Positions 1 to 64,000 of a DNA stretch of 64,000 nucleotides are shown piece after piece (positions within the stretch are counted from its first letter, which is position 1; every line of letters starts with the position of its first letter). The stretch is from IMG/VR virus record IMGVR_UViG_3300042197_003121; one strand, given 5' to 3'. The notes below the pieces were generated by a model, which worked only from the letters and a program-made list of their open reading frames with translations, was not told the origin of the DNA and ran no database searches. The position numbers and the translations under genes were made by a program. This stretch comes from an uncultured virus (IMG/VR IMGVR_UViG_3300042197_003121). Its lineage: Duplodnaviria; Heunggongvirae; Uroviricota; Caudoviricetes.

Positions 1-407
1 GGGCTGTAGATGCCGGTATTAGCATCCCCGCTGAAAAACAAAGACGGAGTCGACGCCGACCCTGCAGCCAACCCAACATTCAAACTACCTGCTAACTTTG
101 CAGACGTAATAGAACCATCAGCCGGTACACTCGTATTTAATGCATCACCCATTAAAACGGCAAAAAAGCTTAACCCAGATCCTGGTGCCGTTGTAAATGT
201 AATGGTATTGGTATTAACCGTGTAATCAGTCGTCGGTTGCTGAATAACACCACCTAAAGAAACCAATAACTGCTGAGGACTTCCGGCTGTTACGTTGGTG
301 CCACCAACGCTAGTAGTGAAACTAGTAGTCGCGCCGTTAAATCCGCTCGAAATATCATCTAACTTTCGGTATTGACCAGCCAGAGGCTGCGTTCCGATGT
401 ATGCCAC
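1..407 (-). CDS. Tail fibre protein, N-terminal part (runs off the window edge)
   Basis: Read by hand from GTG at 407: MAYIGTQPLAGQYRKLDDISSGFNGATTSF...SLGGVIQQP...GSASTPSLFFSGDANTGIYSP; paralogous to the N-terminus of 37127..39325. Confidence 0.8.
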   Translation of the reverse strand, partial: MAYIGTQPLAGQYRKLDDISSGFNGATTSFTTSVGGTNVTAGSPQQLLVSLGGVIQQPTTDYTVNTNTITFTTAPGSGLSFFAVLMGDALNTSVPADGSITSAKLAGSLNVGLAAGSASTPSLFFSGDANTGIYS

Positions 408-564
408 AGGTTTTCATTCTTGATTCGCTTATTCTAATTCAACTTACTCACACCCCTTAAACCGTTGCTTTTACTATCAACAACTAAAAAAGAATAAAAT
501 TGCAATCGCAGAAACCATGAAGATAATTGCAATAGCGGCGCAGAACAGAGTGACTGCTTCTCTG

Positions 565-846
565 TCAGTCAGTTGGTTTAGATCGAATCTCATGAAGATA
601 CTCCGCCACCTGGAGCCGAAGTTCGGGCGGGATGAGATGACATTGGCTGATTTGAGCGCAGCACCACTCTAGCTCTGATGCAGCGCCCATGGCGTGACCG
701 GTGGTTAATCCTTTGTTGAAACCATAAGATGCACCTTTACGTACGATTGAACGGCAGGCTTCACCCTTACTGGTTTCTTTATTTAGGAGCTCTTTGGTCC
801 ATTCACGCACCCATTCTGGTGGTGGCATGAAGACAGGATCGATCAT
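565..846 (-). CDS. Hypothetical protein (PPPEW family, paralogue of 1897..2268)
   Basis: MIDPVFMPPPEWVREW...GAASELEWCC resembles PPPELVQQW...GADQELEACC; ATG at 846 preferred. Confidence 0.6.
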   Translation of the reverse strand: MIDPVFMPPPEWVREWTKELLNKETSKGEACRSIVRKGASYGFNKGLTTGHAMGAASELEWCCAQISQCHLIPPELRLQVAEYLHEIRSKPTD

Positions 847-1207
847 TTTGAAGTATTGGTTGGGTTTGAGAAAGTGCCAATACTTGACAGGTATTGGCGG
901 AAGTGGCAATACTACGGGCGGGCTAGTACAAACAAACTATTTTGAGTGTATCGAAGCGAACTCCGGTAAATCAAGAAAGAGGGTATTGTATAAATAGATA
1001 CCAAATCAAAGCAATGAATTCTGCATTCATCACCTATATCCAAGCTAATCAAAAGAAGTCCAATCGTGAACTGAATAAATATAATTTTGCGGTTCTGCAA
1101 ACAATGAAAGAAGGAAAGGAGCTCAACCAGTCTGCCCTGGTGAACAGCCGCTGACGTTTGCTATTCGCAAATAGCGAATACCCCTCCCCCTGATCGGCTC
1201 CCGAACG

Positions 1208-1234
1208 AAAAAACCTCCCCTTTGGTTGGGGAGG
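1208..1234 (-). terminator. Intrinsic terminator
   Basis: Minus strand CCTCCCC-AACCAAA-GGGGAGG-TTTTTT downstream of 1269..1469. Confidence 0.75.
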
Positions 1235-1268
1235 CCTGAGTTCAGCGAAAGTAAAGAAAGTAAAATCT

Positions 1269-1469
1269 TCAGTCGCCTGACTCGTGCTCGGTAGCACTGC
1301 GAACTTTGCTTGGGAGGGGCAAATTTAATGCTATCCTCAGGGTGTCATTTTCGTAAACAAGCATCCGAACCATGTCCGCTGTGCAAATCTCACAGGGATA
1401 AGGAAACCTTGGAGCGACGATGGAAGCAATTTCGTTGTAATACTTCCTGTAATCAAATTCTTCAATCAT
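1269..1469 (-). CDS. Hypothetical protein
   Basis: ORF in leftward series with ACCATG start. Confidence 0.6.
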   Translation of the reverse strand: MIEEFDYRKYYNEIASIVAPRFPYPCEICTADMVRMLVYENDTLRIALNLPLPSKVRSATEHESGD

Positions 1470-1471
1470 GG

Positions 1472-1486
1472 TAGTTGATCGGACTA
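1472..1486. repeat. TAGTN-N5-NACTA site
   Basis: TAGTT-GATCG-GACTA; contains the stop of 1484..1879. Confidence 0.65.
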
Positions 1487-1879
1487 CTGGGCTTGAAACA
1501 AGTCGATGTCATCCTCGGCAACATCCAGTTGAGTTGCTATACGTAAAAGCTCAGGCGCAAAGATCATGCCATGCCCGTTTTGGCACTGGTTAATCACCTC
1601 GCGCAATGCTGCGGCCAACATTTCACCGTCACTGACTGAACGGTCGCGCTGGTCAGCAAGAGTGCAATAGGCGTCAAAGATTGCTTGAACTTTTGCTTCA
1701 AGCTTTGCCTGCCCGGCACGTTGTACCCAATTTGTTTGGGTCGGTTCCTCCGGCTCTGGCTCAGCCAATGCAGTCCTTGCTCGTTCAACAAGAGCGTAAA
1801 ACCTTTTAGCGTCTGGCCAGTTGCATTGATATAAGTAGCTCAGAAGCTCATTACACAATCGCTTGTAGTCGTAAGTCAT
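1484..1879 (-). CDS. Hypothetical phage protein
   Basis: 131-aa ORF, ACCACCATG start. Confidence 0.7.
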   Translation of the reverse strand: MTYDYKRLCNELLSYLYQCNWPDAKRFYALVERARTALAEPEPEEPTQTNWVQRAGQAKLEAKVQAIFDAYCTLADQRDRSVSDGEMLAAALREVINQCQNGHGMIFAPELLRIATQLDVAEDDIDLFQAQ

Positions 1880-1884
1880 GGTGG

Positions 1885-1899
1885 TAGTGATGTTGACTA
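1885..1899. repeat. TAGTN-N5-NACTA site
   Basis: TAGTG-ATGTT-GACTA; contains the stop of 1897..2268. Confidence 0.7.
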
Positions 1900-2268
1900 C
1901 GAGGGCAGGGATTCAAGAGCAGTTCGAATGATGGCTAAATCAGATTCCATCTTTTCGCACCACATCTCACTGTCACATCTACTCATAGCCTCAAGCGCTA
2001 ACTCCTTCAAGCTCGGTGGCTTGGGGCGGCGGGCGGCGCGGAGTTCCTTGGCAAAACCATGGAAGTCTTCATGCTGCATGTATTCACAGCACGCCTCCAG
2101 CTCCTGGTCTGCTCCCCAGCGTGCGGCTTGAGTGGCGATGTGTTGTAGCTTTTCAGTCGTGATTGTCACTGTGGACATAATTCGCAACTGGCTGACATAT
2201 TCAGGCAAGTTGCGCCACTGCTGCACCAGTTCAGGCGGTGGGGTGATCGGGTGATTGTTTTCAGTCAT
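1897..2268 (-). CDS. Hypothetical phage protein (HPITPPPELVQQW family)
   Basis: 123-aa ORF in series. Confidence 0.7.
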   Translation of the reverse strand: MTENNHPITPPPELVQQWRNLPEYVSQLRIMSTVTITTEKLQHIATQAARWGADQELEACCEYMQHEDFHGFAKELRAARRPKPPSLKELALEAMSRCDSEMWCEKMESDLAIIRTALESLPS

Positions 2269-2274
2269 GATAAT

Positions 2275-2289
2275 TAGTCCTTTCCACTA
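2275..2289. repeat. TAGTN-N5-NACTA site
   Basis: TAGTC-CTTTC-CACTA; contains the stop of 2287..2457. Confidence 0.7.
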
Positions 2290-2457
2290 AGTAGGTCGGC
2301 AAAAGATTTGACGGATCACGGGCAGTTCGCCCCACCAACACTTGCCCAGCCAAGTTACTTCACCCCACTTCTGTTGTGGAACAAAGTCCTTGTTAGTCCA
2401 AGCGATGCGACCAATAAAGCCGCCCGTGTCGTCAATTCGGATAAAGAGGTCACGCAT
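2287..2457 (-). CDS. Small Trp-rich hypothetical protein (56 aa)
   Basis: Read by hand: MRDLFIRIDDTGGFIGRIAWTNKDFVPQQKWGEVTWLGKCWWGELPVIRQIFCRPT; fills the gap exactly between two sites. Confidence 0.65.
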   Translation of the reverse strand: MRDLFIRIDDTGGFIGRIAWTNKDFVPQQKWGEVTWLGKCWWGELPVIRQIFCRPT

Positions 2458-2472
2458 TAGTCGCTTTCACTA
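2458..2472. repeat. TAGTN-N5-NACTA site
   Basis: TAGTC-GCTTT-CACTA; abuts the ATG of 2287..2457. Confidence 0.7.
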
Positions 2473-2483
2473 ATAGGTGTAAA

Positions 2484-2936
2484 TTAGAACGGAATTTCGT
2501 TCGTCGGTTGATTAAGATCAATCTTCTCCCGAGGGATCGAACCTTTACCATTGTCCAGGTGTGGTGCCACGGCTGCCATGAACGCATTTTCAAAATCCCG
2601 CATCGGATCGATTTTAGGCAACTGATTCAACATCTGAACCATTGCTTTGCTGGCGCTGACAGCAGCAGTTCTGTTGCCATCCTTCCTGGCTTCCATACGA
2701 TCAACCTGAAGACCAGTGAAGACCTGGGCGAAGAGGGCGGCGCGGTTCTCAACACCGATGGATTCGATCAAGAGTTGGCGTCCTGCGCGAACGTAGCTGC
2801 GGGCTTGTTGTGGTGTCACGTCAAAGCGTTTGGAAAGTTGATCGACGACAGCATGACCAGGCCATCCTTCTGCCAGGAGGTTAGCAGCCTGTTCATTCCT
2901 GTCTAGGAGTTCTTCTTTGGTGGAGCGGTGAGTCAT
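2484..2936 (-). CDS. Hypothetical protein, possible N-terminal HTH
   Basis: ATG at 2936 after CA-rich leader; LLAEGWPGHAVVDQLSKRFDVTPQQARSY looks HTH-like. Confidence 0.6.
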   Translation of the reverse strand: MTHRSTKEELLDRNEQAANLLAEGWPGHAVVDQLSKRFDVTPQQARSYVRAGRQLLIESIGVENRAALFAQVFTGLQVDRMEARKDGNRTAAVSASKAMVQMLNQLPKIDPMRDFENAFMAAVAPHLDNGKGSIPREKIDLNQPTNEIPF

Positions 2937-3271
2937 GGTGGTGGTGTGTGCGTTTGATAATGTTGTGCTTTGGAGCACAGCGTGGTCATTGTAGCTCAAT
3001 CAAAATGTGGGTGAGCATAAATGCTTACTATGTTTTACCCACAATTTGATCTTGGTTCGTGGCTATTCTTTTGCTTCTGCGCTGGGATGATTTATCAGTT
3101 CTACCGGAATGAAGTGAACTCCTAATTAGGAGGAAATTAGGAGTTCGTTAGGAGTTACTCGTTGCTGGCGTAAATCAAGAGAGCAATGATGATGTACGTA
3201 ACAGCCGCTAAGCAGAAACCGAGCAACCCAATCACATCCCAGGGGATTGTATCCATTGTTACATTTTCAGA

Positions 3272-3610
3272 TCAGAAGTAGATCCTACTGCCTCCAGGGC
3301 AATAGTCATCATCATCGTAATCAGAACAATCGTTTATTATCGGTTTCCATTCTGCATTAACCAATAATTGGTACCGGTTCACATATTCTTCCAACTCTGA
3401 AGTAGTCTTACCTTTAAATTCTAAGTGATCGGGTAAAGCTTCCGGATAGATTACAGTCTCACATCTCGCTGGTGCAAACTCTGGTGCATCATAAAAAGAC
3501 AGGGGGACGGTGCATTTGCCCATGTTTTCGATGATGGCCGTGACGACCAGATTGCCGTCTCTATCAACATCAAAATCTTCAATGAGAGCGATGTCGTAGT
3601 GGTAGCTCAT
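3272..3610 (-). CDS. Hypothetical acidic protein
   Basis: ATG overlaps the stop of the upstream gene (ATGA). Confidence 0.65.
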   Translation of the reverse strand: MSYHYDIALIEDFDVDRDGNLVVTAIIENMGKCTVPLSFYDAPEFAPARCETVIYPEALPDHLEFKGKTTSELEEYVNRYQLLVNAEWKPIINDCSDYDDDDYCPGGSRIYF

Positions 3611-3804
3611 GATGGTTTGGTTGGTGTGAAGGTCCAGTGTGTGCAACGAAAATCAAAATGCATTTCGCTGGCGGAGAGGTAACTCTCTGTCATCCAGCCA
3701 TGGAGCGGAGAGAAATACAGAACTGTTCCGTATTCATCTGCTTGTTCTTCAGTTGGATAGTCTGCAGGTTCGTCGAGGAAGAATACGTTTTCAGGTAGAA
3801 GCAT
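3607..3804 (-). CDS. Hypothetical protein
   Basis: MLLPENVF...PTEEQADEYG...THW. Confidence 0.6.
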   Translation of the reverse strand: MLLPENVFFLDEPADYPTEEQADEYGTVLYFSPLHGWMTESYLSASEMHFDFRCTHWTFTPTKPS

Positions 3805-3814
3805 GCGTTGAAAT

Positions 3815-4066
3815 CTAAAGAAATAGTGAAGGGATGTCGTACTGCTTAGGAGATGATTCATCCCCTTCAGCTTTACCACCGATGCTGTCGATGTATTCAG
3901 TTTCTTCTTGCAATCGTTCTAACACCGTTTCAATCATTGCTGAAATTGTACCGGCGACACTGTCACCAGAATCCTCAGCAATCTCATGGAGTGTGTTCCA
4001 ATCTTCAGTTGTTAATGTGATACAGACGAGAGACTTGACGTAGGTTGAAGACATCATCAGAGGCAC
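3815..4066 (-). CDS. Possible ribbon-helix-helix DNA-binding protein
   Basis: VCITLTTEDWNTLHEIAEDSGDSVAGTISAMIE pattern. Confidence 0.45.
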   Translation of the reverse strand: MPLMMSSTYVKSLVCITLTTEDWNTLHEIAEDSGDSVAGTISAMIETVLERLQEETEYIDSIGGKAEGDESSPKQYDIPSLFL

Positions 4067-4112
4067 AGAAGTAGCATCAAGGCAACAGCGATGATCGTGT
4101 TGCGGGTGGTTT

Positions 4113-4421
4113 TCATGGCTTGAGAGCTGGCGCAGGACCCTTCAACTGTGCGCGGGATACGCATTGGAGAGAGGGCCCAACAGCCGTCGGGTGTTCAACA
4201 ATGACAGAGACAGATTTAGGGCAATCAATCTCTACCTTCTTGTTGATTTCTTTCTGGATGAACATAGCGACCAGAGCAACAACACCAAGAGAAAGAATCG
4301 CTGGTGTGAGCTTCGCTAAATTCTCAGCCGCATCAATCGCTGCGAGGGCAAGATGTTGAGCAGCTGTTAGTTTCCGTCGTTTGGAGATCATGATGTCACC
4401 GATGTTCAGTAATGTGTGCAA
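4113..4421 (-). CDS. Hypothetical membrane protein
   Basis: One hydrophobic segment AILSLGVVALVAMFI; start uncertain. Confidence 0.55.
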   Translation of the reverse strand: MHTLLNIGDIMISKRRKLTAAQHLALAAIDAAENLAKLTPAILSLGVVALVAMFIQKEINKKVEIDCPKSVSVIVEHPTAVGPSLQCVSRAQLKGPAPALKP

Positions 4422-4653
4422 CCCAGTGTTCGATGTAGTCGATCACATCGTCCAGCTTTGCAATAGCTTCGCTTCTTTCAAAGCGAGCATCTTGATAAGC
4501 ATGATCACCCTGGGGATAGAAATCGCGGGCGTTGCAAGTGGAGGAAAGCAATGCTTCCCTTGCACTCTTGAGTGAGTGCCAGGCGTCGGTGTATTCCCTG
4601 GAGAGGGTATCAGCACCGGTGCCGTTGAGATGGATGGTTGGCAGCGTGTACAT
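4396..4653 (-). CDS. Hypothetical phage protein
   Basis: MYTLPTIHLNGTG...NARDFYPQG; ACCATG start. Confidence 0.7.
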   Translation of the reverse strand: MYTLPTIHLNGTGADTLSREYTDAWHSLKSAREALLSSTCNARDFYPQGDHAYQDARFERSEAIAKLDDVIDYIEHWVAHITEHR

Positions 4654-4657
4654 GGTG

Positions 4658-4933
4658 TCAGCTGTGAAGGAGTTGGGTTTCATAATGAGCCTGCTTCCAG
4701 ATCTCAGCCATGGTGACAGGAGGCTCACCGCCGCTGTTGTCGTACAGATGCTGAGGGGTTGGATCGTAGTTGAGCTCTTCTTCGAGGGCAGGAATAATTT
4801 CGTATTCAATTAGATCGCGAAGGGTAAAAGAAAGATCTTCATATCCTTCGGGCTTCTTCGATTCACGCAAGAGAACCTCTTTGAGCTCGTTAACGATTCT
4901 CTGGACGTGATCAGATTCGTGAATGCGGTTCAT
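4658..4933 (-). CDS. Hypothetical protein
   Basis: ORF in series, CACACCATG start. Confidence 0.7.
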   Translation of the reverse strand: MNRIHESDHVQRIVNELKEVLLRESKKPEGYEDLSFTLRDLIEYEIIPALEEELNYDPTPQHLYDNSGGEPPVTMAEIWKQAHYETQLLHS

Positions 4934-4966
4934 GGTGTGGTGTGTGGGTGGATTGGATAACTGTGA

Positions 4967-5224
4967 TCACTGTTGCAGTGGGATCTTTGCAAACTCCTCG
5001 ATGAGCTGTTGCTCTGTGTAATTTTCGTATTCAGGATTTGCAGTATCACAATGCTCCGGCTTCTTCTTGATGTAGACAGTTTCGTTATCAACGAAGTAAT
5101 AACGCAAGCCTTCTGCTGCAAGCATGGTGAAACAGTTACCGAGAGTTCGATACTGTTGGTGAGCCATTTCTTTGAGCAGATAATACTGATGCTCTGAGAG
5201 TTTGATGCTGATGGCGTAATCCAT
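4967..5224 (-). CDS. Possible ribbon-helix-helix protein
   Basis: ISIKLSEHQYYLLKEMAHQQYRTLGN pattern. Confidence 0.5.
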   Translation of the reverse strand: MDYAISIKLSEHQYYLLKEMAHQQYRTLGNCFTMLAAEGLRYYFVDNETVYIKKKPEHCDTANPEYENYTEQQLIEEFAKIPLQQ

Positions 5225-5259
5225 GGTGTTTGTGGTGTGTGTGGGCTATGTGTTTATGC

Positions 5260-5457
5260 TCAGTGAGGAATAACCTCTCTGGGCCTCTGGAACGCGCTGT
5301 TGGGGCCGTACTTCTCGGCCAACTCAGGGAACGCATCCCAGATACGTTGACGGTTGCTGGGATCCGCATAACGCAGAGCAGTAGCTAAGCTGGAGACAAA
5401 GGTCCCACCAAAGCGCTCCATGCAGAGCAGTGTGACGTGAAATTCGTTGGGAGTCAT
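5260..5457 (-). CDS. Hypothetical phage protein
   Basis: MERFGGTFVSSLATALRYADPSNRQRIWDAFPEL, a motif typical of small phage proteins. Confidence 0.7.
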   Translation of the reverse strand: MTPNEFHVTLLCMERFGGTFVSSLATALRYADPSNRQRIWDAFPELAEKYGPNSAFQRPREVIPH

Positions 5458-5509
5458 GGTGATGATGCAGTGGTGTGTGCAGTGGAAGTCTACAGGGTTT
5501 TTGTCAGGC

Positions 5510-5785
5510 TCAATCGTTTGTTGCGCCTTCTAACATTGCGAGAGAAGATGAAACCTCGGCGTGCATGTCCTTGAGCCATGCAATGCGCTGGTCTTTCCCA
5601 TCTGTTCTAAGTGCCATGTTGTGGACATAACACAGGATTGCACCTCGAAGTACATTTGGTGGAACACCTTCAATGCTGAGGATTTCGTTTGCACTGTGAT
5701 CATTGAACATGATTTCTTCATCAGCGTTGCAGATGTGCATGCTGCAAGAAACGATGCTGTACGTAGTGATTGTTGATTTGTCCAT
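5510..5785 (-). CDS. Hypothetical protein
   Basis: ORF in series, ACCATG start. Confidence 0.6.
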   Translation of the reverse strand: MDKSTITTYSIVSCSMHICNADEEIMFNDHSANEILSIEGVPPNVLRGAILCYVHNMALRTDGKDQRIAWLKDMHAEVSSSLAMLEGATND

Positions 5786-5793
5786 GGTGATGA

Positions 5794-5997
5794 TCAGATA
5801 GATTCAATGAAACCGAGTTGGAGATCATGGAGGGGACCGAAGTCCCCCCGTGGCTTGAGCTGATACCAGTTGAGATCCCAGCCATTGGCCAGGCGATCTT
5901 CTTTGATCAGCGTTTCGATGTCGCGAACATCATCAATCCCGCCAGAGACAGAGATCCTGATCTTGTTGGGGTTGCGGTCGCGGCGTGCGTCAGACAT
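5794..5997 (-). CDS. Hypothetical protein
   Basis: ORF in series, ACCATG start. Confidence 0.6.
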   Translation of the reverse strand: MSDARRDRNPNKIRISVSGGIDDVRDIETLIKEDRLANGWDLNWYQLKPRGDFGPLHDLQLGFIESI

Positions 5998-6023
5998 GGT
6001 CGGAGGTTAAGGTTTGATTAAGG

Positions 6024-6383
6024 TCAGATCATGCCAAGGAGGGACAGCCAGCTGTCGGGATGATCAGGTTCGACAGAGTCATCTGCTGGTGTCAGCGCCA
6101 GACTGTCGAACGACATCTCCTCGAGCTCACCCATGCAGGGGATTTCATAAAACCCTGCCAGAGTTTCCTTCTCTTCTGCGGTGTAGTTACCACCGACAGG
6201 CTCCCAGTAAATCCTGAGCAAGCCCGTGCGCTTGTCTTTGGTGATGTCCCCAGCCTTGAGCTGGCCCGGCTTCATGCTGGTGTCCCAGGTGACTGCCAGG
6301 TCAGGCTGTGCATCGTAGTCATCTTGGCTGTCGATCGGCTGGTAGCCAAAAGCAGCAGCAGCGATGTCGATTCCAGTGGTCAT
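6024..6383 (-). CDS. Hypothetical phage protein
   Basis: C-terminal VEPDHPDSWLSLLGMI motif. Confidence 0.7.
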   Translation of the reverse strand: MTTGIDIAAAAFGYQPIDSQDDYDAQPDLAVTWDTSMKPGQLKAGDITKDKRTGLLRIYWEPVGGNYTAEEKETLAGFYEIPCMGELEEMSFDSLALTPADDSVEPDHPDSWLSLLGMI

Positions 6384-6394
6384 GGTGTGTTCCT

Positions 6395-6458
6395 TGCTAA
6401 GTGGAGAGAGGGAGAGAATCCCTCAGGGAGAGGCTACAGCCCCTCCGGGAGAGAATCA
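6395..6458. repeat. Intergenic direct repeat, copy 1 (copy 2 at 6881-6940)
   Basis: TGCTAAGTGGAGAGAGGGAG..AATCCCTCAG..hairpin..GGGAGAGAATCA. Confidence 0.85.
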
Positions 6459-6680
6459 AGAGAGAGGCAACACGTTCGGGGTGACGACGCCCACCCGGTT
6501 GCCGTTGATGTCGTTCAGGCAGAGCCCGACACCACTGTAGGGGTCGATGTAGGCGGTGTTGGCTTCGATCCGATCGGCAGCGTGCCTCAGGATGCGACCG
6601 AGCTCTGCAGCTTGATCATCATAGGTGACACCAAAGGCATCGTTGTCGACACAGATGGTGATGTTGATGACGTGATCCAT
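6456..6680 (-). CDS. Hypothetical phage protein
   Basis: DNDAF...ELGRILR...LNDINGNRVG motif. Confidence 0.7.
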   Translation of the reverse strand: MDHVINITICVDNDAFGVTYDDQAAELGRILRHAADRIEANTAYIDPYSGVGLCLNDINGNRVGVVTPNVLPLS

Positions 6681-6683
6681 GGT

Positions 6684-6869
6684 TCACAATCCAGCAATGA
6701 AACGTTGGGCGTGAGCGGTATCGATCCACTGGTGACGATCAGTGCCGATACGGAAGCACACATCCCAAACAAGGAACGTGGCCGTGCGGCGGTCGACCTG
6801 CAGCAGATCGCAGAGCCAAGTGACGGTTTCAGGGAAGGACTCAGACGGAGCCCGGTGAATGGTGGTCAT
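6684..6869 (-). CDS. Hypothetical protein
   Basis: ATG at 6869 directly after the repeat. Confidence 0.55.
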   Translation of the reverse strand: MTTIHRAPSESFPETVTWLCDLLQVDRRTATFLVWDVCFRIGTDRHQWIDTAHAQRFIAGL

Positions 6870-6880
6870 TAGTCTGTCCG

Positions 6881-6940
6881 TGCTAAGTGGAGAGAGGGAG
6901 AATCCCTCAGAGGGAGCCGAAGCCCCCTGGGAGAGAATCA
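6881..6940. repeat. Intergenic direct repeat, copy 2
   Basis: Near-identical to 6395-6458. Confidence 0.85.
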
Positions 6941-7090
6941 TAGCAGCTGGCAGATGACCAGGACCCCCAGCAGGATCAACAGGATGGTCTGTTGCTGCTG
7001 CAGCTCGCTGATCTTCTCAGCCTGCGTTGAGGTTAACTCTACAGCCGCATCGATGATGTCGGCCTTGGAGCTGCGCTCGTTGATGTTCAT
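6938..7090 (-). CDS. Small protein with C-terminal membrane anchor
   Basis: MNINERSSKADII...QQQQTILLILLGVLVICQLL. Confidence 0.6.
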   Translation of the reverse strand: MNINERSSKADIIDAAVELTSTQAEKISELQQQQTILLILLGVLVICQLL

Positions 7091-7132
7091 GGTTCTAGGT
7101 GCGGTGGCGGTTTCTATGTCCGCCGTGATCTG

Positions 7133-7190
7133 ACTGTAGAGCATCAAGGGATGGACTCCCTGGGTTTGAAATAAATCGTCATTGTGTTAA
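7133..7190 (-). promoter_or_regulatory. Putative early promoter (-10 TACAGT plus conserved upstream element)
   Basis: Same -10 and upstream TGAAATA..TC.TCAT...GTTAA (+ strand) as 9016-9072. Confidence 0.55.
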
Positions 7191-7417
7191 CAGATTCACA
7201 CAATTCCCGATTAAATGCATGACCCATGTACCGATGCAAAAGTACACAGTCATGCACCGTGTAGTACACAGTCATGCACTTAACAGTGCAAATCCATGTA
7301 CTTGCATTAATAAATTATTCCACAGGTCCTGCCGAATTACCCAAAAAACCGGACTAATCTTCAGGCCCCTGTCTCGACATCGGTTGCGGCGCAAGGGATC
7401 TCAGAGGGATGTGACAG

Positions 7418-7433
7418 TGTGAAAAGTGTCACA
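7418..7433. promoter_or_regulatory. Perfect CRP-type site TGTGA-N6-TCACA
   Basis: TGTGA-AAAGTG-TCACA in non-coding DNA. Confidence 0.35.
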
Positions 7434-7553
7434 AGTACATGTATTACGTACTTAATTAGGGTGATTTTGGGCGGTTCCGAGCTTAGCATAGGTGATTTTA
7501 CGTCAAAATTGTGTGACGATTTGTAAATTGGCACATTGTTACAGGTTGTTGCG

Positions 7554-7612
7554 CACTATCAACATGTAAATCACTATCAACTATCAACAAAAATGCCCCT
7601 TGCGGGGCAAAA
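7554..7612 (-). repeat. Terminator plus TGTTGATAGTG repeats (module 1)
   Basis: GCCCC-TTGC-GGGGC hairpin with minus-strand T-tract, then three CTATCAAC copies. Confidence 0.8.
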
Positions 7613-7621
7613 TCGTTAATT

Positions 7622-7756
7622 TCAGCCAAAATAGAGTCCGTCGTCGGGTGATTCGTCGGGCTCGTAGCCGATTTCATCGTCCTCAGGCAAGCCATCGGCT
7701 GGTTCTTGCCATTCAAGCGGGACAATCCAGCCAAAATAGGGAGAATCGTAGGTCAT
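7622..7756 (-). CDS. Small highly acidic protein (44 aa)
   Basis: Read by hand: MTYDSPYFGWIVPLEWQEPADGLPEDDEIGYEPDESPDDGLYFG; CCTAGAAC leader as in neighbours; terminator follows. Confidence 0.55.
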   Translation of the reverse strand: MTYDSPYFGWIVPLEWQEPADGLPEDDEIGYEPDESPDDGLYFG

Positions 7757-7799
7757 GATCCGTTCTAGGTGGGTTGGTGGGGCCCGTGGGCCCCGATTT

Positions 7800-8483
7800 T
7801 CAGCCGCAAGCTACCGTGGCAGCTCCGGCGCGACCCCCATGGGTCGGGAACGTGACCACAAATTTGCGATCAGCCCGAGCACACAGGGGTGTGCCACCTC
7901 CGCAACTGGCACACTGGGTTGGTGAGCCGTCAAAGGTGGCCGGGCACTGCCTGAACATGACCCCATCGTGCTCAAACTTGGCAGGCGAACCCTCGGGAAC
8001 GACGCAAACAACGGGCAAACCGCGCTTAAAGAGCCGCGCAGCCTCAGAGCGAACCTCGGTGGAGAGGTTAACTGTAAAACCGCGACGGATCGCCGAACGG
8101 ATCGCTGCCACGTTGGCAGCAGAGCGCAGGTGGTGGGTATAGGTCCATGCTGCCTGTAGGTGAGCCGTAGCGTCTGCCAGCTTGCGCAGCAGGTCACCAC
8201 GGATCAGGCCAGCCTCATGCCACAGATCGCCCGCCACATTGTGGCGAAACTTAGAACCGGGCTTGAGTTTGGCCACGGCAGCAATAAAGTCCAGAGCGGC
8301 AACACCGCGCAGACCTGCCGTGATGGCGTCCCAATGAAGCCGAGTGTAGTATCCAGCCTCAGCGTAGCAACCACCGTCACCCGCAAGCGGGCAGGTCGGT
8401 GAGCAACTGGGCCGAGCCGTGGTGCTGACCGCGATGCGGCCAGTCTTGTCATTGCTGCTGTAGCGAGTCAGAGCTGAATTCAT
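7800..8483 (-). CDS. Cys-rich phage protein (GP88/DUF7227-like)
   Basis: SNDKTG, SCSPTCPL..GCYA, FRHNVAGDL, WTYTH, TVNLS, CPA..CASC..C motifs. Confidence 0.6.
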   Translation of the reverse strand: MNSALTRYSSNDKTGRIAVSTTARPSCSPTCPLAGDGGCYAEAGYYTRLHWDAITAGLRGVAALDFIAAVAKLKPGSKFRHNVAGDLWHEAGLIRGDLLRKLADATAHLQAAWTYTHHLRSAANVAAIRSAIRRGFTVNLSTEVRSEAARLFKRGLPVVCVVPEGSPAKFEHDGVMFRQCPATFDGSPTQCASCGGGTPLCARADRKFVVTFPTHGGRAGAATVACG

Positions 8484-8609
8484 CGCTCTCTATGTGCGAG
8501 TGAACAAGCCAGGCTGATTGCCTGACCCCCTAATCATAGGCCATCGGCCGACCCTGCCAGCCCACTGGCGCCAAACTTAACAATCGTTGACATTGTTACC
8601 CTCTGTTGC

Positions 8610-8677
8610 TCACTATCAACACAAAACTTCATTAATCACTATCAACTATCAACAAAAAAATAGGGGCCGGAGCCCCC
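8610..8677 (-). repeat. Terminator plus TGTTGATAGTGA repeats (module 2)
   Basis: GGGGC-CGGA-GCCCC hairpin, A-tract, three CTATCAAC copies. Confidence 0.8.
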
Positions 8678-8681
8678 AAAA

Positions 8682-8990
8682 TCAACAGCCTAGGTATGGC
8701 AGATAATCTGGATCGTCGTTCTCCCTGCAGTCGCAGGCCCAGATCCAGAGCAGACGCCCTAAATTGGCCTGATGATCGCAGAGTTCACGCCGATCCCACG
8801 CGCCGTAGTCTCGCAGGTGTTCCCGCAACAACCACGCTGGGGCTTCGATCTGCAAACGGTCGACCCAGTAAGCCACTGCCTCATCGACAGAACCCTGAGC
8901 CGAGCAGTCTGCAATGCAGTCCTCAGGAAGCCTGCTAATGGCAGAGCGCCCCTGAAACCACTTGCCCCAATAGGTCTTGAGACCATTCAT
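8682..8990 (-). CDS. Hypothetical phage protein
   Basis: CSAQGSVDEAV...LRDYGAWD..EL.D...N..RLLWI motif; ATG at 8990. Confidence 0.7.
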   Translation of the reverse strand: MNGLKTYWGKWFQGRSAISRLPEDCIADCSAQGSVDEAVAYWVDRLQIEAPAWLLREHLRDYGAWDRRELCDHQANLGRLLWIWACDCRENDDPDYLPYLGC

Positions 8991-9011
8991 CGCTTCTATG
9001 GCGAACGACCT

Positions 9012-9114
9012 CCTCACTGTAGCGCATCGGCAACCGCCGCCACTACCATGAAATATTTCTTCATCACGTTAATCACTATCAACACAAAAGTTAAAAAAAG
9101 GGGCCGAAGCCCCC
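9012..9114 (-). promoter_or_regulatory. Terminator + TGTTGATAGTGA + promoter (module 3)
   Basis: Hairpin GGGGC-CGAA-GCCCC, AATCACTATCAACACAAAA, -10 context TGCGCTACAGTGAGG. Confidence 0.75.
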
Positions 9115-9121
9115 GGTTTCA

Positions 9122-9391
9122 TTATTCTGGCTCAGCGTAAGCTGACTTGATCCGGTCGCCGCAATGGTCACAGTACAGGTCTGGGTCCTCCCAATTTGCG
9201 TCGATCGCCACCAGCCGCCAGCCATCAGTTCCCGTAGTGGTCCCAATATTGGAGCGTTCAGACTTTGCGCAACGATGGCAGCAGGCGCCGCCGTCATGGA
9301 ACACGCCGAACAGAGGGTAACCACCAGGCCAAGCGTATGGGCTGGCGCTGAGCTGATCAGCCAACCGGAGGCTGGCGCTTTGAGTTGTCAT
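9122..9391 (-). CDS. Hypothetical Zn-binding phage protein
   Basis: YAWPGGYP, CCHRC, NWED.DLYCDHC motifs. Confidence 0.75.
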   Translation of the reverse strand: MTTQSASLRLADQLSASPYAWPGGYPLFGVFHDGGACCHRCAKSERSNIGTTTGTDGWRLVAIDANWEDPDLYCDHCGDRIKSAYAEPE

Positions 9392-9412
9392 CGCATCTAG
9401 GGCGAACTACCC

Positions 9413-9514
9413 CCTCACTGTAGCGCACCGGCCAGCCCCACCACGGCCACTTCACACTTATTCATACTGTTAATCACTATCAACACAAAACTTAAAAAGG
9501 GGCCCGGAGGCCCC
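9413..9514 (-). promoter_or_regulatory. Terminator + TGTTGATAGTGA + promoter (module 4)
   Basis: Hairpin GGGGCC-CGGA-GGCCCC, AATCACTATCAACACAAAA, identical TGCGCTACAGTGAGG. Confidence 0.75.
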
Positions 9515-9520
9515 AGCTTG

Positions 9521-9673
9521 TCAGATGCGCTCGTGTTTCAGGTCATCCATAAACTCTTCCAAAACACTGGTCGGAACATAGCTTGACAGCGCCCGGAGAA
9601 TGTACTCTTTGCGCAGAGGCCCCCAGTCCTCCCATAGTTCAGCAAACTGTGCGCGGATTTCATCTGGTGTCAT
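9521..9673 (-). CDS. Small hypothetical protein
   Basis: ACACCATG start at 9673. Confidence 0.6.
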   Translation of the reverse strand: MTPDEIRAQFAELWEDWGPLRKEYILRALSSYVPTSVLEEFMDDLKHERI

Positions 9674-9723
9674 GGTGTCAGTCCTTGCTAGGTGGTTGGA
9701 TGGGGGCCGGAGCCCCCGTGTGA

Positions 9724-9915
9724 TCAGTTTACAACCCACTGTGGCCGTTTGATCTTGACGCACTCGCTGATCGGAAGAATGTCCATCATTGGCGCATGTG
9801 GACGTTGCTCACACCAATCTTCGAACACAAGATCAGCAGCCTCGTAAGTCTCAAACGTCTCGAGACCAACAAAGCCAGCCTCGTCGTGAGAGTAAAAAGC
9901 AATCGCGTAATTCAT
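9724..9915 (-). CDS. Small hypothetical protein, first gene of the leftward region
   Basis: CCTAGA leader; extended -10 TGGTAGAGT at 9965-9973. Confidence 0.6.
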   Translation of the reverse strand: MNYAIAFYSHDEAGFVGLETFETYEAADLVFEDWCEQRPHAPMMDILPISECVKIKRPQWVVN

Positions 9916-10179
9916 AAAACCTCTCTAGGTGGTTTGATCCCGAACCTCTCGGCTCGGTCCCCTCACTCTACCACCCCACCGACCACCACCCCCACCCCCG
10001 TCACAATCCTTCACACAACCTTTCTTTTTTTCCTACAGCGTAAACTTTTGTAAACGGCGGGCCTGATGCCTGCCGCAAAATTTTCCCAAAATCGACCTTT
10101 TTAATGGGCCGGTAGGGTGTAACAAATCCTCGTATTTATACGCCCTAAAATCATTTATAACGTCAAAAGTACAAATAAG

Positions 10180-11775
10180 ATGCCTGTCTCTCCGCAGGAT
10201 TTTGCACTCTGGTCCCGCATGACCGGAAACCCGTATCCTCAGTCCCCTGCAGAGCGGATGGCACTGGCGCCAGAAGTTTATAGCTATACGCGCAATATTG
10301 GTCGTCAAGGTGGTCCCACTATGGGACCAATTAGACGAGCCGTTGATGTTGCAGGTAAGGTTGCGCTTGGTGCGGGCTTACTGGCAGGGGCGAGTTACCT
10401 GGCAACAAAAGGATATGAAAAACTTAATCTTGATAATGAGCCCGATATTGTTCCAACCGTTGTTGAAGAAATCCCAAATGTTAACTCCCAAGCAGCTAGG
10501 GCGTCTGCAGACGTAACTCCACCTACAACATCTGATTATTACAATCAAGATGTTGTACCCCATCAAACTTCTACAGTTCAAGCATTAAGGGGCACTACGG
10601 CTCAAAAGCCAACTCTTGGTTCAATTGAACAAAAACCTGCGACACAAAGTGAAGTAATAGGTTCTCAGCAGCATTTCACTCCTGGTACAGAAGAACAACA
10701 GCTTGCAAGTGCAGCTCAACCATCTCCTTCAGTTCGTGATCAAGCTGAAGAATTGATTGGGCGCGTATCTGCAAGCCAAGTCGCAAAATTCCGTCAATCG
10801 CCTTCTTATGCTGCGGCTGTGAAATCTGCAGGTACGGAAGAGTTGATCGGGGATACCACTCCTTATGTCGATCCGTCTCCGCAACCTGCCGTCATCTCTG
10901 GCCCTGTAAGGATGACCCCTCAGACTCGGGTTGCTGTTGTTACAGAAGAAAGCCCAATTGCAGAAATGGCAACAGTAGCCACTCCTGTAACTGTCACAAG
11001 CCCATCCCCTCAGCAAAGAATCGACGCTCCAGTTGGAGGCGCCTCCTCGTCTGAAATTAGAGAACTGGATCAACTCCTGGCGCGGTCCCATGCGCGTCAC
11101 ACTCCAGAGCAACGAATCGATTTACGGAATCAGCTTTTAGCTAAAAAATATGGTGGTGGTGAAACTATTGCTGAAGCACCCGCACAAGCAACAGCTTCTC
11201 CGATTATCACAACCAGTCAACCGCAGCCTGTTCGCGTTGCTTCTGCAGTTTCCGCTCCTGCAGCTAGAATCAGCCCAAATGAATTCTTAAGCGCCATGAG
11301 CCAGCAAGTTGGTCCTGTAGCTACTTACGATATTCCTGCTGAACGGAGTAAAGCTGTCCGTGGACTGGCCTTCTACCCTGGCGGTGAAATCGGCGTTCAA
11401 ATGGGCAAACGTAAAGGTGACCCAACTGAATATGCCTACGCTACTTCCGATCCTTATCGGTTAACTTTGTTTGATTACGCAGAAGAAGGTTTTCCTGCAG
11501 GAATGGGTAACATTGGCGGCATTGTTGCGGATAAAGCCCTTGCGCATCAAATGGGATTACAAAAATCTGTTGAGCGTGGTGGAACTATTCGTGAAAAGCG
11601 TCAACCTGTTTACGCCGGTTTAATGAGTGATGCAGACATCACATCTGCAGGAATGGGTAAATCGGGAAGCAGCCGTGCAAAAGCAATGGAGCAAGCAGAG
11701 CGCCACTTTGAAACAAAACAAATTATGCAAGCACTTGAAGAAAGGGCTGCTCGTAAAAGAGCAGGTGTTGTGTAA
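10180..11775 (+). CDS. Low-complexity Pro/Ala/Gln-rich protein, probably virion-associated
   Basis: 531-aa ORF heading the rightward module. Confidence 0.7.
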   Translation: MPVSPQDFALWSRMTGNPYPQSPAERMALAPEVYSYTRNIGRQGGPTMGPIRRAVDVAGKVALGAGLLAGASYLATKGYEKLNLDNEPDIVPTVVEEIPNVNSQAARASADVTPPTTSDYYNQDVVPHQTSTVQALRGTTAQKPTLGSIEQKPATQSEVIGSQQHFTPGTEEQQLASAAQPSPSVRDQAEELIGRVSASQVAKFRQSPSYAAAVKSAGTEELIGDTTPYVDPSPQPAVISGPVRMTPQTRVAVVTEESPIAEMATVATPVTVTSPSPQQRIDAPVGGASSSEIRELDQLLARSHARHTPEQRIDLRNQLLAKKYGGGETIAEAPAQATASPIITTSQPQPVRVASAVSAPAARISPNEFLSAMSQQVGPVATYDIPAERSKAVRGLAFYPGGEIGVQMGKRKGDPTEYAYATSDPYRLTLFDYAEEGFPAGMGNIGGIVADKALAHQMGLQKSVERGGTIREKRQPVYAGLMSDADITSAGMGKSGSSRAKAMEQAERHFETKQIMQALEERAARKRAGVV

Positions 11776-11811
11776 TTAATCGTTGTAGACTTTTCTTATC
11801 GGGGATTAGTC

Positions 11812-12207
11812 ATGACTTTCTTGGAACCAATTATCGCCGCTGTCGTTGGTGCTGCAGCCGCTGCTCTTGCAATGCTCCTCCGCAATAGCGGGCAAGCTCA
11901 AGCATTCTTAAAGTACGGCGGAATTGTAAAAAGAGCTTACGACATTATCGACCCGGTCCTAGATCAAAATTTACACAACTGGAAAGGCTCACAGGTTGAC
12001 ATGGCTTTTGAGTTAGCCATCTCGTCCGTTGCTGATGGAGCATTAAGCTCGGAAGAAATTAAAAAGCTTGCCTTCTACATGGCGCAAGCATGGCTACCTC
12101 AGAAAGCAGCTGATAAAGTTCGGAAATTAGAAGCCATGTCTAGCCCTGCTCCTGAGCTGATTAAAGCTTCTGAAATTGCAATAAAAGTCAATAACGCTGT
12201 TGCTTGA
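11812..12207 (+). CDS. Hypothetical protein with N-terminal hydrophobic segment (holin-like?)
   Basis: IIAAVVGAAAAALAMLL. Confidence 0.6.
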   Translation: MTFLEPIIAAVVGAAAAALAMLLRNSGQAQAFLKYGGIVKRAYDIIDPVLDQNLHNWKGSQVDMAFELAISSVADGALSSEEIKKLAFYMAQAWLPQKAADKVRKLEAMSSPAPELIKASEIAIKVNNAVA

Positions 12208-12231
12208 TAAAATAGTACTTATTAGTTAATC

Positions 12232-12435
12232 ATGGCTAAAGACGGCAAGTGGATTCAGGAAGCGACCAGTGAGCATCCCGGTGCTTTTTCTAAAAAAGCT
12301 AAAGAAGCTGGGATGAGTACAAAGGAATACGCAGCCAAGGTTACTGCTAATCCAGCTGAGTACGATAAACGCACCGTCAAACAGGCAAATTTAGCTAAAA
12401 CGTTAACTAAATTACGCAAAAAGAAAGGTAAGTGA
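12232..12435 (+). CDS. Small basic phage protein
   Basis: KWIQEA...HPGAF...QANLAKTL motif. Confidence 0.75.
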   Translation: MAKDGKWIQEATSEHPGAFSKKAKEAGMSTKEYAAKVTANPAEYDKRTVKQANLAKTLTKLRKKKGK

Positions 12436-12443
12436 GTAATTGA

Positions 12444-12902
12444 ATGGCATTTAGCAGAGATTACACTAACCCACAAGATCGTGAATGGCGGGCAGGTAAG
12501 AGCCCATATGAAAAAACCCTGGGGCCAAACCGAGAATCAACGAGTGACCCAGCCTCATTCAGGAGTGGCTTTGTTGCAGCATTAAAAGATAGCCCTAGGT
12601 TTAACAGTTTTTACAGTGAGGGTACATTCCCGATTGACGCAGCTGACCGTTCACAAAAAAAAATTAACCAAGCGTCTAGAAGTGTTTGGGCTAATTTTAA
12701 AAATCCAGAAGATAATAAATTCGCCGATGACTTTCTAGCGAAATATTCGCAAAGTGTTATTCGTGGGATAATTGCAGAAGAGGATGCTGTTGATCCTAAA
12801 AATTTAGATTACTTGGTCTCAGAGCCTGCTCCAGCCGGTTCAAATGAAAAAAGTCAATCAACTGTCGGTAAATTCCCAAATCAAGGAGTGCAAGTAGGAT
12901 GA
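12444..12902 (+). CDS. Hypothetical protein
   Basis: Tightly packed in operon. Confidence 0.7.
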   Translation: MAFSRDYTNPQDREWRAGKSPYEKTLGPNRESTSDPASFRSGFVAALKDSPRFNSFYSEGTFPIDAADRSQKKINQASRSVWANFKNPEDNKFADDFLAKYSQSVIRGIIAEEDAVDPKNLDYLVSEPAPAGSNEKSQSTVGKFPNQGVQVG

Positions 12903-13411
12903 CTACTTCTGTTGCGGGTAGGTTCGCCGGAAAAGCTTTAGCTGATTTCTTAAAAACTGCTAGTTCGGCAATGACTGGAGCAGTTACCGGAGCAGTTGCT
13001 AAAAATTTAAGCAATTTAGAGAACCCAAGTGGCCTTCTAGGAGTAGCCGCTAAATACCCAGAGACAACGGCAAAATTAATTGGGTCTGTATCAGGACCAC
13101 TGACGATTGGGGGCGCAGCTGCTGGGGTTGGTGCGCTCGTTAATTATTTACAGCAAAGTAAACATTCGTTACCAGTACAATCTAACGCTGGTATGATGCG
13201 CCCTCCTGCTTTTGCAACACAACAATATATCCCTGGTATATCACCTTTGACAAATGAGCAAATGGGAGAATCGTTGCTTGATCAACAACGATATCAACAT
13301 CAACTTGAGTTGATTCAAGCTCGTCATCAAGCTTCTGCAGGAGCCGGAACACTTCATGCTAGTGGTAACATGAGTGATATTATTGGATTAGCTCAAAAAA
13401 TTTACGGGTAA
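12899..13411 (+). CDS. Putative internal virion protein
   Basis: Gly/Ala-rich, coupled start/stop. Confidence 0.6.
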   Translation: MTTSVAGRFAGKALADFLKTASSAMTGAVTGAVAKNLSNLENPSGLLGVAAKYPETTAKLIGSVSGPLTIGGAAAGVGALVNYLQQSKHSLPVQSNAGMMRPPAFATQQYIPGISPLTNEQMGESLLDQQRYQHQLELIQARHQASAGAGTLHASGNMSDIIGLAQKIYG

Positions 13412-13416
13412 TTAAT

Positions 13417-13917
13417 ATGAGCTTTTACGATAATTTACCAGGATATAAAAATCCCTTAGGAGATAAAACACCGACCTGGGGCTCTAGTTCTGATTGGAAT
13501 GGCTCTGAAAGAAGAATAGACTGGAAAGGCGGTTTTAATGTGGACAAAAGTGGTTTATGGGATAAATCATTTGGGCGATACAACAATCCAGCTGAAAGCT
13601 ATTTAAACCTTACAAAAAGTAAATTATTTGATAAGGCGTTCCAAAATCGAAACAATCGCGATTACGAAAGTCAATTTGGCGGTTCGAGTCAAGGCGGAGG
13701 AGGTGGTGTAGCTGCGCACAGTGGCGAAGTTCTTCCTGGTTTTGGAGTGTATGAATCCGGAAAACTGTCTCCGGTTGTCATACATGCGCCACGAAAAAAG
13801 GGCATATTTGGGGACATTGGAGGCCTGGCAGGTGGACTGGGGACGGCATTTGGAATTTTTGGTCCACTTGGAATGCCGATTGGCGCAGCAATTGGCGGGA
13901 TTGCAGATCAATTTTAA
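13417..13917 (+). CDS. Putative internal virion protein with glycine-zipper C-terminus
   Basis: GGLAGGLGTAFGIFGPLGMPIGAAIGG. Confidence 0.6.
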   Translation: MSFYDNLPGYKNPLGDKTPTWGSSSDWNGSERRIDWKGGFNVDKSGLWDKSFGRYNNPAESYLNLTKSKLFDKAFQNRNNRDYESQFGGSSQGGGGGVAAHSGEVLPGFGVYESGKLSPVVIHAPRKKGIFGDIGGLAGGLGTAFGIFGPLGMPIGAAIGGIADQF

Positions 13918-13965
13918 TTAATAAAATTACTTCCTTTAAAATAAAAATCAAGAGAATTAAAAATT

Positions 13966-14733
13966 ATGGTTTTACCAGCCCTTTCCGCACTTGTACCAAT
14001 TGGGGGTGCTGTTCTTGGTGGATATGAAGGATATCGTCGTAGTGGTGGCGATTTAGGTGCTGCTGCTTTAGCTGCTGGTTTAGGAGCTGCATTACCTGGT
14101 GGACTTCGCATGGCAGGTACCGCCCTTGGAGCTACACCTATGGGTGCCGCTGCCCTTGGAAGGGGTAGTCAGCTTCTTGCTAAAGGAGCTCAATTTGCTA
14201 AGATTCCTGGTCCCGTTGCTCCTTTAACGGCAGCCGGTTTAGGTGCTACTGCTGCTGGTGTTGGTACCCTATTTGCTCCTCAATTGGCAGGGAGTATTGC
14301 AGCTGCGGCAGCACCTCCCGCTCAAAAAGTTGCAGGTGGCGCAACTGGATTGGCTGTTCCCTCAATGCAGCCTTCCGGCCAATTCAACGCGGGTGTGGCT
14401 GTTCCTAGTGGGCTTCCTGTTGGTGCATCTCCTGCTGGCACTCTCGATGTTGCTGATCCCTCTGGACGATTTGCTGCTGCACGCACCGCCGGTCTGTTAG
14501 AGGGAGATATTCAACTTGCCAATATGAAAAAATTGATGCCTTATCTTTTTGAGGCGTCTGAAGCTCGCTCTAAGACTGAAATGCAGCGTCAATTAGCTGC
14601 TGCAGGTGTTCGTCAAAACATTCTTACTGCTGCAAATATGCTGGAGCGCAGTCAACAAGCTGCTCAACAAATGGGAATCAATGCAGCATCCCAAGCAGGT
14701 GCTGCTCTAACCTCTCAATATCAATATCAATAA
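13966..14733 (+). CDS. Putative internal virion (ejection) protein
   Basis: Gly/Ala-zipper N-terminus, Gln/Ala helical C-terminus. Confidence 0.6.
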   Translation: MVLPALSALVPIGGAVLGGYEGYRRSGGDLGAAALAAGLGAALPGGLRMAGTALGATPMGAAALGRGSQLLAKGAQFAKIPGPVAPLTAAGLGATAAGVGTLFAPQLAGSIAAAAAPPAQKVAGGATGLAVPSMQPSGQFNAGVAVPSGLPVGASPAGTLDVADPSGRFAAARTAGLLEGDIQLANMKKLMPYLFEASEARSKTEMQRQLAAAGVRQNILTAANMLERSQQAAQQMGINAASQAGAALTSQYQYQ

Positions 14734-14734
14734 T

Positions 14735-15283
14735 ATGGCATTTGGTAGCTTTCCGGATTACACTGGTGTTTTTACCGGAACGGATACGTCTACCGGTAAA
14801 CGAAACATTGACTTATTTAAAGCCGCCTTTAAAACGGGAGCCCCAGATTTTAATGGTTATTTAACGCAACCTTCTGTGCAGGCGTCAACGTATGATAGCA
14901 ATAATCCAATTGGAAATATCTTAAACACCGCACGGGCAATTCAAGCTTTTGAAGAAGCCCGGTATCCATTTGAAATAAACAAATACCAGCAAATGAGTGA
15001 TATTGCTGCACAGCAGCAATTGAAGCAGGCTTATCAGCTTTACCCTCTGTTAAGCCAAGCAGGCCGGGAAACGATGGAACGTAATTTGGCAGCGAGTAAA
15101 GCATATAGGGCATTTGCGGAAGGTCTGCCATCAAACGTTCAAAACATCATGGCCTCTAAACAAGCACAGGCAACTTCAGCTGCTGCTGGAGAAGCAGACC
15201 GTGCTCGTGCAGTTGCAGCCCAACAAGATGCAGCCAACCGCTATGGTGGACGTTTTGCCGGGCAGTTCATTCAGGTCGGCTGA
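14735..15283 (+). CDS. Putative internal virion protein
   Basis: Ala/Gln-rich helical C-terminus. Confidence 0.6.
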   Translation: MAFGSFPDYTGVFTGTDTSTGKRNIDLFKAAFKTGAPDFNGYLTQPSVQASTYDSNNPIGNILNTARAIQAFEEARYPFEINKYQQMSDIAAQQQLKQAYQLYPLLSQAGRETMERNLAASKAYRAFAEGLPSNVQNIMASKQAQATSAAAGEADRARAVAAQQDAANRYGGRFAGQFIQVG

Positions 15284-15314
15284 GTTAAGCTTAATTAAGA
15301 AAGATTGTTGACCC

Positions 15315-17147
15315 ATGGGATCACCACCACCACCTACTATTGTTTATTCGCCGCCGCCGCCGCCTCCAGCGCCGCCAACCCCTGTACCGACTCAGTCGTT
15401 GCAATCGCAAGCTGCGTTAAACGAGACTAGTTCTGCTCAACAAAGGCTCAACATGGAGCTTGGGGCACAGCTTGATCGTACTAACGCTGAGTTTTTTGCG
15501 GGTCAAGATGTACGAAGATATCAAGCGCAGGGTGCTGAACAGAGATTAACTGCAGCTGCAGTTGGTACGCAAGAGCGTGCAGTTGCAGCAGCTAAAGGAG
15601 ATCAAGAACGGAAAACTGCAGAAGTAACTGGATATCAACAGCGCTTAGGTATTGCTACAACTGGTACACAAGAACGACTTACTGCAGCAGCTAGAGGGGA
15701 GCAAGAGCGCCTAGGAATTGCGGCAACTGGAGCACAAGCTCGGGCGACTCAAGCTCAGTTACTTTCTGGGCAAGAACGACAGATTGGATTAACTGGTGAA
15801 CAAGCCAGAGCAACGCAGGCTCAGTTACTTTCTGGCCAAGAACGTCAAATTGGCCTGACTGGTACACAAGAACGGCTCACGGCAGCAACTAGAGGGGAGC
15901 AAGAGCGCCTAGGGATTGCCGCCACTGGAACACAAGCCAGAGCAACACAGGCTCAGTTGCTTTCTGGGCAAGAACGACAGATTGGATTAACTGGTGAACA
16001 AGCCAGAGCAACGCAAGCTCAGTTACTTTCCGGACAAGAACGCCAAATCGGATTAACCGGTGAACAAGAGCGGCTCACGCAAACACAACGATTCGCGGGT
16101 GAAACAGGGTTAATCCAAACTCGAGGGGCTGAAGAGCGTTTAGGAATCGCAACTACTGGTGAACAAGCCAGAGCAACACAGGCTCAGTTACTTTCCGGAC
16201 AGGAACGACAGATTGGATTAACTGGTGAGCAAGCCAGAGCAACGCAGGCTCAGTTACTTGCTGGCCAAGAGCGTCAAATTGGATTAACCGGTGAACAACA
16301 ACGTTTAGGAATCGTAACTACTGGTGAGCAAGCCAGAGCAACGCAAGCTCAGCTCCTTGCTGGTCAAGAGCGTCAAATTGGATTAACTGGGGAACAAGAG
16401 CGGCTCACGCAAGCACAGAGATTCGCGGGTGAAACAGGGTTAATCCAAACTCGAGGGGCTGAAGAGCGTTTAACAACTGAGACAGCAGGTTATCAACAGA
16501 GGTTAGGAATTGCTGCAACTGGTGAACAAGAGAGGCTCACACAAGCACAGCGGTTTGCGGGTGAAACAGGGTTAATCCAAACTCGAGGGTCTGAAGAGCG
16601 TTTAGGAATTTTGGCAACCGGCGAACAAGCCAGAGCAACGCAAGCTCAGCTTCTTGCTGGACAAGAACGCCAAATCGGGTTAACAGGTGAACAACAACGT
16701 TTAGGAATTGCAACTACTGGTGAACAAGAGAGGCTTACACAAGCACAACGGTTCGCGGGTGAAACAGGGTTAATCCAAACTCGAGGGTCTGAAGAGCGTT
16801 TAGGAATCGCAACTACTGGTGAGCAAGCCAGGGCAACGCAGGCTCAGTTACTTGCTGGACAAGAACGCCAAATCGGGTTAACAGGTGAACAACAACGTTT
16901 AGGAATTGCAACTACTGGTGAACAAGAACGACTAGGCATTGCAGCTACTGGTGAGCAAACCAGAGCAACACAGGCTCAGCTTCTTGCTGGTCAAGAACGC
17001 CAAATTGGGCTGACTGGTCAAGAGCAGAGAGCGACTCTTGCTAAATCCGGTGAAGAGACTCGTCTTACGGACTTGCAACAAGAGATGTTTAGGCGCTATA
17101 AAGAGAATCGAGATTTCGAACAAGCTCAACGGCAGTATCGAGTATGA
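15315..17147 (+). CDS. Hendecad-repeat coiled-coil protein
   Basis: 11-aa units TGEQARATQAQ, LLAGQERQIGL, TGEQQRLGIAT, RFAGETGLIQT; poly-Pro N-terminus. Confidence 0.85.
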   Translation: MGSPPPPTIVYSPPPPPPAPPTPVPTQSLQSQAALNETSSAQQRLNMELGAQLDRTNAEFFAGQDVRRYQAQGAEQRLTAAAVGTQERAVAAAKGDQERKTAEVTGYQQRLGIATTGTQERLTAAARGEQERLGIAATGAQARATQAQLLSGQERQIGLTGEQARATQAQLLSGQERQIGLTGTQERLTAATRGEQERLGIAATGTQARATQAQLLSGQERQIGLTGEQARATQAQLLSGQERQIGLTGEQERLTQTQRFAGETGLIQTRGAEERLGIATTGEQARATQAQLLSGQERQIGLTGEQARATQAQLLAGQERQIGLTGEQQRLGIVTTGEQARATQAQLLAGQERQIGLTGEQERLTQAQRFAGETGLIQTRGAEERLTTETAGYQQRLGIAATGEQERLTQAQRFAGETGLIQTRGSEERLGILATGEQARATQAQLLAGQERQIGLTGEQQRLGIATTGEQERLTQAQRFAGETGLIQTRGSEERLGIATTGEQARATQAQLLAGQERQIGLTGEQQRLGIATTGEQERLGIAATGEQTRATQAQLLAGQERQIGLTGQEQRATLAKSGEETRLTDLQQEMFRRYKENRDFEQAQRQYRV

Positions 17148-17629
17148 CGGAATGGATTCAGGTTTTAACCGATAAAGACCGCGAATCCTTTCTTGCCTTC
17201 TGTAAACGCACCAGCTCTCCAATACAAATGTACCTGTATGCCCGGTTTCTCGGGTTTACAGGTAGCATTGTACAGTGCGATGAATGGTCCAAGAAAGAGT
17301 TTAAAAAGCGTAATTTTAATGCTTTACTGGAGGATGAAATTGATTCCATGCAGCAGGATATTGCTAAATTGCGAGATGCAATTGATATGGGCATGGTGAA
17401 ACAAGATATGGGAACGTCTAGAATCGCCATGCTTCAAAAAGAACTGCGTGGCTCAATTAAACAGCTTAATGACGAAAAAGTTTTATTAGATAAGCAGGGT
17501 TTAATTCTTGCTGGTGCTGACCGAGCTTTACGTGAAATGATTTCTATCTTCCGTGATGATCCCATTGAGGGCCCGCTCCAGGAAGCCTCCATGGGAGTTT
17601 GGACCAAAATCCTATCAGAAGAATCGTAA
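17144..17629 (+). CDS. Possible terminase small subunit
   Basis: Helical 161-aa protein directly upstream of terL; position only. Confidence 0.45.
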   Translation: MTEWIQVLTDKDRESFLAFCKRTSSPIQMYLYARFLGFTGSIVQCDEWSKKEFKKRNFNALLEDEIDSMQQDIAKLRDAIDMGMVKQDMGTSRIAMLQKELRGSIKQLNDEKVLLDKQGLILAGADRALREMISIFRDDPIEGPLQEASMGVWTKILSEES

Positions 17630-17653
17630 GGCTAATTGCGCTAAGCTACGGGC

Positions 17654-19177
17654 ATGGTAGCAACTAGCATCTATTCTGTATATCGGCGGACGGCGCGTGC
17701 TGCGGCGCAAAAGCGTGTCGTAAAACAGACAAGTACAGTAGATATTGAAAGGGCCAGAACAGATTTTGGTTACTTCTGTGAAGTTGTTGGCGATAAACCC
17801 CCAGCAGCTCATCACAAAGAGTGGCATAAATATCTCTGTACTGACGAAAACAGCGAATGTTTAATTGGCATCGCTGGGCCCAATGTAGATATTTTGGCGC
17901 CGAGGGGTAGTGCCAAATCAACGGTTTTAGGTTTATTCACTGCCTGGGCAATTGGGATACATGCTTTACACAAAAAACCACTTAAAATTCTGTACATCTC
18001 TTACACTGTTGACGTTGCTCGTCCAAAGAGTGCAGCCATTAAGCGAATCATTGAAGAAAGTAAAATTTACGGAGAAGTATTCCCAACCGTAAAAATTGCA
18101 AAGGGGATCAACTCCAACGAATACTGGAGCATTGATTGGAAGTTTGCAGGAATTAAATCTACCGGTGAGGAAGAATTTACTGTATGTTGCGCAGGCTTGA
18201 AAGGCGCTGTGACCTCAAAGCGTTCACATCTTTGCATTATTGATGACGCGATTAAATCTGCTGATGACATCAAGAACAGAGACATTCGCGCCGCGATGGA
18301 AGATAACTGGAATTCAGTTATTGTCCCTACGATGTTTGAAGGTGGCCGAGCAATTTGCCTTGGTACTAGATTTAGACATGATGATATCCATAACACCACT
18401 TTCATTCCGTCAAATGATTGGATTCAAATTGTTCAGTCAGCCATCACAATTGACGAGCAGGGAGAAGAACTATCCTATTGGCCTGCACTTTGGTCTTTAG
18501 ATTATTTGAGGGATCGCCGTAGGCAAGCGCCGATCGCATTTAGTTTTCAGTATCAGAATCAAATTGTACAAACCAGCGAGCTATCACTATCTCCCGATTT
18601 AATCGTTAAAGGTACGATTGCTACTCAATTTGATTCTTTGGGTGTTGGCGTTGACTTGTCGGCAGGTATTCGAGAGCAGAATGACTATACCGTGTTTACG
18701 ATGGGTGGTCGTGTTGGCGACAGAATTCACATCATCGATTGCAAACGAATTCGAATGATGGGTAACTTGGAAAAACTTGAAGCATTAATGGAGATGATGG
18801 AGGAATGGGGTGTTGTCCATAAAGACAACAATCGTTACTTCCCCACTGGTAGTAATATTGACATCTGGTCCGAAGCGGTTGCGTATCAGGCCTCGCTTGA
18901 GGCAGACTTCAAACGAATCTGCCTTGGGGAGCACGGACTTTACAACATGAATTGGCATGCAATCAAGGGATTCCGTGGTGACAAGGTGGCTAGATTCCGT
19001 GGCATCATGGGCTTATTTGAGCAACGGAAGATCATCTTCAATAAATACAGGCGTTTTGGTTACCTGCAAGATGAAATCGTGAATTTTGGTGTGAGCTCTC
19101 ACGATGACTGCGTTGACTCTTTGGTTTGGCTTTGCAACGGTTTAATGACCAGAGGAAAGCTTCAACTGGAGTTCTAA
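17654..19177 (+). CDS. terL: Terminase large subunit
   Basis: APRGSAKST Walker A, CIIDD Walker B, LGTRF, GVDL and HDDCVDS nuclease motifs. Confidence 0.95.
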   Translation: MVATSIYSVYRRTARAAAQKRVVKQTSTVDIERARTDFGYFCEVVGDKPPAAHHKEWHKYLCTDENSECLIGIAGPNVDILAPRGSAKSTVLGLFTAWAIGIHALHKKPLKILYISYTVDVARPKSAAIKRIIEESKIYGEVFPTVKIAKGINSNEYWSIDWKFAGIKSTGEEEFTVCCAGLKGAVTSKRSHLCIIDDAIKSADDIKNRDIRAAMEDNWNSVIVPTMFEGGRAICLGTRFRHDDIHNTTFIPSNDWIQIVQSAITIDEQGEELSYWPALWSLDYLRDRRRQAPIAFSFQYQNQIVQTSELSLSPDLIVKGTIATQFDSLGVGVDLSAGIREQNDYTVFTMGGRVGDRIHIIDCKRIRMMGNLEKLEALMEMMEEWGVVHKDNNRYFPTGSNIDIWSEAVAYQASLEADFKRICLGEHGLYNMNWHAIKGFRGDKVARFRGIMGLFEQRKIIFNKYRRFGYLQDEIVNFGVSSHDDCVDSLVWLCNGLMTRGKLQLEF

Positions 19178-19229
19178 GTCAGATTACGTGGTATAAAGTA
19201 TTTTGGACCTAGACTTATAAAATCACCCA

Positions 19230-19412
19230 ATGTCCACCAGCTACTACAACGTTGAGCTTGAACAGGATGTTTACGGTTCTGCCGTCATCCCCCTTCCTGA
19301 TGAGCTTTGTCACGATATGGCGCTTCAACCTAATGAGCGATTTGAACTCGAGGTTGAGGATGACGTGATTACACTAAAACGCATTGCTGTTGGCTACGAT
19401 ATTGACGAGTAA
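19230..19412 (+). CDS. AbrB/MazE-like DNA-binding protein
   Basis: GSAVIPLPDELCHDMALQPNERFELEVEDDVITLKR. Confidence 0.7.
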   Translation: MSTSYYNVELEQDVYGSAVIPLPDELCHDMALQPNERFELEVEDDVITLKRIAVGYDIDE

Positions 19413-19425
19413 TTCCTAACAACCC

Positions 19426-21699
19426 ATGAGCGACGGAAATAAAACTGCCCTTGACGACATTCTTAAGGCAGTCATAACTCGCGATGGTAGCGGTCCCGCA
19501 GACACGATGCTAGTCAACGCGCATCTTGGGCAGATGCGTATGTTTGGCATACGACAAGGCGTTGAATTTTACCCAGAACAGGACAACCTCGGGACTCAAC
19601 GGTTTGATTTTGTTCAGCAAGTAATCAAATTTAATAAATTAGATGCTCGGCTGGATTCGATTTGGGATCGTTTCCTGTGTTACGGGAAGGGCCTGTTTTA
19701 TATTCGTCCAACCAAGAAAACATATCGCCTGTACTGGTTCGATAAAGATTCGTATCGCACTTATTATTCGCCGGATGGGGAACTGGAAGAAGTTATCATC
19801 ATCTACCCATACAAAGTTCGCTCCACTCGTGGTTTCCAGGGTGTTGGTTTAAATACGGATAAGCGCTACATGCGGCTTCGTATTACCGCTACCGAGATTG
19901 AGGAGTTTCACAGCGAGCAAGAAATTACATTTGATATGCCAACCATGGAGTTTGGCGTATTTGACAAGAAAACTGTTGTCAACACAATGGAATTTATCCC
20001 TTGTGTTGAGGTATTTAACAACCCAGATGCTTTTGGCACCGATGGTGCCGGTGAGTTCGATTGGATGTCAAACCAAATCATCGCACACGATGAGATGGTT
20101 AAGAATATTCGCGCAAACCTGTCTTTCTTTGGTAATCCCACTCTTCTTTCGTCAAGGCCCAAGCAAGACATCGTTGAAAGTGGGGATACAGATGTTGCCC
20201 AACGACCCAGCATTTCCAGTCAATCTGGATTCCAATCTGAATTTTTCTTATCCAGTTCAACATACAAGCAAGATAACGTAAATCGCCAACCTCCTGGTTA
20301 CATCGGTAAACCTGGAAGCGGCATGAGGGTTCCTCGAGTTATTGCCAACCTGGAGCCAACTGATCGTGTCGGTTTTATCACGCCGAACGCTGTTAGCACT
20401 GATCAGGCACGTTATGCAGAGCAGCTGCGGAGCGAGATTCGGTTGGCATTAGGTGGTATTGATGACTTGAGTATTACAAACGTTACCGCTACCGAAGTTA
20501 AATCGGCTTACGGTCGTGTCAGCGCCACTGCAAAGAAAAAGTGCTTACAACTTTATACGTACGGGATTTGCAAATGCTTCGAATTAATGATTTTTCAGGA
20601 AGAACAAATCTTCCGAAAATCATTGGCTTATGCCTCTGGAATTAAATATCCCGCTCCCCCAGAAAATCCGGATGATGAGGCCGCTGTTTTAAAATATGAA
20701 AAACAAAAATCAACTTACGAAAAGAAACTTCAAAAAGCTATTGATACAGCGTTAGAAACAAAAGAAATCCCAGATGGAGTTCTTGGTTTAGCTCCAGATG
20801 GTGATCGAACGGTAGCTTGGCGCTGGATGGGACCTGTTTACGAAGATACTCCGTCCGATAAATTAAACCAGTCTATCTTTACCAGGAACTTACAAGAGTT
20901 AGGGGTTGATAGCATTGAAGCACTGAAGTATTTGTTCCCTTCAAAAACGGATGACGAAATCGCGGGCATGCTCTCGGGGTTCCCATTCCGGATGGTGGGG
21001 GAAGTACAGAGGGCCTACTCCGCATTTATTGACCTTGTCAATTTAGAAATGCGGACACCACATCCGCAGCAACCGAATTTACCGATGGCTGCGGATCCAA
21101 GACTTGATCTTACCCCCTTCCTTTACCGAACTCTCGAAAGCCTACAAAAAGAGGTAACCTATGCAGGCCGATACCGCAATGCCGACCCAATCGGCACCCC
21201 AAGTATCCCCGACCCAGCCGACCAGCTACGCGGCTCCAATGACGCAAACGGCGGCCCAAGCTCCGGCGGTGGCGACCAACTCTCAATGGGTGGCGCCTTA
21301 CCAGCAGATGGTGGCCCCCGCCCCGCAAACCCAGGCCCAGATGGGGGTCCCCAGCTACCCATCAGCCCCTACAGCGTTTTACCCCCAAGCACCCCAGGCA
21401 GTCCCACAAGCGGCACCTCAGGCGGAGAATCCTTACAAGGAGGCGTTCAATCGGGTGGTGGGGCTCCTGAGTTCGCCCGTCCAATTCCCCTTCCAGGGTC
21501 AACAGTCGGCAGTGACTCAACCGGTAAACCCGGCCAGTTACGCTTCCCAACAGGCTCCCCAGTACAACAACGCGGGGATGCCGACCTCTATGCCTGGGAC
21601 CAGCAACAACCAGGCCTACTCCAACGGTTATTCCCAACCTTCACAGGAAATCAGCCAGGAACAGCTTCTGGCAAACGGAGTAAGCCCGCAAAGTCTTGA
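19426..21699 (+). CDS. Putative portal protein with long C-terminal extension
   Basis: Size and position between terL and scaffold/capsid genes. Confidence 0.65.
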   Translation: MSDGNKTALDDILKAVITRDGSGPADTMLVNAHLGQMRMFGIRQGVEFYPEQDNLGTQRFDFVQQVIKFNKLDARLDSIWDRFLCYGKGLFYIRPTKKTYRLYWFDKDSYRTYYSPDGELEEVIIIYPYKVRSTRGFQGVGLNTDKRYMRLRITATEIEEFHSEQEITFDMPTMEFGVFDKKTVVNTMEFIPCVEVFNNPDAFGTDGAGEFDWMSNQIIAHDEMVKNIRANLSFFGNPTLLSSRPKQDIVESGDTDVAQRPSISSQSGFQSEFFLSSSTYKQDNVNRQPPGYIGKPGSGMRVPRVIANLEPTDRVGFITPNAVSTDQARYAEQLRSEIRLALGGIDDLSITNVTATEVKSAYGRVSATAKKKCLQLYTYGICKCFELMIFQEEQIFRKSLAYASGIKYPAPPENPDDEAAVLKYEKQKSTYEKKLQKAIDTALETKEIPDGVLGLAPDGDRTVAWRWMGPVYEDTPSDKLNQSIFTRNLQELGVDSIEALKYLFPSKTDDEIAGMLSGFPFRMVGEVQRAYSAFIDLVNLEMRTPHPQQPNLPMAADPRLDLTPFLYRTLESLQKEVTYAGRYRNADPIGTPSIPDPADQLRGSNDANGGPSSGGGDQLSMGGALPADGGPRPANPGPDGGPQLPISPYSVLPPSTPGSPTSGTSGGESLQGGVQSGGGAPEFARPIPLPGSTVGSDSTGKPGQLRFPTGSPVQQRGDADLYAWDQQQPGLLQRLFPTFTGNQPGTASGKRSKPAKS

Positions 21700-22174
21700 G
21701 GTTATTAATTATTTTGGCGCGGACGTTCCCGCCATCCTCAACACTTATTCCTGCCAGCTTGAAGATGCGCTGATTCAAACCAATCAGCAACTTATCGAAT
21801 CCGTAAACCTCCTTCAGGAACTTTCGAATGAGCATCGTGCTTATGAGACCATCCTGACTGATCCAGATGTCCTCGCTGACTACACCTGTGAGTTCTTTGG
21901 TGAGAACGGTCCTTATCCGATCCCTGATTCGGAGATTGGTTATGCGCCTGCGCAGCAAGGTCAAGCGGTTGGTCAACAGTACCAGCGTCCGGTCGCTCCT
22001 CAGCGTCCTGAAATGCCTGTTCCTCCTCAACCTCAAGCGCAAGGTAATCCCATGGATTTCTGGAATAGCTTCGGCTCTCTGGCTGATCGGGATCCTTCAA
22101 ATGCTTGGCGTTATCTGAATGCTGCTCAGTCCAATCCAGAAGTCTTCCGTCAAAAGCTTCTGGTGATGGAGTGA
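21161..22174 (+). CDS. Putative capsid scaffolding protein
   Basis: Pro/Gln/Ala-rich with central coiled coil; upstream of capsid gene. Confidence 0.6.
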   Translation: MQADTAMPTQSAPQVSPTQPTSYAAPMTQTAAQAPAVATNSQWVAPYQQMVAPAPQTQAQMGVPSYPSAPTAFYPQAPQAVPQAAPQAENPYKEAFNRVVGLLSSPVQFPFQGQQSAVTQPVNPASYASQQAPQYNNAGMPTSMPGTSNNQAYSNGYSQPSQEISQEQLLANGVSPQSLEVINYFGADVPAILNTYSCQLEDALIQTNQQLIESVNLLQELSNEHRAYETILTDPDVLADYTCEFFGENGPYPIPDSEIGYAPAQQGQAVGQQYQRPVAPQRPEMPVPPQPQAQGNPMDFWNSFGSLADRDPSNAWRYLNAAQSNPEVFRQKLLVME

Positions 22175-22228
22175 TTATCAGTATTCCGAATAAACGTCAT
22201 TTATCGGAAAAATAAGTAAATGTAAAAT

Positions 22229-22261
22229 AAGGGGGTAGTAACGGCTGCCCCCCTTTTATTT
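22229..22261 (+). terminator. Putative intrinsic terminator
   Basis: GGGGGTAGT-AAC-GGCTGCCCCC then TTTTATTT. Confidence 0.5.
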
Positions 22262-22270
22262 GTAATATTT

Positions 22271-22708
22271 ATGGACCCTAAAAAGGAGAGCGCTGGTAAA
22301 AGAGCTGAAAAATTTCTGGAGAGAATCGGCACTGCTGGTGGCGCAATTGGTTCTCCATTCCTTTTTAGTTTTGGTGCCGGTAATTTAATGGATCAATTGC
22401 AAGCTGGTTTGGTTGATGAGTACGCACCCATCAGGACTCGTGACGCCGCACCTAAAGTCGGAAGTCCAAACGCTGTTGAACCACGGATGCCCAGTGATCT
22501 GGATGCGGCTTATTTAAAATTAAATCTTCCTGGGTCCCCATTGCCTAGAAACGGGCTTATGGCGGCGCAATTTATTGATTCGGCTGAATATACACAAGAC
22601 GCGATCATTGCTAATGAACAGCGGATCTTTTCTAAATTTATGCCCATGACCGGACAGCTGCCGATGGGCATTCAACCTCCGATGCCTCAGAAAAAAGGTC
22701 GCCGCTAA
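22271..22708 (+). CDS. Hypothetical protein
   Basis: ORF in head module. Confidence 0.7.
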   Translation: MDPKKESAGKRAEKFLERIGTAGGAIGSPFLFSFGAGNLMDQLQAGLVDEYAPIRTRDAAPKVGSPNAVEPRMPSDLDAAYLKLNLPGSPLPRNGLMAAQFIDSAEYTQDAIIANEQRIFSKFMPMTGQLPMGIQPPMPQKKGRR

Positions 22709-22971
22709 TGGACAAATCTAAAGCTAAAAAGGCTGTTAAAAAATCGGAGTCCAGGAAACAAATGGCAGAAGCTGCCAACATGATGGCAATTATGCAAGCA
22801 ACTGAAGCCGGGGCTGGCATCGATCCTGAAATTCAATCCTCACAGATTGATATGCAGACTCCGACCGTCAATCCGTATCACGCAATGGGTTCGATGGCTC
22901 CAATGATGTATGCTCCAGGTAACATGCTGCCTGGCTACAACTTCCCCGTAATGGTAAATCCGGAAACCTGA
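22708..22971 (+). CDS. Hypothetical Met-rich protein
   Basis: Coupled TAATG start. Confidence 0.7.
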   Translation: MDKSKAKKAVKKSESRKQMAEAANMMAIMQATEAGAGIDPEIQSSQIDMQTPTVNPYHAMGSMAPMMYAPGNMLPGYNFPVMVNPET

Positions 22972-23005
22972 TTCCAATAGTTATTAATCCGGATTGATAA
23001 ATTGT

Positions 23006-23014
23006 TGCTATAAT
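23006..23014 (+). promoter_or_regulatory. Extended -10 promoter of the capsid gene
   Basis: TGCTATAAT about 140 nt before the ATG. Confidence 0.65.
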
Positions 23015-23153
23015 TTTTGTAATGGGACGGAAGTTCCAGGCCAGTAATGGCGCGAACCTTGAAAATTGAATAAATTTTCCAGATTTTTGGTCCATTACTA
23101 CCATGGGTCTTCTAGATCCTGGTATCAGCTAAAAACTACGCTGTAATACCAAC

Positions 23154-25106
23154 ATGTTTATCGATAGCTAACTCAGATCCTGATAGGTTTTTCCTTTTAA
23201 GATTTGATAAACGGCTAAGTGATTACAATTGAAGTGATCCGCAATTTTTCGATAAGAAAAACCTTCGGCCCTCATCTGCTTCATTTGATTCACATCACTT
23301 TCTGAAAATTTTCTTAAAGTTTTTTTAGCCTTCCCTTTACTGGCATAACCATTTTTAGAGTAACATCCAGCTTTTAACGCCCTGTTGTAGTTTTCTCTTT
23401 TTGTAACGACCTCAAGATTTTCAAGAAAATTGTTTCTTTTGTTGCCATCTTTGTGATCAACCTGAAGAGAATTGCTTCGAACTCCGTGACGAGTTAGATC
23501 TAAATTTAAAAAAGTTATTGCCATAAGAACATGTATGTGATAGCGTTTCCTTTCCCCCTCTTGGGAAATAGAAATTCTGTTGTACGTGCTCGTAGAACTA
23601 ATGCTCAATTCAACAAAACCATTATCGGTTTTTTGATACGGCGTTCCGGTTTCATCTAAGTAAAGGTTTTCGAATCCAGGGACTAGTCTTGGTTCCATGT
23701 TGTATAAAAACAACTTGATTCCAAATTAGCATGCCTTAGCTGAGTAGTCAATGTTGTCGCCTAATCAGGTAACTGATTAGTGAACACCGGGTGAATTCAG
23801 GGAAGCCCTAACGTAAAGACGAGGGTAATCCTGAGCCAAGCCAACTAAGTCCGTAGTTGGAAGGTGCAGAGACTAGGCGGTGGATGACGCTTCATCCGTA
23901 ATACGTCGTTAGCGCCCGGCACCCTACCAAGGGTGAAGAGATAGTCCACCCCTTCAAGAAATTGAAGATCAGGAGAACGACTTTCCCAAGCTGTTGGGTG
24001 CGGAGCTGTACCGCCCCCATCCGGCTTACATTGTGGAAATGGCAGCTGAGCCTGTTGTTGTCCACGATTTCACTAAACAGCCTGGTCAAACTGTTCAGTT
24101 AGACCGGTATCGTTTCTGGGGCAACCCTGGGACCAAGACTCAGCGTGAGCGCACCCAAGACCAAACGATCGGTACGGCCAACAGCCGCTCCATCGTTAAG
24201 GACAAGGTGCTTGTGTCTCTGCGTGAGTACACCGGCCCTGCTGACCCGAATAACTCCAACCTCCCGAGCACCTTCAAGATCGCTCGTGAGACTCTGATGA
24301 CCGCACAGCGCCTGCTGCTGGACACCGGGAACCTTAACATGTTCCACCAGTCCATCGGTTCGCTGACCCTGCTCGATGACTATCGTCGTTGGCGCGATCG
24401 CGTCTTCCTTGACGAGTTCTCGAAATCTGAAGCTCGTGGCGCTGCATCTGATACCCAAGGTGGTTATTACTACCCCAACGGTAAAGTCAAGACTGGCGCG
24501 ACTACTCTGACTGCCTATAGTGCAACTGAGTACGCTTCGGAGCGTTACAAGTTCAACGTTAAGACCGACCTGCTGGAAGTTGTCAAGCAACTTCGTAAGC
24601 GGAACACCCCTGTGTTTGCTGACGGTTACTACCGTTGTATCGCTGATCCCTCCTTCATGAAGGATCTGCGTGCTGACCAAGGCTTCCGTGAAGTGGCTCG
24701 TTACCCTGGCATGGGTCAGCCTAACCCCCTGATGGGTGCTATGGCGCCTAACTCCGCCATCTATGGCGGTGGCCAGTTCGGTCAAGCTCAGTTCGTTGCT
24801 GGCGAACCCGTCATGCCTTCCGGCTTTGTGTTTGAAGGTGTCCGGTTCTTCGAATCGACCAACTTTGCTGACAAGTCAATCACTGTTGACATTGGCGACG
24901 GTAGTGGTGCTATTTCTCACACCACTCCTCCCGCTCTGTTCTTTGGCCCTCAAGCCGTCGGCGTGGGTATCGGTGGTCCGAACGCTCAGGTTCTGATCAA
25001 CAATAACGACGACTTCAGCCGCTTCATCATCCTGATTTGGCAGCTGTACGCCGGTTTCGCGAACCTGAACAAGGACTTCGTGACTGCCGCCTTCACCATC
25101 GTTTGA
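23154..25106 (+). CDS. Major capsid protein, spliced: exon 1 23154-23165, exon 2 23976-25106 (380 aa)
   Basis: Joined exons read MFID-NDFPKLLGAELYRPHP; strongly biased codons; QPGQTVQLDRY and G.FEGVRFFES capsid-like motifs. Confidence 0.85.
23166..23975 (+). mobile_element. Group I intron (810 nt)
   Basis: P GAATTCAGGGAA, Q AATCCTGAGC, R GTGCAGAGACTA, S AAGAGATAGTCC; P3 CCGGGTG/CGCCCGG, P8 and P9 hairpins; 5' exon ends in U, intron ends in G; frame restored. Confidence 0.92.
23168..23713 (-). CDS. Intron-encoded HNH homing endonuclease (antisense to host gene)
   Basis: YHIHVLMA..F, VDHKDGNKRNN...NLEVVT..EN, C-terminal HTH. Confidence 0.9.
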   Translation of the reverse strand: MFLYNMEPRLVPGFENLYLDETGTPYQKTDNGFVELSISSTSTYNRISISQEGERKRYHIHVLMAITFLNLDLTRHGVRSNSLQVDHKDGNKRNNFLENLEVVTKRENYNRALKAGCYSKNGYASKGKAKKTLRKFSESDVNQMKQMRAEGFSYRKIADHFNCNHLAVYQILKGKTYQDLS

Positions 25107-25125
25107 GGATAGGAGGTAACTAACA

Positions 25126-25944
25126 ATGGCTGCTTACAAAGAAGAAGCCGGTGCTATTCTCCAGCCCGGTAATCAAATCAATCGCCTTTCCTCTTACAAC
25201 ACCGAAGGTGTTTATGGCTGGCCTGGCGTCGAAGCTTTTGAACTGATCGGTTATGCCAAGGTTGATAACCTGGCTGCTGATAAGGCTTCCTACAAGAGCT
25301 TTGATATCATCGTCCCTTCGCCTGATCGTCGCCCTGACGACCGCGTTCGTGACAACCGCACCGCCCTCGTGGTGCAAGCTAGCTCTGCTCGTCCCGCCTA
25401 TATCTACGGCGCTTCGATTGCTATCGCTCAGGACATCCCCGCTGGTGGTCTGGCTGGCTTCCCTGCCTCGCCCGTGACCGCTGATATCGGTGGTACCTCA
25501 ACTGAAGGTCTGCTGCTTGGTCCTAACAACGCTGGTGCTCCTTTTGGCGTGCCTGCTACCCAAGCCAACGGCCTGGCTGCTGCTAGCTCCATCATCAGTG
25601 CTACCAGCTCCCTGTTTGCTCAGGGCCTGACTGATACCACTGTGGCTGACCTGCCCTTTACTACCAGTGTTACCACTGCCGGTATTGTGGCTGCTGACTT
25701 TGCTAACTCGATGTTCTATCGCGTTACCGCTGACACCACCTTTAAAGTGTTCAACGTTAACGCTGTGACTTCGACCACCGTTGACGGTGATGGCGTGTTC
25801 ATCAGCCAGACTGACAAAGATGCTGGTAAGGCTGGTTACATCTTGTGCCGTGTCAACTACCTGCGCCCTGCTCTGGGCGTGTCTTGGAACGACATTCAAG
25901 GTTTCATTGACTTTGCTTCGCAAGTCGGCGGTACCGACAGCTGA
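25126..25944 (+). CDS. Putative capsid decoration / second major virion protein
   Basis: AGGAGG RBS, same codon bias as capsid, terminator follows. Confidence 0.65.
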   Translation: MAAYKEEAGAILQPGNQINRLSSYNTEGVYGWPGVEAFELIGYAKVDNLAADKASYKSFDIIVPSPDRRPDDRVRDNRTALVVQASSARPAYIYGASIAIAQDIPAGGLAGFPASPVTADIGGTSTEGLLLGPNNAGAPFGVPATQANGLAAASSIISATSSLFAQGLTDTTVADLPFTTSVTTAGIVAADFANSMFYRVTADTTFKVFNVNAVTSTTVDGDGVFISQTDKDAGKAGYILCRVNYLRPALGVSWNDIQGFIDFASQVGGTDS

Positions 25945-25962
25945 TCTTTCAGCTACTAAAAT

Positions 25963-25992
25963 TAGCGGGTTCTTCGGAGCCCGCTTTTTTTG
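25963..25992 (+). terminator. Intrinsic terminator
   Basis: AGCGGGTTC-TTCG-GAGCCCGCT then T-run. Confidence 0.9.
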
Positions 25993-26050
25993 TGCCTATT
26001 GAAAATAAAAGTTAACCTTGTTAAGCTAGGCAGAGACTAAAACTGCATTT

Positions 26051-26491
26051 ATGCTGTACCAATACAAATTGACAGGTGGCCTTGTGGAAGTCATCTCCAA
26101 ACATGGAGACGGCATTCTCATGTGCATCGATTCTCAAGATGAAGTTCTGTATGTCGAAGAAGAATTGCTTTCGCCACACCTGGAAGCAACTAACGAAAAA
26201 ATTCGAACAGAAGAGAGGTTGACTGCTGTTTTGGAGTCGGAAGGAGTTAAACCGGCAAAGCCAACGACTAAGGAAACGTTCCCACTGGATACGCGAATCA
26301 ACATTAATACCGCAAGTGCTCGTCAAATTGCGGACTCGTTACCCGGTGTTGGCCTAAAAACAGCACGTGACATTAAAGATTTGCAGACTTCAATGCCAGG
26401 TGAAAAATTTTTACGTCTTGACCAATTAAAGTCAATTAAGAGAGTTGACTGGGATGAAATTTTTAAAGAAAATTTAGTTCGGGTTGAGTGA
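26051..26491 (+). CDS. Helix-hairpin-helix domain protein
   Basis: RININTASARQIADSLPGVGLKTARDI. Confidence 0.8.
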   Translation: MLYQYKLTGGLVEVISKHGDGILMCIDSQDEVLYVEEELLSPHLEATNEKIRTEERLTAVLESEGVKPAKPTTKETFPLDTRININTASARQIADSLPGVGLKTARDIKDLQTSMPGEKFLRLDQLKSIKRVDWDEIFKENLVRVE

Positions 26492-26561
26492 TAATTAGCG
26501 CGTGCTAGTGTGTTAATGGGTATATCTAAAGGATGTGCCCATTACGCATTTCTTTCGTGTA

Positions 26562-27041
26562 ATGCAACTCGACACTTTTCTCAAATCTAAAGTTCGCTGG
26601 CACCTGGGATATAACCTGACATCGGTCCCTGCTGGCGATCAAGCACGACTTGAGGAAGCTGTCAACAATATCCAAGATTCGTTCTGGTATAGCAAGATTG
26701 TCGAACAGATCAGTCGGTGCGATGAAGCTGAAAAACGCACTGACATGACTGGCAGCGTGAACAATAATACCGTCCCCCGTAATCGTATTGAGAGTATCGC
26801 AGGTGATGTTGATCGAACGATTGCAACCTCTGATTTTAGAGACACGCTGAAAACCTGGACGGCAATCTATTTATACGAGACGGATCGACTCGCTCTCCAT
26901 CTCTATGTTCCGAATTACCGAAACCCCGAGCAAGCTCGATACCGATTCAACCGGGAAGGTGCTGAATTTATTCAAGCGCTTCCTGGTCCTGCCGACACTG
27001 CTGTGGGGACTAGGATCATGTTTGCTACCAACTTCCGTTGA
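26562..27041 (+). CDS. Putative head-tail adaptor protein
   Basis: KVRWHLGY N-terminus; position after capsid genes. Confidence 0.5.
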   Translation: MQLDTFLKSKVRWHLGYNLTSVPAGDQARLEEAVNNIQDSFWYSKIVEQISRCDEAEKRTDMTGSVNNNTVPRNRIESIAGDVDRTIATSDFRDTLKTWTAIYLYETDRLALHLYVPNYRNPEQARYRFNREGAEFIQALPGPADTAVGTRIMFATNFR

Positions 27042-27045
27042 AGCC

Positions 27046-27627
27046 ATGAGTCAGTTAAGCCCCCAACAAATTGCTTCATTGCTTCAGCAACAAGGTGTTG
27101 CTAAAGAAAAAATTCCTACGATGACTGCCATTGCTTTGGCAGAATCTAGCGGACGCCCCCAGGCTTTTAATCCACAAGGTTTAGACAAATCTTATGGATT
27201 ATTTCAGGTAAACATGTACGGGGGCTTAGGTCCTGCCCGCATGAAACAGTTTGGATTAAAAAATGAAAAAGAGTTATTTGATCCAACAACAAATGTTAAA
27301 GCAGCAAAACAGATTTTAGGTAGCCAAGGATTAGGTGCTTGGTCTGTTTATAAAAGTGGTAAATATAAAGAGTTTTTGCCGCAGGCTCAACAAGCTGCTC
27401 AAGGGTTGGGTCAGCCGTCTCCCGAACAGAAACCACAACAAATCTCTGCCGCACCACAAGGAAACACGTACATTATTTACGGTGACGGGGAAACCGAAGA
27501 TTCAGCATTAAATTTTTTACGTGGTTACAAAGATAAAGTTCAACCACAGTTCCAAGGAATTGATCCCGTGGCGCTGTTAACGAAAGCTTTTTCTCAAACA
27601 CCGAATTATTTAGGTGATCAAGCATAA
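27046..27627 (+). CDS. Lytic transglycosylase (SLT-like) virion protein
   Basis: AIALAESSG, SYGLFQVN, LFDP..N..AA, GLGAWSVY. Confidence 0.85.
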   Translation: MSQLSPQQIASLLQQQGVAKEKIPTMTAIALAESSGRPQAFNPQGLDKSYGLFQVNMYGGLGPARMKQFGLKNEKELFDPTTNVKAAKQILGSQGLGAWSVYKSGKYKEFLPQAQQAAQGLGQPSPEQKPQQISAAPQGNTYIIYGDGETEDSALNFLRGYKDKVQPQFQGIDPVALLTKAFSQTPNYLGDQA

Positions 27628-28293
27628 ATGGCAGCCACAACAACAACTAGCGTCGGTCAAGTAATCTCTCCGTCGGAAGATATTTATCCGACTACTGGAG
27701 CACACCTTGATGTACGAGTCTTAAAAGACGGAAAATACATCGATCCTGGTACGATCCGTTCTTTGCTAACTCGCTTAAAAGTTGGTAAAGAACAAAAACC
27801 ACTGTGGCAACAAGTTGGACAAGAGTGGAAACCCAGCTACACTATTACATCTGGGTATGGAAAACGGGATGCTCCTACAAAGGGCGCGTCCACATTTCAT
27901 CTTGGGCAGGATTATGGGATAGGAGCTGGAACACCGCTTTCATGGGAAGGACCGGGGGAGTACATTCCAGGTCGTGGTTATAGCACGATTAAAACAGTCG
28001 ATGCTCAAGGTCAACCTTACGAAGTTCGGTTACTTCATACAAAACCAGGAAAAGCGGCAAATATTTTAGGCGCAGCGCCATCACCTCCACAACTTCCACC
28101 TACACAACAAGCAGGAGGAAATACGTATATTTATGTTGGTGGTCGCTCCAAGAAAGAAGATTCTCCAGAAGATTTTCTTTCTTCTTACATCAAGGATTCG
28201 CTTTTTCAAGGTACACCAGAGATTAAATCTACATTTAATCCAACTGCTATGTTGCAATCTGTGTTTGCACAAACCCCTAATTATATGTCCTAA
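27628..28293 (+). CDS. M23-like peptidase, circularly permuted
   Basis: TGAHLDVR...IDP precedes ITSGYG.R...FHLGQDY. Confidence 0.6.
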   Translation: MAATTTTSVGQVISPSEDIYPTTGAHLDVRVLKDGKYIDPGTIRSLLTRLKVGKEQKPLWQQVGQEWKPSYTITSGYGKRDAPTKGASTFHLGQDYGIGAGTPLSWEGPGEYIPGRGYSTIKTVDAQGQPYEVRLLHTKPGKAANILGAAPSPPQLPPTQQAGGNTYIYVGGRSKKEDSPEDFLSSYIKDSLFQGTPEIKSTFNPTAMLQSVFAQTPNYMS

Positions 28294-28592
28294 TGAGGTT
28301 TGCTGCTGTCCCTGGTTATTATCCTTCCTTTCCCGTTACATATGGAAATCTGTATGGCGACGGAAGCATGACAACTGCAGGTTTTTCGGATCCGTTTAAT
28401 ATGCAACGGGCCGAGAAACATCAAACTTGTCCGCACGTAGTGGCTTACAATGGTATTGAAGAGCCTCGTTTTCAGCTCAACAATCCAGCGTATTACCGCG
28501 AAGTTATTCGCTCCCACGCGGACCCTGTCCCACCTGTGGAGTTGAGCCGCAATCCCGTACAGAGCGATTTTTATGGCGTATACAAAACCTGA
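28293..28592 (+). CDS. Hypothetical protein
   Basis: Coupled start. Confidence 0.6.
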   Translation: MRFAAVPGYYPSFPVTYGNLYGDGSMTTAGFSDPFNMQRAEKHQTCPHVVAYNGIEEPRFQLNNPAYYREVIRSHADPVPPVELSRNPVQSDFYGVYKT

Positions 28593-28806
28593 GCTGCGTG
28601 AGCGATTAAAAAATCGAATAAAAGCTGGCTCTAAAGGTGGAAAACCAGGCGAATGGTCAGCGAGAAAGGCCCAGCTTCTTGCGCGTGCTTATAAAGAAAA
28701 AGGCGGAGGATACAAAGGTGGTAAAACTGAGGGACAAAAATCTCTTAAGCGTTGGGGTGAACAAAAATGGATGACCAAAGAAGAATACGAAGGTAAAAAC
28801 AAATGA
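28573..28806 (+). CDS. Basic protein (DUF5872-like)
   Basis: GGKPGEWSARKAQLLA..YK..GGGY. Confidence 0.75.
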   Translation: MAYTKPELRERLKNRIKAGSKGGKPGEWSARKAQLLARAYKEKGGGYKGGKTEGQKSLKRWGEQKWMTKEEYEGKNK

Positions 28807-29222
28807 ATCCGAAGCTTAACATTCTTTTAAATAAAACTGTATCCGAGGTTGGTGGGGCGTGCCCCCGTGCAACGACAGATATAGAAGAAAACATTAAAAA
28901 TCGTAATTGGACAATTAAAAATTTTGCTTACGGGCCATTAAATCCAGATGTACCTGATCCAGGGTTTTGGCAGAAAAAAGCTGAGATGTGGAACAGTGAT
29001 GTGGATACTGTAATGACAGCTCGTTGCTGTAACTGTGCAGCATTTGATCAATCTTCTAAGCTTATTGATTGCATTATTGAAGGAATCAACGAAAAGGAAG
29101 CTGCAGATCCTTGGGAAGTCCAATGCCGTGCAAATTTAGGCTATTGCCAGCTGTTTAAGTTTAAATGTGCAGGTGAGCGTACTTGTGACGCCTGGTTGCA
29201 CGGTGGAGCAATTCAAGACTAA
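28803..29222 (+). CDS. Cys-rich conserved phage protein
   Basis: YGPLNP, RCCNCAAF, LGYC..FKFKCA..RTC.AW. Confidence 0.75.
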   Translation: MNPKLNILLNKTVSEVGGACPRATTDIEENIKNRNWTIKNFAYGPLNPDVPDPGFWQKKAEMWNSDVDTVMTARCCNCAAFDQSSKLIDCIIEGINEKEAADPWEVQCRANLGYCQLFKFKCAGERTCDAWLHGGAIQD

Positions 29223-29434
29223 TGGCAGCAGATAAAGCCATTGAACCGGGAAAAAAGAGTACCGAAAGGTACTTACCAGAATCTGCCTGGGCTAAGCTTT
29301 CGCCTGAAGAACGAAAAGAAACAGACGAAAAGAAAAAGCGTGAATCAAGAGAGGGGAAACAATTTGTTGCAAATACGGATCGGGCCCGAAAAGCTCGGCG
29401 GGCCGTAGAATTGGCAAGCAGGAGAAAGAAATAA
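29222..29434 (+). CDS. Basic protein (resembles the second half of DUF5872 proteins)
   Basis: ERYLPESAWAKLS...GKQFV. Confidence 0.65.
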   Translation: MAADKAIEPGKKSTERYLPESAWAKLSPEERKETDEKKKRESREGKQFVANTDRARKARRAVELASRRKK

Positions 29435-29435
29435 A

Positions 29436-29720
29436 ATGGTTCAACCTAAAAGTAGACTCGGCTACATGTATGGGTTAGGGGTAGAAAAAGACCCTTATGA
29501 AAGGACGCTTCCCACTAATGCAGAAAAATTTCAATCAGTTGTTTCAGAAGAAGGAGCCTACTACGCTTACGGTCGATTACCTGGGCGTAATTATCCTGAC
29601 AAGCGTAAAGCAGGGGATGCGTTAAACTTAGATTTAAGGCGATCTTTGGGAACCCCTAAATACGTTCCTTTACCCTCCGTTGGCAGAGCCGAACTTAGGA
29701 CCCCTGAACTTCCTGAATAA
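29436..29720 (+). CDS. Hypothetical protein
   Basis: Packed in operon. Confidence 0.6.
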   Translation: MVQPKSRLGYMYGLGVEKDPYERTLPTNAEKFQSVVSEEGAYYAYGRLPGRNYPDKRKAGDALNLDLRRSLGTPKYVPLPSVGRAELRTPELPE

Positions 29721-29722
29721 CC

Positions 29723-29956
29723 ATGGGTGCATCAAAATACGATTCTGTATTCAACGCAGAAAAGCTTCGGATGATGGGAGATCAGTTGTCAAACATGTCG
29801 CCAAACTCTCAAAGTGATGCGGAACTAAGCACGTACGCTTCGTATTCCCCGGAATCTCCTTCAAAAGCGGCGCGTGATGCAAGATCTCGTTATTTTTCGC
29901 AGGGTATTTCTGCCCCTGTTTCTTTCTCATTAGCAAAAGACGAATTTGAGCAATGA
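29723..29956 (+). CDS. Hypothetical protein
   Basis: Packed in operon. Confidence 0.55.
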   Translation: MGASKYDSVFNAEKLRMMGDQLSNMSPNSQSDAELSTYASYSPESPSKAARDARSRYFSQGISAPVSFSLAKDEFEQ

Positions 29957-30159
29957 CTAGCAAAAAATCAATGCCTCCGCAGCTGCTGGAGCACTTTAAG
30001 AAAAAACAAGAAGCTCAGGAAGGCAAAGAAGACAAACGCAAGACGGGAGACAAAGATCGTCGCAAAGACGCGGTTAAGAAAGCTCGTATTAGAATGGAAG
30101 AACGAAGCAAGCAGAAACGCGATGACCAAAAAGAAAAAGCTGGTAAAGGACGCTCTTAA
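29953..30159 (+). CDS. Small highly basic protein
   Basis: MPPQLLEHFKKK, Lys/Arg-rich. Confidence 0.65.
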   Translation: MTSKKSMPPQLLEHFKKKQEAQEGKEDKRKTGDKDRRKDAVKKARIRMEERSKQKRDDQKEKAGKGRS

Positions 30160-30283
30160 GCACCCAGAACTTTACGCCGCAGCCGATCTTAAATTTTTTG
30201 AGCGGTGGTTAGCGCATAAGAAAGAACAAAAAGCTAAAAAAAACAACTGCGCTACAATAGCTAAATAGAGTTGAAGTAGAACC

Positions 30284-31072
30284 TTGTCCTCGTCAAGCTC
30301 AAATAAAATGCCAGCTATGGTAGACCGTCCGGCAACGACGGCTACCCTGGTGACTGTTACATCTGGTCAAGTATTCTCAACCAGCTTGATACCAACAGCT
30401 GTTGGTAATGCAACAAAAGTTTTCGATGTCGATTCCACGTTAACGGATACATCGATTAGCGGCGCTTATATTGATGAAATTTGGCTTCAATATAGTAAAA
30501 AAACCAATCAAGTTATTGATGCTGTTTCGCCGACACCTGGAACGTATTCGGCTAACGGCACAAGTGTTGTTGTTACTATCTCTGGGGGCCATAATGCACA
30601 GATTGGGCAAAAAGTTGCACTAGATTTTACATCTTATAGCTCTGGTACAACTCCGATTGACCAAGCAGTAACAATAACTGCTGTAACTTCAACTACGTTT
30701 ACAGGAACAATTCCTTCCGTTGCTGGACCAATTACAGGTAACGTAGATTGTTATTTACCGATTGACTTTTGTTTTTACTTGGTAAACACTGGAACAGTCA
30801 CTAATATCAACCAATTTTTTCCACTCTTTGTAGCAAGTATTCCAGCTACTTATGAAAATCAAAATTACAGCCTCACTCTTGCTGCTAATATTCCGTTAAT
30901 TAACCATCCTGTGGTACAAGGAGGAGCTGATACTAGTTTTACGACTGGCCTTGTAGCGCCAAAAAATCGTGGCCTTATGTTACAAAGAGGTCAAGCCCTG
31001 TATGCAGCCGCAAGTGGCAGCACAGCGTTAACCAACGGGTTTTATGTGGCTGTACAGGGTGGATATTATTGA
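30284..31072 (+). CDS. Virion structural protein
   Basis: Thr/Ser-rich beta protein sharing a GTYS..GT.V.VT...H domain with 31234..33534. Confidence 0.65.
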   Translation: MSSSSSNKMPAMVDRPATTATLVTVTSGQVFSTSLIPTAVGNATKVFDVDSTLTDTSISGAYIDEIWLQYSKKTNQVIDAVSPTPGTYSANGTSVVVTISGGHNAQIGQKVALDFTSYSSGTTPIDQAVTITAVTSTTFTGTIPSVAGPITGNVDCYLPIDFCFYLVNTGTVTNINQFFPLFVASIPATYENQNYSLTLAANIPLINHPVVQGGADTSFTTGLVAPKNRGLMLQRGQALYAAASGSTALTNGFYVAVQGGYY

Positions 31073-31233
31073 TACATGGATACTGAAACAAAAAAAGAAT
31101 TAAGCCAAGGAATACAAAACTGGCGCCTCGCCGTTGATCTAGCCAACACCTGGCGCAAAATGCTAAAAGTACCTACTGTTAATTACCCATATCCAGGGGA
31201 TCCTAGTACAGGACTGCGTATACGACCTTAATC

Positions 31234-33534
31234 ATGTCTTTTGGAGTTGGTAAATTTAATTTACCATCGAAAAATAGCTTCGGCAAAGATTTATCTAAAG
31301 GGTTTACCGGGGATACAAATTTTAATAAAGTTCCAGATTGGGAGTTAGACACGAATGCGTTTAAATTTACTCCTAAAGACAACAGTTTAAAAAGTCGAAT
31401 CAGGTTTTACGACCATGACTCTTCTTGGATTCGTTGGCGACGTGGATATGAACTTTACACAATTACTCAGAACACTTTAGGATCTTTTGCAAACGAAAGA
31501 TTTTATAGAGGGGATTATCGGCTTTACTGCGCAGTTCAACAATTTCCAGGAGTATTTGCTTCTGCGCGTTTATTTACATTCCCGTCTGCCAATCAAGAAA
31601 TAGGTACACAATTAGTTGCAATGCGTGATACAAATGCATTTAACTTTTATAACTATGGAATACCCATTCTCAGTGTTCGTTATTTAGGATCCCCTTCTTC
31701 CGGCACGTACTCTCAGTCGGGTACGACGATTACGGTAACCAAACAAGACCATGGATTTCTTATAAATGAGAGTGTTTCTTTAGTTTTTTCAACCGGTGCT
31801 GGTGTTGATGAAACTCTGGTTATTACTAGTGTCACGAATAATACATTTACGCTTACAGCCACCAGCCCGATGACAACAAATGGAAACGTAACATTTTATT
31901 TGTCTACCACTTTTGATGATTCTCGTTGGATTACAATACGAACAAAATTGCAAAATTTACCAACATCCGCATCCTTTTTGGTTGGTGAGCGTCTTGTAGA
32001 TCGAATTATTGAACAAGATCCAGGAGTTGTTGGTACTTACACAAGAATTGGTGTGACAGTTTCAGTCACCTGCTCTACAGCACACGGCCTTTCAACTGGA
32101 AATGCTGTTAATTTGACAATCAGCAGCGGTGGTATTGCGCCAGGGCGTTACATTATTAACGTTACTAACTCCACTCAATTTACAGTCATCACGGTAGCCA
32201 GTGGTGCTGCTACCGGTAGCTTGGTGGTGAGTAGGTTGATTCCTGGGTATAGATATGACGACTACGTTGGTTACACAATGATTGATATTGACACAGCAAC
32301 TAATGAATTAATTTTTCAACGAAAAGACAGTTATGGTGGTTCTACATTTAACGATAAGTTGATTACAACTGTACCAGCTCATAGGGGATTTTTAAGTAAT
32401 CGGTTTTTAACTACCGAATTACGGTGGCAGTGTTCTTGTCAAGATTTTACGCGGCGTTCTGGATATGATTTTTATAGTCAAGCAACGAACAAAAGATTCC
32501 CGGTTACAGCTATTACTTCTACAAAGCCTGGACAGGTATTAGAAAAAGATAATAGCCTTAGTAATGAGAGAGATTTGCCCGGCAACTTTAGTGATTTAGG
32601 GTATACAGCGGTTAACAACTTTTATCAATTGCCTAATTATGAAGACACCTCTTCCACGTCGTATACTAATCTTGAGTATTATCAACTCCGTTGGTGCAAG
32701 CATATTTATGCTGCATTGTTTGCATTGGTTCATGATGAAGGTAATGAGCCTTTGGCACTGCTTGCGAAGTATTCTCAGTCCGGACCAAACATTACAGTAG
32801 ATTTTCCTAATCACAATCTAACTATAAATACAAAAATTGAACTTACTTTTACCAGTGGCAACGCTATTTCTGGTCAATATACAGTTACAAGTGTCCCAAA
32901 TCCAGATAGCTTTGTGGTTGTTTATCCTTTTAGTGAAACAACCAGTGGTTATTGCACAGTCAGTAATTTAAAAGAACATTCCTACGTTAACGAATGGTTA
33001 TTAGAGCCAAACGATCGTCCGGTGGGGGATGATCTTGATACTTTTTATCGCAATTTTGATAAAGAAATCAAAAAGATTCAGTTAGCCGCAGAACGATTAG
33101 TCTTGATCAGACAGGGTTCAAAGTGGGTTGGTAGCGGGCAAGTTGTTGGATCTTTTAACTTGCCAGAAGAGGTAGCAAACTACAATCCAGAATTGATTAC
33201 AATGTTGATCACGGATTCGATTCGCAGAGGAATTGATGGTAGCTTGGATCGAGATGGGATTCTGGTAAACAACACAAACAGACTAATCTCTGTTATCAGT
33301 AAGTTATTTAATCTCGAACCAACTCAAATATCAGATACAAAAATTGGTCTTCTTGATCAACCGTTATTTAACTACAGCCAGGGGTTTAATTTTATTTTAA
33401 TCGATGGGGGTACCTACGCAAACGGAGAACCAGTTGAATCAAGCCAAACATTGACTACAATTGATTGTGAAACTTATAGTCCCAGAACAGCCCAGGATAC
33501 GGAAGTAGATTGTGGCTTTTACATCAACATTTAA
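31234..33534 (+). CDS. Large virion protein with repeated beta domains and split SWIM-type Zn finger
   Basis: Three YSQSG..ITV...H(G/N)-type domains; WQCSCQDF...WCKHIYA. Confidence 0.7.
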   Translation: MSFGVGKFNLPSKNSFGKDLSKGFTGDTNFNKVPDWELDTNAFKFTPKDNSLKSRIRFYDHDSSWIRWRRGYELYTITQNTLGSFANERFYRGDYRLYCAVQQFPGVFASARLFTFPSANQEIGTQLVAMRDTNAFNFYNYGIPILSVRYLGSPSSGTYSQSGTTITVTKQDHGFLINESVSLVFSTGAGVDETLVITSVTNNTFTLTATSPMTTNGNVTFYLSTTFDDSRWITIRTKLQNLPTSASFLVGERLVDRIIEQDPGVVGTYTRIGVTVSVTCSTAHGLSTGNAVNLTISSGGIAPGRYIINVTNSTQFTVITVASGAATGSLVVSRLIPGYRYDDYVGYTMIDIDTATNELIFQRKDSYGGSTFNDKLITTVPAHRGFLSNRFLTTELRWQCSCQDFTRRSGYDFYSQATNKRFPVTAITSTKPGQVLEKDNSLSNERDLPGNFSDLGYTAVNNFYQLPNYEDTSSTSYTNLEYYQLRWCKHIYAALFALVHDEGNEPLALLAKYSQSGPNITVDFPNHNLTINTKIELTFTSGNAISGQYTVTSVPNPDSFVVVYPFSETTSGYCTVSNLKEHSYVNEWLLEPNDRPVGDDLDTFYRNFDKEIKKIQLAAERLVLIRQGSKWVGSGQVVGSFNLPEEVANYNPELITMLITDSIRRGIDGSLDRDGILVNNTNRLISVISKLFNLEPTQISDTKIGLLDQPLFNYSQGFNFILIDGGTYANGEPVESSQTLTTIDCETYSPRTAQDTEVDCGFYINI

Positions 33535-33537
33535 ATC

Positions 33538-33963
33538 ATGGCAGGACAGGTATTATCTAGGCGATCCAGTATTCTGCACGATCGCCCTTTTCCTATTCGA
33601 TTGGGAATTGCAGAACTTACCTTAAACAACAATCCTGGCGACCCCGGTCTTTATTTCGCTGACAACACAGCCAGTCCATCTACAGGGCTTATAAAGGTTG
33701 GTCCCACGTTCATTGGTTCTACGCCTCCTAACACCCCCGCTGTTGGACACATCTCCTTAAGCAGGGGAGAGACTTGGCTTGATACATCCAGTACATATAT
33801 CCATAAGATCTTTGATGGCAGCTCATGGCAAACTCCTAATGCTGTGGCATCAATTGGTAACGGTAAACCCGTAAATCCGACAAATGGACAGTTGCACTAT
33901 GATGAACTTATTCCAGGGCTTTTTATTTACAAATCAGCCACTACAAGCTGGATTGCGATTTAA
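33538..33963 (+). CDS. Virion/tail protein
   Basis: GETWLDTS, P.NP.NGQL.YD fibre-associated motifs. Confidence 0.65.
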   Translation: MAGQVLSRRSSILHDRPFPIRLGIAELTLNNNPGDPGLYFADNTASPSTGLIKVGPTFIGSTPPNTPAVGHISLSRGETWLDTSSTYIHKIFDGSSWQTPNAVASIGNGKPVNPTNGQLHYDELIPGLFIYKSATTSWIAI

Positions 33964-34214
33964 CTACGGCTATTTGTATTTAAGATGTGGTCTAAAATCC
34001 GATCAAGTTTGTTATGAACTGCTTGAATTTCACGAAGAAAGTCTTCTTTTAAAACGTAATCGTGTATGACACGGTCTTGAAAATTGTCTAGGTCTTGCTC
34101 AAGTGCTTCAAACCTGCGTTCAATTTTTTTATTAAAATTAGATAGTGCCTTGGTAAGGCCAGCAAATGCACCTGCTGCACCCGAAAGGATGGCTAAAATT
34201 AATTCGGGTGTCAT
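33960..34214 (-). CDS. Membrane-anchored coiled-coil protein
   Basis: Hydrophobic N-terminus; YVLKEDF...KLDRILD. Confidence 0.7.
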   Translation of the reverse strand: MTPELILAILSGAAGAFAGLTKALSNFNKKIERRFEALEQDLDNFQDRVIHDYVLKEDFLREIQAVHNKLDRILDHILNTNSRS

Positions 34215-34281
34215 CCCACCAGTCTTTTTTACTAGTCTAATGGGTTTAACGATTTAGAATACAATTAAGATAAGAACGAAA

Positions 34282-34809
34282 ATGAGTACCGGTTACGAAC
34301 CAAATATTGAAGGTGCTATTGCAGTTCTTGTTGATTTGATGCAAGGAAATGGATTCACAATGGCACGAGAACCGTATGCCCCTAATTATCGTGGATTAGT
34401 AGATGCCCTGATTGATTTAAAAGACGGGTTTCCTACTTTTGTTCCATTTCGTATTGGATTTGACGCAGAAGTTTTTGAAAATGTCTCTCAGGGGGAAGCT
34501 TTATACCTAAGGGCGACCGATGGTCTTGCTGGTAGAGCCATTGCGAGCGGTACATTAGATCAGGCTTACGTCGTAGGATTTGCTGACACAACGAAAAGCA
34601 CTGGCCAAATTGTAAAAATTTTAGTTACAGGCGTTGAGGCAATTTCTGGTTTAGATGCTGGCGATCATTACTTTTTATCTGCCGCGTCTGCTGGCGCCAT
34701 CACTACTACTGTTCCAAATACTCCAGGTCAGTATGTCGTTAGAGTTGGGGAAGCTGTATCAACCAGTGAATTTTCCATCCAATTAGAACCACCCGTACTT
34801 CTTAGTTAA
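34282..34809 (+). CDS. Virion structural protein
   Basis: V.QGEALY, VVGFA, GL.AG..YFLS, VG.A cement-like motifs. Confidence 0.65.
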   Translation: MSTGYEPNIEGAIAVLVDLMQGNGFTMAREPYAPNYRGLVDALIDLKDGFPTFVPFRIGFDAEVFENVSQGEALYLRATDGLAGRAIASGTLDQAYVVGFADTTKSTGQIVKILVTGVEAISGLDAGDHYFLSAASAGAITTTVPNTPGQYVVRVGEAVSTSEFSIQLEPPVLLS

Positions 34810-34810
34810 T

Positions 34811-35974
34811 ATGGCTACGAAAAAAGCAATTGTACTGGTTGGTGGACTCTTTCAAGAGTTAAATACCCCTACAGACAAACTAGATTTTGCTGGAAACACG
34901 ACAACTGATCTTGCTGAAGGCGCAAATCTATATTACACAGACACCAGAGCACGACAGTCTATCTCTGTCACTGATTCTGGCGGTGACGGATCGTTAAGTT
35001 ACAATAATTCGAACGGCGTAATTACGTATACCGGCCCATCTGCCACAGAAGTTCGGGCACACTTTAGTGCAGGGAACAGCGGTTCTGGTTTTGGTAGTCT
35101 GTCGTACGACAACAGCACAGGTGTATTTACATTTAGTGTTGTAACTGCTTCTAATATTCGGCAACAAATCTCAGTTACAGATACTGGGGGCGATGGATCA
35201 TTATCGTACGACAATAGTACTGGAGTAATTACTTATACTGGTCCTAGTGCTGCTGATGTACGAGCTCACTTCAGTGTTGCAACTGGCTCTGGTCTTACGT
35301 ACAACAGTACTACCGGCGAGTTTGGAACTAGCGCCATTCCAAACGCTCAATTAGCAAATAGCAGCGTCACCGTTGGCAGTACTTCTATTTCATTAGGTGC
35401 CACAGCAACAACACTTGATGGCTTAACTGCGGTAACAAGTTCTGCAATTAACGTCGGTACTGTTGGGACTGCAAACTCCATCATTCTTGACAGCTCTGGC
35501 ATCACGTTTGAGGGGAGCGGTGTTGATACTTTTGAAACAACACTTTCTGTTGTAAATCCAACTGCTGATCGAGCAATTGTGTTCCCAGATGCAGCTGGTA
35601 CGGTTGCGCTACTGACCAGTCTATCCGTAGCTGCAGGTTCTGGTCTTACGTACAACAGTACTACCGGCGAGTTCGGTACAAGTAACATTCCAAATAGCCA
35701 ACTTCAAAATAGTTCAGTAACCATCGGCTCAACTGCAGTTGCACTGGGCAGTACTGTTACCACAATTGCTGGGCTTTTATCTCTTACTTCTTCTGCTCTT
35801 ATCACGGATGATAATGGGTTTCGAGTTCGAGACAATTCAGACGCAACAAAACAGTTGGCATTTGAATGCTCTGGTATCTCAACCTCAACAACTCGTACAA
35901 TGACGGTACCAGATGAAAATGGTACAATTTCCACTCAAGATTTTGCAACGGCAATTGCAATTGCATTAGGATAG
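34811..35974 (+). CDS. Tail fibre-like protein with internal repeats
   Basis: Repeats GDGSLSY.NSTGVITYTGP and NSSVT.GST...LG; exact 35-bp DNA duplication at 35288 and 35639. Confidence 0.75.
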   Translation: MATKKAIVLVGGLFQELNTPTDKLDFAGNTTTDLAEGANLYYTDTRARQSISVTDSGGDGSLSYNNSNGVITYTGPSATEVRAHFSAGNSGSGFGSLSYDNSTGVFTFSVVTASNIRQQISVTDTGGDGSLSYDNSTGVITYTGPSAADVRAHFSVATGSGLTYNSTTGEFGTSAIPNAQLANSSVTVGSTSISLGATATTLDGLTAVTSSAINVGTVGTANSIILDSSGITFEGSGVDTFETTLSVVNPTADRAIVFPDAAGTVALLTSLSVAAGSGLTYNSTTGEFGTSNIPNSQLQNSSVTIGSTAVALGSTVTTIAGLLSLTSSALITDDNGFRVRDNSDATKQLAFECSGISTSTTRTMTVPDENGTISTQDFATAIAIALG

Positions 35975-35978
35975 AATT

Positions 35979-36383
35979 ATGGCAACGCAAGTACAATTCC
36001 GGCGCGGAACTTCAGCGGAAACAGCGACTTTTACAGGTGCTGTAGGAGAAGTTACTGTTGATCTTACAAAGCATACTTGTGTTGTTCATGATGCTTTGCA
36101 AGTTGGTGGATATCCCCTTCTTCTTGAAAATGGAACAAATAGCGCATTTTCATTAGGATCTTTAAGTAGCTGTGCTTTAAAATTTGCCGGAGATCCAAAC
36201 ACAGGTATCATTAGCCCTGGCGCCGATCAAATTGCACTTGTGACAGGAGGTGTTGCTAGGCTTACAATAGATTCATCTGGATCGGTTACCATCCCTGGCA
36301 ACGTTTCCATCACTGGTGGTTTAACTGTGACAGGGGCCTTTAATTCCACTGAAAACCTTGCACTTATTGTTGCCCTAAGCTGA
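35979..36383 (+). CDS. Fibre protein with Mtd/hyaluronidase-type N-terminus
   Basis: QVQFRRGT.AE..TFTGA.GEVTVD...VVHD...GG. Confidence 0.8.
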   Translation: MATQVQFRRGTSAETATFTGAVGEVTVDLTKHTCVVHDALQVGGYPLLLENGTNSAFSLGSLSSCALKFAGDPNTGIISPGADQIALVTGGVARLTIDSSGSVTIPGNVSITGGLTVTGAFNSTENLALIVALS

Positions 36384-36384
36384 T

Positions 36385-36729
36385 ATGGCCAATACTTTTA
36401 AAATCGAAACCAAATCTAGCTTGGTTACCGATGCAGTCAGCAACACAACAACTAATGTTTTAAGTGCAGGTGCGACTGCAACAATTATTGTCTTAAGTGT
36501 TCTTGTTTCGAATAAGACCGGTACAAGTGCTAATGTTGATGTATATTTAGTCACTAATACCGGTGATGATGTTTATTTGATTCGGAATGCTCCAGTCCCT
36601 GCTGGATCTTCTCTTGAACTTATCAGCGGTAACAAGGTCATTATGGAGTCCAGTGATGTTTTACGGGCACGTAGTGATACTTCTACTGCATTAGATGTTG
36701 CCGTCAGCTACCTTGAGCAGACCCCCTAA
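36385..36729 (+). CDS. Virion structural protein
   Basis: MANTFK...VPAGSSLELISGNKVIME..D.L motif of phage tail modules. Confidence 0.75.
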   Translation: MANTFKIETKSSLVTDAVSNTTTNVLSAGATATIIVLSVLVSNKTGTSANVDVYLVTNTGDDVYLIRNAPVPAGSSLELISGNKVIMESSDVLRARSDTSTALDVAVSYLEQTP

Positions 36730-36731
36730 TT

Positions 36732-37100
36732 ATGGGCCTAACCGGCAATCAAACTGCAACTGAATTTTTGTCTGCTTTAAATTCATTTAAAGCAGAAGTT
36801 GCGCAAAAACTTGAAAAAATTAACAATAAACTTGAAATTTTGGAATGTCGAATTTTTGAAGAAGCTGTTTTAAATTTACAAGATAATGATTGGGAGTCAA
36901 TTCGTTTAAAAAGAAACTATTTGTTAAAATCGACAGACTGGGTAATGACCCCTGGATCAACAATCAACCCAGCAGCGTGGGCAGAATATCGTCAGTTCTT
37001 AAGAGACTTACCGCAAAGGTACGAGGGAATTGAACCTTCCGAGATCGTATGGCCGCTAAAACCAGCTCTTGATGGGCCAAACACAAGTCAGTTAGAATAA
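36732..37100 (+). CDS. Tail fibre assembly chaperone
   Basis: R.KRN.LL..TDW...W..YRQ.LRDLP....WP..P. Confidence 0.85.
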   Translation: MGLTGNQTATEFLSALNSFKAEVAQKLEKINNKLEILECRIFEEAVLNLQDNDWESIRLKRNYLLKSTDWVMTPGSTINPAAWAEYRQFLRDLPQRYEGIEPSEIVWPLKPALDGPNTSQLE

Positions 37101-37126
37101 TTCAATAGAGATTACAAGCTAAAACG

Positions 37127-39325
37127 GTGCCGTATTTAGGAAACGATCTACAGGTTGCGCAGCCTTCGTATCGCAACATTGATGATATCAGCGGTTCTTT
37201 TAATAGTTCAACGACATCTTTTCCTTTATTGGTAAGTGGTAGCGCTCCAGTTCCATTTCCAATCAATTCTAACCAATGTTTAATTTCTGTTGCTGGTGTC
37301 GTTCAACGGCCCGATGACAGCGGTACCGAAGGATTTCGGATCAGTGGGGGAAATATTATCTTCAGCTCAGCTCCGAATACAGGGGCGGACTTTTTCGGTG
37401 TCATTCTAGCTGGCGCTGATTACGTTAATGTCGGCGCTAATTTTCCAAGTGGTTCAGCTGCAGTTCCAAGTATTACGTTTGATTCGGATTTAGATACTGG
37501 CATTTACAATTCAGCTGCTAATCAGGTTTCTATTACAACGGCTGGAACTGAAAGGTTACGTATTGATTCTGCTGGTCAAATTGAAGCTGTTTCTCTTGGT
37601 ACGGCTGGAGCTCCTAGCTTTAGTTTTGCGACTGATCCGAACACCGGAATTTATTCCCCCGGCGCTGACCAAGTAGCGGTAGCAACTAATGGGACTGGGA
37701 GGTTGTTTATCAGCGCTGATGGCGTAGCTACTGGCGGCGCAGCTCAATCTGGCTACGGAGGATTGCAAGTAAGGAATGGCTTTATCTATGTCAATGAAGA
37801 CGGAGCCAATACTGTACAGATGTATTTGCGCACTGTTTCAAATGAGGCTGCGATTCAGGTTGCAACTAATCATCCATTCAAGATTCAGACAAACAATCAA
37901 GAACACCTGCGCATCACCTCCGCTGGCCTCGTAGGCATAGGGACTAGTTCGCCTGTCGGAAATTTAGACGTCACCTTTAGCAACTCAACTGCTTACTCCA
38001 GCAGCAATATGTTTGCTGGAGGAATTAGTCAGTATATTTACAACTCTTCGACAACTGATGGCGTAGCTTCAACTTTAGGTCTTGCTGCCAAAGGTTCAGG
38101 TACAACTGCTCAGGCAGCTATTTCCGCAATTTATTCTTCAACTGGTGTTGGGCACCTGGCATTTGGCACACGCGCTGGCGGAAATGTTATTGAGCGGATG
38201 AGGCTTACCTCAACTGGACTAGGGGTCGGCACTACGAGCCCTGGCTCGCCGCTAACGATTGAAAGTAGTGCTGGCAATCAAGTCAAAATTACTTACCCGT
38301 CGATTGCTTCTTACTTTCTGAACGCAACGTCTGGTGGTGATTTTGCTATTAACAAGGACGGCACCGAACGCGCCCGCATCGACTCCAGCGGACGCCTCTT
38401 AGTTGGTACGTCTTCTGCTCGTGCAAATTATTTCAATTCAACTGCAACAACACAACTCCAAATTGAGAAGGCCGGTGGTGATGGTGGTGTTTCGGTTATC
38501 AGTGATTCTGTTGGCGACGACCCGGCAATTCTGATTCTTGGAAAATCAAACAACGCCTCATTGGGAGGCAATACCGCTGTTGCCGTAGATAACTTTCTTG
38601 GCACTGTTTCTTTTCAAGGAAACGATGGGACAGAGTTTGTTGATGCTGCTCGCATCAGTTGTTATGTAGACGGTACCCCTGGCGCTAATGACATGCCAGG
38701 CCGCCTAGTGTTCTCCACTACTGCGGATGGGGCGAGTTCTCCGACGGAGCGGATGAGGATTGGGCAAAACGGGCAAGTATTGGTTGCTCACGGAACAAGT
38801 AGTTCTGTAATTCAAGGAGAATCAAGTATTGCAAGCGCTTATGCCAACTCAATTTTTGTAGCTCGGTTTACTGGTTATTCACCGAATACCACGAGCAATT
38901 ATTTTTTCTACTGTGAAGACACAATTTCAGCCCGTGCTTACATTTATAGTAATGGCGGCTTAGCCAACTACCAAGCAAATGATGTCAATCTTTCAGACCG
39001 TAACGTCAAGAAAGACATCAGTCCTGCTGCTGACACTTGGAACTGCCTTAAAGAATGGGAGATCGTCAACTACCGCTACAAAGATCAGCCGGATGATGCT
39101 GACCTGAACTTTGGCGTTATCGCTCAGCAGGTAGCGGAAAGCTGTCCTGAAGTCGTCACCATCTTCCAAGAGGCAAAGGAGGCGACCGAAGACCAACCCG
39201 CCCAGGAAGAACGCTTGGGTGTCAGGGAACAGCAGATGTACTGGATGGCGATCAAAGCTCTTCAGGAAGCTCAGGTTCGCATCGAGCAACTGGAAGCCAA
39301 AGTTGCAGCCCTTGAAAGCGCGTAG
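37127..39325 (+). CDS. Modular tail fibre with C-terminal intramolecular chaperone (peptidase S74)
   Basis: ERMRI.S.G.VGIGT repeats; SDRNVKKDI, GVIAQQV, C-terminal coiled coil. Confidence 0.9.
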   Translation: MPYLGNDLQVAQPSYRNIDDISGSFNSSTTSFPLLVSGSAPVPFPINSNQCLISVAGVVQRPDDSGTEGFRISGGNIIFSSAPNTGADFFGVILAGADYVNVGANFPSGSAAVPSITFDSDLDTGIYNSAANQVSITTAGTERLRIDSAGQIEAVSLGTAGAPSFSFATDPNTGIYSPGADQVAVATNGTGRLFISADGVATGGAAQSGYGGLQVRNGFIYVNEDGANTVQMYLRTVSNEAAIQVATNHPFKIQTNNQEHLRITSAGLVGIGTSSPVGNLDVTFSNSTAYSSSNMFAGGISQYIYNSSTTDGVASTLGLAAKGSGTTAQAAISAIYSSTGVGHLAFGTRAGGNVIERMRLTSTGLGVGTTSPGSPLTIESSAGNQVKITYPSIASYFLNATSGGDFAINKDGTERARIDSSGRLLVGTSSARANYFNSTATTQLQIEKAGGDGGVSVISDSVGDDPAILILGKSNNASLGGNTAVAVDNFLGTVSFQGNDGTEFVDAARISCYVDGTPGANDMPGRLVFSTTADGASSPTERMRIGQNGQVLVAHGTSSSVIQGESSIASAYANSIFVARFTGYSPNTTSNYFFYCEDTISARAYIYSNGGLANYQANDVNLSDRNVKKDISPAADTWNCLKEWEIVNYRYKDQPDDADLNFGVIAQQVAESCPEVVTIFQEAKEATEDQPAQEERLGVREQQMYWMAIKALQEAQVRIEQLEAKVAALESA

Positions 39326-39337
39326 TCCCCTTCACTT
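39323..39337. repeat. TAGTN-N5-NACT site on the fibre stop codon
   Basis: TAGTC-CCCTT-CACTT; 14/15 identical to 55522-55536. Confidence 0.75.
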
Positions 39338-39339
39338 CT

Positions 39340-39489
39340 ATGTCTGACACCACCGCTTGGGAGGAATACTGCGAAGCCAGCCCTGACCTGAGCAATCAGG
39401 ATGATGTTGGCGAGGCAGGAGCTATTGCAGCTCTGGACGATCTTTACGCCAACAACGACGAAGGCATGAAGCGTCTTGCTGACAGCTAG
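39340..39489 (+). CDS. Small acidic protein (49 aa)
   Basis: Read by hand: MSDTTAWEEYCEASPDLSNQDDVGEAGAIAALDDLYANNDEGMKRLADS; bounded by two sites. Confidence 0.6.
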   Translation: MSDTTAWEEYCEASPDLSNQDDVGEAGAIAALDDLYANNDEGMKRLADS

Positions 39490-39504
39490 TAGTCTTTGAC
39501 ACTT
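39490..39504. repeat. TAGTN-N5-NACT site
   Basis: TAGTC-TTTGA-CACTT directly after the stop of 39340..39489. Confidence 0.6.
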
Positions 39505-39540
39505 GTGTGTCTAAGGTTAGAATAAGAAAAAACATTTACA

Positions 39541-39840
39541 ATGTCTAACGCTACTTGGCACATTTCTCAACTGGAGCGTGAAACGAGTGACGGATTTGTT
39601 TTTGTCGCTCATTATTCAGTTAATCTTCAAAGTGAAGACTACAGCGCAGGATCGTATGGGAGTATTGGGTTTAAACGCCCTAAAAATTTGATTCCGTATT
39701 CAAATTTAAGCGAAGAGTTGGTTGTTTCTTGGGTAAAAGAAGCTCTTGGTAATGATTCAGTTGCCACCATAGAAGAGAGCCTTCAAATTCAAATTGATCA
39801 ACAAAAAAACCCTACCACAGAAGTAGGTGTTCCTTGGTAA
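39541..39840 (+). CDS. Fibre-associated protein
   Basis: TW.I..LER...DG.V..AHY, IPY..L.EE.V..WVK..LG, GVPW. Confidence 0.75.
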   Translation: MSNATWHISQLERETSDGFVFVAHYSVNLQSEDYSAGSYGSIGFKRPKNLIPYSNLSEELVVSWVKEALGNDSVATIEESLQIQIDQQKNPTTEVGVPW

Positions 39841-39939
39841 TTGACAATACGTAAATGTGTTTCTCCCAGATCACCTAACCTTTTGTAGGTGATCTGGGAA
39901 TAACTCTGCATAAAATAAGCACAAGAATAGGTTTGTGCA

Positions 39940-41190
39940 ATGAAAACGTCTCAATCTGGTGTAGACCTTATCAAATTGTTTGAAGGTCTTCGTTTTGATG
40001 CTTATTACGATGCTGTCGGCGTTCTTACAATAGGTTACGGACACACTGGCCCCGATGTAAAGGTCAATAGCCGCGTTAATGAACAACAGGCGGAAATCCT
40101 TTTAAGAAAAGACCTTTCAAGATTTGAAGAAGCAGTTAAAACCCGCGTAAAGATAACTTTAAACCAATTCCAATTTGACGCATTGGTCTCATTTTGTTTT
40201 AATGTAGGCGTCAATGCATTTTCTGAATCTACATTATTAAGACGACTTAATGCAAAAGAAGACCCTTGTGTCGTCGCAAAAGAAGAATTACCGCGTTGGA
40301 ATAAAGGTAATGATGGGAAAGAATTGGCAGGATTAACAAGGCGCCGGTCTACTGAAGTTGAATTGTTTTGCCAAGAAGCACCAAAAACAAAGACCGGATT
40401 AATTACAATTACAGCCAACACCCATACTTATTTAAAAAAACAACCAATTCCCTCGGAAACGTTAGATAGCACCCAGAAGGCAAGAATTTATCAGAACAGG
40501 GAAATTAAAAATTGCATTATTTTAGAAAGAAAGAATAATCACACCTACTTAGAACTTGGATTTGGTTTAGGTAAATGGTGGGTTTTTGATCCCCATTGGC
40601 GTGGCCTGGAAACGCAACCGCCTGTAAACCCATATGCTACTGACAACGATTTACATTTTCTTCGTAATTTCCCATATTTCTACCAGCAAGACAATGGGCC
40701 TGAAGGGTGGCGCCAATGTCAAACCAGTTCGATTGCCATGTGCCTTAAATATTTGGACACACCTGGCATTAAAGATGATGTTGATTACTTAAAAATTGTA
40801 AACAAATACGGAGATACTACTAAGCGGGATCCGCATTTTAGTGCATTGGCAGAATTGGGGATTCAAGCTAAATTTACGGTGTCCGCAGATGTAGAGGACG
40901 TTAAAGATGAAATTAAAAAGGGACTCCCAGTTGCTGCTGGTATTCTTCACCATGGAGCTTACTCTGCTCCTATTGGCAGCGGCCATTTCATTGTCATTAC
41001 TGGATATGGTAAAGACTATTGGTTAGTACAGGATCCATACGGCGCCCTCGATTTAATCAACGGCGGGTGGTTGAAACGAGGTGCGACAGATGGAAAAAAT
41101 ATCCGATACCCGTTTAAGTATTTTAATCCGAGATTTTGTGTTGGTGGCGGGTCCAACGGCTGGTGTTGGATAGGATTTAAGAAAAAGTAA
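39940..41190 (+). CDS. Endolysin: GH24 lysozyme plus C39-like peptidase
   Basis: FEGLR..AY.D..GV.TIGYGHT, GL.RRR..E; QCQTSSIAM, GHFIVITGY, DPYG. Confidence 0.9.
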   Translation: MKTSQSGVDLIKLFEGLRFDAYYDAVGVLTIGYGHTGPDVKVNSRVNEQQAEILLRKDLSRFEEAVKTRVKITLNQFQFDALVSFCFNVGVNAFSESTLLRRLNAKEDPCVVAKEELPRWNKGNDGKELAGLTRRRSTEVELFCQEAPKTKTGLITITANTHTYLKKQPIPSETLDSTQKARIYQNREIKNCIILERKNNHTYLELGFGLGKWWVFDPHWRGLETQPPVNPYATDNDLHFLRNFPYFYQQDNGPEGWRQCQTSSIAMCLKYLDTPGIKDDVDYLKIVNKYGDTTKRDPHFSALAELGIQAKFTVSADVEDVKDEIKKGLPVAAGILHHGAYSAPIGSGHFIVITGYGKDYWLVQDPYGALDLINGGWLKRGATDGKNIRYPFKYFNPRFCVGGGSNGWCWIGFKKK

Positions 41191-41192
41191 TC

Positions 41193-41399
41193 ATGGAACA
41201 CATCCACAGCTTTTCCAAAACACTTAGCAGTGTAATGGAAATCATTCTCAACCTCCATTTGCTGGCTCTTTTGATCGTCAATGTAACCAAGACGCCAAAA
41301 GATGAAGTTTCCGCATTGGGAAGCTATACTTCTGTCAACCGCCTGTACCGGATCATCGAGTTTTTGGCCGGGCTGGTTACTCCATTAGCAAAAAAATGA
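41193..41399 (+). CDS. Putative holin
   Basis: ALLIVNVT.TPKD, two hydrophobic segments, follows the lysin. Confidence 0.55.
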   Translation: MEHIHSFSKTLSSVMEIILNLHLLALLIVNVTKTPKDEVSALGSYTSVNRLYRIIEFLAGLVTPLAKK

Positions 41400-41602
41400 T
41401 CAAAATTATCTCTGATTTAGAAGCTGGTTTAAAGGCGCAACTTGCTTCTCTTGCCAACAATATCCGCTCCGCAGAGGCTTCTCTGATTTCAACAAAGGAG
41501 GGATATCTTAAAGTTCAAGGCGCTCTTGAAATCATTGACATTATCAAAAAACAACTTGATAATGACGATGATAAAGAAGCTATTGACGTTGCGCTTGGAT
41601 AA
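41396..41602 (+). CDS. Small coiled-coil protein
   Basis: LKVQGALE motif. Confidence 0.65.
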   Translation: MIKIISDLEAGLKAQLASLANNIRSAEASLISTKEGYLKVQGALEIIDIIKKQLDNDDDKEAIDVALG

Positions 41603-41818
41603 ATGCTAGGGGACTTGAATCCTGGTCGTTATAAGGCCCTTGAATTAATTGCAGATTACGTGCGTGAACCCTCTCGTGAGCTGCGCCTTAATGCCATTGT
41701 GTGCGACGTTAGTGATGAAGACCTACGATGGACTACAGACCGCATTCACCATTATCTGCTGAGGCTCCTGGAGGAGGCTGAGTACGATCCGGCAGAGGAA
41801 GAAGAGTTTGTGATTTGA
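41603..41818 (+). CDS. Hypothetical protein
   Basis: Packed in operon. Confidence 0.6.
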   Translation: MLGDLNPGRYKALELIADYVREPSRELRLNAIVCDVSDEDLRWTTDRIHHYLLRLLEEAEYDPAEEEEFVI

Positions 41819-41891
41819 TACCCGAGGTGAGATTCGAACTCACGCTGGAGGACTTTTAAGGTCCCTGTCTCTTCCGCTGGACTACTCGGGC
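41819..41891 (-). tRNA. tRNA-Leu(UAA), no encoded CCA
   Basis: GCCCGAG/CTCGGGT acceptor, GGGAC-CTTAAAA-GTCCT anticodon arm, GTGAG-TTCGAAT-CTCAC T arm, discriminator A. Confidence 0.9.
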
Positions 41892-41905
41892 TTGTTTTTA
41901 ACTAG

Positions 41906-42289
41906 TTATTTTAATGTACTAGCTTTACCAGCACAACTTCTAGAACAGTATGGACCGGATTTGTTCCGTTTTTGATTGTGCTTGACTTGAGGCATTGATC
42001 TTGTAAAAGAACAATTACATGTTGGACAAGTAAAAACACCGATCTCTGCTGGTCTTAGCACCGCGTGCTTGCGTATATTATCACCACGACTGAGGACCTG
42101 CAAGTTATTTAAAGAATTATTTGTATAATCGCCGTCAATGTGATCACAAGTTTCATGTGGCAAAAGTTCCCGGCCAAGTTTCTTTTCTAAAAGAAACTTT
42201 GGATAACTAACGGTTTTACGCTTACCATTTTCGTAAAGTACTATGTGCTGTCTGCCATCTTTTCGCGTATAGGGTCCGTAAATTTTCAT
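41906..42289 (-). CDS. Free-standing HNH endonuclease
   Basis: LGREL...ETCDHIDGD.TNN..NNLQVLS; C-terminal C..C and YCSRSC. Confidence 0.9.
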   Translation of the reverse strand: MKIYGPYTRKDGRQHIVLYENGKRKTVSYPKFLLEKKLGRELLPHETCDHIDGDYTNNSLNNLQVLSRGDNIRKHAVLRPAEIGVFTCPTCNCSFTRSMPQVKHNQKRNKSGPYCSRSCAGKASTLK

Positions 42290-42324
42290 GAGTCAGTCAT
42301 GGTTTCTAATTTCATCACGGGGGC
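42286..42324 (-). pseudogene. tRNA 5' half fused to the HNH start
   Basis: GCCCCCG-TG-ATG-AAATTAGAAAC-CAT-G-ACTGA-CTC(ATG): acceptor strand, D arm, anticodon stem 5' strand. Confidence 0.6.
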
Positions 42325-42336
42325 GTGACCAGCAGA

Positions 42337-42345
42337 TCATAGCAG
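42337..42345 (-). promoter_or_regulatory. Extended -10 promoter
   Basis: TGCTATGAT about 12 nt before the tRNA half. Confidence 0.6.
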
Positions 42346-42398
42346 CTAAAGGGAAGGTGTGTGCGCCCTACATTTTTGTTAAAGGTTCATGACACACC

Positions 42399-42809
42399 AT
42401 GTTCCATTGCGAGAAGGATTTACTCCACAACCTCATTGTTTTAACTCCGAAACTCGCTCGAAAACAATTTAGACGCCACATTTTTGATGCTTGGGGCTGG
42501 AAGTGTGCTTATTGTGATCGTCAGCTAGATGAAACTACGGCCACTATTGACCACATTTTGCCCAAACATAGAGGCGGTCAGAGTGTGAGATCAAATCTTG
42601 CATGTTCGTGTAATTCATGTAATAGATCAAAGGCTAGCCAGTTATTGCAGGCATGGTTTAATGCCTCGCACCCTCACTATTGCGAGCAAAGGCTTGCTAA
42701 ACTAATTCAATGGATGGATCAGGGTACCTGTTCCATAAAATTATCTTCCACGGATCCAGCGGTTCCGTACATTACAAATGATGGCTACATCGGATGGATC
42801 GCAAGCTAA
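42399..42809 (+). CDS. HNH endonuclease (McrA-like Zn type)
   Basis: CAYC, TIDHILPKHRGG, NL..SC.SCN..K. Confidence 0.9.
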   Translation: MFHCEKDLLHNLIVLTPKLARKQFRRHIFDAWGWKCAYCDRQLDETTATIDHILPKHRGGQSVRSNLACSCNSCNRSKASQLLQAWFNASHPHYCEQRLAKLIQWMDQGTCSIKLSSTDPAVPYITNDGYIGWIAS

Positions 42810-42981
42810 AGGGAAAGAATTTTTGAATTCTTTCTTGAATGAAAATTATGCTTCGATGAAAGAAGATGAAATTCGTCAATTACAAAGGGAAAAAATCCCT
42901 GCAGAAGGGGACTATGCTCTAAAGGGCCAAGAGCGTCGAGATATCAAGCGTATGGTTGAGCTTGGTATTCTGCGTGTGTGA
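42778..42981 (+). CDS. Hypothetical protein
   Basis: Overlapping neighbours in operon. Confidence 0.55.
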   Translation: MMATSDGSQAKGKEFLNSFLNENYASMKEDEIRQLQREKIPAEGDYALKGQERRDIKRMVELGILRV

Positions 42982-42983
42982 TC

Positions 42984-43244
42984 ATGGCTGACCACGCAAA
43001 AGCCAAACGCTTGGCAAAGGAAAGGATGAAGTGTAATCAACCACGACGGGATGTTCAAGGCGGGAAAAAATCTGTAGTTAAAGCGTGTGAAAACGGTCAA
43101 GAAAAGATTATTCGATTTGGAGATGCCAATATGGAGATTAAACGTGACAACCCAGAGCGCCGTAGAAATTTCAGGGCTCGTCACAATTGTGATGAGAAGA
43201 AAAGTAAACTAACGGCAGGCTACTGGAGCTGCAAGGCCTGGTAA
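42984..43244 (+). CDS. Basic phage protein (DUF6321-like)
   Basis: IRFGD.NM.IK...P.RR..FRARHNC...AGYWSC. Confidence 0.75.
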   Translation: MADHAKAKRLAKERMKCNQPRRDVQGGKKSVVKACENGQEKIIRFGDANMEIKRDNPERRRNFRARHNCDEKKSKLTAGYWSCKAW

Positions 43245-43250
43245 ATTAAA

Positions 43251-43721
43251 ATGGCTAAAATTCAACCTGAAAAAGTAACGGCCTGTTATTCCTGCCTGGT
43301 GCAGTGCTTGCGGGATACGATTTACCTTTACAATCAAACCACGCTGGTTCATTGGGGATTGATGGGTGGAAAGTTTTATTCCATCCATAAATTGACTCAA
43401 AAGATTTACGAGGAAATGCAAGAAGGGGCTGATACCATTGCAGAGCATATCCGTTCTTTAGATATTGCAACGCCAAAAACCGTAGAAGACTTGGTTTACT
43501 CAACGTTACCTTCAATCCCTTTGGAAAATTGTTTTGATCAAGAAGCAATTATCCGTCAACTTGCGACAAATCAAAATCTTTTGGCTGAAAAATTCACAAA
43601 TTTAGCATCTATGGCAGAAGCCATGGGTGATCAATTGACACTTGACTTAGCAGTCGAGCGTGGGCGTGCCCATAAAAAATTCCAATGGCTGCTTAAATCT
43701 AATCTGGATTACAAAAAATGA
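43251..43721 (+). CDS. dps: Dps / DNA-binding ferritin-like protein
   Basis: HWGLMG..F.SIH, D.IAEHIR.L, HKK.QW.LKS. Confidence 0.9.
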   Translation: MAKIQPEKVTACYSCLVQCLRDTIYLYNQTTLVHWGLMGGKFYSIHKLTQKIYEEMQEGADTIAEHIRSLDIATPKTVEDLVYSTLPSIPLENCFDQEAIIRQLATNQNLLAEKFTNLASMAEAMGDQLTLDLAVERGRAHKKFQWLLKSNLDYKK

Positions 43722-44068
43722 CCGTTAGTACATTCTTTCAGGACACTCTTTTCTTTAGTCCTGCCGCATTAACGACTGCTGCTACTTCTACTGACGCATT
43801 ACAAGTTGCTGTTCAAGACACGGCAGCCTGTCAAAATTTTGTTTTTCAAATTAAAGTCTCTTCGATTGGTACCAATGTAGTGGTGAGAGCGGAAGGTAGT
43901 TTAGATGGTACTAACTACTTTAATCTTGGCTCTGGTGATACCACCATCACAGCTAACGGTACGACAAAATTAAATTACAGCAACTCCCCTGTTAAATACG
44001 TTCGTGGTACGCTGGTTTCGATCTCAACAGGCACTCCGTCTGTTGCTTTTGTAATTAGCGCACTGTAA
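43718..44068 (+). CDS. Beta-rich virion protein, paralogue A
   Basis: VVVRAEGSLDGTNY, TITANGT. Confidence 0.7.
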   Translation: MTVSTFFQDTLFFSPAALTTAATSTDALQVAVQDTAACQNFVFQIKVSSIGTNVVVRAEGSLDGTNYFNLGSGDTTITANGTTKLNYSNSPVKYVRGTLVSISTGTPSVAFVISAL

Positions 44069-44071
44069 TCA

Positions 44072-44416
44072 ATGGGTTACTTCGAAAGTTATCAACAAAC
44101 ATTACTTCAGACATTCCCGGAACTAACCGCCCCAGGAGTAACAGATGTTGTTGATGTTCATGTAACCAATTATTTATCAACAAGGAACTATACGTTAATT
44201 GCAACAGTTTCTAATATTGATACTTCTGTGGTGGTGCGATTAGATAGCAGTATCGACGGAATTAATTTTGGTCCATTAATTTCTAATACCATTACAGCAA
44301 ATGGTACGTACCCCTATTACGTCAATGGTGCTCCAATGGGGTTCGTACGTGGCAACTTTTTAAAAGAGACGGGCGGAACAAATGCAGTTGTTAAGTTCAG
44401 TATTGCCGCAAATTAA
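44072..44416 (+). CDS. Beta-rich virion protein, paralogue B
   Basis: VVVRLDSSIDGINF, TITANGT; tandem duplicate of A. Confidence 0.7.
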   Translation: MGYFESYQQTLLQTFPELTAPGVTDVVDVHVTNYLSTRNYTLIATVSNIDTSVVVRLDSSIDGINFGPLISNTITANGTYPYYVNGAPMGFVRGNFLKETGGTNAVVKFSIAAN

Positions 44417-45207
44417 ATCAAAGAATAGCTGCGCCACCACTTAGTTACTGCGTACTTTAAACCACTAACGGGTGGCAAGGCCTCATGCATGGTTTTTAAA
44501 TTAGGAAGCCCATTTTTATAAAGGTTATTCCATGCCAACAGAAGTCCCCTTTGTGGTTTAATCTTTAGTTTTAGATGTTTAAAATAGGTTTCTCCTCCTG
44601 TTTCGACATCATTTAAATAAATCATTGTGCTCCAGGTGCGTTGCCCCATCCATTCACAATAAAGACGATTTTCTGGTGTCCCCGGCATGAAAAAATCCCA
44701 ATGTTCTTTATAGTATTGCCCTGGTTCATAACGCTGAGCTTGCATGGTCTCACCAAAAAACGGTTCTAATCCCATGTAATCGGATATTTTTCGATCAACG
44801 CTCAAAAATAAAGGAGAGTCAAAATAATGAAGATCTGCTGTTTTACTTGTACGGTAGTCAGAAACTACGCAATCATCAAAAGGATCAGAAACGGTGGACG
44901 GTCTAACTCGGTCATCAATATGTTTAATAAGCTGATCACACTCTAAGGGCGATAAAAAATCTTTGCAAACGTAAATTTGTGTGAACGGGTAGTAAATCTG
45001 TTGCGCTTTTTTTGTAATAGACAGGTTATAAAAATGTTTATAATCGATGTATTTAGGTCTTTCCTTAAATGCACATAATTGCATTATGTATCTAATCTGA
45101 CCGTCATCAAATCCGTATTGATCGCGAAACGTTCGGATCGTCTGGGCCTTGCTGACCCCTCCCACGGCTGCTTTCATGAAGTCTTTTACGTGGTCCGAAG
45201 TGATCAT
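44413..45207 (-). CDS. 2OG-Fe(II) oxygenase, prolyl 4-hydroxylase-like
   Basis: FLS..ECD.LI, RTS, Q.QRY.PGQ.Y..H.D, YLNDV..GGET.F, H.A.P...G.K. Confidence 0.9.
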   Translation of the reverse strand: MITSDHVKDFMKAAVGGVSKAQTIRTFRDQYGFDDGQIRYIMQLCAFKERPKYIDYKHFYNLSITKKAQQIYYPFTQIYVCKDFLSPLECDQLIKHIDDRVRPSTVSDPFDDCVVSDYRTSKTADLHYFDSPLFLSVDRKISDYMGLEPFFGETMQAQRYEPGQYYKEHWDFFMPGTPENRLYCEWMGQRTWSTMIYLNDVETGGETYFKHLKLKIKPQRGLLLAWNNLYKNGLPNLKTMHEALPPVSGLKYAVTKWWRSYSLI

Positions 45208-45553
45208 TTTTAAAGCTGTACTGTTAGTACAATGTATTAGTTCCAAACGGAAAAAGCAAGTGGAGATACTGGTTTTAACATTTGCCGTAGTTTTTAGCGG
45301 CATTTACGGGATCAGCTCAACTTTTTTAGAACGCACCTGTACGCATCGCGATGACCACTCCTGCAAACGATCATTTAAAACGATACGTGACCGAACGTTT
45401 ACCTGATCTTGTTCCTGGTATGTTCGACGGTGCGCCTGATGACCCTAGTTTTACGGTTGATCAACGCTATCTGCCCTTGAAGCAAACCCCGTACACTTCT
45501 TAATTGACTGTTCATTCAGCGCTGTTAGGATAGCCATAAGGTTTAGATCAACC

Positions 45554-45769
45554 ATGGACGCAATCGATCTTCCAATGAACGTGGAATTTTCCATCCACGC
45601 CGCAGCCTTAGCTATTCAACGGTTAGATCGTGATGAACTGGAAGAAGCGTTCATTGAGATGCTTCACCAAAAGGCTCTGGAGCGCCAGATGTTCTTAGGC
45701 ATCCTCAAAGACCACGGTATTGACGCCGACATCAATTTTAACCTTTCCACGATAGGGCAAATTTCTTAA
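45554..45769 (+). CDS. nblA: NblA-like phycobilisome degradation adaptor
   Basis: DLPMNVEFSIH...IQRLDRDELEEAFIEMLHQ.....QMF..ILK follows NblA spacing (L..EQ.F...V..MS..Q....L..LY.Q). Confidence 0.6.
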   Translation: MDAIDLPMNVEFSIHAAALAIQRLDRDELEEAFIEMLHQKALERQMFLGILKDHGIDADINFNLSTIGQIS

Positions 45770-45773
45770 TCCC

Positions 45774-46160
45774 ATGGCCACCCGTATTATTCAAGGTACT
45801 CTGGACACCTTCACCGTTGATTCCGGGGCCGACATTACCTACCTCGGTAACACAGCTGCTGGTTCGACTGGTGGCCTCGATGTACGTGCATTTCGGGTTA
45901 ATCCCTCGACCACTGGTGACATCATTGTTAATCTGGTGAACACGGTTGGCATCACCACCATGGAGATTTTCCAGGAGGATGCTTACACTGCTGCAAGCGC
46001 TCCGACTGGTTACCTGAAAGTTACAAATATTGCCAAAAACGGCAAGGGTAAGGGAGTTGTGGGTGTGACCGTCACTGACGCTACCAAAAACTACGTTGTA
46101 CTGTTAAATTTAGACGGTTACAGCGAAGTTCTGTACGATGGCGTCGTCACGGTCCCGTAA
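45774..46160 (+). CDS. Beta-rich putative virion protein
   Basis: Thr/Gly/Val-rich, biased codons. Confidence 0.6.
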   Translation: MATRIIQGTLDTFTVDSGADITYLGNTAAGSTGGLDVRAFRVNPSTTGDIIVNLVNTVGITTMEIFQEDAYTAASAPTGYLKVTNIAKNGKGKGVVGVTVTDATKNYVVLLNLDGYSEVLYDGVVTVP

Positions 46161-46884
46161 AAATCAAGAAGATTTAAGTGAATTCCCATTTTTAACTAAA
46201 AGGGGGATTGAATTAATCAAGAAATACACGACGCCCCGTACCTACATTGGTTTGGGGCGTTATGCTTCGTACAAAGATTACGGAGAAGATATCTGGCGGG
46301 TCGGCTATGGTAGTAAAAAGTTAAATAAAAGATGGGTTGGGGGTTATGAAAAGGTAACGCAAAAAGAGATTGATCTTCAACTGGTAGAAGATTTAAAAGA
46401 GTTTTCGGTGGATGTATCCAGGTATGTACATGTAAATCTTAATGACAACCGAAAGGCTGCAATTCTAAGCTTTGCTCACAGCTTAGGGATTCCAGGATTT
46501 AAAGAGTGTCGCCTTTTAAACTTGATTAACAGTTTGGCGTCAAAAACAGATATTATTCGTGAATGGAGCCCATACATTAACACCCTTTGGCGCTCTGGTG
46601 GCGAACAGTTTATTGAAAGAAGAAGGGTTGAATTAAATGTTTATTTAGCTGCAGACTTACAAATACCTACATACATTGAGCACAAGTGTAGAGTAAAACA
46701 ATGCCTTCTAAATCTTCCAGAAACATATACCGGTGCTCCAAATCAGATTAAGGCTATTGAGTATTTAGAGAAAAAATTTAATGAGTGGGATCCGACTGGA
46801 GAGGTTCAGCGTCGATTTTTTCGTTATTGGTCGGAGAAACCCAGTAGTCTAGGATCTTTGCCGCGTCAGGGCAAAAGTTTTTGA
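46138..46884 (+). CDS. Lysozyme-like protein, catalytic residues altered
   Basis: GIELIK, VGYG, LNDN..AA.LSF..LG, RR..E; lacks the FEG glutamate. Confidence 0.75.
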   Translation: MASSRSRKNQEDLSEFPFLTKRGIELIKKYTTPRTYIGLGRYASYKDYGEDIWRVGYGSKKLNKRWVGGYEKVTQKEIDLQLVEDLKEFSVDVSRYVHVNLNDNRKAAILSFAHSLGIPGFKECRLLNLINSLASKTDIIREWSPYINTLWRSGGEQFIERRRVELNVYLAADLQIPTYIEHKCRVKQCLLNLPETYTGAPNQIKAIEYLEKKFNEWDPTGEVQRRFFRYWSEKPSSLGSLPRQGKSF

Positions 46885-46947
46885 TGTCATCCAGAGCATC
46901 CCACAGTTGCAGTTCTGGAGAGTAATTCTCCAAAAATTCTTCATATT

Positions 46948-47253
46948 TCATGATACTACTGAGTCAAGGAGATTGTCATTCCGTTTCAATGCAATCTTAA
47001 GAAGAATAAGATAGCCAATCAAATCTTGAATCACATCCTCATCCGTGGCGACCAAACCTGCCCCACGTTTGATGCGACTCAGCTTATCGTCAATTCGGAC
47101 TAAGATCTGATCAATCGGGTGAGCTTGACTAAAAATCCGGCATGGTTCAAGCGCTGAGTCACCATACTTTTGATTTTTTTCGATCAGAAGCTGTTTGATG
47201 TCATCGCAAATCATTGAAATGTGCGTTTGGGTATCAAGCAAATACTTGGCCAT
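46948..47253 (-). CDS. Nucleotide-modification-associated (DUF1599-like) protein
   Basis: KN.KYGDS, ILVRIDDKLSRI, D...DLIGY.IL. Confidence 0.75.
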   Translation of the reverse strand: MAKYLLDTQTHISMICDDIKQLLIEKNQKYGDSALEPCRIFSQAHPIDQILVRIDDKLSRIKRGAGLVATDEDVIQDLIGYLILLKIALKRNDNLLDSVVS

Positions 47254-47267
47254 GCCAGAATAAATCC

Positions 47268-47492
47268 ATGGATTCGCAACTTAGTCAAGATTATAGCGTT
47301 GATTCCCGGTATCGGGGTCTTAAGCGAGCAGAGGATAACGACGCAGCAAAAAAATTTGTTAAGACTTTTTTGCAGCGGAAATCCGAGCGTGACAAATTAG
47401 CAATTGGTGCTGATTTGGCCCAAGAAGATCGCTTTTTTGTCGTTGGTCCAGGCCAGTCTCAATACACGTTCAGAAATGCATTCAGGGGTTAA
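47268..47492 (+). CDS. Hypothetical protein
   Basis: CCATG start, divergent from neighbour. Confidence 0.6.
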   Translation: MDSQLSQDYSVDSRYRGLKRAEDNDAAKKFVKTFLQRKSERDKLAIGADLAQEDRFFVVGPGQSQYTFRNAFRG

Positions 47493-48115
47493 CAAATAAT
47501 CTTCCCAATGTTGGAGAAAATTTCCTTAAATTTGTCTACTTGATTAAAACCTAATTGAAGTGGCGGTAAATAGATAAAATATCCCCAATACATGGGTGCT
47601 TGTAATCGAAATAATTTATCCCCTTGAATTAAATTTGATCGATCCGTTGGGATGCAAACAGGGTAATCCCACATCTCCGGTAAAATTCTCATCATTTCCG
47701 GATACGTGGTGTAAAACAGTGCTTCCGGAACATTCCTAAGTTTCCATTCTCTGAGTAAACGTTGAAACCAGATAACAGAAGGAGCTTTGGCTGCAGTTCC
47801 AGCTCTTAGGCTCCACCTCCAGGTTTGCCGTTCCGCATTAAAAGAGCATCGCCCATAAGTAGGAGGAAATAAATATACCTTACCGGTCCATGGAATCCCA
47901 ATGTTTAATCCATCATCCTCTAAAGTGTAGATCTTTTTGGCACGTAAAAATTGCGCATTAGCATGATGGGTCGAACAGGGATCTAAATCAATATCTCCCA
48001 GTAAGGCATCAATATAAGGTAGATATTCAACAGGCGTAAGCCAATCATGGGTAACATGTCGAACACGGCCAAGAATTTTTTTATATTCTGACCAAGGTAA
48101 TTTCTTTTTGTTCAC
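47489..48115 (-). CDS. Phage N6-adenine methyltransferase-like protein
   Basis: DW.TP, IDLDPCS, DDGL...W.G.VY; NPPY replaced by FPPTY. Confidence 0.75.
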   Translation of the reverse strand: MNKKKLPWSEYKKILGRVRHVTHDWLTPVEYLPYIDALLGDIDLDPCSTHHANAQFLRAKKIYTLEDDGLNIGIPWTGKVYLFPPTYGRCSFNAERQTWRWSLRAGTAAKAPSVIWFQRLLREWKLRNVPEALFYTTYPEMMRILPEMWDYPVCIPTDRSNLIQGDKLFRLQAPMYWGYFIYLPPLQLGFNQVDKFKEIFSNIGKIIC

Positions 48116-48516
48116 ATTTTCATGAAACTATGTTCTTGATTATCGTTCTTGTAATGAATTAAAGACATTTGATCTTTGTCTTGGATAATAAATAGCGACT
48201 CTTTTACGGGATCCACTAACTCTGCGCGTGCAATTGCTTTTTGCATTACCTCTGCTGGTCCCTGCATATCCCTACTATTGAAATCATTAAGCGCATTCAT
48301 TAATGCCTCTACAGGTAAATAAAACATGCTATTTTTTTCTGGAGCATCTGGTACATAAACGATTACCCCAGGACCTTCAATACTATGGAATCCACGAAAA
48401 TACTCAGCCATGTCTGAGCAAATCCGTTCAATTGTGACCTTGATCATTTTCTGCTCTTCCTCTGTTGGAGCAGACTTCATTAACTTATTAATTCGTTCTT
48501 GGCGTCGGTCGGTCAT
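48112..48516 (-). CDS. Hypothetical protein
   Basis: Coupled to the methylase gene. Confidence 0.7.
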   Translation of the reverse strand: MTDRRQERINKLMKSAPTEEEQKMIKVTIERICSDMAEYFRGFHSIEGPGVIVYVPDAPEKNSMFYLPVEALMNALNDFNSRDMQGPAEVMQKAIARAELVDPVKESLFIIQDKDQMSLIHYKNDNQEHSFMKM

Positions 48517-48537
48517 AAAAACTCCAATTGTAAAAGG

Positions 48538-49140
48538 TTAGCTAGCTTTGTCTAATTTGGCTGGATCGTCTTTTTTCTTAATCAGATGACCAAGACCAGA
48601 CTTTTTTAAGGTGTCAAGCAACTTTTGGGTTGGCATGTACAGTACCACAGCTTTGTTCATGTTGCCAATTTTTTTAATTAACTTTCCATTTTCATCCCGT
48701 AGCTTCGTGAGTTCCCCCTGGCGGATCAGGTACTCTGCTACACATCGGTAACGTCTTTTCTCAGCTAACCCGATTTCCGGATATCGATCACAGATGGTAC
48801 TGACTTTCATGTCACTAAATGTGATACGAATTTGGTCCGCCAAAGACAGTCCCATCATGAGATCCACTGTACTGGTCTCGTAATGGCAGACCAGCTCTAG
48901 GTAACGCCTAAGATCTTGAGTCTCGAAACTGCCTGAAGGTGGTAAAAAAATCTCAACTTGGTAGGCAAGTGAGGCTACCAACAGATCTTTGTAATTTTCA
49001 ACGGTTACTTGATTAATGTCTAAATTGGCAAAGCGGTAGCTCTGATAAGTGCGAGGAGCATCTTCATCAGGCTCATACTCCGTACGCTCTAAGACATCCA
49101 ACCAATCTTCAATTTCGCTTTTTGGCATACGGAGAACCAA
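48538..49140 (-). CDS. Hypothetical protein, possible winged-helix C-terminus
   Basis: 200-aa ORF; start uncertain. Confidence 0.65.
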   Translation of the reverse strand: MVLRMPKSEIEDWLDVLERTEYEPDEDAPRTYQSYRFANLDINQVTVENYKDLLVASLAYQVEIFLPPSGSFETQDLRRYLELVCHYETSTVDLMMGLSLADQIRITFSDMKVSTICDRYPEIGLAEKRRYRCVAEYLIRQGELTKLRDENGKLIKKIGNMNKAVVLYMPTQKLLDTLKKSGLGHLIKKKDDPAKLDKAS

Positions 49141-49142
49141 GT

Positions 49143-49529
49143 TTATGCAAGCTTAGCTAATTTTTTAGACTGTTCCCACTGTCTTTGGTGATCTAAGATT
49201 AGAACATACTCATAGTAGTCACGAAGTGGGCTCATGTGCTCCTTTATTGAGGTGACTTCATACCACTTGGGACCATAAATTTCTTTTAACCTTGCCGCGC
49301 ATTTGGCTTCTGACCCTCCATAGTTCTCGGCTTCCCAAACAGCCTTTGCCAATTGACATTGTTGTGGGGTCATGAGTTTGGTTTTCAACGATTCTGTGGA
49401 CACACCAGCGATAAACTCGCTAAACTCATCAATAAATGGAGACCGACCATCATGAAAAAATCCTTGACGTGGGCCGAGCTGATCTTGGTCCTCATCCTCG
49501 CCCCTATCGCCGTTACTGGTGTTCAGCAT
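49143..49529 (-). CDS. Hypothetical protein (true start probably downstream)
   Basis: 5' part overlaps a small + strand membrane ORF (MKKSLTWAELILVL, ends 49580). Confidence 0.5.
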   Translation of the reverse strand: MLNTSNGDRGEDEDQDQLGPRQGFFHDGRSPFIDEFSEFIAGVSTESLKTKLMTPQQCQLAKAVWEAENYGGSEAKCAARLKEIYGPKWYEVTSIKEHMSPLRDYYEYVLILDHQRQWEQSKKLAKLA

Positions 49530-49584
49530 TTGTACGGGTTTGTGACGGATAGAATCAGTATAGAAGTACGTGTCAAGTAAAACA

Positions 49585-50010
49585 ATGGGTTCCCCTCCTT
49601 CACCAACGGTGGTAATGCCTGCCCCGACTACGCCTACTTTTTTTAAATCGGTTATTCCTTTAGAATCATTTGAGGATTTAGCAGAAGTAAAAAAACGTGC
49701 AGAGCAAGAGACGGCTAAAATTCAATCTCAACGTTACCAAGAGGTAGGAACTCCCGCTGAAATTGGAGCTCGAACAGCGGGTCGGAGAGCTACTGAAGCT
49801 TCTTCTTATTTGGCATCACTCCCTGTTGTTGATAAATATTTACAAGAGATAACTGGAAACGTTGATCAATTTGATCCTGCATATAAAGCAGCCAAATCTC
49901 AATTAACTGAATCCGAAAAAGAGTACGCAAAAGCTCTTCAAAAAATTGGCGAAATACCAACTCCAACAATTAACGAAACACCCTCATGGGCTAAGCGAAC
50001 AATTACATAA
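49585..50010 (+). CDS. Putative internal virion protein
   Basis: MGSPPSPTVVMP resembles MGSPPPPTIVYS of 15315. Confidence 0.65.
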   Translation: MGSPPSPTVVMPAPTTPTFFKSVIPLESFEDLAEVKKRAEQETAKIQSQRYQEVGTPAEIGARTAGRRATEASSYLASLPVVDKYLQEITGNVDQFDPAYKAAKSQLTESEKEYAKALQKIGEIPTPTINETPSWAKRTIT

Positions 50011-50012
50011 GA

Positions 50013-50249
50013 CTAAATCTTTTCGGGTTCTGCGTCCGCCACGTATTCGACCGGCAACGGAAATGGGTCAATTTTAGGCTCTTTCACCCAGTCTTGGTAG
50101 GTGTCTTTTAAGACTTCGTACTCATCATACGGGATCAGCATCACGTCGTCACCATCTCTTTGAATACGATAATATTCTTTGTTATTAACGACATCATCGA
50201 GGATGGCGTCAAAATCAGCCTCTAACTGCTGAAGAGTGACGACTTTCAT
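50013..50249 (-). CDS. Phd/YefM-family antitoxin-like protein
   Basis: VTLQQLEADFDAILDDV......I.R.G.DVMLIPYDEYE. Confidence 0.8.
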   Translation of the reverse strand: MKVVTLQQLEADFDAILDDVVNNKEYYRIQRDGDDVMLIPYDEYEVLKDTYQDWVKEPKIDPFPLPVEYVADAEPEKI

Positions 50250-50290
50250 GATTTTGCCTAACAACTGTTAGTAGCTTAACAGATTTTTTA

Positions 50291-50962
50291 TTAAGCTGCC
50301 AGGGTTCCAAAGTCAATTATGGTTTCTGCGCTTTCTGTAATTAAAGCAAAATCAAGGCTATCCTCAACGGTTTCGGTGACAAATCGCCAATCTAGAACTG
50401 CAACGTTAATAGTAATAGAGTACGTTGTTTCTTGATACCTGATATCATTTGTTATCAAAAACATGTACTCACCAGGATCCAGTCTGGTGCTCGGGTAATC
50501 TAAAGTAACTAAGTCTTCTGAATCGTAATCAATACCAGTACTTTCGTAGACATACCCACTGTTATTAATAGGTAGTTCTACCCTATGGGTTCCGTCTGTT
50601 ATCTTGTAAAACGATAATAAAGTATTTCTGTTGGTATTAGATGAATACGAAAATTGACTGAAGTTTTGTGTAAATTGAATTGACCTAGGCCGATTAAGCT
50701 TTAATTTATAAAAAGTCGACTGTTTGCGACTCAATCCTCCATGGGTATTGCTTATCGTGATCGCACGGAAGACAGCAGAAAAATCGCCCAAATCAATGGG
50801 ATTGTAGATAGAATCGCCGTCAGCCTGAGGAAGTGGATCGCTCCCAAAGTAGGAATTTGGACCATATGCTGTAGGACCTGTACCACCTGTGGGGTAAGCC
50901 CAAACAGTGCCGAGGTTGTAAAATCCACTATTTTCAGGAATTGTCGACAGGAACCGAGCCAT
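50291..50962 (-). CDS. Beta-rich virion protein (PPC-like domain)
   Basis: FYKLKL.RP, LDPGEY.F.I, C-terminal DFG.L. Confidence 0.65.
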   Translation of the reverse strand: MARFLSTIPENSGFYNLGTVWAYPTGGTGPTAYGPNSYFGSDPLPQADGDSIYNPIDLGDFSAVFRAITISNTHGGLSRKQSTFYKLKLNRPRSIQFTQNFSQFSYSSNTNRNTLLSFYKITDGTHRVELPINNSGYVYESTGIDYDSEDLVTLDYPSTRLDPGEYMFLITNDIRYQETTYSITINVAVLDWRFVTETVEDSLDFALITESAETIIDFGTLAA

Positions 50963-51293
50963 CTTTTACGTTCAATCCTGTGTAGAGACCATTGGTTCTA
51001 CCTGATTGTTGATACATTTCTTCAATAATTATACTCCGATCAGGATAATAGCCCTCGTCCTGAACCGTTTTAATTGTTTCAAAACTTAACCGTTTCTCAA
51101 GGCAGCGCAACTCCAGCATCGCTTCTTCTTCGTCATCAAAGATTTCGGTGTAGTGATTTTCACCACCGATGCAGATGTGGCCGTAATATTTTTTTTCCTT
51201 GAGGTGATAATTAGTCGGAAGAATCTGACTGATTTTGGAGTTGACTTTCACGGTGATGCTGAAAGATGTTGGTGTGACGGAGTTTGACTTCAC
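50934..51293 (-). CDS. Hypothetical protein
   Basis: MY.QSGRTNGLYTGL motif; start uncertain. Confidence 0.55.
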   Translation of the reverse strand: MKSNSVTPTSFSITVKVNSKISQILPTNYHLKEKKYYGHICIGGENHYTEIFDDEEEAMLELRCLEKRLSFETIKTVQDEGYYPDRSIIIEEMYQQSGRTNGLYTGLNVKDGSVPVDNS

Positions 51294-52362
51294 CGGTCAT
51301 TTCTGGTTCAGGAAGATTTTTGATTTCCCGAATTGACAGGTGCTTTGGATTGCAACAAAAAGCGTGGCAGCTTGGCTTGTTGAAGACTTTGTATTTTCCA
51401 GTATATCCACGACTTAACCAAAATGCGACACGTGGTGCGGACTGAGTTTTGCCTGAGTGGAAAGGGCTCGGGAAATAAGCGATTGACTCGGTGTTGTCCC
51501 TGCGCGTGGTGCCTAACCAAGGCCAGCACTCATCTTCACCTTTGATGTCAACCTGTTCCCAGAAGCGCTTGACCGTCCAGTACCATTTATGATCGAACTG
51601 GGTTACGTCAACAGCACAGCGCCCCTTTTTGATTTCCTCCATGCAGTCCAAGCATTCTCCCATGAGTCCAAAGTTGCCTTTGTGCTTGTCGCTGCCTTTG
51701 TGGTGCCAGAGGCACTCTGATTCGTTTGCCACGTGGTAGGCGAGGTTGTAGCTTTTTGCCGCCTTGGGGTGATTTTGACAGATATTGGTGCAAGTTTCAA
51801 TGGTTTGGTCCCATAGCCGCTGGAGGTACTTTTCGCTGAAGTTCCCGTTATGACTGTTGTATGTGTTGTCTGAGCAGATGCGCCGCGCCGTGTGGTAGGC
51901 AATCTTGTACTTTCTTGACAGTCTCAAAATAGACTCACCCGCGTCTCTTTCCATCCGCATTTGCGCTGCTATCACCGCCGTCACTTCGTTTTGCTTTTTT
52001 TCTGCTTTTGGTTTGCGGATATTGTTTTCTAACGCGACATCACTTTTGGTTCCATAGTAGTAGTGGCTGGGATTCATGCAGTGAGAGGACTTGCAGATTC
52101 CTCTCCGCACCAGGATGGGCAGCTCGTCGGTGTAGTAGCGGCCTGTCATCGCTAACAGCAATGGACGGGCGTCCTGGCTGCGGTACAGGAGCTTGGATTT
52201 GTTGCAGGAGCTGAAGCCTTCAAAAACGGAGCTGCTGTACTGCCGAACACACCAGCACCGGTCGGGCCCCAGGACACGGAGGTTGACCTGGATGACTTTG
52301 GCGAACACAACCGCGTCATCGGTGGTGAGGCTGGATTCGCGGAAAAAACGTACGGGATCCAC
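51211..52362 (-). CDS. Protein with two HNH/His-Cys-box-like Zn domains and central HTH
   Basis: DRCW...C...HCMNPSH...GT and DECWPWLG...C...CCNPKHL. Confidence 0.7.
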   Translation of the reverse strand: MDPVRFFRESSLTTDDAVVFAKVIQVNLRVLGPDRCWCVRQYSSSVFEGFSSCNKSKLLYRSQDARPLLLAMTGRYYTDELPILVRRGICKSSHCMNPSHYYYGTKSDVALENNIRKPKAEKKQNEVTAVIAAQMRMERDAGESILRLSRKYKIAYHTARRICSDNTYNSHNGNFSEKYLQRLWDQTIETCTNICQNHPKAAKSYNLAYHVANESECLWHHKGSDKHKGNFGLMGECLDCMEEIKKGRCAVDVTQFDHKWYWTVKRFWEQVDIKGEDECWPWLGTTRRDNTESIAYFPSPFHSGKTQSAPRVAFWLSRGYTGKYKVFNKPSCHAFCCNPKHLSIREIKNLPEPEMTGEVKLRHTNIFQHHRESQLQNQSDSSD

Positions 52363-52472
52363 TGGGTTTTGGTGTGTTTCGAGATTTTAGGCTGAGATCG
52401 GTCTCGTGTCAACGGTTCTCATGCACTGCCAAAGTAATCGATGAAAAGGGGGTTTAACTCTTTAAATATTTG

Positions 52473-52795
52473 TTGGGTTAATCCTCTGACTGTACATTTT
52501 CAGCCCTTTTCAGCCCAATATACAGTCATAGGATTAACCCAACCCATACGGGGGAAGTGAAAACAGCCAAAAAAACGGATTGTCTTGTACGTCGATTAAA
52601 TCGACTGCACCGCAACGCATCTCAAGAAATTTTTGACTTTTCAACCAAAACCCACATGCGTTTTGACCCTTTTTTCGCCCGTTTTGACTCACAAATCTCA
52701 CTTGAGTCTCAAAATGGTCTTATTGGGTTAATCCTCTGACTGTATATTCCCCTGTTTTTGGGCATGTACAGTCAAAGTACTCCCCATATGCAGTC
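52473..52795. repeat. 22-bp direct and inverted repeats, origin-like
   Basis: TTGGGTTAATCCTCTGACTGTA at 52473 and 52723; inverted copy at 52521-52542 with 1 mismatch. Confidence 0.85.
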
Positions 52796-52820
52796 AAGGT
52801 TCAAACCCTATCACTCGGTC

Positions 52821-53030
52821 TTATTTTGCGTCCCTCAAGTCTTGCTCAATCGGTGGCTTAATCGCATAATTCTCTTCATACTGTGCGGCGTAAGCGACGG
52901 CAATATGGTGCGATTCAACCAATCGGCACATTGCTCCGGTGGTGCAACAAACTCGGTGGACGCAATGACCGTGTGAATCTTGTCCGAACTCAATTGTTGT
53001 ACCGTTTGGAAAAGTTTGAATAACTTCCAT
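52821..53030 (-). CDS. Small Cys/His protein
   Basis: HRVCC..GAMCR.VE.HH.A. Confidence 0.6.
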   Translation of the reverse strand: MEVIQTFPNGTTIEFGQDSHGHCVHRVCCTTGAMCRLVESHHIAVAYAAQYEENYAIKPPIEQDLRDAK

Positions 53031-53080
53031 CTGTCTATTTAGTTCTACTATTATTGTAAGAAAGAGATTGTTGTAATTAA

Positions 53081-53962
53081 GTGACTTATAGCGGCGGTCA
53101 GCGTTCTGCTAAAAAAGCAGCTCCAGCTGCACCTGGAAACGTTCTTCAAGGTGTTGCTGATTTCTTAAATCGTGCTGGAATTGGAGTTTCTCGTTCTGCT
53201 GCGGCTGCAGCACGGGGTCCTCGTTTAGTTCCTCTCAGGTCTGACCAGCTTCCTCCTGGAGCTTTCATGAAGGAAACGGGAGAAGTTCGAGGGATGTCTT
53301 CGGAAATGGTTCCCAAAGGTGGATACATGACTGAAACAGGTCGTGTTTACGTACCTGAAGGTTTTGCAGGATTTCAACGACAGGGTCCACCCGTTCCTGG
53401 TCGTCTGCAAAATGCTCCTGTCCCTCCAATTCTGCCTCCACCACCCACTCAAGTAGCAGCTGTAGCTCCTTCAGGAAATAGGGTATCTGCTCCTGGCCAA
53501 GGGACAACTCCTATCGTTCAATCCTCAGATGATCAATATCGTCAACTCCTGTCCCAGTATGGCGCTTTAACTAGGGCTGGCGAACAAGAAAAAGCTGAGA
53601 AGCTGGGTATGGAGATTTGGAACAAAAAATATGGTAAAACTGCTATGGCGCAACCGGGTGGGGCAGTCGGTGCATTTAATCCCTTAATGCAAGCAACTTT
53701 TGGTTACCAAGCAGGTGCTTCTACCACTAATCCGTCATACGCCGGTTCAAAAATCGGTAGCGAAGATTTTGCTGTGGCTGCCAACGCTGTTCCAGCACCT
53801 TGGAATCAGCAAGGTGCAATGGTTGACGCTGCACGTGGAGTAGAATTTCTTCAACCAGAACAAGCAAAATTTACGACTGGTGAAGGGATGCCTGCATTTC
53901 AAACCACAGGAGAAAAAGCAGAAGAATTTTTACGTAACGTCAAACTAGGTTCTTTATTCTGA
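53081..53962 (+). CDS. Low-complexity putative internal virion protein
   Basis: Pro/Ala/Gly-rich. Confidence 0.65.
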   Translation: MTYSGGQRSAKKAAPAAPGNVLQGVADFLNRAGIGVSRSAAAAARGPRLVPLRSDQLPPGAFMKETGEVRGMSSEMVPKGGYMTETGRVYVPEGFAGFQRQGPPVPGRLQNAPVPPILPPPPTQVAAVAPSGNRVSAPGQGTTPIVQSSDDQYRQLLSQYGALTRAGEQEKAEKLGMEIWNKKYGKTAMAQPGGAVGAFNPLMQATFGYQAGASTTNPSYAGSKIGSEDFAVAANAVPAPWNQQGAMVDAARGVEFLQPEQAKFTTGEGMPAFQTTGEKAEEFLRNVKLGSLF

Positions 53963-54309
53963 TGGGCGACAACGACTTCCCAGCAATGATGACAAACCCT
54001 GCAATAGGATTTTTACGATCTTACTTGCAAGGCTATCAAGATTATAGTCAGGCTGGTACAAATATTCCTGAGATGCGTCTTCAAGAGAAGTATGGCCAGG
54101 AACAGGGTGGTCCATTTGTCAGTGAACAACTGATTTCTGGTTCTCCTAGTTTTGACTTGCGGTATCCTAAAATGCCAGGTATTGGTACGAAACTGCAAAG
54201 TATTGAAGGAATTCCAAACGCTACGCCAGAATTAATTCGTAAATTTGTAGATCGGAAAACAAAAAATCCCGGAGGACAAGAACTCCCAGGATTTTTAAAA
54301 GGAGCCTAA
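53962..54309 (+). CDS. Hypothetical protein
   Basis: Coupled start. Confidence 0.65.
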   Translation: MGDNDFPAMMTNPAIGFLRSYLQGYQDYSQAGTNIPEMRLQEKYGQEQGGPFVSEQLISGSPSFDLRYPKMPGIGTKLQSIEGIPNATPELIRKFVDRKTKNPGGQELPGFLKGA

Positions 54310-54485
54310 TGCCTACACAACTAATCAAGAAGTATCTAGAAGAAGTTGCTCGCTGGATTAGAAATGATAACTCCTACGATGACTGGGAAGTAGGCATGGA
54401 ACCTATTCCTGGAGACAAGACTTGGTGTAAAAAATGCAAGTCGTGTTCTGTAAAATTGTAAGTAACGAATCAAATTAGATAGAAC

Positions 54486-55514
54486 GTGTCTCAGACGAAA
54501 GCCGAGCTGATTAAAGGTCTAAATATTAATGCGTCTGCTCCTGCTACAGCTTTGCAGATTGACGCAAGCGGAAATGTAAATATTGACAGCAACACGCTAT
54601 ACGTTGATGCGACCAATAACCGAGTAGGCATAGGGATTAGTGACCCCGCCCAATCTTTAGATATTTACGGCAGCGGCACATCGACGAGTCAAGTTGCTGC
54701 AATTACTCTTCGTGACGGCAATAGCTCCTCTTCGCGCAGGTGGTGTATATCAAACGGAGCTGGCGGCAATGCAGCAGACTTGTTCGGAAAACTTGTTATT
54801 GGCTATGGATCAACTGTAACTGCGAATCCAATCACAGGCACTGCGGCGGTGGTCATCGACTCCTCAGGTCGTGTAGGGATTGGCGCTACTACAGTTCAGT
54901 CGTTGCTTCATCTCTCGACTTCTGGCCTAGCCGATCTTCGCTTTACTGACACGGGCGAGACAACTGATCAGAAAAACTGGGCATTTCAAACAGGAACAGG
55001 TATCGGCGCAGACACCTTTAGACTTCGTGCAATCAATGATGCTAACAATTCAGGCGACAACGCATATGTAATTACAAAGTCTGGAGCTAGCATCCAAACG
55101 CATCAATGGTTGACTGGAGGCAGCGAACGCGCCCGCATCGACTCCAGCGGCAGGCTCTTAGTTGGTACGTCTTCCGCATCTGGTGGCGCATTATTGCAAG
55201 TAAATGGCGGAGCAACAGTAGGAGCTATTTCAACGCTTTCTGGTACAACAGGATCACTAGCGCTAAACGCAACAGCAACAATTATATCAGGCATTGGAGC
55301 GGGGACTGTATATCAAGTCACCGCAATGACGGCTGATAGCAACACTGACTGGTTTTTAGTCGCCTACGTCGGAGGCCGCTTTGGAACTTCACTTCGCATT
55401 TCACAGCATATAGCAAGTAACGTAGACTTAACGTCAAGCGGAACGGATTTATTGATTAGAAATTTAAGCAGTACCGCTGTTTCATTTGGCTGGACCGCGT
55501 TAAGGATTAAATGA
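54486..55514 (+). CDS. Second modular tail fibre
   Basis: LYVDATNNRVGIG, IDSSGRVGIG, ERARIDSSGRLLVGTSS. Confidence 0.85.
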   Translation: MSQTKAELIKGLNINASAPATALQIDASGNVNIDSNTLYVDATNNRVGIGISDPAQSLDIYGSGTSTSQVAAITLRDGNSSSSRRWCISNGAGGNAADLFGKLVIGYGSTVTANPITGTAAVVIDSSGRVGIGATTVQSLLHLSTSGLADLRFTDTGETTDQKNWAFQTGTGIGADTFRLRAINDANNSGDNAYVITKSGASIQTHQWLTGGSERARIDSSGRLLVGTSSASGGALLQVNGGATVGAISTLSGTTGSLALNATATIISGIGAGTVYQVTAMTADSNTDWFLVAYVGGRFGTSLRISQHIASNVDLTSSGTDLLIRNLSSTAVSFGWTALRIK

Positions 55515-55521
55515 TTCCCAG

Positions 55522-55536
55522 TAGTCCCCTTCACTA
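55522..55536. repeat. TAGTN-N5-NACTA site
   Basis: TAGTC-CCCTT-CACTA between the fibre stop and the next ATG. Confidence 0.75.
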
Positions 55537-55538
55537 CC

Positions 55539-56057
55539 ATGGATGTCATTCTTGAACTCGGCGGCAATGTGAACCGGATGACCAAGGCCGTCGAGCTTGC
55601 TTTGGTCTATCCCGACGCAAAAATTGTTGTCAGTTCAGAGAGTTCACCAGACATTGTCGTCAGCATGGTAGACAACGCTGGGATCAGTAGAGATCGACTG
55701 CTACTGGATTACAATGCATGGGACACCGTCACTAATTTCACAACGACATATAAGTTAATCAAATCTTTTGACCCTAAAAAGTTATACATAGTTACCGATG
55801 CGTTTCACATGCGTCGTTCTATGGCAATTGCTGATGCGGTTTACTTCCGTCGAGGCGTAGAGCTCATTCCCAGCCCCTACGAAAGCAGCCACCCGGAGGA
55901 ACCCCTCAAGCTCGTCATTGAAGACTTCTTTCGGGCTGCTTTTTGGAGAGGAACCGAATATCTGTATTACGATCCGACCGTCAAAAAGCAACGCATGCCT
56001 GAGATTAACGCTGATAAACAGTACTCCATCTCCAAGGGCTACCCAGTCAATATTTAA
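55539..56057 (+). CDS. YdcF/DUF218 family protein
   Basis: LGG...R..KA..L, A.DT..N, IVTD.FHM.RS. Confidence 0.85.
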   Translation: MDVILELGGNVNRMTKAVELALVYPDAKIVVSSESSPDIVVSMVDNAGISRDRLLLDYNAWDTVTNFTTTYKLIKSFDPKKLYIVTDAFHMRRSMAIADAVYFRRGVELIPSPYESSHPEEPLKLVIEDFFRAAFWRGTEYLYYDPTVKKQRMPEINADKQYSISKGYPVNI

Positions 56058-56072
56058 TTGTGCTACGTTTAG

Positions 56073-56261
56073 GTGAGTTTTGCCTACCCCATGGCCTGCA
56101 CCAAACGTCAACTTGTCGAAGCAATTAATTCCTATGCTGCTGCCCGTGCAACCGGTGACGGGAATCTGATCAATATGTCTGCGCAACTGCTGCAAACAGC
56201 AATTGACTCCTTGGAATTTTCAGAGGAAGAAGCTGTTGCAGAAGAAGCAGAATCAGAGTAA
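56073..56261 (+). CDS. Small fibre-associated protein
   Basis: MACTKRQLVEAINSYAAAR.TGD.NL; likely start 56091. Confidence 0.65.
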   Translation: MSFAYPMACTKRQLVEAINSYAAARATGDGNLINMSAQLLQTAIDSLEFSEEEAVAEEAESE

Positions 56262-56281
56262 ATTTCTACTGCATGGAAACC

Positions 56282-56307
56282 AAGGCGGTCTTCGGGCCGT
56301 CTTTTTT
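56282..56307. terminator. Terminator between convergent genes
   Basis: AAGGCGGTC-TTCG-GGCCGTCTT-TTTT. Confidence 0.8.
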
Positions 56308-58894
56308 ATGTCTGTGCTCCTTCTGGCAGGATTGTTCCGTAGTTGCTGTACTTCGCATCGCTAGCACGAATCGCCAATCCCTTAATAAAAGGTTTACCTT
56401 GCTTGGTAAACGAACGAACTTCTTTTAAGTTCAATTGGTTTGAACAGCAATCAAGTAATAGCGCAATAAATCGCTTCTGACCTACGGGCTTACTGCCAGT
56501 ATCTTCGCAATAAGAGCAGTAGCTGGCATACAGATGAAAGTTTGAATTACAATACCGCTCTTTATCATCCTTAGCGGCTGGAATCTTCTTACCAACAGAG
56601 GATACAGCATCAGGAGCGTGGACTACTTCTGACTGGAGCCATTCAATCAGGTTGTTACTGTTGAGCAGAATTTCATTCCGAACACGACGTAAGGAAGGAA
56701 CACGATCGTAAGTATCCAGCAGATACTCACGCATTTCCTTCTCACTCATTTCCAGAACCCAGTTAACTAATCCGGGTAAATAGTTCTTCCATAAGCCCTT
56801 TACGATACCTTGATCTAACTTAATCATTTCTTTAGCCTCTGAACTCTTGTCGTATAGCGGCCTATTAAATTCGATTGTTAACCGTCGCCTGGTCAAACCA
56901 GAGGTATTATCCGTCGTTTGGATCGGTTCATTGGCACAAACCATGACCATTCCGGTATAAACAAACGGCTCACCTACGTTTTTATTCTTTTCCTCAAATC
57001 TTAAATTGTCACCACCTGTCAGTGCCTTGAAGATCTGAGCCGAACCACCGTACCGTTCCGAATCATTGATCAGCGTCAGGCGCTTACCCTTGATTGATGC
57101 CACCTCAAACCGGCTTTGCTCCAGCTGGTTCAGCGTGGTACTAGCAAAGTTCCTGTCGCCAACCAGAGCACAGCAGAGGTTAGCGAAGGTTGACTTACCT
57201 CTACCACCGGGACCGATCACCTCTAAGAAGCGTTGCAGCTCATGGCCTTGTCCAAGTAAACAGGCCCTCAGCCAAGCCCTGAGCACTTGAACGCGATCTT
57301 CGTCGTTGTACTGGGTACGGCGCAACCAGTCGATGATGGGGCCAGGATCAGCGTGAGGGTCATAATCAAAATCAAGACCCCAGGTAATGTGATTTTTCCT
57401 CGCATGCTCGATCAACTCACCGGAGTCAATTTCTAGCACACCATTTTTGAAAGCAAGCCGATCGGAATCGTCATCCCAGTAGGAATGGGCAAGGTATGCC
57501 TGGGTCAGGGTTGTAACGTCCGCTACCAAATGGGATGTAAACCCGCTTGGAGTCTGGATTCCCTGCTCTCTGACAAAGAGATCCTGAACGAAGTGCTTGT
57601 ACTCATTTCTGTGAAGTTCGCGGCGCCACACACCACGATCGCTTTCATAAAACATGAAAATATCAAACTTCGGATCGTATAACCAGCCGGTTTCAATGGC
57701 CATCCCAGTAATCTGCTCAGCCAAGAAAGAAGCGGGTGGTGTCTTCGGCTGCCCTTTCCCTTTGGAGAGAGCCTTCGCTTCTCCCATAATTTCATCGTCA
57801 CCCTCTTCTTCCATCATGCGGCGAATGCCACGCTGGAAACCACCACCAACAAGTTGAGTGAGATCACCATGCTCGAACATTTCCCGCATCTGCTGCGCCA
57901 GTTTCTCTGGGGACTCCACAACAAATCCACCAAGTTCGAGGTACCCATCCTCTTTTGCCATTGCACGCAGAGAATGGAGGCCTTTGGCGCCCTCAGGGCT
58001 TGGTCCACCCGGCAACCGTTCAAATGAACGCCATTTATGTTCACATGCGCCGCTTTCGAAGGCATCGGATTGCATTGACCACTCAATCCACGCCCCAAGT
58101 AGATCATCACTAATCTGATGAAGCGCCATACCGACGCCAATCCACTCTTCGTAGTCGTCAGCCCTGTCAGAATCTAGGTGCTGGAGGTAAACGCAAGCTT
58201 CCTCGATGGCATCGTCGATTTCGAAAGTTGAACCTTCTTCGTAGTTAAGGTTAATGCTCTGGGTTACAATGCCCTGGGTAACCGGTTTGCGGTATTTATT
58301 CGTCGGGAATGCTTTAGCAATCGCTTTATATAACCATTCCGGCACCTCCGGCGGGTTCTTAGCAAACTCAAAACCACCATGAGGCGTCGTGAAGTATCCT
58401 TCTGTCTCAGGATGAGACCCCATCAACGCCCCTTGTCGTGAACGGAACAGGATCTCAAACGACGGAACCCCAATCTTGATCGTTGCCTTGTCGGGCAACA
58501 TAGAAATTTTGGTTGCCGGGACGCTGTAAAGCATCCGTTGCCGACCAGGCTTTCCTGAAGAAATTGTTAAGGTCGGAGGGAAAATAACGTCCAGGGGACC
58601 ACCGGCCATCTCCTCGAGGACCGGGATGGCATCAGGACCATCAATGTCAACCCAAATCAACCCACCTTCGTTGGACCACTGACCGGTAATCAGGCCGATA
58701 CCGGTGGCGCGACCCTCGTCCAGCTCCCGACGGATTTGCTCAATGGTGTAGGGTTCTTGAGTCCAGCCGGGTACGTACGCTCGTTTACCATTAAGAGGGG
58801 TTAAAGCCCAGTCCGGTGGGATGAGGTTGAGGTCAATTTGACCGGGTCTAAGATGCTTGCGAGGCGGCTGAGGCTCAGGGGTGGCGACGGTCAC
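56306..58894 (-). CDS. Prim-Pol / PriCT-2 / D5-type SF3 helicase
   Basis: GIGL.TG, WVDIDG, GSHP; YEEWI.VGMALH, W.EWS; GPGGRGKST, FKALTGGD, GL.RR. Confidence 0.93.
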   Translation of the reverse strand: MTVATPEPQPPRKHLRPGQIDLNLIPPDWALTPLNGKRAYVPGWTQEPYTIEQIRRELDEGRATGIGLITGQWSNEGGLIWVDIDGPDAIPVLEEMAGGPLDVIFPPTLTISSGKPGRQRMLYSVPATKISMLPDKATIKIGVPSFEILFRSRQGALMGSHPETEGYFTTPHGGFEFAKNPPEVPEWLYKAIAKAFPTNKYRKPVTQGIVTQSINLNYEEGSTFEIDDAIEEACVYLQHLDSDRADDYEEWIGVGMALHQISDDLLGAWIEWSMQSDAFESGACEHKWRSFERLPGGPSPEGAKGLHSLRAMAKEDGYLELGGFVVESPEKLAQQMREMFEHGDLTQLVGGGFQRGIRRMMEEEGDDEIMGEAKALSKGKGQPKTPPASFLAEQITGMAIETGWLYDPKFDIFMFYESDRGVWRRELHRNEYKHFVQDLFVREQGIQTPSGFTSHLVADVTTLTQAYLAHSYWDDDSDRLAFKNGVLEIDSGELIEHARKNHITWGLDFDYDPHADPGPIIDWLRRTQYNDEDRVQVLRAWLRACLLGQGHELQRFLEVIGPGGRGKSTFANLCCALVGDRNFASTTLNQLEQSRFEVASIKGKRLTLINDSERYGGSAQIFKALTGGDNLRFEEKNKNVGEPFVYTGMVMVCANEPIQTTDNTSGLTRRRLTIEFNRPLYDKSSEAKEMIKLDQGIVKGLWKNYLPGLVNWVLEMSEKEMREYLLDTYDRVPSLRRVRNEILLNSNNLIEWLQSEVVHAPDAVSSVGKKIPAAKDDKERYCNSNFHLYASYCSYCEDTGSKPVGQKRFIALLLDCCSNQLNLKEVRSFTKQGKPFIKGLAIRASDAKYSNYGTILPEGAQT

Positions 58895-59032
58895 GGAGTA
58901 ACTATTTCGGTCGTTTACGTGGGTTTACGCCAGCTTTAGGGTACCCTGGTTGCCCAGATATGGGAACCCTGAAATCTGGAATTTTTTCGATTCTTCCAAC
59001 GTAGAGCGCACACACCTGCGTCGGCGGTCTCG

Positions 59033-59965
59033 TTATGAGTCTTCCCTGTCTCCATCTACAAGTTCAAGGTCCATCTCAGCGGCCTGTTGTGCTGGCAAGA
59101 TCTCGGAGTAATACTTCTCCACGGCTTCCAGCCACTTCTCTTTGTATTTCTCAATTGTTCCACCCTGTACCGCAAAGACTTGAGATCGCTCTCGTGTCGC
59201 GACAAAGATCATGAAAATCTCAGGGACGATATTGACGGTGTGCTCCAGCCCCATGGCATAAGCACCAAGCTGCATCATGCATTTTTGATATTTCATGAAG
59301 CCAGCACGTCGCATCCCATACTCATTCTTCGGGCAATCCGGACCGGGCCATTTGGCGTAGTACGGTCCATTTGATGTCTTTAGGTCACCCAAGACGATCT
59401 TATTTTTGTATTCGGCGACGATATCGGGTGCTCCTGACCAGCCCCAGGTCTCTCCTTCTTTCACCCCTGGATGCCAAACCCGGCTAATGGTGTCTTCCCC
59501 TGTACACCATGGAAATGCGTTCCCAACTGGATTTTCGGCCCAGATGACGCGACCGAGTTTATCTAGATTCTCGGGGAGGCCGCTCCAGAACTGGGCAATT
59601 TCTTCTTCTTCAATGACCGGATTCTTGTTGATTCCAAGGAGGTACTCCTCCATCAGAGAGTGAACGCGGGTTCCACGTGCCGCAGCAGCTTCTCGTCCAC
59701 CGGGATTTTTCTTTGCCCAACGTTCAAGAGCAGCCTTGTTTCCTCCTGTGGCTGAGAGGATAGTCGTAACTGAGGGAAGGTTGCCGTAAGGGGTACGGTA
59801 ATGGCGAGACCCGTTTATTGTTACTCGGGTATTCCCTTTTGACCTGTAATCCACGAAGTCCGACCAAGAGTATTTCTTCGTCGGATCGTAAACTGTATAA
59901 ATTTTGCGCTCTAATTCTTCGCTTGAGAGAACTACTGCAGGAATTTCAAGCACTGCAGGGGGCAC
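59033..59965 (-). CDS. PD-(D/E)XK exonuclease
   Basis: LPSVTTIL, RGT.VH..ME, G.PD, DLKTS, QL.AY. Confidence 0.9.
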   Translation of the reverse strand: MPPAVLEIPAVVLSSEELERKIYTVYDPTKKYSWSDFVDYRSKGNTRVTINGSRHYRTPYGNLPSVTTILSATGGNKAALERWAKKNPGGREAAAARGTRVHSLMEEYLLGINKNPVIEEEEIAQFWSGLPENLDKLGRVIWAENPVGNAFPWCTGEDTISRVWHPGVKEGETWGWSGAPDIVAEYKNKIVLGDLKTSNGPYYAKWPGPDCPKNEYGMRRAGFMKYQKCMMQLGAYAMGLEHTVNIVPEIFMIFVATRERSQVFAVQGGTIEKYKEKWLEAVEKYYSEILPAQQAAEMDLELVDGDREDS

Positions 59966-60069
59966 AAGGGTGAAGCAACTTCGGGCAAAGTACCGTGGTT
60001 TTCAGTAGCTGTCTACTTTTCGGGTCGATGCAGGCGCCGTAGAATAGTCAAATTATTGCTACGACGACA

Positions 60070-60462
60070 GTGTATGAGGTTGCCAAAATTGTAGGGCGGC
60101 ATTGCATTGGTTCCCTTAGGGACGGTAATCCGATCCTTTTAAATGATGAAGACTTTCTAAAGACTGCTCTTACCGTTGCCGCAGAAGCAGCTGGAGCAAC
60201 TCTTCTTCAGATCGCGACCCATAAATTTGACCCCCAGGGGCTGACAGGGTTTGCCCTTTTGGCAGAGTCACACATCTCCATCCACACCTGGCCCGAATAC
60301 GGCTTTGCCTCTGTTGACTGCTACAGCTGTGGCGAGCACACCAATCCAGAGTCGGCCTGCCGGAGCCTGAGGGATGCATTCCAGGCTGGGGACAGCTCTC
60401 TTCAGCTGTTTGACCGCAACTTTATTCCTAGTCGTGCTCCACTTCCGGTGGCTTGTCCGTAA
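60070..60462 (+). CDS. speD: S-adenosylmethionine decarboxylase proenzyme
   Basis: HKFDPQG.TG..LLAESHISIHTWPE, D.Y.CG. Confidence 0.95.
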   Translation: MYEVAKIVGRHCIGSLRDGNPILLNDEDFLKTALTVAAEAAGATLLQIATHKFDPQGLTGFALLAESHISIHTWPEYGFASVDCYSCGEHTNPESACRSLRDAFQAGDSSLQLFDRNFIPSRAPLPVACP

Positions 60463-60730
60463 AGCATCCGTCAATGTTGGCGGCAAAAGTCAACGACTGA
60501 TAATGCCCAACATGCTTCTGAATCCTGGCGTGGATATCAAAAGCCGACTTGACAGCATCCTCTGGATTAATCATCAGCTTGCTATTAGCTAGCATCCCTG
60601 CCGTCAGGATGGTGATGGCTAACTCCTGAGGATTTACGGTGAAAGCTCTTAAACTACGTCCGTTATCGGTGAAGGAGGATAGCAGGAACGCTAGGGCCTC
60701 CAGTTGAGCTGTGTTTGGATCGTCAGTCAT
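60428..60730 (-). CDS. Hypothetical protein
   Basis: Coupled to upstream gene. Confidence 0.65.
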   Translation of the reverse strand: MTDDPNTAQLEALAFLLSSFTDNGRSLRAFTVNPQELAITILTAGMLANSKLMINPEDAVKSAFDIHARIQKHVGHYQSLTFAANIDGCFTDKPPEVEHD

Positions 60731-60993
60731 GGTTCATCATCCTGTTCGTTGACGGCATACAGGGTGGCAGAATTTTTTTTGATGACAGGAATCAAGAGCT
60801 TTGCATCCCGCAACGCACTAAGCCGACGTTGGATGGTACGGTGATTACGTTCGAATTTTTTGACGACCTCTGTAATCGGGATCAAAACAAAGTTATTACC
60901 CTCATACGGGGTCGAAATTTCCAACAAGTACGAATGGATCTCCATGGCCAACTCGTCCATGAGATCAATATGTCGGAAAGCAGGGCGTACCAC
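60727..60993 (-). CDS. Winged-HTH DNA-binding protein
   Basis: ITEVVKKFERNHRTIQRRLSALRDAKLL. Confidence 0.7.
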   Translation of the reverse strand: MVRPAFRHIDLMDELAMEIHSYLLEISTPYEGNNFVLIPITEVVKKFERNHRTIQRRLSALRDAKLLIPVIKKNSATLYAVNEQDDEP

Positions 60994-61039
60994 TATTTAG
61001 CGCCTCGGTATTAAGTACAATGCTAATTGTATCGGTAGT

Positions 61040-61363
61040 TTACACCGATGCGGCTTCTGCGGCCGCCACGTGTTTTTTGTACTTGGTGACACCTTTTTTG
61101 GCAGTCTCCAAGTCCATAGTCCAGCATTCCTCCCAATCATGAGCTTCGCTCGGGAAACGATAAAGGATGTGTCCAGTGTTCCCGTGCTTCAGACTGCGAA
61201 TCTCATACCCATCAAATTCGATGGGATCAAGAATTTCAGAGGGACCGCCTTTATACTTAAATTTCTTGGCCTTGAGCATAACAAGGTAGAGTTGGTCTAC
61301 AAAGCATAGCGCCCTAAACTTACCTACGCAATAAAAATGGCAACCGTTATTGAGCGCGATCAT
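61040..61363 (-). CDS. Hypothetical protein (likely start at MLKAKK)
   Basis: ORF; 5' extension overlaps the divergent gene. Confidence 0.55.
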   Translation of the reverse strand: MIALNNGCHFYCVGKFRALCFVDQLYLVMLKAKKFKYKGGPSEILDPIEFDGYEIRSLKHGNTGHILYRFPSEAHDWEECWTMDLETAKKGVTKYKKHVAAAEAASV

Positions 61364-62641
61364 AATCGCTACGAAGTTGTTAAAGTTTTAAATCCTGACG
61401 ATCAGGTTCTTAACGTATCTCTTGTTTCGTCTCCTCAAGACACCTCTCCAACAACTCTGGACGCTTTTGGTCGGTTACGAATTTCGCAACCCCTTACTCT
61501 TTTTGACTCCAGCCATCGCTATCAAGATAATGGCCTGTGGAACACAAATACAGCTAGTGGTGGGACATCAACTTTTAACGCAAATGCTGGACTGGTTGAT
61601 TTAGCCGTCACCACCACATCCGGGTCTTTAGTTTATCGAGAGACGAGAAAAGTATTTTCTTATCAGCCTGGAAAATCTTTGCTTGTAATGAATACGTTTG
61701 TCATGAACCCTGCTAAAACAGGATTAAGGCAACGTGTTGGATATTTTGGCACAGATAATGGATTTTACATTGAGCTAGCAAATTCAACGCTGTCTCTGGT
61801 AGAACGTAGTTCTGTTACCGGATCAGTGACAGAAACCCGTGTTACGCAGGCAGACTGGAATGTAGATAAATTAGATGGAACTGGTCCATCTGGACTCACT
61901 CTGGATATTACAAAAGCTCAAATCCTTTGGGCAGATGTTGAGTGGCTTGGATTAGGTACCGTGCGAATAGGTTTTGTTATTGGTGGTCATTTAGTTACTT
62001 GTCACGCTTTTGATCATGCAAACCTGATTACATCAACTTATATCACAACAGCCTCCCTGCCACTTTGTTACGAGATTGAAAATACTGCGGCCACTGCTAG
62101 TTCCAGTACCTTAAAACAAGTTTGTTCTACTGTTATTTCAGAGGGTGGGTATGAATTACGTGGAGCCCAACAGTCAATTGAAACGCCGATCGCAAGCCCT
62201 AGGAACTTAACTAATGCCTCAACTGTGTATCCAATCATTTCAATCAGGCTGAAAACTTCTCCAAATCGCTTAGATGCAATTGTAATTTTGACGGCCCTTT
62301 CTATTATGGGTATTACTAATAACGCTAATTATCTTTGGAAAGTTGTTGTTTCTGGCACCACTACTGGTGGAACTTGGGTTAGCGCTGGTGTAGACTCCGC
62401 AGTTGAGTATAACTTAACAGGTGTTTCTTTTACGGGAGGTCGCTCCTTGGCATCTGGTTTTGCCAATGGTTCAAACCAGGGCAGTACACCTGTAGATATT
62501 TTAAAAGAAGCCCTATTTACCACTCAATTAGAGCGAAATACATTTACATCCACACCATACGAATTAACTTTAGTTGCCTCATCAAATTCAGCCGGAGCGG
62601 AAATTTTGGCGTCAATGGATTGGGAGGAAATATCTCGGTGA
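61337..62641 (+). CDS. Virion structural protein, lectin-like
   Basis: DAFGRLR.S.P.TLFD, YQPGKS, QRVGYF, W.G.G.VR.GF motifs of a cyanophage structural family. Confidence 0.75.
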   Translation: MATVIERDHNRYEVVKVLNPDDQVLNVSLVSSPQDTSPTTLDAFGRLRISQPLTLFDSSHRYQDNGLWNTNTASGGTSTFNANAGLVDLAVTTTSGSLVYRETRKVFSYQPGKSLLVMNTFVMNPAKTGLRQRVGYFGTDNGFYIELANSTLSLVERSSVTGSVTETRVTQADWNVDKLDGTGPSGLTLDITKAQILWADVEWLGLGTVRIGFVIGGHLVTCHAFDHANLITSTYITTASLPLCYEIENTAATASSSTLKQVCSTVISEGGYELRGAQQSIETPIASPRNLTNASTVYPIISIRLKTSPNRLDAIVILTALSIMGITNNANYLWKVVVSGTTTGGTWVSAGVDSAVEYNLTGVSFTGGRSLASGFANGSNQGSTPVDILKEALFTTQLERNTFTSTPYELTLVASSNSAGAEILASMDWEEISR

Positions 62642-62645
62642 GTCA

Positions 62646-62852
62646 TTAAGCGTCCCAACCGTCTCTCAGGTATCCAAAATCCCTGGCCTCAGTGACAGCC
62701 CTTTCTTTGTTACACACGTCACATTCACCGTGGTGATACGTGGCGCAATGTTGTTTGGGACCTGAATAGCATTCGCCATTCCACCAATTGCCCCACATTA
62801 CGCCGCAATCATCGCAAACCCAATCGGGTTGATCTACGTTGATAGATCTCAT
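62646..62852 (-). CDS. Small Zn-finger protein
   Basis: WVCDDCG...ATYH.G.CDVC...VTE.RDFGYL. Confidence 0.75.
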   Translation of the reverse strand: MRSINVDQPDWVCDDCGVMWGNWWNGECYSGPKQHCATYHHGECDVCNKERAVTEARDFGYLRDGWDA

Positions 62853-62933
62853 CTCAGTTTTCCATCAATAAAACGCATCATATTTTTTAATAGATTCAAA
62901 GCGCAAATTATTGCGACGATTGCAACCATTGCT

Positions 62934-63125
62934 TCAGGCCAAGTCATCGTCAGAATCCTCAGGTTTTTGCTGGGTTTTTAACCATTCTTGTCGTTTAGCC
63001 TCTGTTTCTTGAAGGTTTTGAAGTCGTTGACGGTAAAGATTACCAATCCATTCAAATTGTTTTTGTTGATCTTTGGCAGCAGCCTCGATCATATCTTTCA
63101 TTGCTTGGTGCTTGTCAAATTTCAT
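62934..63125 (-). CDS. Hypothetical protein
   Basis: Packed in operon. Confidence 0.6.
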   Translation of the reverse strand: MKFDKHQAMKDMIEAAAKDQQKQFEWIGNLYRQRLQNLQETEAKRQEWLKTQQKPEDSDDDLA

Positions 63126-63333
63126 CGAACTCCTCTAGTTCTGAATCTGTATAATCTTGGCGTGGACTTTTAGTCAGCGTAATCGTACCGTCTGGATTAT
63201 CTTGCCAATCCAAGACATCCCCTTCTTTCCACTCGAGGCGCAGCAGGAGATCGTCAGGGATGGTAAGAATACCTTCCTCATCAACAGTAACTGACCAACA
63301 TTCGGCATCATTAGGGATTTGATCGTAGTTCAT
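63115..63333 (-). CDS. AbrB/MazE-like protein
   Basis: VDEEGILTIPDDLL.RL.WKEGD.L.W....DG.I.L. Confidence 0.85.
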   Translation of the reverse strand: MNYDQIPNDAECWSVTVDEEGILTIPDDLLLRLEWKEGDVLDWQDNPDGTITLTKSPRQDYTDSELEEFDEI

Positions 63334-63659
63334 GATTCAGATTTGGTGTTAAAGTAACGTTCAATTTCTTCACGAAGAAGTGTACGCATCTCCTCCTTGG
63401 CATCATCCTTAAAAGAATAATGGAAGAGATAATCATCATCTTCCTTAATTTCTTTTACTTTTTTATATGATTTATCGACTGCGTACATCATGTCCATTAC
63501 CATGCGGAAGAGGTCCTTGGGGCGACCCACAACCATGTTGGTTTCGCAGTTGATGCTGGTATCCAGAATTCGCATCATGTCTGCAATGCGAATACTGTGT
63601 TGATGGAAGACACTACTGTACGTCTCGTAGTCATCCATGTAGTACTCAGACATGCTCAT
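63330..63659 (-). CDS. Hypothetical protein
   Basis: Coupled to the AbrB-like gene. Confidence 0.65.
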   Translation of the reverse strand: MSMSEYYMDDYETYSSVFHQHSIRIADMMRILDTSINCETNMVVGRPKDLFRMVMDMMYAVDKSYKKVKEIKEDDDYLFHYSFKDDAKEEMRTLLREEIERYFNTKSES

Positions 63660-63718
63660 ACCGTAGGAGCGAATGGCACTCCAGATTAGCAGAGGTATTT
63701 GGGATCTGCTAGGGAGCT

Positions 63719-64000
63719 TTAGGGTTTGTTAACGTTGAAGTGTTCTAATACCGTATCCAGTGATACAGGAGTAAAGTTATTTCTTTCTACGCATGCATTG
63801 AAATACTTTGGATCTACCTGCCCATTTTTAATTACTTGATGACAATGCAGGTGTCCGTGAACATTTCCTCGATAGTGACCTGACAAACAATCAGGGTGAA
63901 CTGGGATATGGGTCAAAATCAATCCACCAAGAAAGTTAGATCCTGGTGCAAAGAAAAATGCACCCCTTACATCTTCAAAATATTGTGTAAAATCTTTGAT
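63719..64000 (-). CDS. Metallophosphoesterase, C-terminal part (start outside the window)
   Basis: ILTHIP.H, NVHGHLH, NACVE...F.PV. Confidence 0.85.
   Translation of the reverse strand: MKDFTQYFEDVRGAFFFAPGSNFLGGLILTHIPVHPDCLSGHYRGNVHGHLHCHQVIKNGQVDPKYFNACVERNNFTPVSLDTVLEHFNVNKP

Follow-up and report, generated by a model that had tools for sequence, protein, structure and literature searches.

We describe a directional 15-nt sequence box that separates small, promoterless genes near the start of the 64-kb stretch of viral DNA analysed here (the window), and at which whole genes differ between related viral contigs and within lake populations. The reading that we favour, with a probability of approximately 0.5, is that the box is a conserved linker at module boundaries which serves as a crossover point, in a manner resembling the promoter-early stem-loop (PeSL) cassettes of T4-type phages. 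How whole genes are exchanged cleanly at their borders in mosaic phage genomes is an old question. The box marks those borders in abundant lake cyanophages, whose natural populations differ by single genes there; it offers a concrete, mutable target for asking whether linkers drive modular exchange, and a handle for accessory genes (possibly of host-takeover or anti-defence type) in viral metagenomes.

The box and its neighbouring genes in the window

A first-pass annotation had reported a quasi-palindrome at four consecutive gene boundaries (1472, 1885, 2275 and 2458), and both the letters and the coordinates of these sites were verified. The enrichment which it had proposed to check was also found: TAGT-N7-ACTA occurs six times in 64 kb, as compared with a mean of 0.41 in dinucleotide shuffles (none of 100 reached six) and 0.80 ± 0.86 in codon-preserving shuffles (maximum of four in 300). 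Arm spacings of 3–6 and 8–11 gave 0–2 matches each, the enrichment being seen at a spacing of 7 only. The junction sites are thereby confirmed as genuine and far beyond chance.

The genes of the array are all encoded on the minus strand (1269–1469, 1484–1879, 1897–2268, 2287–2457 and 2484–2936). Read in that direction, TAG is the stop codon of the upstream gene at three of the four sites, as had been noted, while at 2458 the upstream gene stops with TAA, 11 nt earlier than the box; the next ATG lies 2, 5, 6 and 0 nt away at the four sites, within the range of 0–6 nt given before. The features are as follows:

2484..2936, minus strand: 150-aa gene, backbone, upstream of the array; relatives at 98% and 87% amino-acid identity
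2458..2472, minus strand: box M1, sense TAGTGAAAGCGACTA; 11 nt past the TAA of the 150-aa gene, with the ATG of the 56-aa gene immediately after
2287..2457, minus strand: cassette gene, 56 aa, without family match
2275..2289, minus strand: box M2, sense TAGTGGAAAGGACTA; its TAG stops the 56-aa gene, 6 nt to the ATG of the 123-aa gene
1897..2268, minus strand: cassette gene, 123 aa, PHROG 32006 (function unknown, E 2e-25), a virus-only family
1885..1899, minus strand: box M3, sense TAGTCAACATCACTA; its TAG stops the 123-aa gene, then CCACC and the ATG of the 131-aa gene
1484..1879, minus strand: cassette gene, 131 aa (MTYDYKRLC... family), without family match
1472..1486, minus strand: box M4, sense TAGTCCGATCAACTA; its TAG stops the 131-aa gene, then CC and the ATG of the 66-aa gene
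1269..1469, minus strand: 66-aa gene, conserved backbone, downstream of the array; abuts the 150-aa gene in relative L210
1211..1237, minus strand: intrinsic-terminator-like hairpin with T-run, 3' of the 66-aa gene (10-pair stem, 6 G-C pairs)
39323..39337, plus strand: box variant TAGTCCCCTTCACTT; its TAG stops a 732-aa tail-fibre gene, then CT and the ATG of the 49-aa gene
39340..39489, plus strand: 49-aa cassette gene, flanked by two boxes
39490..39504, plus strand: box variant TAGTCTTTGACACTT, after the double TAG stop of the 49-aa gene
55522..55536, plus strand: box TAGTCCCCTTCACTA, 7 nt past the TGA of a 342-aa tail-fibre-like gene, the TAG being no stop here; followed by CC and the ATG of a DUF218 gene (55539–56057)

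The 56-, 66-, 123-, 131- and 150-aa proteins gave no match in Pfam or NCBIfam, and PHROGs matched the 123-aa protein alone. All four boxes of the array lie within one transcription unit, closed by the hairpin at 1211..1237, and no promoter-like or terminator-like site was found at the junctions 1472, 1885, 2275 and 2458; a promoter at each joint was accordingly dropped as a candidate. A known RNA family was likewise rejected, as the Rfam matches at gathering score comprised a group I intron and a tRNA, neither of them at the sites.

Among the three distant sites listed in the annotation, the one at 55522 is exact, whereas those at 39323 and 39490 carry ACTT instead of ACTA; the window holds seven sites when the ACTT forms are counted. 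A sixth exact match, absent from the earlier list, lies at 38706 inside the tail-fibre gene, and identical single copies of its 15-mer occur outside small-gene clusters in two related contigs. It is probably conserved coding sequence and not a junction.

The box is directional

The palindrome is merely the commonest form of a directional, G-poor 15-nt box. In the sense orientation its consensus is TAG followed by TC, five variable (class-specific) bases and C-x-CT-x, and a short G-poor spacer of 0–13 nt leads to the next ATG. The description of constant arms around a variable core is correct for the core, but the right arm reads ACTA in just 34 of 84 unbiased instances, in which positions 12 and 15 are the freest. 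Strand asymmetry is strong: of 46 instances, 41 carry C at position 5 and 2 carry G, and C stands at both position 5 and position 11, where dyad symmetry would need C and G. The symmetric operator that had been offered as an alternative does not fit this asymmetry.

Nor was it established that both orientations occur. In the coding sense, one pair of sites has the form TAGTC...[C/A]ACTA and the other pair has TAGTG, a purine-rich core and GACTA. In relatives, the purine-rich type appears in the sense orientation only (22 exact hits, 3 junction contexts, one of which is the window's own record), and inverted use of the box was not seen.

Of 96 contexts, 86 retain the TAG; nine of the other ten are unrelated sequences and one has TAT. 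Among these contexts it is never swapped for TAA or TGA in related sequences, nor for a sense codon. The possibility that TAG acts as a sense codon or is read through was rejected, given that the sole tRNA is Leu(UAA), that the triplet is so widely kept, and that open frames past TAG are no commoner in frame 0 than in frame 2.

The fixed length recurs outside the window. In 446 kb made up of 80 loci that surround homologues of the 123-aa gene, a spacing of N7 gave 68 sites, while seven other spacings gave 0–4 each and N10 gave 12; of the 7 distinct contexts for N10, 5 are N7 sites that adjoin TAGTAG or ACTACTA. Both arms together, counted on both strands of these loci, were observed 136 times versus 3.8 expected. 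Five related contigs hold 3–4 exact sites each, most of them in a cluster of about 2 kb; the tail-fibre 15-mer accounts for two or more of the outlying ones. One genomic record (G001) proved to be the same as window positions 1–37954 and was hence left out as an independent relative.

Within box classes, substitutions concentrate at positions 12 (13 of 39) and 15 (12 of 39). Codon changes in the frame of the TAG comprise 27 synonymous versus 11 non-synonymous ones (29% expected), a bias which we do not read as coding because positions 6 and 9 are almost invariant (2 and 0 substitutions).

Whole genes are gained, lost and exchanged at the boxes

The annotation had suggested that breakpoints of gene gain and loss in relatives be compared with the site, and such breakpoints were found at all four sites, in metagenome contigs and in relatives L209 and L210. 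In lake metagenomes of four studies, compared as the assembled contigs of the runs, homology with the window stops within 2 nt of all four boxes: contigs from four runs and four studies end or diverge at 1472, 1486 and 1488 (box M4), 1884 and 1886 (box M3, the latter twice), 2273, 2290 and 2456 (three times). The last position is where contigs of three runs from three studies begin to match the window at the M1 locus. At M2, a contig of run X3 matches the window over 2273–2485 with 0 differences, beyond which it carries another allele of the 123-aa family; the M2 15-mer is also found at junctions of two other contigs.

Whole cassettes differ in the same way. In X3, the 56-aa cassette together with both its boxes is identical to that of the window (213 of 213 positions), with flanks that differ at 72 of 2198 (3.3%) and 98 of 1473 (6.7%) positions. 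The 56-aa gene is missing from L209 and L210, and the 131-aa gene from L210 and from the dominant X3 phage, in which a contig jumps from 1488 to 2084. L209 has one box, the M1 variant TAGTGAAAACAACTA, followed directly by a gene of the 123-aa family. In L210, the 150-aa gene adjoins the 66-aa gene directly (TGATG), with zero cassettes and zero boxes. The proposal that the small genes are promoterless, exchangeable cassettes bounded by the site is thus supported, with whole cassettes differing at the boxes.

The same boxes, often as identical 15-mers, recur between many gene pairs of related viral contigs. TAGTCCGATCAACTA was found in 10 junction types, which combine 8 peptide clusters upstream with 6 downstream; TAGTCAACATCACTA, which comes after genes of the 123-aa family, in 15 junction types with 12 downstream clusters, and TAGTCATTACCACTA in 5 junction types with 5 upstream clusters. 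The end of homology is sharp: at the M3 edge, conservation among 26 non-redundant sequences, chosen by letters 1–14 of the box, is 65–100% from −30 to −1 and 27–54% from the first base past the box. At the tail-fibre sites of relatives, TAGTCCCCTTCACTA comes after tail-fibre-type ends (...ALEAQ, then stop); starts homologous to that of the 49-aa gene (MPDT...EEYCEAS) stand directly after the box in three contexts, and elsewhere a terminator-like hairpin takes that place. The core itself drifts by point mutation inside one orthologous junction, with four cores before the MTILCD gene.

Exchange extends beyond the boxes. Whole-gene indels and swaps were also found at box-less joints and within the 123-aa gene, which shows a depth spike and many internal breakpoints in lake-metagenome contigs; more than 606 stretches related to it occur in viral contigs, and its nearest atlas clusters are all viral. 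A one-gene indel at 4654–4939 is flanked by two copies of ACACCATG and is box-less, and 36 of 63 junction types after genes of the 123-aa family end in TGA, many of them with an overlapping ATGACTGA joint and box-less.

What the box may do

Under the linker reading, the box would be the outer limit of exchangeable modules drawn from a gene pool common to freshwater picocyanophages of several lineages. During co-infection, recombination would cross over in the boxes, adding, removing or replacing whole genes while preserving the reading frames and the polycistronic layout. Crossover in the boxes is suggested because identical boxes, some with 30-nt constant flanks, sit between unrelated genes in co-occurring phages. 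The recombination may be of the general homologous or short-homology type, acting without a dedicated enzyme; breakpoints inside the 123-aa gene, and the box-less indel and joints, argue for general over dedicated recombination. The box is probably retained because it would also act as a strong stop with an unstructured restart region.

Several observations weigh against the linker reading. An identity of 15 nt is short for homologous recombination, the crossovers are deduced from contigs, and a breakpoint in the box is inseparable from a selected breakpoint at a gene boundary because the box occupies nearly all the intergenic space. The invariant TAG and TC point to a sequence-specific function beyond that of a linker, and a function as RNA or as a single strand would likewise be consistent with the strand asymmetry. 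Furthermore, since the box precedes terminator-like hairpins after tail-fibre genes, a restart role cannot be general.

The most serious competitor, although we regard it as unlikely, is that the box is punctuation at the RNA level only (a signal for termination, re-initiation or processing), the swaps mapping there since only recombinants between genes survive. This would agree with a TAG that mostly serves as the in-frame stop and that related sequences never exchange for TAA or TGA, with the sense orientation and G-poor composition of the box, with an ATG within 0–13 nt and with the single transcription unit that holds all four sites. Against this, identical 15-mers whose neighbouring sequence is unrelated on either side would be difficult to account for unless the box moved or exchange took place at it; the distance from box to ATG is variable; the TAG is no stop at 2458 and 55522; and the box stands before terminator-like hairpins that have no nearby ATG. 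Of 7 sites, 3 form a hairpin of the arms in their minimum-energy fold, the folds being weak and inconsistent (z-scores between +0.48 and −3.1), and the TAGA, ACTT and ACTC variants lack compensatory changes; the RNA hairpin was therefore rejected, and the translational-coupling hairpin suggested in the annotation does not fit these results. Two common box strings (25 and 21 nt) have no exact match in 185,579 cellular genomes, which speaks against a general host signal and gives no sign of copies in hosts or prophages, although diverged copies would escape such a search.

It is considerably less probable that the box is a true site-specific recombination site of the integron, dif or pdif kind, at which a host enzyme or an unrecognised phage recombinase moves single cassettes, possibly as circles. 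The array does have n + 1 boxes for n cassettes, single-cassette differences fall exactly at boxes, with one cassette 100% identical amid diverged flanks, and discrete box classes are shared among many partners, which a requirement for matching central bases would predict; the strand asymmetry would be consistent with an enzyme that recognises a single DNA strand. A host-encoded enzyme would also account for the recombinase-free window: as the annotation had stated, the window shows no recombinase, PHROGs (E ≤ 1e-5) having matched none of its 113 scanned ORFs to an integrase, resolvase or transposase, and Pfam none of the 60 that were scanned with it as well. Against the reading, of the tyrosine and serine recombinases named in the annotation, the former (PF00589) is found in 2 of 5 related contigs, where it lies some 0.9 kb from the closest box in the first and some 34 kb from the box cluster in the second, and the latter (PF00239) in 0 of 5. 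The half-sites of known recombinases far exceed the arms of 4–5 nt in length, and the right arm is loose (ACTA in 34 of 84). The empty junction of L210 carries no site, box-less joints and gene interiors also exchange, and the core point-mutates within an orthologous junction.

Comparison with integrons leads to the same view. The array shares with them promoterless, co-directional single-gene units (three cassettes between four boxes), with one site per joint, mostly at the 3' end of the gene. It differs in having neither IntI next to it, no integrase match being present in the window, nor an attI/Pc platform, and in its unconserved inverted arms and site-less empty locus. The attC site of integrons is a structured repeat of 57–141 bp, and the 15-nt box lacks this long imperfect inverted repeat, which in attC forms a single-strand hairpin and has conserved outer 7-mers. 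The Xer-type pdif site has 28 bp, with two 11-bp arms and a 6-bp spacer; the conserved part of the box is TAGTC plus C-x-CT within 15 nt. The integron-like mechanism put forward in the annotation is therefore unsupported, in view of the recombinase-free window, the 15-nt site, the loose right arm, the site-less empty junction and the box-less swaps. An equally speculative variant would be a minimal 'phage integron' in which the 15-nt box is the site of a dedicated exchange that is specific for one strand. A host enzyme or one of the unannotated small array proteins would serve it, and single genes would pass between unrelated cyanophages as box-bearing circles or by template switching at the box; we hold this to be improbable too.

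Least probable, by a small step, is an operator for a DNA-binding regulator that controls read-through transcription of the array, similar to the stoperators of mycobacteriophages. Stoperators and start-associated sequences are asymmetric sites of 13–14 bp in tiny intergenic gaps, often overlapping stop or start codons; stoperators number tens per genome and are bound by a known repressor, while start-associated sequences include the ribosome-binding site. The box resembles the stoperators of Cluster A in being a short, asymmetric site of fixed length that lies in short intergenic gaps, overlaps stop or start codons and has one orientation relative to transcription; the half-sites of its commonest form have their centres 11 bp apart. 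It differs in occurring a few times per genome, confined to accessory arrays and tail-fibre gene ends, with 3–4 exact sites per related contig (n = 5), mostly in about 2 kb. Dyad symmetry is unconserved (C/C at positions 5 and 11), no HTH or regulator family is found among the array genes, and no gene boundary of the nearest isolate, S-EIV1, carries the site. The box was also rejected as a lineage trait of S-EIV1-like phages, as the sole exact match in S-EIV1 (terminase 66% identical) lies inside the DNA polymerase gene.

Relation to known linkers

The closest counterparts of the favoured linker and crossover point are the PeSL cassettes of T4-type phages (Arbiol et al. 2010, PMC2839356; Comeau et al. 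2014, PMC4122927). In these phages, a short conserved motif recurs between the small non-essential genes of a plastic genome region, related phages differ at it by insertions, deletions and replacements, and it is proposed as the crossover point for modular shuffling, all of which resembles the box. The PeSL consists of a sigma-70-like promoter and a terminator stem-loop, and mini-circles were demonstrated. The box, in contrast, has 15 nt, contains a stop codon, has no promoter-like or terminator-like part, lies inside one transcription unit and is common to several lineages of freshwater-cyanobacterial phages. No description of the box was found in the literature searched, and the two TAGTC-type 15-mers of the window and their reverse complements were absent from its texts.

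In 1978, Susskind and Botstein reportedly set out a modular theory of phage evolution with linkers at module boundaries. Lambdoid phages have conserved boundary sequences between otherwise unrelated modules, and these were proposed to guide recombination. The box is likewise a short conserved sequence between unrelated modules at gene boundaries; it differs in having a fixed length and a consensus, in overlapping the stop codon, and in its presence in over a hundred metagenomic contexts with population variants.

Junction boxes in the window

The window belongs to a tailed phage of freshwater picocyanobacteria. Its ORFs encode a large terminase (66% identical to the counterpart in the nearest isolate, Synechococcus phage S-EIV1 from an arctic lake), a 757-aa virion structural protein (phrog_20475), a major head protein, tail fibres, an endolysin, several HNH endonucleases and a primase, and the metagenome runs containing stretches of it derive mostly from lakes and other freshwater, with some wastewater and sediment. 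Gene calls come from an in-house greedy ORF script and are approximate for small ORFs and start codons. The array around 1472-2472 lies on the minus strand; joints were read on the sense strand:

2484-2936 (-), 150-aa gene, flanking backbone
2458 (-), joint, TAA-(11 nt)-TAGTGAAAGCGACTA-ATG
2287-2457 (-), 56-aa gene, cassette
2275 (-), joint, TAG-TGGAAAGGACTA-ATTATC-ATG
1897-2268 (-), 123-aa gene (PHROG 32006), cassette
1885 (-), joint, TAG-TCAACATCACTA-CCACC-ATG
1484-1879 (-), 131-aa gene, cassette
1472 (-), joint, TAG-TCCGATCAACTA-CC-ATG
1269-1469 (-), 66-aa gene, flanking backbone
1237-1211 (-), terminator-like hairpin

The 15-nt sites, here called junction boxes, do mark four consecutive gene joints, as the first-pass annotation had proposed. 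These share one predicted transcription unit, with the hairpin downstream and no promoter-like site at any of the four joints. TAGT-N7-ACTA occurs six times in the window versus 0.41 expected from dinucleotide shuffles and 0.80 +/- 0.86 (maximum 4 in 300 shuffles) from a codon-preserving shuffle, in which proteins and codon usage were retained and each intergenic stretch permuted; the enrichment thus holds, and other arm spacings gave 0-2 matches each. Sites also recur at 39323, 39490 and 55522, as claimed earlier, but the first two end in ACTT; these flank a 49-aa gene downstream of a tail-fibre gene, and the third precedes a DUF218 gene. A further exact match (38706) lies inside a tail-fibre gene, and its 15-mer is present in two related contigs as single sites outside small-gene clusters; it is probably conserved coding sequence and was set aside. 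Elsewhere in the early-gene block (2937-6000, minus strand), most joints combine a TGA stop with a C/A-rich leader that ends in CACC-ATG (for example CATCATCACC-ATG and CACACCACACC-ATG), a Kozak-like, Shine-Dalgarno-free start context.

A box family tied to gene 3' ends

The surroundings of the best 80 of more than 606 viral-contig relatives of the 123-aa protein contained 68 matches with N7 spacing and 0-4 with each of seven other spacings; N10 gave 12, where five of seven distinct contexts were N7 sites beside TAGTAG or ACTACTA. Whole 15-mers recurred exactly in this set (TAGTCAACATCACTA, TAGTCCGATCAACTA, TAGTCAGACCCACTA, TAGTCATTACCACTA, TAGTCACCTTCACTA, TAGTCCACCTCACTA and TAGTGGAAAGGACTA), and two window boxes are among the commonest. 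The site is therefore a family member and not a local accident. Five related contigs (46-86 kb) carry 3-4 exact sites each, mostly within ~2 kb, plus single outliers. S-EIV1 has no site at any gene boundary, so the box travels with accessory arrays and not with one phage backbone. Exact search of 185,579 cellular genomes with two frequent box strings returned no match.

Junctions were counted when the TAG closed an open frame upstream and an ATG began no more than 16 nt further on; they comprised 48 types, in which individual boxes had multiple partners:

Peptide clusters joined by recurrent boxes
TAGTCCGATCAACTA: 10 junction types; 8 upstream, 6 downstream clusters
TAGTCAACATCACTA: 15 junction types; 2 upstream (mostly behind the 123-aa family), 12 downstream
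TAGTCATTACCACTA + ATCACCC: 5 junction types; 5 upstream, 2 downstream (mostly before the 123-aa family)

A scan anchored on CCCAG + TAGTC-N5-CACTA found at least 122 instances of at least 26 different boxes; among the matches listed, the dominant boxes (39, 19, 10, 8 and 7 instances) each had several upstream and downstream partners. At the TAGTCAACATCACT joint (26 non-redundant sequences, the first 14 box letters being fixed by selection of the set), conservation is 65-100% across the final 30 nt of the gene before the box and drops to 27-54% from the first base past it. Tail-fibre genes ending in ...ALEAQ* also precede the box; what comes next is the 49-aa gene or a terminator-like hairpin, which ties the box to gene 3' ends and not to the next start. 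Past the box behind tail-fibre genes there is often a conserved GGCGGGCAACCGGCC...CAACAGGTTGCA element or classical terminator hairpins, then a DUF7936-type gene (loci L236, L239, L244, L268, L278, L282, L309 and others).

Exchange of cassettes

Contigs of four runs from four studies were aligned to window positions 1-5000, with 32 of 388 pieces and 24 of 127 loose ends listed. Among the listed pieces, alignments end or diverge at 1472, 1486, 1488, 1884, 1886 (two runs), 2273, 2290 and 2456 (three runs), never more than 2 nt from a box edge; the predicted gain and loss breakpoints at the site are thus found in relatives. The loose ends listed show a different gene behind an identical box; after TAGTCCGATCAACTA, one run has a 131-aa-family paralogue in place of the 66-aa gene. 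In one of the runs, X3, the 56-aa gene and its two boxes match the window at 213/213 positions, whereas neighbouring contigs show 72/2198 and 98/1473 differences, consistent with a recent swap of precisely this cassette; the X3 phage is without the 131-aa cassette. In the related locus L209 (93.5% DNA identity), the 150-aa gene is followed by one box and a 123-aa-family gene, with no 56-aa gene between. In L210 (70-76% identity), the 150-aa and 66-aa genes are joined by an overlapping TGATG with neither cassette nor box, so the three cassettes and four boxes are an insert relative to L210. At boxes, natural variation involves whole cassettes.

Exchange also extends beyond boxes. In the four-run alignment, breakpoints are numerous inside the 123-aa gene, and a 91-aa minus-strand gene (4654-4939), skipped in contigs of three runs, is a one-gene indel between two copies of ACACCATG with no TAGT box. 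Of 63 junction types found behind 123-aa-family genes, 36 use a TGA stop, in many cases at an overlapping ATGACTGA joint. Over the 123-aa gene (window 2005-2338), three of the four lake or freshwater runs showed a summed contig depth ~6-40 times the flanking level and dozens of internal joints; in these communities, the family is mosaic and present in very many copies.

Nature of the box

The integron-like mechanism suggested initially is not supported by these data. No recombinase was found among the window ORFs; in the five related contigs searched, a tyrosine integrase occurs in two and a serine recombinase in none. Nor are the inverted arms constant, as had been thought. Anchoring solely on the upstream 15 nt CTTGAAGCCCAGTAG gave an unbiased sample of 108 distinct contexts, 84 of which continue TAGTC; ACTA forms the right end in 34 of these 84 (others ACTT 11, TCTA 9, ACTC 7, GCTA 4), with positions 13-14 (CT) well kept and positions 12 and 15 freest. 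The motif is therefore directional, with the inverted repeat as its most frequent form and no conserved dyad. A hairpin, one of the alternatives offered earlier, is disfavoured by arm variants without compensating changes and by the weak predicted fold. With no window recombinase, a variable right arm, an unconserved dyad and exchange also at box-less places, the box is very probably not integron-type.

Box-less indels and internal breakpoints fit general recombination, which may act wherever a block is conserved within a very abundant gene pool of co-infecting phages; the box is the block marking module ends. TAG is kept in 86 of 96 contexts (the remainder being nine unrelated sequences and one TAT); together with the invariant TC, this suggests a sequence-specific role. 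G is strongly under-represented on the sense strand; at position 5, 41 of 46 instances have C and 2 have G. Within box classes, substitutions in viral contigs (box positions 12, 13 and 15) resemble codon changes read in the TAG frame: they fall mainly on would-be third codon positions, CTA changes to TTA, and synonymous changes number 27 against 11 non-synonymous (29% expected). Coding is countered by the near-invariance of positions 6 and 9 within classes, by TAG never appearing as a sense codon in the contexts and by the absence of a suppressor tRNA. The four 15-mers searched and a description of the box were not found in the literature covered, about 1.7 million PubMed Central articles lying outside it. 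The closest described system is the promoter-early stem-loop (PeSL) of T4-type phages, alike in logic but different in anatomy (PMC2839356).

Other features of the window

23168-23713 (-), HNH endonuclease ORF adjoining the intron
23727-23968 (+), group I intron (Rfam RF00028, 99.4 bits), just upstream of the major-head-protein ORF (23994-25106)
15315-17147, 610-aa ORF
41819-41891 (-), tRNA-Leu(UAA)
50013-50264 (-), Phd/YefM antitoxin-like ORF

A homing intron probably splits a structural gene in the 23727-23968 region. The 610-aa protein is repeat-built, with many internal direct repeats within 15600-17030 (67-90% identity, staggered by ~66-330 nt). Dispersed direct repeats of 59-129 nt (77-88% identity) pair 8987-9113 with 9388-9514, 35285-35343 with 35636-35694, and 7533-7593 with 8590-8658.

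Follow-up and report, generated by a model that had tools for sequence, protein, structure and literature searches.

Evidence for a mobile group I intron with an opposite-strand HNH gene near the start of a cyanophage capsid gene

Architecture of the capsid locus

The window analysed here is a stretch of 64,000 nucleotides from an uncultured Caudoviricetes virus. Its major capsid gene was read directly as ATG TTT ATC GAT (23154–23165) followed by AGC TAA, and the stop TAA at 23169–23171 is in frame, two codons into the intron. The intron ends with ...CAGGAG at 23975, and exon 2 continues with AAC GAC TTT CCC AAG from 23976, in frame with the long open reading frame that the ORF list opens at TTG 23994. 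The locus contains the following elements:

23006–23014, plus strand: candidate extended -10 promoter of the capsid transcript, TGCTATAAT (direct reading)
23154–23165, plus strand: exon 1 of the major capsid gene, ATGTTTATCGAT, encoding MFID (direct reading and intronless relatives)
23166–23975, plus strand: group I intron of 810 nt, beginning right after U23165 and ending with the terminal G23975 (both ends set by intronless alleles)
23168–23698, minus strand: I-HmuI-like HNH homing-endonuclease gene, 176 codons and stop, with a C-terminal helix-turn-helix (PF13392, phrog_59, PDB 1u3e)
23723–23751, minus strand: candidate HNH promoter, TTGACT (23751–23746), 17-nt spacer, TG (23731–23730) and TAATTT (23728–23723) (direct reading)
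23976–25106, plus strand: exon 2 of the major capsid gene, NDFPKLLGAELYRPHP... to the stop (homology, PHROG match)

The 5′ splice site is fixed without any RNA model, because intronless alleles abut exon 1 and exon 2. We took 80 related capsid loci, and the 78 that reach the gene start serve as the denominator for splice-site counts. In 71 of these, ATGTT[TC]AT[TCA]GA[TC] is followed directly by AA[CT]GA..., and the other seven carry an insert at precisely the joint of the two exons. In the intronless relatives ATGTTYATHGAY abuts AAYGAY and the protein starts with MFIDNDFPK, so removal of the intron yields an uninterrupted gene with the conserved N-terminus MFID-NDFPK. Among the N-termini of 17 homologous proteins that were fetched, 13 read MFIDNDFPK, one MWIDNDFPK and one VFIDSDFPK; the remaining two are truncated calls of 355 aa that begin with MAAEP. 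The preliminary description, which had placed a group I intron after capsid codon 4 and had expected intronless homologues to start with MFIDNDFPK, was thus correct on both points. The letters ATCGAT before the splice site are kept in all 20 distinct intron copies, and the nearest record (G001) carries an intron identical to that of the window.

The name 'major capsid' rests on PHROG and Atlas matches and on a below-threshold Pfam match. The protein has 822 homologues at E≤0.001 and matches phrog_1357, 'major head protein' (E 2.5e-15). Its neighbours in the Atlas carry Phage_capsid_3 or Phage_capsid_4, and Pfam returned Phage_capsid_3 alone for the protein and its homologues, below the cut-off of that family. 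A profile search of the PDB with the capsid alignment gave no match at E≤1, and an AlphaFold2 model from a 13-row alignment was unusable (pLDDT 30.7, pTM 0.19). It had also been claimed that ORF callers truncate the gene to a TTG start. Truncated 355-aa calls do exist, starting in the protein databases at the ATG of MAAEP (ATG 24039; P0019 and P0024); the start at TTG 23994 is a product of the longest-ORF rule.

The ribozyme core and the P1 hairpin

The Rfam group I intron family RF00028 matches 23727–23968 on the plus strand over the full model (1–253) with 99.4 bits (E 5.9e-26; gathering score 50), and this is the sole intron match of the Rfam search in the 64-kb window. The structural elements were assigned as follows:

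23162–23176, plus strand: 5′ strand of P1, exon CGAU with the first intron bases, and of the P1 extension (ACUCAG, 23171–23176) (direct reading)
23740–23759, plus strand: 3′ strand of the P1 extension (CUGAGU, 23740–23745) and internal guide sequence GUUGUCG (23753–23759) (reading, compensation, fold)
23761–23967, plus strand: ribozyme core (Rfam alignment, pair counts)
23761–23780, plus strand: P2
23787–23793 with 23913–23919, plus strand: P3
23797–23802 with 23829–23834, plus strand: P4
23806–23813 with 23820–23825, plus strand: P5
23836–23864, plus strand: P6
23871–23875 with 23942–23946, plus strand: P7
23876–23907, plus strand: extra hairpin between P7 and the 3′ strand of P3
23920–23935, plus strand: P8
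23952–23967, plus strand: P9

Pairing in the core was counted on seven distinct sequences. All 434 cells of the 62 pairs are paired (434/434), and 10 pairs have changed on both sides. None of 500 shuffles scored as high, and slid controls were paired at 27–45%. P4, P5, P6 and P7 are uninformative with respect to covariation, since they are invariant. The minimum-energy fold of a related 268-nt form of the intron recovered the P1 extension, P2 to P6, the extra hairpin, P8 and P9. These data show that the ribozyme core is intact and under structural selection.

In the P1 that we propose, exon CGAU would pair with GUCG of the guide, placing U23165 opposite G23756 in a U.G pair at the splice site; the exon part pairs over 4 bp only, and two registers are possible for inner P1. 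The guide letters GUU could pair with AAC of the 3′ exon to form P10, and G23975, the last intron base, would serve as the terminal G. The guide pairing with its U.G and the P10 potential agree with the preliminary description. A stem of 6 bp (23171–23176 with 23740–23745) is predicted to prolong P1 and to close a loop of 563 nt. This extension shows compensatory changes, reading ACUCAG/CUGAGU in the window, GCUCAG/CUGAGC in the relatives L092 and L005 (the P1 of L005 was read directly from the sequence) and GCUCCAC/GUGGAGC in L110. The HNH gene sits in the loop of the extended hairpin on the opposite strand, as had been proposed, and the 5′ strand of P1 overlaps with the final three codons and the stop of the gene. 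On unspliced RNA, the TAA two codons into the intron would stop ribosomes.

Spliced RNA in lake metatranscriptomes

The expected junction, ATCGAT-AACGAC, is present in contigs from RNA. Contigs joining 23165 to 23976, with 810 nt skipped, were found in four of four lake metatranscriptome runs, and contigs retaining the intron stand beside the joined ones in the same runs. The RNA evidence consists of assembled contigs, whose strand is not readable and whose libraries may contain DNA. The junction contigs measure only 59 nt in three runs (29 and 30 letters on the two sides) and 1984 nt in run X5 alone. The runs carry a 97–98% relative of the window, a different genotype. The RNA contigs agree with the intron-bearing DNA contigs L083 and L084 at every one of the 38 variant letters listed, of which 17 fall in the intron and 21 in exon 2, and run X5 fits L086 at the single place that differs. 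In one further RNA contig, 23974 is followed immediately by 23166, so that the terminal G is missing.

An intronless allele, or DNA in the libraries, could also be the source of the joined form; the intron would then be a non-splicing remnant, and the capsid protein would be made from an internal start at TTG 23994 or ATG 24039. Intronless alleles are common among the 78 loci, and a loose end in run X1 that reads an ATT GAT allele places intronless relatives in the same samples; because samples are shared in this way, an intronless twin of the intron-bearing genotype is conceivable. The gene calls that begin at ATG 24039 would fit such an internal start. However, the junction contigs lie on the haplotype of intron-bearing DNA at every listed place, and all four DNA contigs with the window-type 29-base 5′ flank (three viral contigs and one from metagenome contigs) carry the 810-nt intron, leaving none of the four as an intronless source. 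A dead remnant would also not keep complete core pairing with compensatory changes, and an internal start would drop the first 24 residues, which include 16 columns invariant among 13 homologues. We consider this explanation extremely improbable. The RNA joint shares its haplotype with intron-bearing DNA, so the intron is spliced in nature: the lakes hold exactly spliced RNA of a genotype whose DNA bears the intron.

The HNH gene and the mobility of the intron

The minus-strand open reading frame 23713–23168 matches HNH_3 (PF13392; E 4e-10, 39.6 bits against a cut-off of 24.8) and ends in a C-terminal helix-turn-helix. This agrees with the HNH gene of the preliminary description. The protein also matches phrog_59 (E 2.9e-25) and the 'HNH homing endonuclease' of PDB entry 1u3e (E 8.2e-8). 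In the latter comparison VDHKDGNK...N...N is aligned and D-H...N...N is kept, and we take the aligned His and Asn residues to be catalytic. Close relatives have ATG or GTG as the start codon at 23698, and L110 has TTG. The reading frame is intact in all 19 distinct copies, with a dN/dS of 0.075–0.139 for pairs with unsaturated dS, and in 11 of 11 close HNH loci examined with Rfam an intron lies opposite to the HNH strand. Pairs with L107 are left out of the dN/dS range, as they used a misassigned start; the reading frame of L107 is itself intact.

Six distinct intron-bearing capsid alleles require six gains or losses on the exon-2 tree, in which L002, the sister of the window, is intronless with a support of 100/99. 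About 45 nt of upstream flank are common to the intron-bearing alleles and missing from their nearest intronless relatives. The HNH gene lies within, and is inherited with, an intron that is patchily distributed among close alleles. In L005 a 268-nt intron lacks exactly the HNH gene: once 541 nt are taken out of the L092 type, the two agree at 259 of 268 positions, and the deletion lies between two CCTT repeats. In the ungapped comparison of breakpoints, the low counts for the window, L088, L090, L107 and L110 are artefacts of length differences of one or two bases. L005 shows that the endonuclease gene can be lost while the intron is retained.

Homing is indicated by the family assignment, by reading frames that stay intact under purifying selection, by the patchy occurrence of the intron and by the flanks that its carriers share. 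The HNH protein would nick or cut intronless capsid alleles around the start codon, and repair of the cut allele would copy the intron in. A different role is conceivable: the protein might, instead or in addition, be directed against intronless relatives in the same infected cell or assist splicing, or it might be inactive. Enzymes of the I-HmuI type are nickases that cut intron-bearing DNA too, and intron endonucleases are reported to take part in competition between phages. The strong purifying selection on the gene shows that it has a function of some kind. On the other hand, the patchy distribution and the shared flanks fit ordinary homing, and the 268-nt copy has an intact core, so that the protein is dispensable for folding in that lineage. 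We regard a role other than, or beyond, homing as unlikely. Taken together, the locus very probably holds a mobile 810-nt group I intron, inserted 12 bases into the major capsid gene (counted from the start codon) of an S-EIV1-like freshwater cyanophage.

Candidate promoters and antisense transcription

The promoter proposals are extended -10 motifs picked by eye and by script. For the capsid transcript, TGCTATAAT is such a candidate, and the motif TTGCTATAAT also lies upstream in the intronless relatives L002 and L006. RNA contigs start at 23030–23053 in four runs, and X2, X3 and X5 have no contig on 22800–23027. This is a weak hint that the transcript starts just after TGCTATAAT; the contig gap by itself is no evidence. 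For the HNH gene, the preliminary description had named a candidate promoter of its own at 23731–23723, the reverse complement of which is TGCTAATTT. As a candidate this stands, as 18 of 19 distinct copies have TGnTAnnnT 23–26 nt ahead of the HNH start, amid letters that vary. The spacing of the -35 differs among copies, being ≤15 nt in several groups and 10 nt in L110. A sigma-70 consensus scan of 22700–24200 on both strands returned no promoter, against 2.9 expected by chance; it missed the HNH candidate because the -10 of this fits only 3 of 6 positions, and the capsid candidate because it has no -35. The HNH gene would probably be transcribed leftwards, with a host-type extended -10 promoter of its own that overlaps the region of the P1 3′ strand and the guide. 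The -35 falls in this region, the -10 at the border of the P1 loop.

A polymerase transcribing the HNH gene would run over the 5′ splice site and then over the start codon and 5′ UTR of the capsid gene, and the HNH transcript or convergent transcription might therefore slow or limit splicing and the production of capsid protein. The arrangement itself is real: the candidate promoter (23751–23723), whose motif is conserved, points at the capsid start, 3 nt separate the HNH stop from the splice site, and the sole minus-strand terminator-like site found downstream is at 22777–22763. For nuclear rDNA introns with antisense endonuclease genes, PMC9548176 likewise discusses antisense interference as a potential problem. 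However, the RNA contigs cannot show strand, and selfish mobility fully explains the arrangement. Capsid expression needs no control of this kind, since L005 keeps its intron although the HNH gene and the promoter are gone, and 71 of the 78 loci that reach the gene start have no intron at all. We judge antisense control of the capsid gene to be quite unlikely. In a more specific form, the HNH promoter inside P1 would couple its own expression to a block of capsid splicing and translation, and the excised intron would persist as a non-canonical circular RNA, of which the RNA contig with 23974 next to 23166 would be a trace. Were this so, every HNH transcript would be complementary to the P1 5′ strand and the 5′ splice site as well as to the start codon and 5′ UTR of the capsid gene. 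We hold this to be very unlikely.

Discussion

At one site, the capsid locus offers a natural population for the homing cycle, with intronless alleles, alleles with intron and endonuclease in at least five diverged groups, and one endonuclease-free derivative; the environmental RNA adds splicing in situ. For annotation, the consequence is that gene callers shorten the capsid gene of a widespread freshwater cyanophage lineage and miss its 12-base exon. The opposite-strand layout is rare, and its experimental documentation has so far come from one mycobacteriophage. The present locus can serve as a tractable model of it: the gene can be located to the P1 loop, a conserved promoter motif can be named, and the coexistence of a ribozyme with a convergent gene is therefore directly testable.

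Comparison with known systems

A close counterpart of the HNH protein is I-HmuI, the HNH nicking endonuclease from the DNA-polymerase intron of Bacillus phage SPO1 (PDB 1u3e). The two proteins are of similar length (174 and 176 aa), both come from phage group I introns, and their N-terminal and HNH regions align, though at low identity and over residues 4–115 only. In SPO1 the I-HmuI gene lies on the sense strand inside the DNA-polymerase gene, unlike the arrangement in the window.

The ribozyme core resembles bacterial introns in tRNA anticodon loops, of the tRNA-Leu(UAA) type. A 16-base P4/P6 junction (23827–23842) is identical in both; this exact word occurs at 121 genome loci, of which 78 hold an intron-bearing tRNA according to ARAGORN, including 28 Leu(UAA) and 23 Gln(CUG). 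Identity between the cores is 72–81% over about 95–130 nt, and the exon part of P1 is short in both. The intron may thus be of the tRNA type (IC3-like). Unlike the tRNA introns, it lies in a protein-coding phage gene and has the extra hairpin at 23876–23907 and a long, gene-bearing P1 extension.

Antisense homing-endonuclease genes are described for nuclear rDNA group I introns, namely I-DirII and I-DsqI (parts of PMC9548176 and PMC3073962). According to these parts, the endonuclease gene lies opposite to the ribozyme strand in a peripheral loop and has its own internal promoter, as the candidate in the window would be. These systems differ in being eukaryotic, with His-Cys box enzymes, pol II promoters, spliceosomal introns and poly(A) tails, and in using P9-type loops of group IE introns in rRNA genes. 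Our literature search for opposite-strand endonuclease genes in phage or bacterial group I introns listed nuclear rDNA cases only, to which mycobacteriophage LittleE is to be added. The words 'antisense' and 'opposite' are absent from the review of bacterial introns PMC3984707, and a search whose coverage left out subscription journals found no paper describing this cyanophage intron.

The novelty that the preliminary description implied for the layout was overstated. Group I introns in major capsid genes were found in crAss-like phages via intron-encoded protein domains, so there, too, a core structural phage gene depends on group I splicing; unlike in the window, an opposite-strand arrangement goes unmentioned in the sections of PMC7886860 on these introns. 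In LittleE, a Cluster J mycobacteriophage, the combination of a capsid-gene group I intron with an opposite-strand endonuclease gene is already known, as given in the passages of Pope et al. 2013 (PMC3706429) on this phage. There, an intron of 819 bp in the major capsid gene is called 'most likely a group I', with a U before it and a G at its end. It carries a gene for a 177-aa endonuclease on the bottom strand, 'transcribed in the leftwards direction', and splicing was proven by RT-PCR and N-terminal sequencing; a related endonuclease-free intron of 265 bp occurs in the same phage group. The two systems thus share a capsid-gene group I intron of about 0.8 kb with an opposite-strand endonuclease gene, intact in the window, a likeness by description. 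Mycobacterium phages are absent among the best 25 matches of each of two phage-database searches, one with the HNH protein and one with the core. As described in the same passages of PMC3706429, LittleE is, unlike the cyanophage of the window, a temperate siphovirus of Mycobacterium, its insertion lies further inside the gene, near the prohead-processing site, and its endonuclease is LAGLIDADG/I-CreI-like with an HNH-like C-terminus, in contrast to the I-HmuI-like protein of the window. Whereas these passages are silent on the position of the gene in the RNA structure and on its promoter, both can be stated for the window, the promoter as a candidate.

The capsid gene is interrupted after its fourth codon

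On the plus strand, the window reads ATG TTT ATC GAT at 23154-23165, followed by AGC TAA. The long downstream ORF starts at TTG 23994 by the longest-ORF rule, its frame being open back to 23937. Among PHROG families, this ORF matches phrog_1357, 'major head protein' (E 2.5e-15); a 757-aa protein encoded ahead of it matches phrog_20475, 'virion structural protein' (E 2.9e-208). A search with translated exon 2 gave 822 homologues at E<=0.001. Of 17 homologues taken from these, 13 begin with MFIDNDFPK, the N-terminus that a preliminary description of this DNA had predicted for intronless homologues, one with MWIDNDFPK and one with VFIDSDFPK. The remaining two are 355-aa gene calls starting MAAEP, which is the type of truncation caused by an intron.

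Splice sites were compared in the best 80 related viral loci, 78 of which contain the gene start. ATGTT[TC]AT[TCA]GA[TC] is directly joined to AA[CT]GA in 71 of these 78 loci, and the other seven carry an insert at exactly this joint. The cultured relative S-EIVl (70.6% identity) is intronless and has a GTG start. Intronless loci and homologue N-termini thus fix the following borders.

Features of the interrupted capsid gene, with their basis
23154-23165, plus strand: exon 1 (intronless alleles and homologue N-termini)
23166-23975, plus strand: intron, 810 nt (intronless alleles)
23976, plus strand: start of exon 2 (intronless alleles)

The window and intronless alleles have homologous 5' UTRs ahead of exon 1. 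A small hairpin (UCAGC...GCUG, 23127-23146) directly precedes the start codon and is kept, with a variable loop, in intron-bearing and intronless relatives alike. Further upstream, about 140 nt before the capsid start, TGCTATAAT at 23006-23014 is a perfect extended -10 motif that is also present in the intronless relatives L002 and L006. Contigs of four RNA runs start at 23030-23053, 16-39 nt past this motif, which may be a capsid promoter and has the same TGCTA style as the promoter motif of the HNH gene. In S-EIVl (Synechococcus phage, KJ410740.1), tblastn aligns 100% of the query without a break to the capsid homologue at 2911-4137. The deposited annotation of this region consists of a minus-strand hypothetical ORF and a short plus-strand ORF, and the capsid gene looks mis-called in that record.

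The intron contains a group I ribozyme

Rfam identified a group I ribozyme at 23727-23968 (plus strand) with 99.4 bits against a gathering score of 50, the sole one found in the whole window. Elsewhere in the window, a tRNA gene lies at 41819-41891 on the minus strand (RF00005, 53.3 bits). In the internal guide sequence, GUCG (23756-23759) can form a helix with exon CGAU (23162-23165), with a U.G at the splice site, and GUU (23753-23755) has two possible partners, the start of the intron and the 3' exon AAC (P10). P1 is extended by ACUCAG (23171-23176) with CUGAGU (23740-23745). Compensatory changes in this extension are found in related viral loci (GCUCAG/CUGAGC in L092 and L005, GCUCCAC/GUGGAGC in the divergent L110). 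The loop between the two strands measures 563 nt (23177-23739).

The core was modelled as P2-P9 with a P3/P7 pseudoknot and an extra hairpin between P7 and the 3' strand of P3. Across seven distinct sequences, the 62 pairs of this model are paired in 434 of 434 cells and ten pairs are changed on both sides. This pair count was reached by 0 of 500 shuffles, and slid controls were 27-45% paired. P4-P7 are uninformative for covariation because they are invariant. When the 268-nt form without the endonuclease gene was folded by minimum energy, the same helices were recovered (z -2.69); the innermost P1 is drawn there in another register, so that two registers of the inner P1 are possible. Exact copies of the 16-base P4/P6 junction were found at 121 loci in bacterial genomes, and ARAGORN calls an intron-bearing tRNA in 78 of them, including 28 Leu(UAA) and 23 Gln(CUG). 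Since it shares this junction with bacterial tRNA introns, the ribozyme is, judged by its sequence, probably of the tRNA-intron type.

An HNH gene lies in the P1 loop on the opposite strand

The minus-strand ORF 23713-23168 encodes an HNH_3 domain (E 4e-10, above cut-off) and, at the C-terminus, a helix-turn-helix. Matches were to phrog_59 'HNH endonuclease' (E 2.9e-25) and, over residues 4-115 with VDHKDGNK...N...N aligned, to the structure of the homing endonuclease I-HmuI (PDB 1u3e, E 8.2e-8). At the 3' end of the gene, the stop and the three codons before it overlap the 5' strand of the P1 hairpin, which places the stop 3 nt from the splice site. What the preliminary description observed, and its structural reading of a group I intron after codon 4 with the guide and P10 pairings present and an opposite-strand HNH gene within the P1 loop, are confirmed. 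The timing control by antisense RNA that it raised is a hypothesis of low probability. Stop codons of both strands overlap at 23168-23171: the plus-strand TAA (23169-23171) stops translation of unspliced RNA, and the TAG of the HNH gene is the complement of 23168-23170.

A search with the HNH protein found 49 loci, of which 24 are full-length matches at 55-100% identity, and Rfam was run on 20 of the 49. Intron and HNH gene are on opposite strands in 11 of 11 close loci and share a strand in two loci with a 30%-identical HNH; in seven distant HNH loci Rfam gave no intron match. In the viral contigs L111 and L112, a 30%-identical HNH gene (1501-1968) is located just upstream of a group I core (2260-2589, 60.7 bits) on the same strand; this is the sense arrangement that is usual, here with a distantly related enzyme.

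All routes pooled gave 35 locus records, several being one contig twice, and 20 distinct introns: 19 with the HNH gene (802-810 nt) and one without (268 nt). ATCGAT precedes the splice site in all 20. The HNH ORF is intact in 19 of 19 copies; the 18 close ones use an ATG or GTG start at the codon of 23698, and L110 uses a TTG. The dN/dS of the ORF is 0.075-0.139 where dS is unsaturated, with synonymous differences of up to 0.6-0.7 per site. The endonuclease-free L005 intron lacks 541 nt of the L092 type, between two CCTT words, is otherwise identical to it at 259 of 268 positions and retains the last 10 HNH codons; we therefore regard it as a deletion derivative and not as an ancestral empty intron. 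Phage isolate genomes yielded no close relative of the HNH protein (670 matching records, all <60% identity) or of the ribozyme core (best match 74.5% over 74% of the query).

Upstream of the HNH gene, the minus strand carries TTGACT (23751-23746) and, after a 17-nt gap, TAATTT (23728-23723) with TG before it. A consensus promoter scan lists no promoter at 23751-23723, since the -10 matches at just 3 of 6 positions. TGnTAnnnT is present 23-26 nt before the HNH start codon in 18 of 19 distinct copies, including L110; in locus L100, TA replaces TG. The motif is retained though the neighbouring loop sequence varies between groups, and the -35 spacing is not retained. From this retention within differing loops we infer that TGnTAnnnT is probably a conserved extended -10 promoter of the HNH gene, in agreement with the candidate promoter proposed previously.

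The intron is very probably spliced in lake metatranscriptomes

An index search returned 24 runs, 23 of them RNA, which share 0.23-0.34 of the sampled words with the window and are all metatranscriptomes of lake water in contig form. Four runs (X1, X2, X3 and X5) were examined against the window. A contig joining 23165 to 23976, with exactly 810 bases skipped, was found in all four, as anticipated for the spliced junction. It is a 59-nt unit in three runs and 1984 nt long, continuing through exon 2, in X5. Intron-retaining contigs occur alongside (869 nt over 23137-24005 in X1-X3).

The joined form might instead stem from an intronless allele, as intronless relatives exist and one is visible as a loose end in X1. 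However, the RNA contigs match the DNA contigs L083 and L084 at all 38 variant letters listed, of which 17 are intronic and 21 lie in exon 2, X5 agrees with L086 at the single differing place, and these three DNA contigs are all intron-bearing. Likewise, the window-type 29-base 5' flank occurs in three viral contigs and one metagenome contig, and the 810-nt intron comes next in all four. Because the RNA haplotype is that of intron-bearing DNA and all four copies of this flank precede the intron, splicing is a far better explanation than an intronless allele for the joined form in these contigs, which carry no strand information and come from RNA runs only.

An X5 contig joins window 23792-23974 to 23166-23195 head to tail, as of circular or concatemeric intron RNA. 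This junction is unlike that of the usual circle, because the terminal G23975, the usual attacking base, is missing by the mapped coordinates. It was seen in one of four runs at a depth of 5.9, has a shorter side of just 30 letters and is absent from the mapping's table of joints.

Distribution among relatives

In a maximum-likelihood exon-2 tree with 70 distinct rows, 6 of them intron-bearing, intron presence needs six gains or losses, the same number as with shuffled labels. The sister of the window, L002, is intronless (support 100/99). About 45 nt of upstream flank, and in part the first ~25 nt of exon 2, are common to intron-bearing alleles from different branches and absent from their nearest intronless relatives. 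Co-conversion during homing would leave such flanks; recombination for other reasons is a possible source as well.

The more distant relative L110 (capsid identity about 70%, HNH identity 55%, high G+C) shares the first intron and its backward HNH gene. After ...VVVHDF, at about 2394-2697 (reverse complement), it bears another group I intron (RF00028, 65.7 bits), this one without an endonuclease gene. The site of this second intron in the window, after capsid codon 36 near 24083, holds no insert.

Comparison with known systems

A literature search on phage or bacterial group I introns whose endonuclease gene lies on the other strand listed only nuclear rDNA cases (PMC9548176, PMC3073962). A phage precedent is mycobacteriophage LittleE, which has an 819-bp intron, probably group I, in its major capsid gene; the endonuclease ORF of this intron (177 aa) is 'on the bottom strand' and 'transcribed in the leftwards direction', splicing was demonstrated by RT-PCR and N-terminal sequencing, a related endonuclease-free intron of 265 bp is described, and a capsid-gene intron of lactococcal phage Tuc2009 is cited (PMC3706429). 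Group I introns in major capsid genes are also described for crAss-like phages (PMC7886860). From the LittleE description and the published capsid-gene introns, a capsid-gene intron with an opposite-strand endonuclease gene is therefore a layout already known. Compared with LittleE and the other known cases, specific to the window are the I-HmuI-type enzyme, the insertion 12 bases past the start codon, the location of the HNH gene in the P1 loop with a candidate promoter motif overlapping the P1/guide region, and the population and metatranscriptome evidence.

Follow-up and report, generated by a model that had tools for sequence, protein, structure and literature searches.

The window analysed here, a stretch of 64,000 nt from an uncultured caudovirus (IMG/VR record IMGVR_UViG_3300042197_003121), contains a tail-fibre gene in which 15-mers of the form TAG-N9-CTA recur. 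The initial annotation took them for in-frame crossover points of a shufflon-like system that swaps receptor-binding modules. The question is whether these 15-mers are DNA sites in their own right or a consequence of the encoded protein, and how the fibre is diversified. Comparisons were made with the nearest record, G001, and with individual loci, designated L below.

The fibre gene

Judged by its sequence, the gene encodes a tail fibre of the Synechococcus-type cyanophages with a C-terminal S74 chaperone domain. It matches PHROG tail-fibre families (best E 3.9e-85), with phrog_18673 covering residues 1-134. Pfam PF13884 corresponds to residues 623-677 (E 7.8e-12, 45.7 bits, cut-off 22), and the translation contains the catalytic Ser-Lys motif SDxxxK as SDRNVK at residues 623-628; in the available part of PMC10769870, SDxxxK is named as the S74 motif. 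A peptide motif of the fibre matches, weakly, the partial and full beta-helix of Bd1334, a Bdellovibrio fibre of solved structure (8oml; ERMRITGSGLVGIGTPAP; E 3.6e-4). The fibre is predicted to be trimeric and beta-helical, with a chaperone that would be released by autocleavage. The minus-strand ORFs within the gene encode only 70 and 98 aa. The features of the gene are as follows.

37127..39325, plus strand: tail-fibre gene, 732 aa, GTG start, C-terminal intramolecular-chaperone (Peptidase_S74) domain
37127..37711, plus strand: N-terminal anchor module, containing patch P1 (about 37595-37711) and the site 37674-37688 (VAVATN)
37901..37954, plus strand: patch P2, EHLRITSAGLVGIGTSSP; core A GTA GGC ATA GGG ACT AGT at 37931-37948
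38195..38243, plus strand: patch P3, RMRLTSTGLGVGTTSPG; the window's core B variant CTA GGG GTC GGC ACT ACG at 38219-38236
38360..38422, plus strand: patch P4, GTERARIDSSGRLLVGTSSA; contains the degenerate site 38400-38414
38666..38761, plus strand: patch P5, GTPGANDMPGRLVFSTTADGASSPTERMRI; core CTA GTG TTC TCC ACT at 38705-38719
38947..39325, plus strand: C-terminal S74 chaperone block, 67-85% DNA identity in most relatives

The 15-mers and their peptides

All six 15-mers lie where they had been reported, with the reported sequences and peptides. Four have the TAG-N9-CTA form exactly, namely 37674 TAGCGGTAGCAACTA (VAVAT), 37932 TAGGCATAGGGACTA (VGIGT), 38220 TAGGGGTCGGCACTA (LGVGT) and 38706 TAGTGTTCTCCACTA (LVFST, with 5-nt arms), and these indeed share a codon phase, phase 2. 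The remaining two, at 38400 and 39323, terminate in CTT and thus fall outside this form.

The number of sites in the fibre gene nominally exceeds chance. Synonymous-codon shuffles of the gene (20,000) contained 1.04 sites on average; four or more arose with P = 0.014, and four in one phase with P = 0.003. These values apply to a pattern picked post hoc, and one peptide repeat, in three copies, accounts for three of the sites. The whole window has 22 matches against 9.0 expected (22 or more in 0 of 100 shuffles). Six of them are copies of one tandem repeat in the ORF 15315-17147, four fall in the fibre gene and one in a second fibre-like gene, and the rest are near expectation. Six ERxRI...G repeats of the fibre protein carry an exact site in two cases, a degenerate one in one case and none in three, and a paralogous copy of the motif at 37526-37543 (VSITTA) has neither arm.

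The 15-mers are short stretches within conserved fibre peptide motifs, not a dedicated recombinase site. The five internal ones are the DNA image of the most conserved patch peptides, (V/L)G(I/V)GT, LLVGTS, LVFSTT and VAVATN. TAG originates from a valine or leucine codon ending in TA and followed by a G-initial codon (xTA/G...), and CTA from the threonine codon ACT followed by an A-initial codon (ACT/A); the leucine codons CTA and TTA are single-base derivatives of the valine codon GTA. The sites share a codon phase because TAG and CTA form at codon junctions of these peptides.

Outside these phages the synonymous positions vary freely. When viral contigs were scanned for GNVGIGTxxP with an unbiased degenerate pattern, at least 223 instances in at least 139 loci emerged. 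Among the 223 matches listed, the valine codon of GNVGIGT is GTA in 58, GTC in 70, GTT in 60 and GTG in 35, the threonine codon is ACT in 65, and the full TAG-N9-CTA is kept in 25, tracking GC content. Similarly, LVFSTT is written CTC GTA TTT TCT ACA ACG in L016 and L017, and GTG...ACG is used in L035-L038. Where the residue is the same, codon identity is 0.51 for the codons of the sites, compared with 0.53 for the S74 block and 0.44 for the flanks, by a window-centred BLASTP test, which mixes paralogous repeats and is insensitive, and motif-centred tests were therefore added. In the same gene pairs, codon identity is 183/338 in P5 and 377/696 in S74, both 0.54. Across viral contigs the proposed constraint at the DNA level is not supported, and two cores, considered below, are conserved beyond codon usage. 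The idea of one common TAG-N9-CTA site is not supported either: the conserved unit is five aligned codons, whose spacer is fixed as firmly as the arms, the last A of CTA is missing in 6 of 21 contexts of one of these cores (type B), and the conserved state at 38400 (P4) is the form outside the pattern.

Patches, cassettes and exchange

The gene is a mosaic. By the map of high-scoring pairs (HSPs), all six sites lie inside six patches of 50-120 nt that are alike among co-circulating fibres, and the segments between the patches are replaced. P2 yields short HSPs of 83-98% identity in L014, L029, L030, L032, L041 and L042, P4 yields HSPs of 80-95% in 13 loci, and P5 HSPs of 78-98%. Contig depth spikes at P2, where patch-to-patch skips terminate, and most strongly at P5. 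Contigs in sequencing runs jump from patch to patch; in run X5 the summed depth is 773, 293, 1509, 521 and 2063 at the patches and 0-53 between them, these data being Logan contigs only, in which rare rearranged molecules are undetectable and uncovered parts uninformative. Patches and cassettes also differ in GC3 (0.53 vs 0.34, Fisher P 2e-4).

Several exchanges are one-sided or of the cassette type. The N-terminal module is 84-94% identical at the DNA level to L003-L010 over nt 1-582..586 of the gene, after which homology stops, and six different continuations are seen downstream of it. The block 38220-38391/38418 is common to L034, L040, L041 and L042 at 81-89%, and their upstream sequences are unrelated. 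The clearest recent swap is that between the fibres L022 and L023, which show no difference (100% identity) in nt 1-801 or in the last 930 nt, the segment between P3 and P4 being replaced; the right edge of this swap is at P4, and its left crossover precedes the core by 24 nt or more and is not within it. A module-order variant with the joint 38391/CAA/37930 occurs in runs X1, X3 and X4. In the 210 pairs of type-B contexts the identities of the left and right flanks are uncorrelated (-0.05), and in seven pairs the likeness is confined to one flank.

The 15-mers had been proposed as the crossover points themselves. Each does lie in a patch that divides replaced segments, and some boundaries are at a 15-mer or within a few bases of it: the block common to the four relatives starts exactly where the 38220 site does, a point at which run X4 has a loose end, and the joint of the module-order variant falls just before core A. 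In total, such a 15-mer lies no more than 6 nt from 23 of 350 interior HSP endpoints, where 9.9 would be expected. However, this is not the general rule, as the two main boundaries are elsewhere, at the end of the N-terminal module (37708-37712, 20-24 nt beyond the first site) and near 38947, at the 5' end of the S74 block, which has no 15-mer nearby.

We consider it probable (about 0.68) that the fibre consists of conserved linker patches alternating with variable cassettes, and that the latter are exchanged by homologous recombination in the patches. The patches are the only places alike at the DNA level among otherwise unalignable fibres, so exchange would start and end there. Cassettes would then be swapped in frame, either among phages in a co-infected cell or among the two or three fibre genes that one genome carries, and a dedicated recombinase site would be unnecessary. 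Repeated exchange by recombination within the patches may also keep the cores alike.

The same data could be explained by pure protein-level conservation and chance, with the 15-mers playing no part in recombination and the apparent mosaicism due to fast divergence of surface loops between conserved strands and to chimeric assemblies. This explanation accords with the free synonymous variation in the broad scans, the window-centred codon identity equal to the S74 baseline, and the three of six peptide repeats that have no site; moreover, most relatives are metagenome assemblies, possibly chimeric at shared words. We nevertheless regard it as unlikely, since it has to contend with complete identity on both sides of the fully replaced cassette in L022 and L023, with one right-hand module attached to four unrelated left flanks, with the six continuations of the N-terminal module, with a module-order variant seen in three runs, and with the difference in GC3. 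Cores and patches are, furthermore, found in cultured isolates.

Two near-invariant cores

Two codon-aligned cores of 15 nt, GTA GGG ATT GGC ACT and YTA GTG TTC TCC ACT, are nearly invariant at synonymous positions, and both recur in cultured phages that belong to other families and differ in GC content. Pairwise codon identity in the former (the type-B core) is 813/916 = 0.89 over 21 distinct contexts, compared with 0.42 in the flanks, 0.56 in S74 and 0.76 in the best five-codon run of S74; the type-B subset was defined post hoc by the following residue, and the pooled class has 0.50 against 0.39. The latter (the P5 core) is exact in 48 of 125 unique contexts. Its distribution is all-or-none (observed 48, 5, 9, 22, 30, 11; expected 11.7, 37.6, 44.7, 24.4, 6.0, 0.5), as counted with a strict pattern, since a looser one caught non-homologous matches. 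The major-base frequencies at the third positions adjoining it are 0.44-0.74. No excess of synonymous conservation was observed for core A, P1 or the pooled motif class. The conservation of the two cores exceeds what homologous exchange within the patches predicts.

A further point against that account is that conversion tracts would be expected to be longer than such sharp-edged islands of 15 nt.

The second fibre-like gene and the intergenic motif

Another fibre-like gene, matching PHROG tail-fibre families, lies downstream, and a separate motif, GTAGTCCCCTTCACT, is found at the ends of both fibre genes.

39322..39337, plus strand: intergenic motif, GTAGTCCCCTTCACTT (repeat D16); overlaps the fibre stop codon, with an ATG 17 nt after the T of TAG
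54486..55514, plus strand: second fibre-like gene, 342 aa, no S74 domain
55521..55537, plus strand: second copy of the intergenic motif, 7 nt past the stop codon of the second fibre-like gene, at an equal distance to the next ATG

In the second gene, core A lies at 54624-54641, core B at 54873-54890 and P4 at 55119-55177, the order being that of the first gene. The two genes are linked by the DNA repeats D8 and D12: a 38-nt copy of P2 lies at 54624-54661, and 59 nt of P4 are 92% identical to 55119-55177. At the protein level, BLASTP finds only the 20-residue P4 peptide in common.

The intergenic motif has just one or two copies per genome. The reverse complement of the 37932 site had been said to resemble its copy at 55522, but the match, 12 of 16 bases, is not significant. 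By a weight matrix that 14 intergenic instances served to derive, true instances score 30 and this reverse complement 3.3, against a mean of -5.9 (sd 6.7, 95th percentile 5.5) for random TAG-N9-CTA sequences; the matrix does not recognise the coding sites.

The pattern TAG-N7-CACTAC, derived post hoc from the sequences that match it, fits all three DNA-conserved elements, with 4 matches in the window against 0.24 expected. One possibility is that the cores are crossover signals of this form, kept for a nuclease or recombination protein of the phage or host, and that together with the intergenic motif they provide programmed exchange of cassettes. The sharp synonymous invariance of the cores in diverged contexts, also in isolates of different families, is what such signals would show, and the block that starts on the first base of the 38220 site, the joint immediately preceding core A, and the four HNH endonuclease ORFs and one exonuclease in the window point the same way. 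However, the window yielded neither a recombinase nor an invertase, the counts in the relatives are near those of the reversed-pattern control (3 v 1 in G002, 4 v 2 in G003, 1 v 2 in G004, 0 v 0 in G005), core A, P1 and the pooled class are conserved no more than expected, and the conserved state of P4 is outside the pattern. Nor do the main boundaries and the left crossover of L022/L023 fall at the cores, and the intergenic matrix fails on the coding sites. We therefore give this possibility a low probability, marginally below that of conservation at the protein level. That the cores and the end motif GTAGTC..CACTAC form a single family of DNA signals, serving as common crossover points across several cyanophage families, is doubtful to the same degree. 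If it were true, fibre cassettes and whole fibre genes would be exchangeable in frame across families, which would amount to programmed, community-wide shuffling of host range.

Still less probable is a need at the level of RNA or translation that has nothing to do with recombination, for instance for a small hairpin or a pause site helping the trimer to fold while it is being translated. Such a need would agree with a small hairpin at the P5 core (site 38706; 5 bp, -4.7 kcal/mol, z -4.9), the only site that forms one, all others folding no better than shuffles, and with the use in the cores of codons that are rare in the fibre gene (GTG, 2 of 53 Val; TCC, 6 of 82 Ser; ATA, 1 of 47 Ile). However, the peptide itself dictates three of the five pairs of the hairpin, and the same peptides use other codons in many phages. 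As to the two free pairs, in the non-haplotype contexts the L3 and T3 bases are complementary 32 times, where 23.3 would be expected (P about 0.015), a weak covariation confounded by GC3 and relatedness, in which GC3 alone could explain the excess of G-C; the second pair does not covary (33 against 29.6, P 0.23).

Candidate machinery

The window, which is part of a genome, was searched for diversification systems. Neither a Phage_integrase nor a Resolvase catalytic domain was found among the 85 of its ORFs scanned with Pfam, and no recombinase among the 79 ORFs scanned with PHROGs; the sole recombinase-related match is an HTH_7 motif in an HNH protein (23168-23713). No inverted repeats of at least 22 nt involve the fibre gene, no inverted cassettes were observed, and all sites lie within one continuous ORF. 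The shufflon reading fails, as the searches of the window turned up no integrase or invertase, no inverted cassettes, and no match of the coding sites to the intergenic motif.

A diversity-generating retroelement was rejected as well: no reverse transcriptase domain was found in the window, and the only repeats shared with the fibre gene are the 38-nt and 59-nt patches. The ORF 35979-36383 has an Mtd_N domain, with no parts of such an element. CACTA has what we take to be a likeness to T7-type promoters, a reading rejected for a window in which no phage RNA polymerase was found. A restriction or methylation target was rejected too, since such sites are usually avoided in phage genomes, not preserved.

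Comparison with known systems

Shufflons (Rci of R64) and the fibre inversion systems Gin, Cin and Min produce alternative tips by recombination at short repeats in coding sequences, and require a gene for a site-specific recombinase, inverted repeats and inverted alternative segments in one genome. None of the three was found in the window. Short conserved intergenic sequences at mosaic joints are also known, as lambdoid boundary sequences and as the promoter-stem-loop cassettes of T4-type phages. At the ends of the fibre genes GTAGTCCCCTTCACT behaves like such a putative boundary. It differs from these in that no promoter or stable stem-loop was seen, and in that a genome has just one copy of it or two.

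Mosaic fibres with conserved linkers are an already known type, of which this fibre is another example. As far as the available accounts of T-even gp38/gp37 go, conserved glycine-rich motifs alternate there with hypervariable segments and the N-terminal attachment part is conserved, as in our fibre. The fibre works like a gp38-type adhesin, having conserved Gly-rich motifs, replaced segments between them, and exchanges in or near the motifs. It is no homologue by our searches, as no window ORF has a gp38-like PHROG or Pfam match. Unlike gp38, it is a long, putatively beta-helical cyanophage fibre with S74, and its linkers are copies of the ERxRI...VGIGT..P repeat. Codon-aligned cores of 15 nt and a 3' boundary motif are not described in the portions of the T-even adhesin literature at hand; the accessible parts of that on cyanophage fibre mosaicism have nothing on the GIGT motif, and a search for GIGT repeats in tail fibers retrieved no paper. 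The cores and the fibre-end motif would be new if they are functional DNA or RNA elements.

Tail fibres set the host range. A fibre of linkers and cassettes that podo- and siphoviruses have in common, on Synechococcus of the sea as well as of fresh water, would account for the ability of these phages to keep up with their hosts, and its defined junctions could be used to engineer chimeric fibres in laboratory phage-host pairs.

The S74 chaperone with SDxxxK, and putatively trimeric beta-helix segments, are shared with the mosaic adhesive trimer (MAT) fibres of Bdellovibrio and the S74 fibres of phages (pb1 of T5, endosialidase of K1F). MAT fibres likewise have one conserved end and swapped tips, and the sections available to us cover protein architecture, not linkers at the DNA level (PMC10769870). 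The peptide ERMRITGSGLVGIGTPAP is also present in Bd1334 (8oml), and VGIGTxxP may correspond to the consensus of the MAT 'capping loop' of PMC10769870.

Genome context

The window is phage DNA. Pfam and PHROG scans identified tail genes along it and the following features:

17654-19177, terminase
19426-21699, large virion protein
23994-25106, major head protein
37127-39325 (+), tail fibre, 732 aa
39940-41190, endolysin

The fibre carries at its C-terminal end a Peptidase_S74 chaperone domain (residues 623-677, Pfam E 7.8e-12) with the motif SDRNVK in its translation. All 18 phage-collection records with DNA similarity to the window, in short pieces, are Synechococcus phages, and the fibre gene is present in runs labelled freshwater metagenome. 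A 134-aa ORF just upstream of the tail assembly chaperone and the fibre (35979-36383) contains an Mtd_N domain (N-terminus of the major tropism determinant, E 3.7e-10); neither a reverse transcriptase nor a template repeat was found, and thus there is no sign of a DGR at this ORF. A third fibre gene runs off the window start (3-407, minus strand), and its N-terminus matches PHROG 18673 (E 1.5e-30), as does the N-terminal anchor of the main fibre.

Candidate sites and their peptide origin

The initial annotation described six 15-mers (37674, 37932, 38220, 38400, 38706 and 39323) as one site of the form TAG-N9-CTA. Their positions and peptides were confirmed from the sequence. Four have the exact form, all in codon phase 2, and 38400 and 39323 end in CTT. 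The window contains 22 matches to TAG-N9-CTA versus 9.0 expected. One tandem repeat (ERLGIATTG, ORF 15315-17147) accounts for six of these, the fibre for four and a second fibre-like gene for one; the remaining matches are at chance level. In 20,000 synonymous-codon shuffles of the fibre the mean was 1.04 sites and P(>=4) = 0.014, to be read as a value for a pattern picked after seeing the data. ORF 15315-17147 itself encodes 610 aa. The N-terminus is rich in Pro, and 11-residue units rich in Q/E/R (GEQERLGIATT / GEQARATQAQLLAGQERQIGLT) recur about 40 times, specified by tandem DNA repeats of 33/66/99 nt; beyond a weak match to a PHROG of unknown function, the protein has no assigned family.

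Every site reads xTA/Gxx ... xCT/Axx, the slash being a codon boundary. TAG arises from a Val or Leu codon ending in TA followed by a G-initial codon, and CTA from Thr ACT followed by an A-initial codon. Since Leu CTA and TTA are one base from Val GTA, they keep TA by descent. Sites 37932, 38220 and 38400 all belong to a single repeated peptide, ERxRIxSxG-x-(V/L)G(I/V)GT-xSP. This repeat is an element of the protein and aligns to Bd1334, a Bdellovibrio fibre of solved structure (8oml, ERMRITGSGLVGIGTPAP; E 3.6e-4) described as a trimeric beta-helical 'mosaic adhesive trimer' (PMC10769870). Six copies of the repeat occur in the fibre, two with an exact site, one with a degenerate site and three with none. 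The other two internal sites, 37674 and 38706, lie in QVAVATNG and GRLVFSTT; VSITTA (37526-37543), a paralogue of the former motif, has neither the TAG nor the CTA arm. On the best reading, conserved peptide motifs give rise to the sites incidentally, and the sites mark linker patches of a cassette-built fibre.

Codon choice

For the first broad sample, viral contigs were searched with a degenerate GNVGIGTxxP pattern (at least 139 loci and at least 223 instances). Among the 223 instances listed, the Val codons were GTA 58, GTC 70, GTT 60 and GTG 35, Thr was ACT in 65, and the complete TAG-N9-CTA was present in 25, its frequency falling from 18/101 at GC <0.40 to 0/37 at GC >0.50. The type-B core of the window's clade, GTA GGG ATT GGC ACT, occurred in one of 221 broad-scan instances listed, and the spread of differences fits independence. 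In these scans the GNVGIGT peptide is thus preserved while its synonymous positions vary freely.

Codon choice is not free in the related set, which comprises 40 unique fibre ORFs (41 loci plus the two genes of the window). Its 37 distinct 18-mers have GTA in 20 of 27 Val codons, TTA or CTA in all nine Leu codons, ACT in 26 of 37 Thr codons, and a complete TAG-N9-CTA in 14. The 'spacer' is equally biased (GGG 19/37 versus 12% of Gly codons elsewhere). Window-centred identity of codons, counted where the residue is shared, showed no excess, at 276/540 = 0.51 for site codons, 0.56 for arms, 0.44 for flanks and 0.53 for the C-terminal S74 block; nor did the patch around 38706 (P5) compared with S74 in the same gene pairs (183/338 and 377/696, both 0.54). 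In loci L016 and L017 all five synonymous positions of LVFSTT are changed.

Motif-centred tests gave two real exceptions. In the type-B class, defined post hoc by a (V/L)G(I/V)GT motif that lacks a following Ser, pairwise codon identity of the core is 813/916 = 0.89 (21 distinct contexts), against 0.42 in flanks, 0.56 in S74 and 0.76 in the best five-codon S74 run. The P5 core YTA GTG TTC TCC ACT was covered by a second degenerate scan (at least 128 loci); among the matches listed, 48 of 125 unique contexts have it in exact form, with an all-or-none distribution, and the third positions of invariant residues beside it have major-base frequencies of only 0.44-0.74. Other classes are at baseline (core A, GTA GGC ATA GGG ACT AGT, 0.48 v 0.44; P1, the patch around 37674, 0.50 v 0.46; pooled motif 0.50 v 0.39), and P4, the patch around 38400, is intermediate (0.67 v 0.50).

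The proposed fixation toward TAG-N9-CTA is absent from the broad viral scans and appears in related fibres as a bias, with two near-invariant cores. The palindrome itself is not the conserved element. The conserved unit is exactly five codons, the middle as fixed as the ends; the last A of CTA is missing in 6 of 21 type-B contexts, and the conserved form of P4, TTA GTT GGT ACG TCT, is the non-fitting one. The cores also occur in cultured phages that differ in family and habitat, namely the Autographiviridae members 7B11-B, S-CBP4 and DSL-LC07 and the siphovirus S-LBS1, and thus are not assembly artefacts. They persist across genomes differing widely in GC content; S-LBS1 is reported at 60.2% GC and its fibre at 53.8% (PMC6157547). 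Peptide by-products and exchange within patches do not by themselves account for the synonymous invariance of the two cores. A DNA-level signal behind them is an unlikely explanation.

Mosaic structure of the fibre gene

The fibre gene is clearly mosaic. Its nucleotides 1 to 582-586 are 84-94% identical to eight loci (L003-L010); this homology ends at 37708-37712, 20-24 nt past the first site, and is followed by six different continuations. No 15-mer lies close to the start of the S74 block, which in most relatives is at about 38947-38951. Between these modules similarity is confined to short patches, approximately 37901-37954 (P2), 38195-38243 (P3), 38360-38422 (P4) and 38666-38761 (P5). Every site lies inside a patch except 39323, which belongs to a conserved stretch at the gene end (39293 onward).

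Contigs from four public runs show the same pattern. Their summed depth peaks at the patches (in run X5, 773, 293, 1509, 521 and 2063 versus 0-53 between), and they skip from patch to patch. In the best-matching run, contigs break at 37679-86, 38393-99, 38716-33 and 39304-33, and a variant joint 38391-CAA-37930 was present in three runs (X1, X3, X4). Loci L034, L040, L041 and L042 share the block 38220-38391/38418 at 81-89%, and the block begins exactly where the 38220 site begins; the upstream sequences are unrelated, with an indel of one codon and an ERxRI motif of weak similarity in two of the loci. L022 and L023 are identical over nucleotides 1-801 and the last 930 nt and wholly different between P3 and P4, the left crossover lying 24 nt or more upstream of the core. 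Among 210 pairs of type-B contexts, identity of the left flank does not correlate with that of the right (-0.05), and in seven pairs the likeness is limited to one side.

Of 350 interior endpoints of long local alignment segments, 23 are within 6 nt of a phase-2 TAG-N9-CTA (9.9 expected) and five inside one (5.5 expected). Endpoints are thus enriched near the pattern, and some joints fall at 15-mers as had been suggested, yet most boundaries, including those of the N-terminal module and the S74 block, are elsewhere. GC3 is 0.53-0.61 in the patches and the S74 block versus 0.29-0.39 in the cassettes and the N-terminal module, which fits an origin of the conserved parts from a shared pool. Most likely, we infer, the cassettes are exchanged by homologous recombination inside the patches, the same route as that proposed for T-even adhesins at conserved motifs (PMC3157838).

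The second fibre-like gene (54486-55514) has no S74 domain. It contains core A, core B (type B) and P4 in main-fibre order, the P4 copy being 92% identical over 59 nt and the rest of the gene unrelated in sequence. It could be a partner for intragenomic gene conversion.

Recombination genes

The sites had been interpreted as in-frame crossover points of a shufflon-like host-range system; scans of the window ORFs (Pfam, 85; PHROG, 79) found no integrase, invertase or reverse transcriptase, and a window search found no inverted repeats of 22 nt or more involving the fibre gene, and the shufflon interpretation is rejected. The same scans found four HNH endonuclease ORFs, an exonuclease (59033-59965) and a primase. 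In folding, 38706 alone beats shuffles, and covariation for its hairpin is weak and confounded. The HNH ORFs are spread through the phage (23168-23713 (-), 41906-42289 (-), 42399-42809 (+), 51211-52362 (-)), and one has a resolvase-type HTH_7 motif. In S-LBS1 (L311, 3898-4752) the related fibre gene and its end motif are immediately followed by a gene for a tyrosine integrase, which the authors of the S-LBS1 paper take to be the lysogeny integrase.

The motif at fibre-gene ends

The sequence GTAGTCCCCTTCACT at 39323 is a real element, separate from the coding sites with which it had been grouped: coding sites score -11.2 to 7.2 on the intergenic-motif matrix, versus 30 for true copies. The motif, GTAGTC[CA]CCTTCACT(A/T)C, lies at or just past fibre stop codons. 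Its copies in the window are:

39322-39337, end of the main fibre gene
55521-55537, after the second fibre-like gene
1884-1899 (-), weaker copy
2457-2476, weaker copy
1468-1487 (-), weaker copy

Among the 32 related loci with a fibre ORF ending inside the locus, GTAGTCCCCTTCACT overlaps the stop in 15 and is at most 7 nt past it in two more. It is also present in S-LBS1 and S-CBP4, with variants in DSL-LC07 and 7B11-B. There are one or two copies per genome, and the downstream sequences differ between phages. Where a gene follows, the distance from the TAG to the next ATG is fixed at 17 nt. The motif looks like a putative module boundary or translation leader.

Two further repeat families were observed. 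In the GC-rich (0.54-0.56) stretch 7546-9519, with few long ORFs, a direct repeat of 27-46 nt (TTAATCACTATCAAC...) occurs four times, each time with a GC-rich hairpin after it; these elements may have a regulatory or terminator-like role. Inverted and direct repeats of 26-32 nt (TTGGGTTAATCCTCTGACTGTA...) are clustered in the intergenic region 52467-52748, upstream of 53081.
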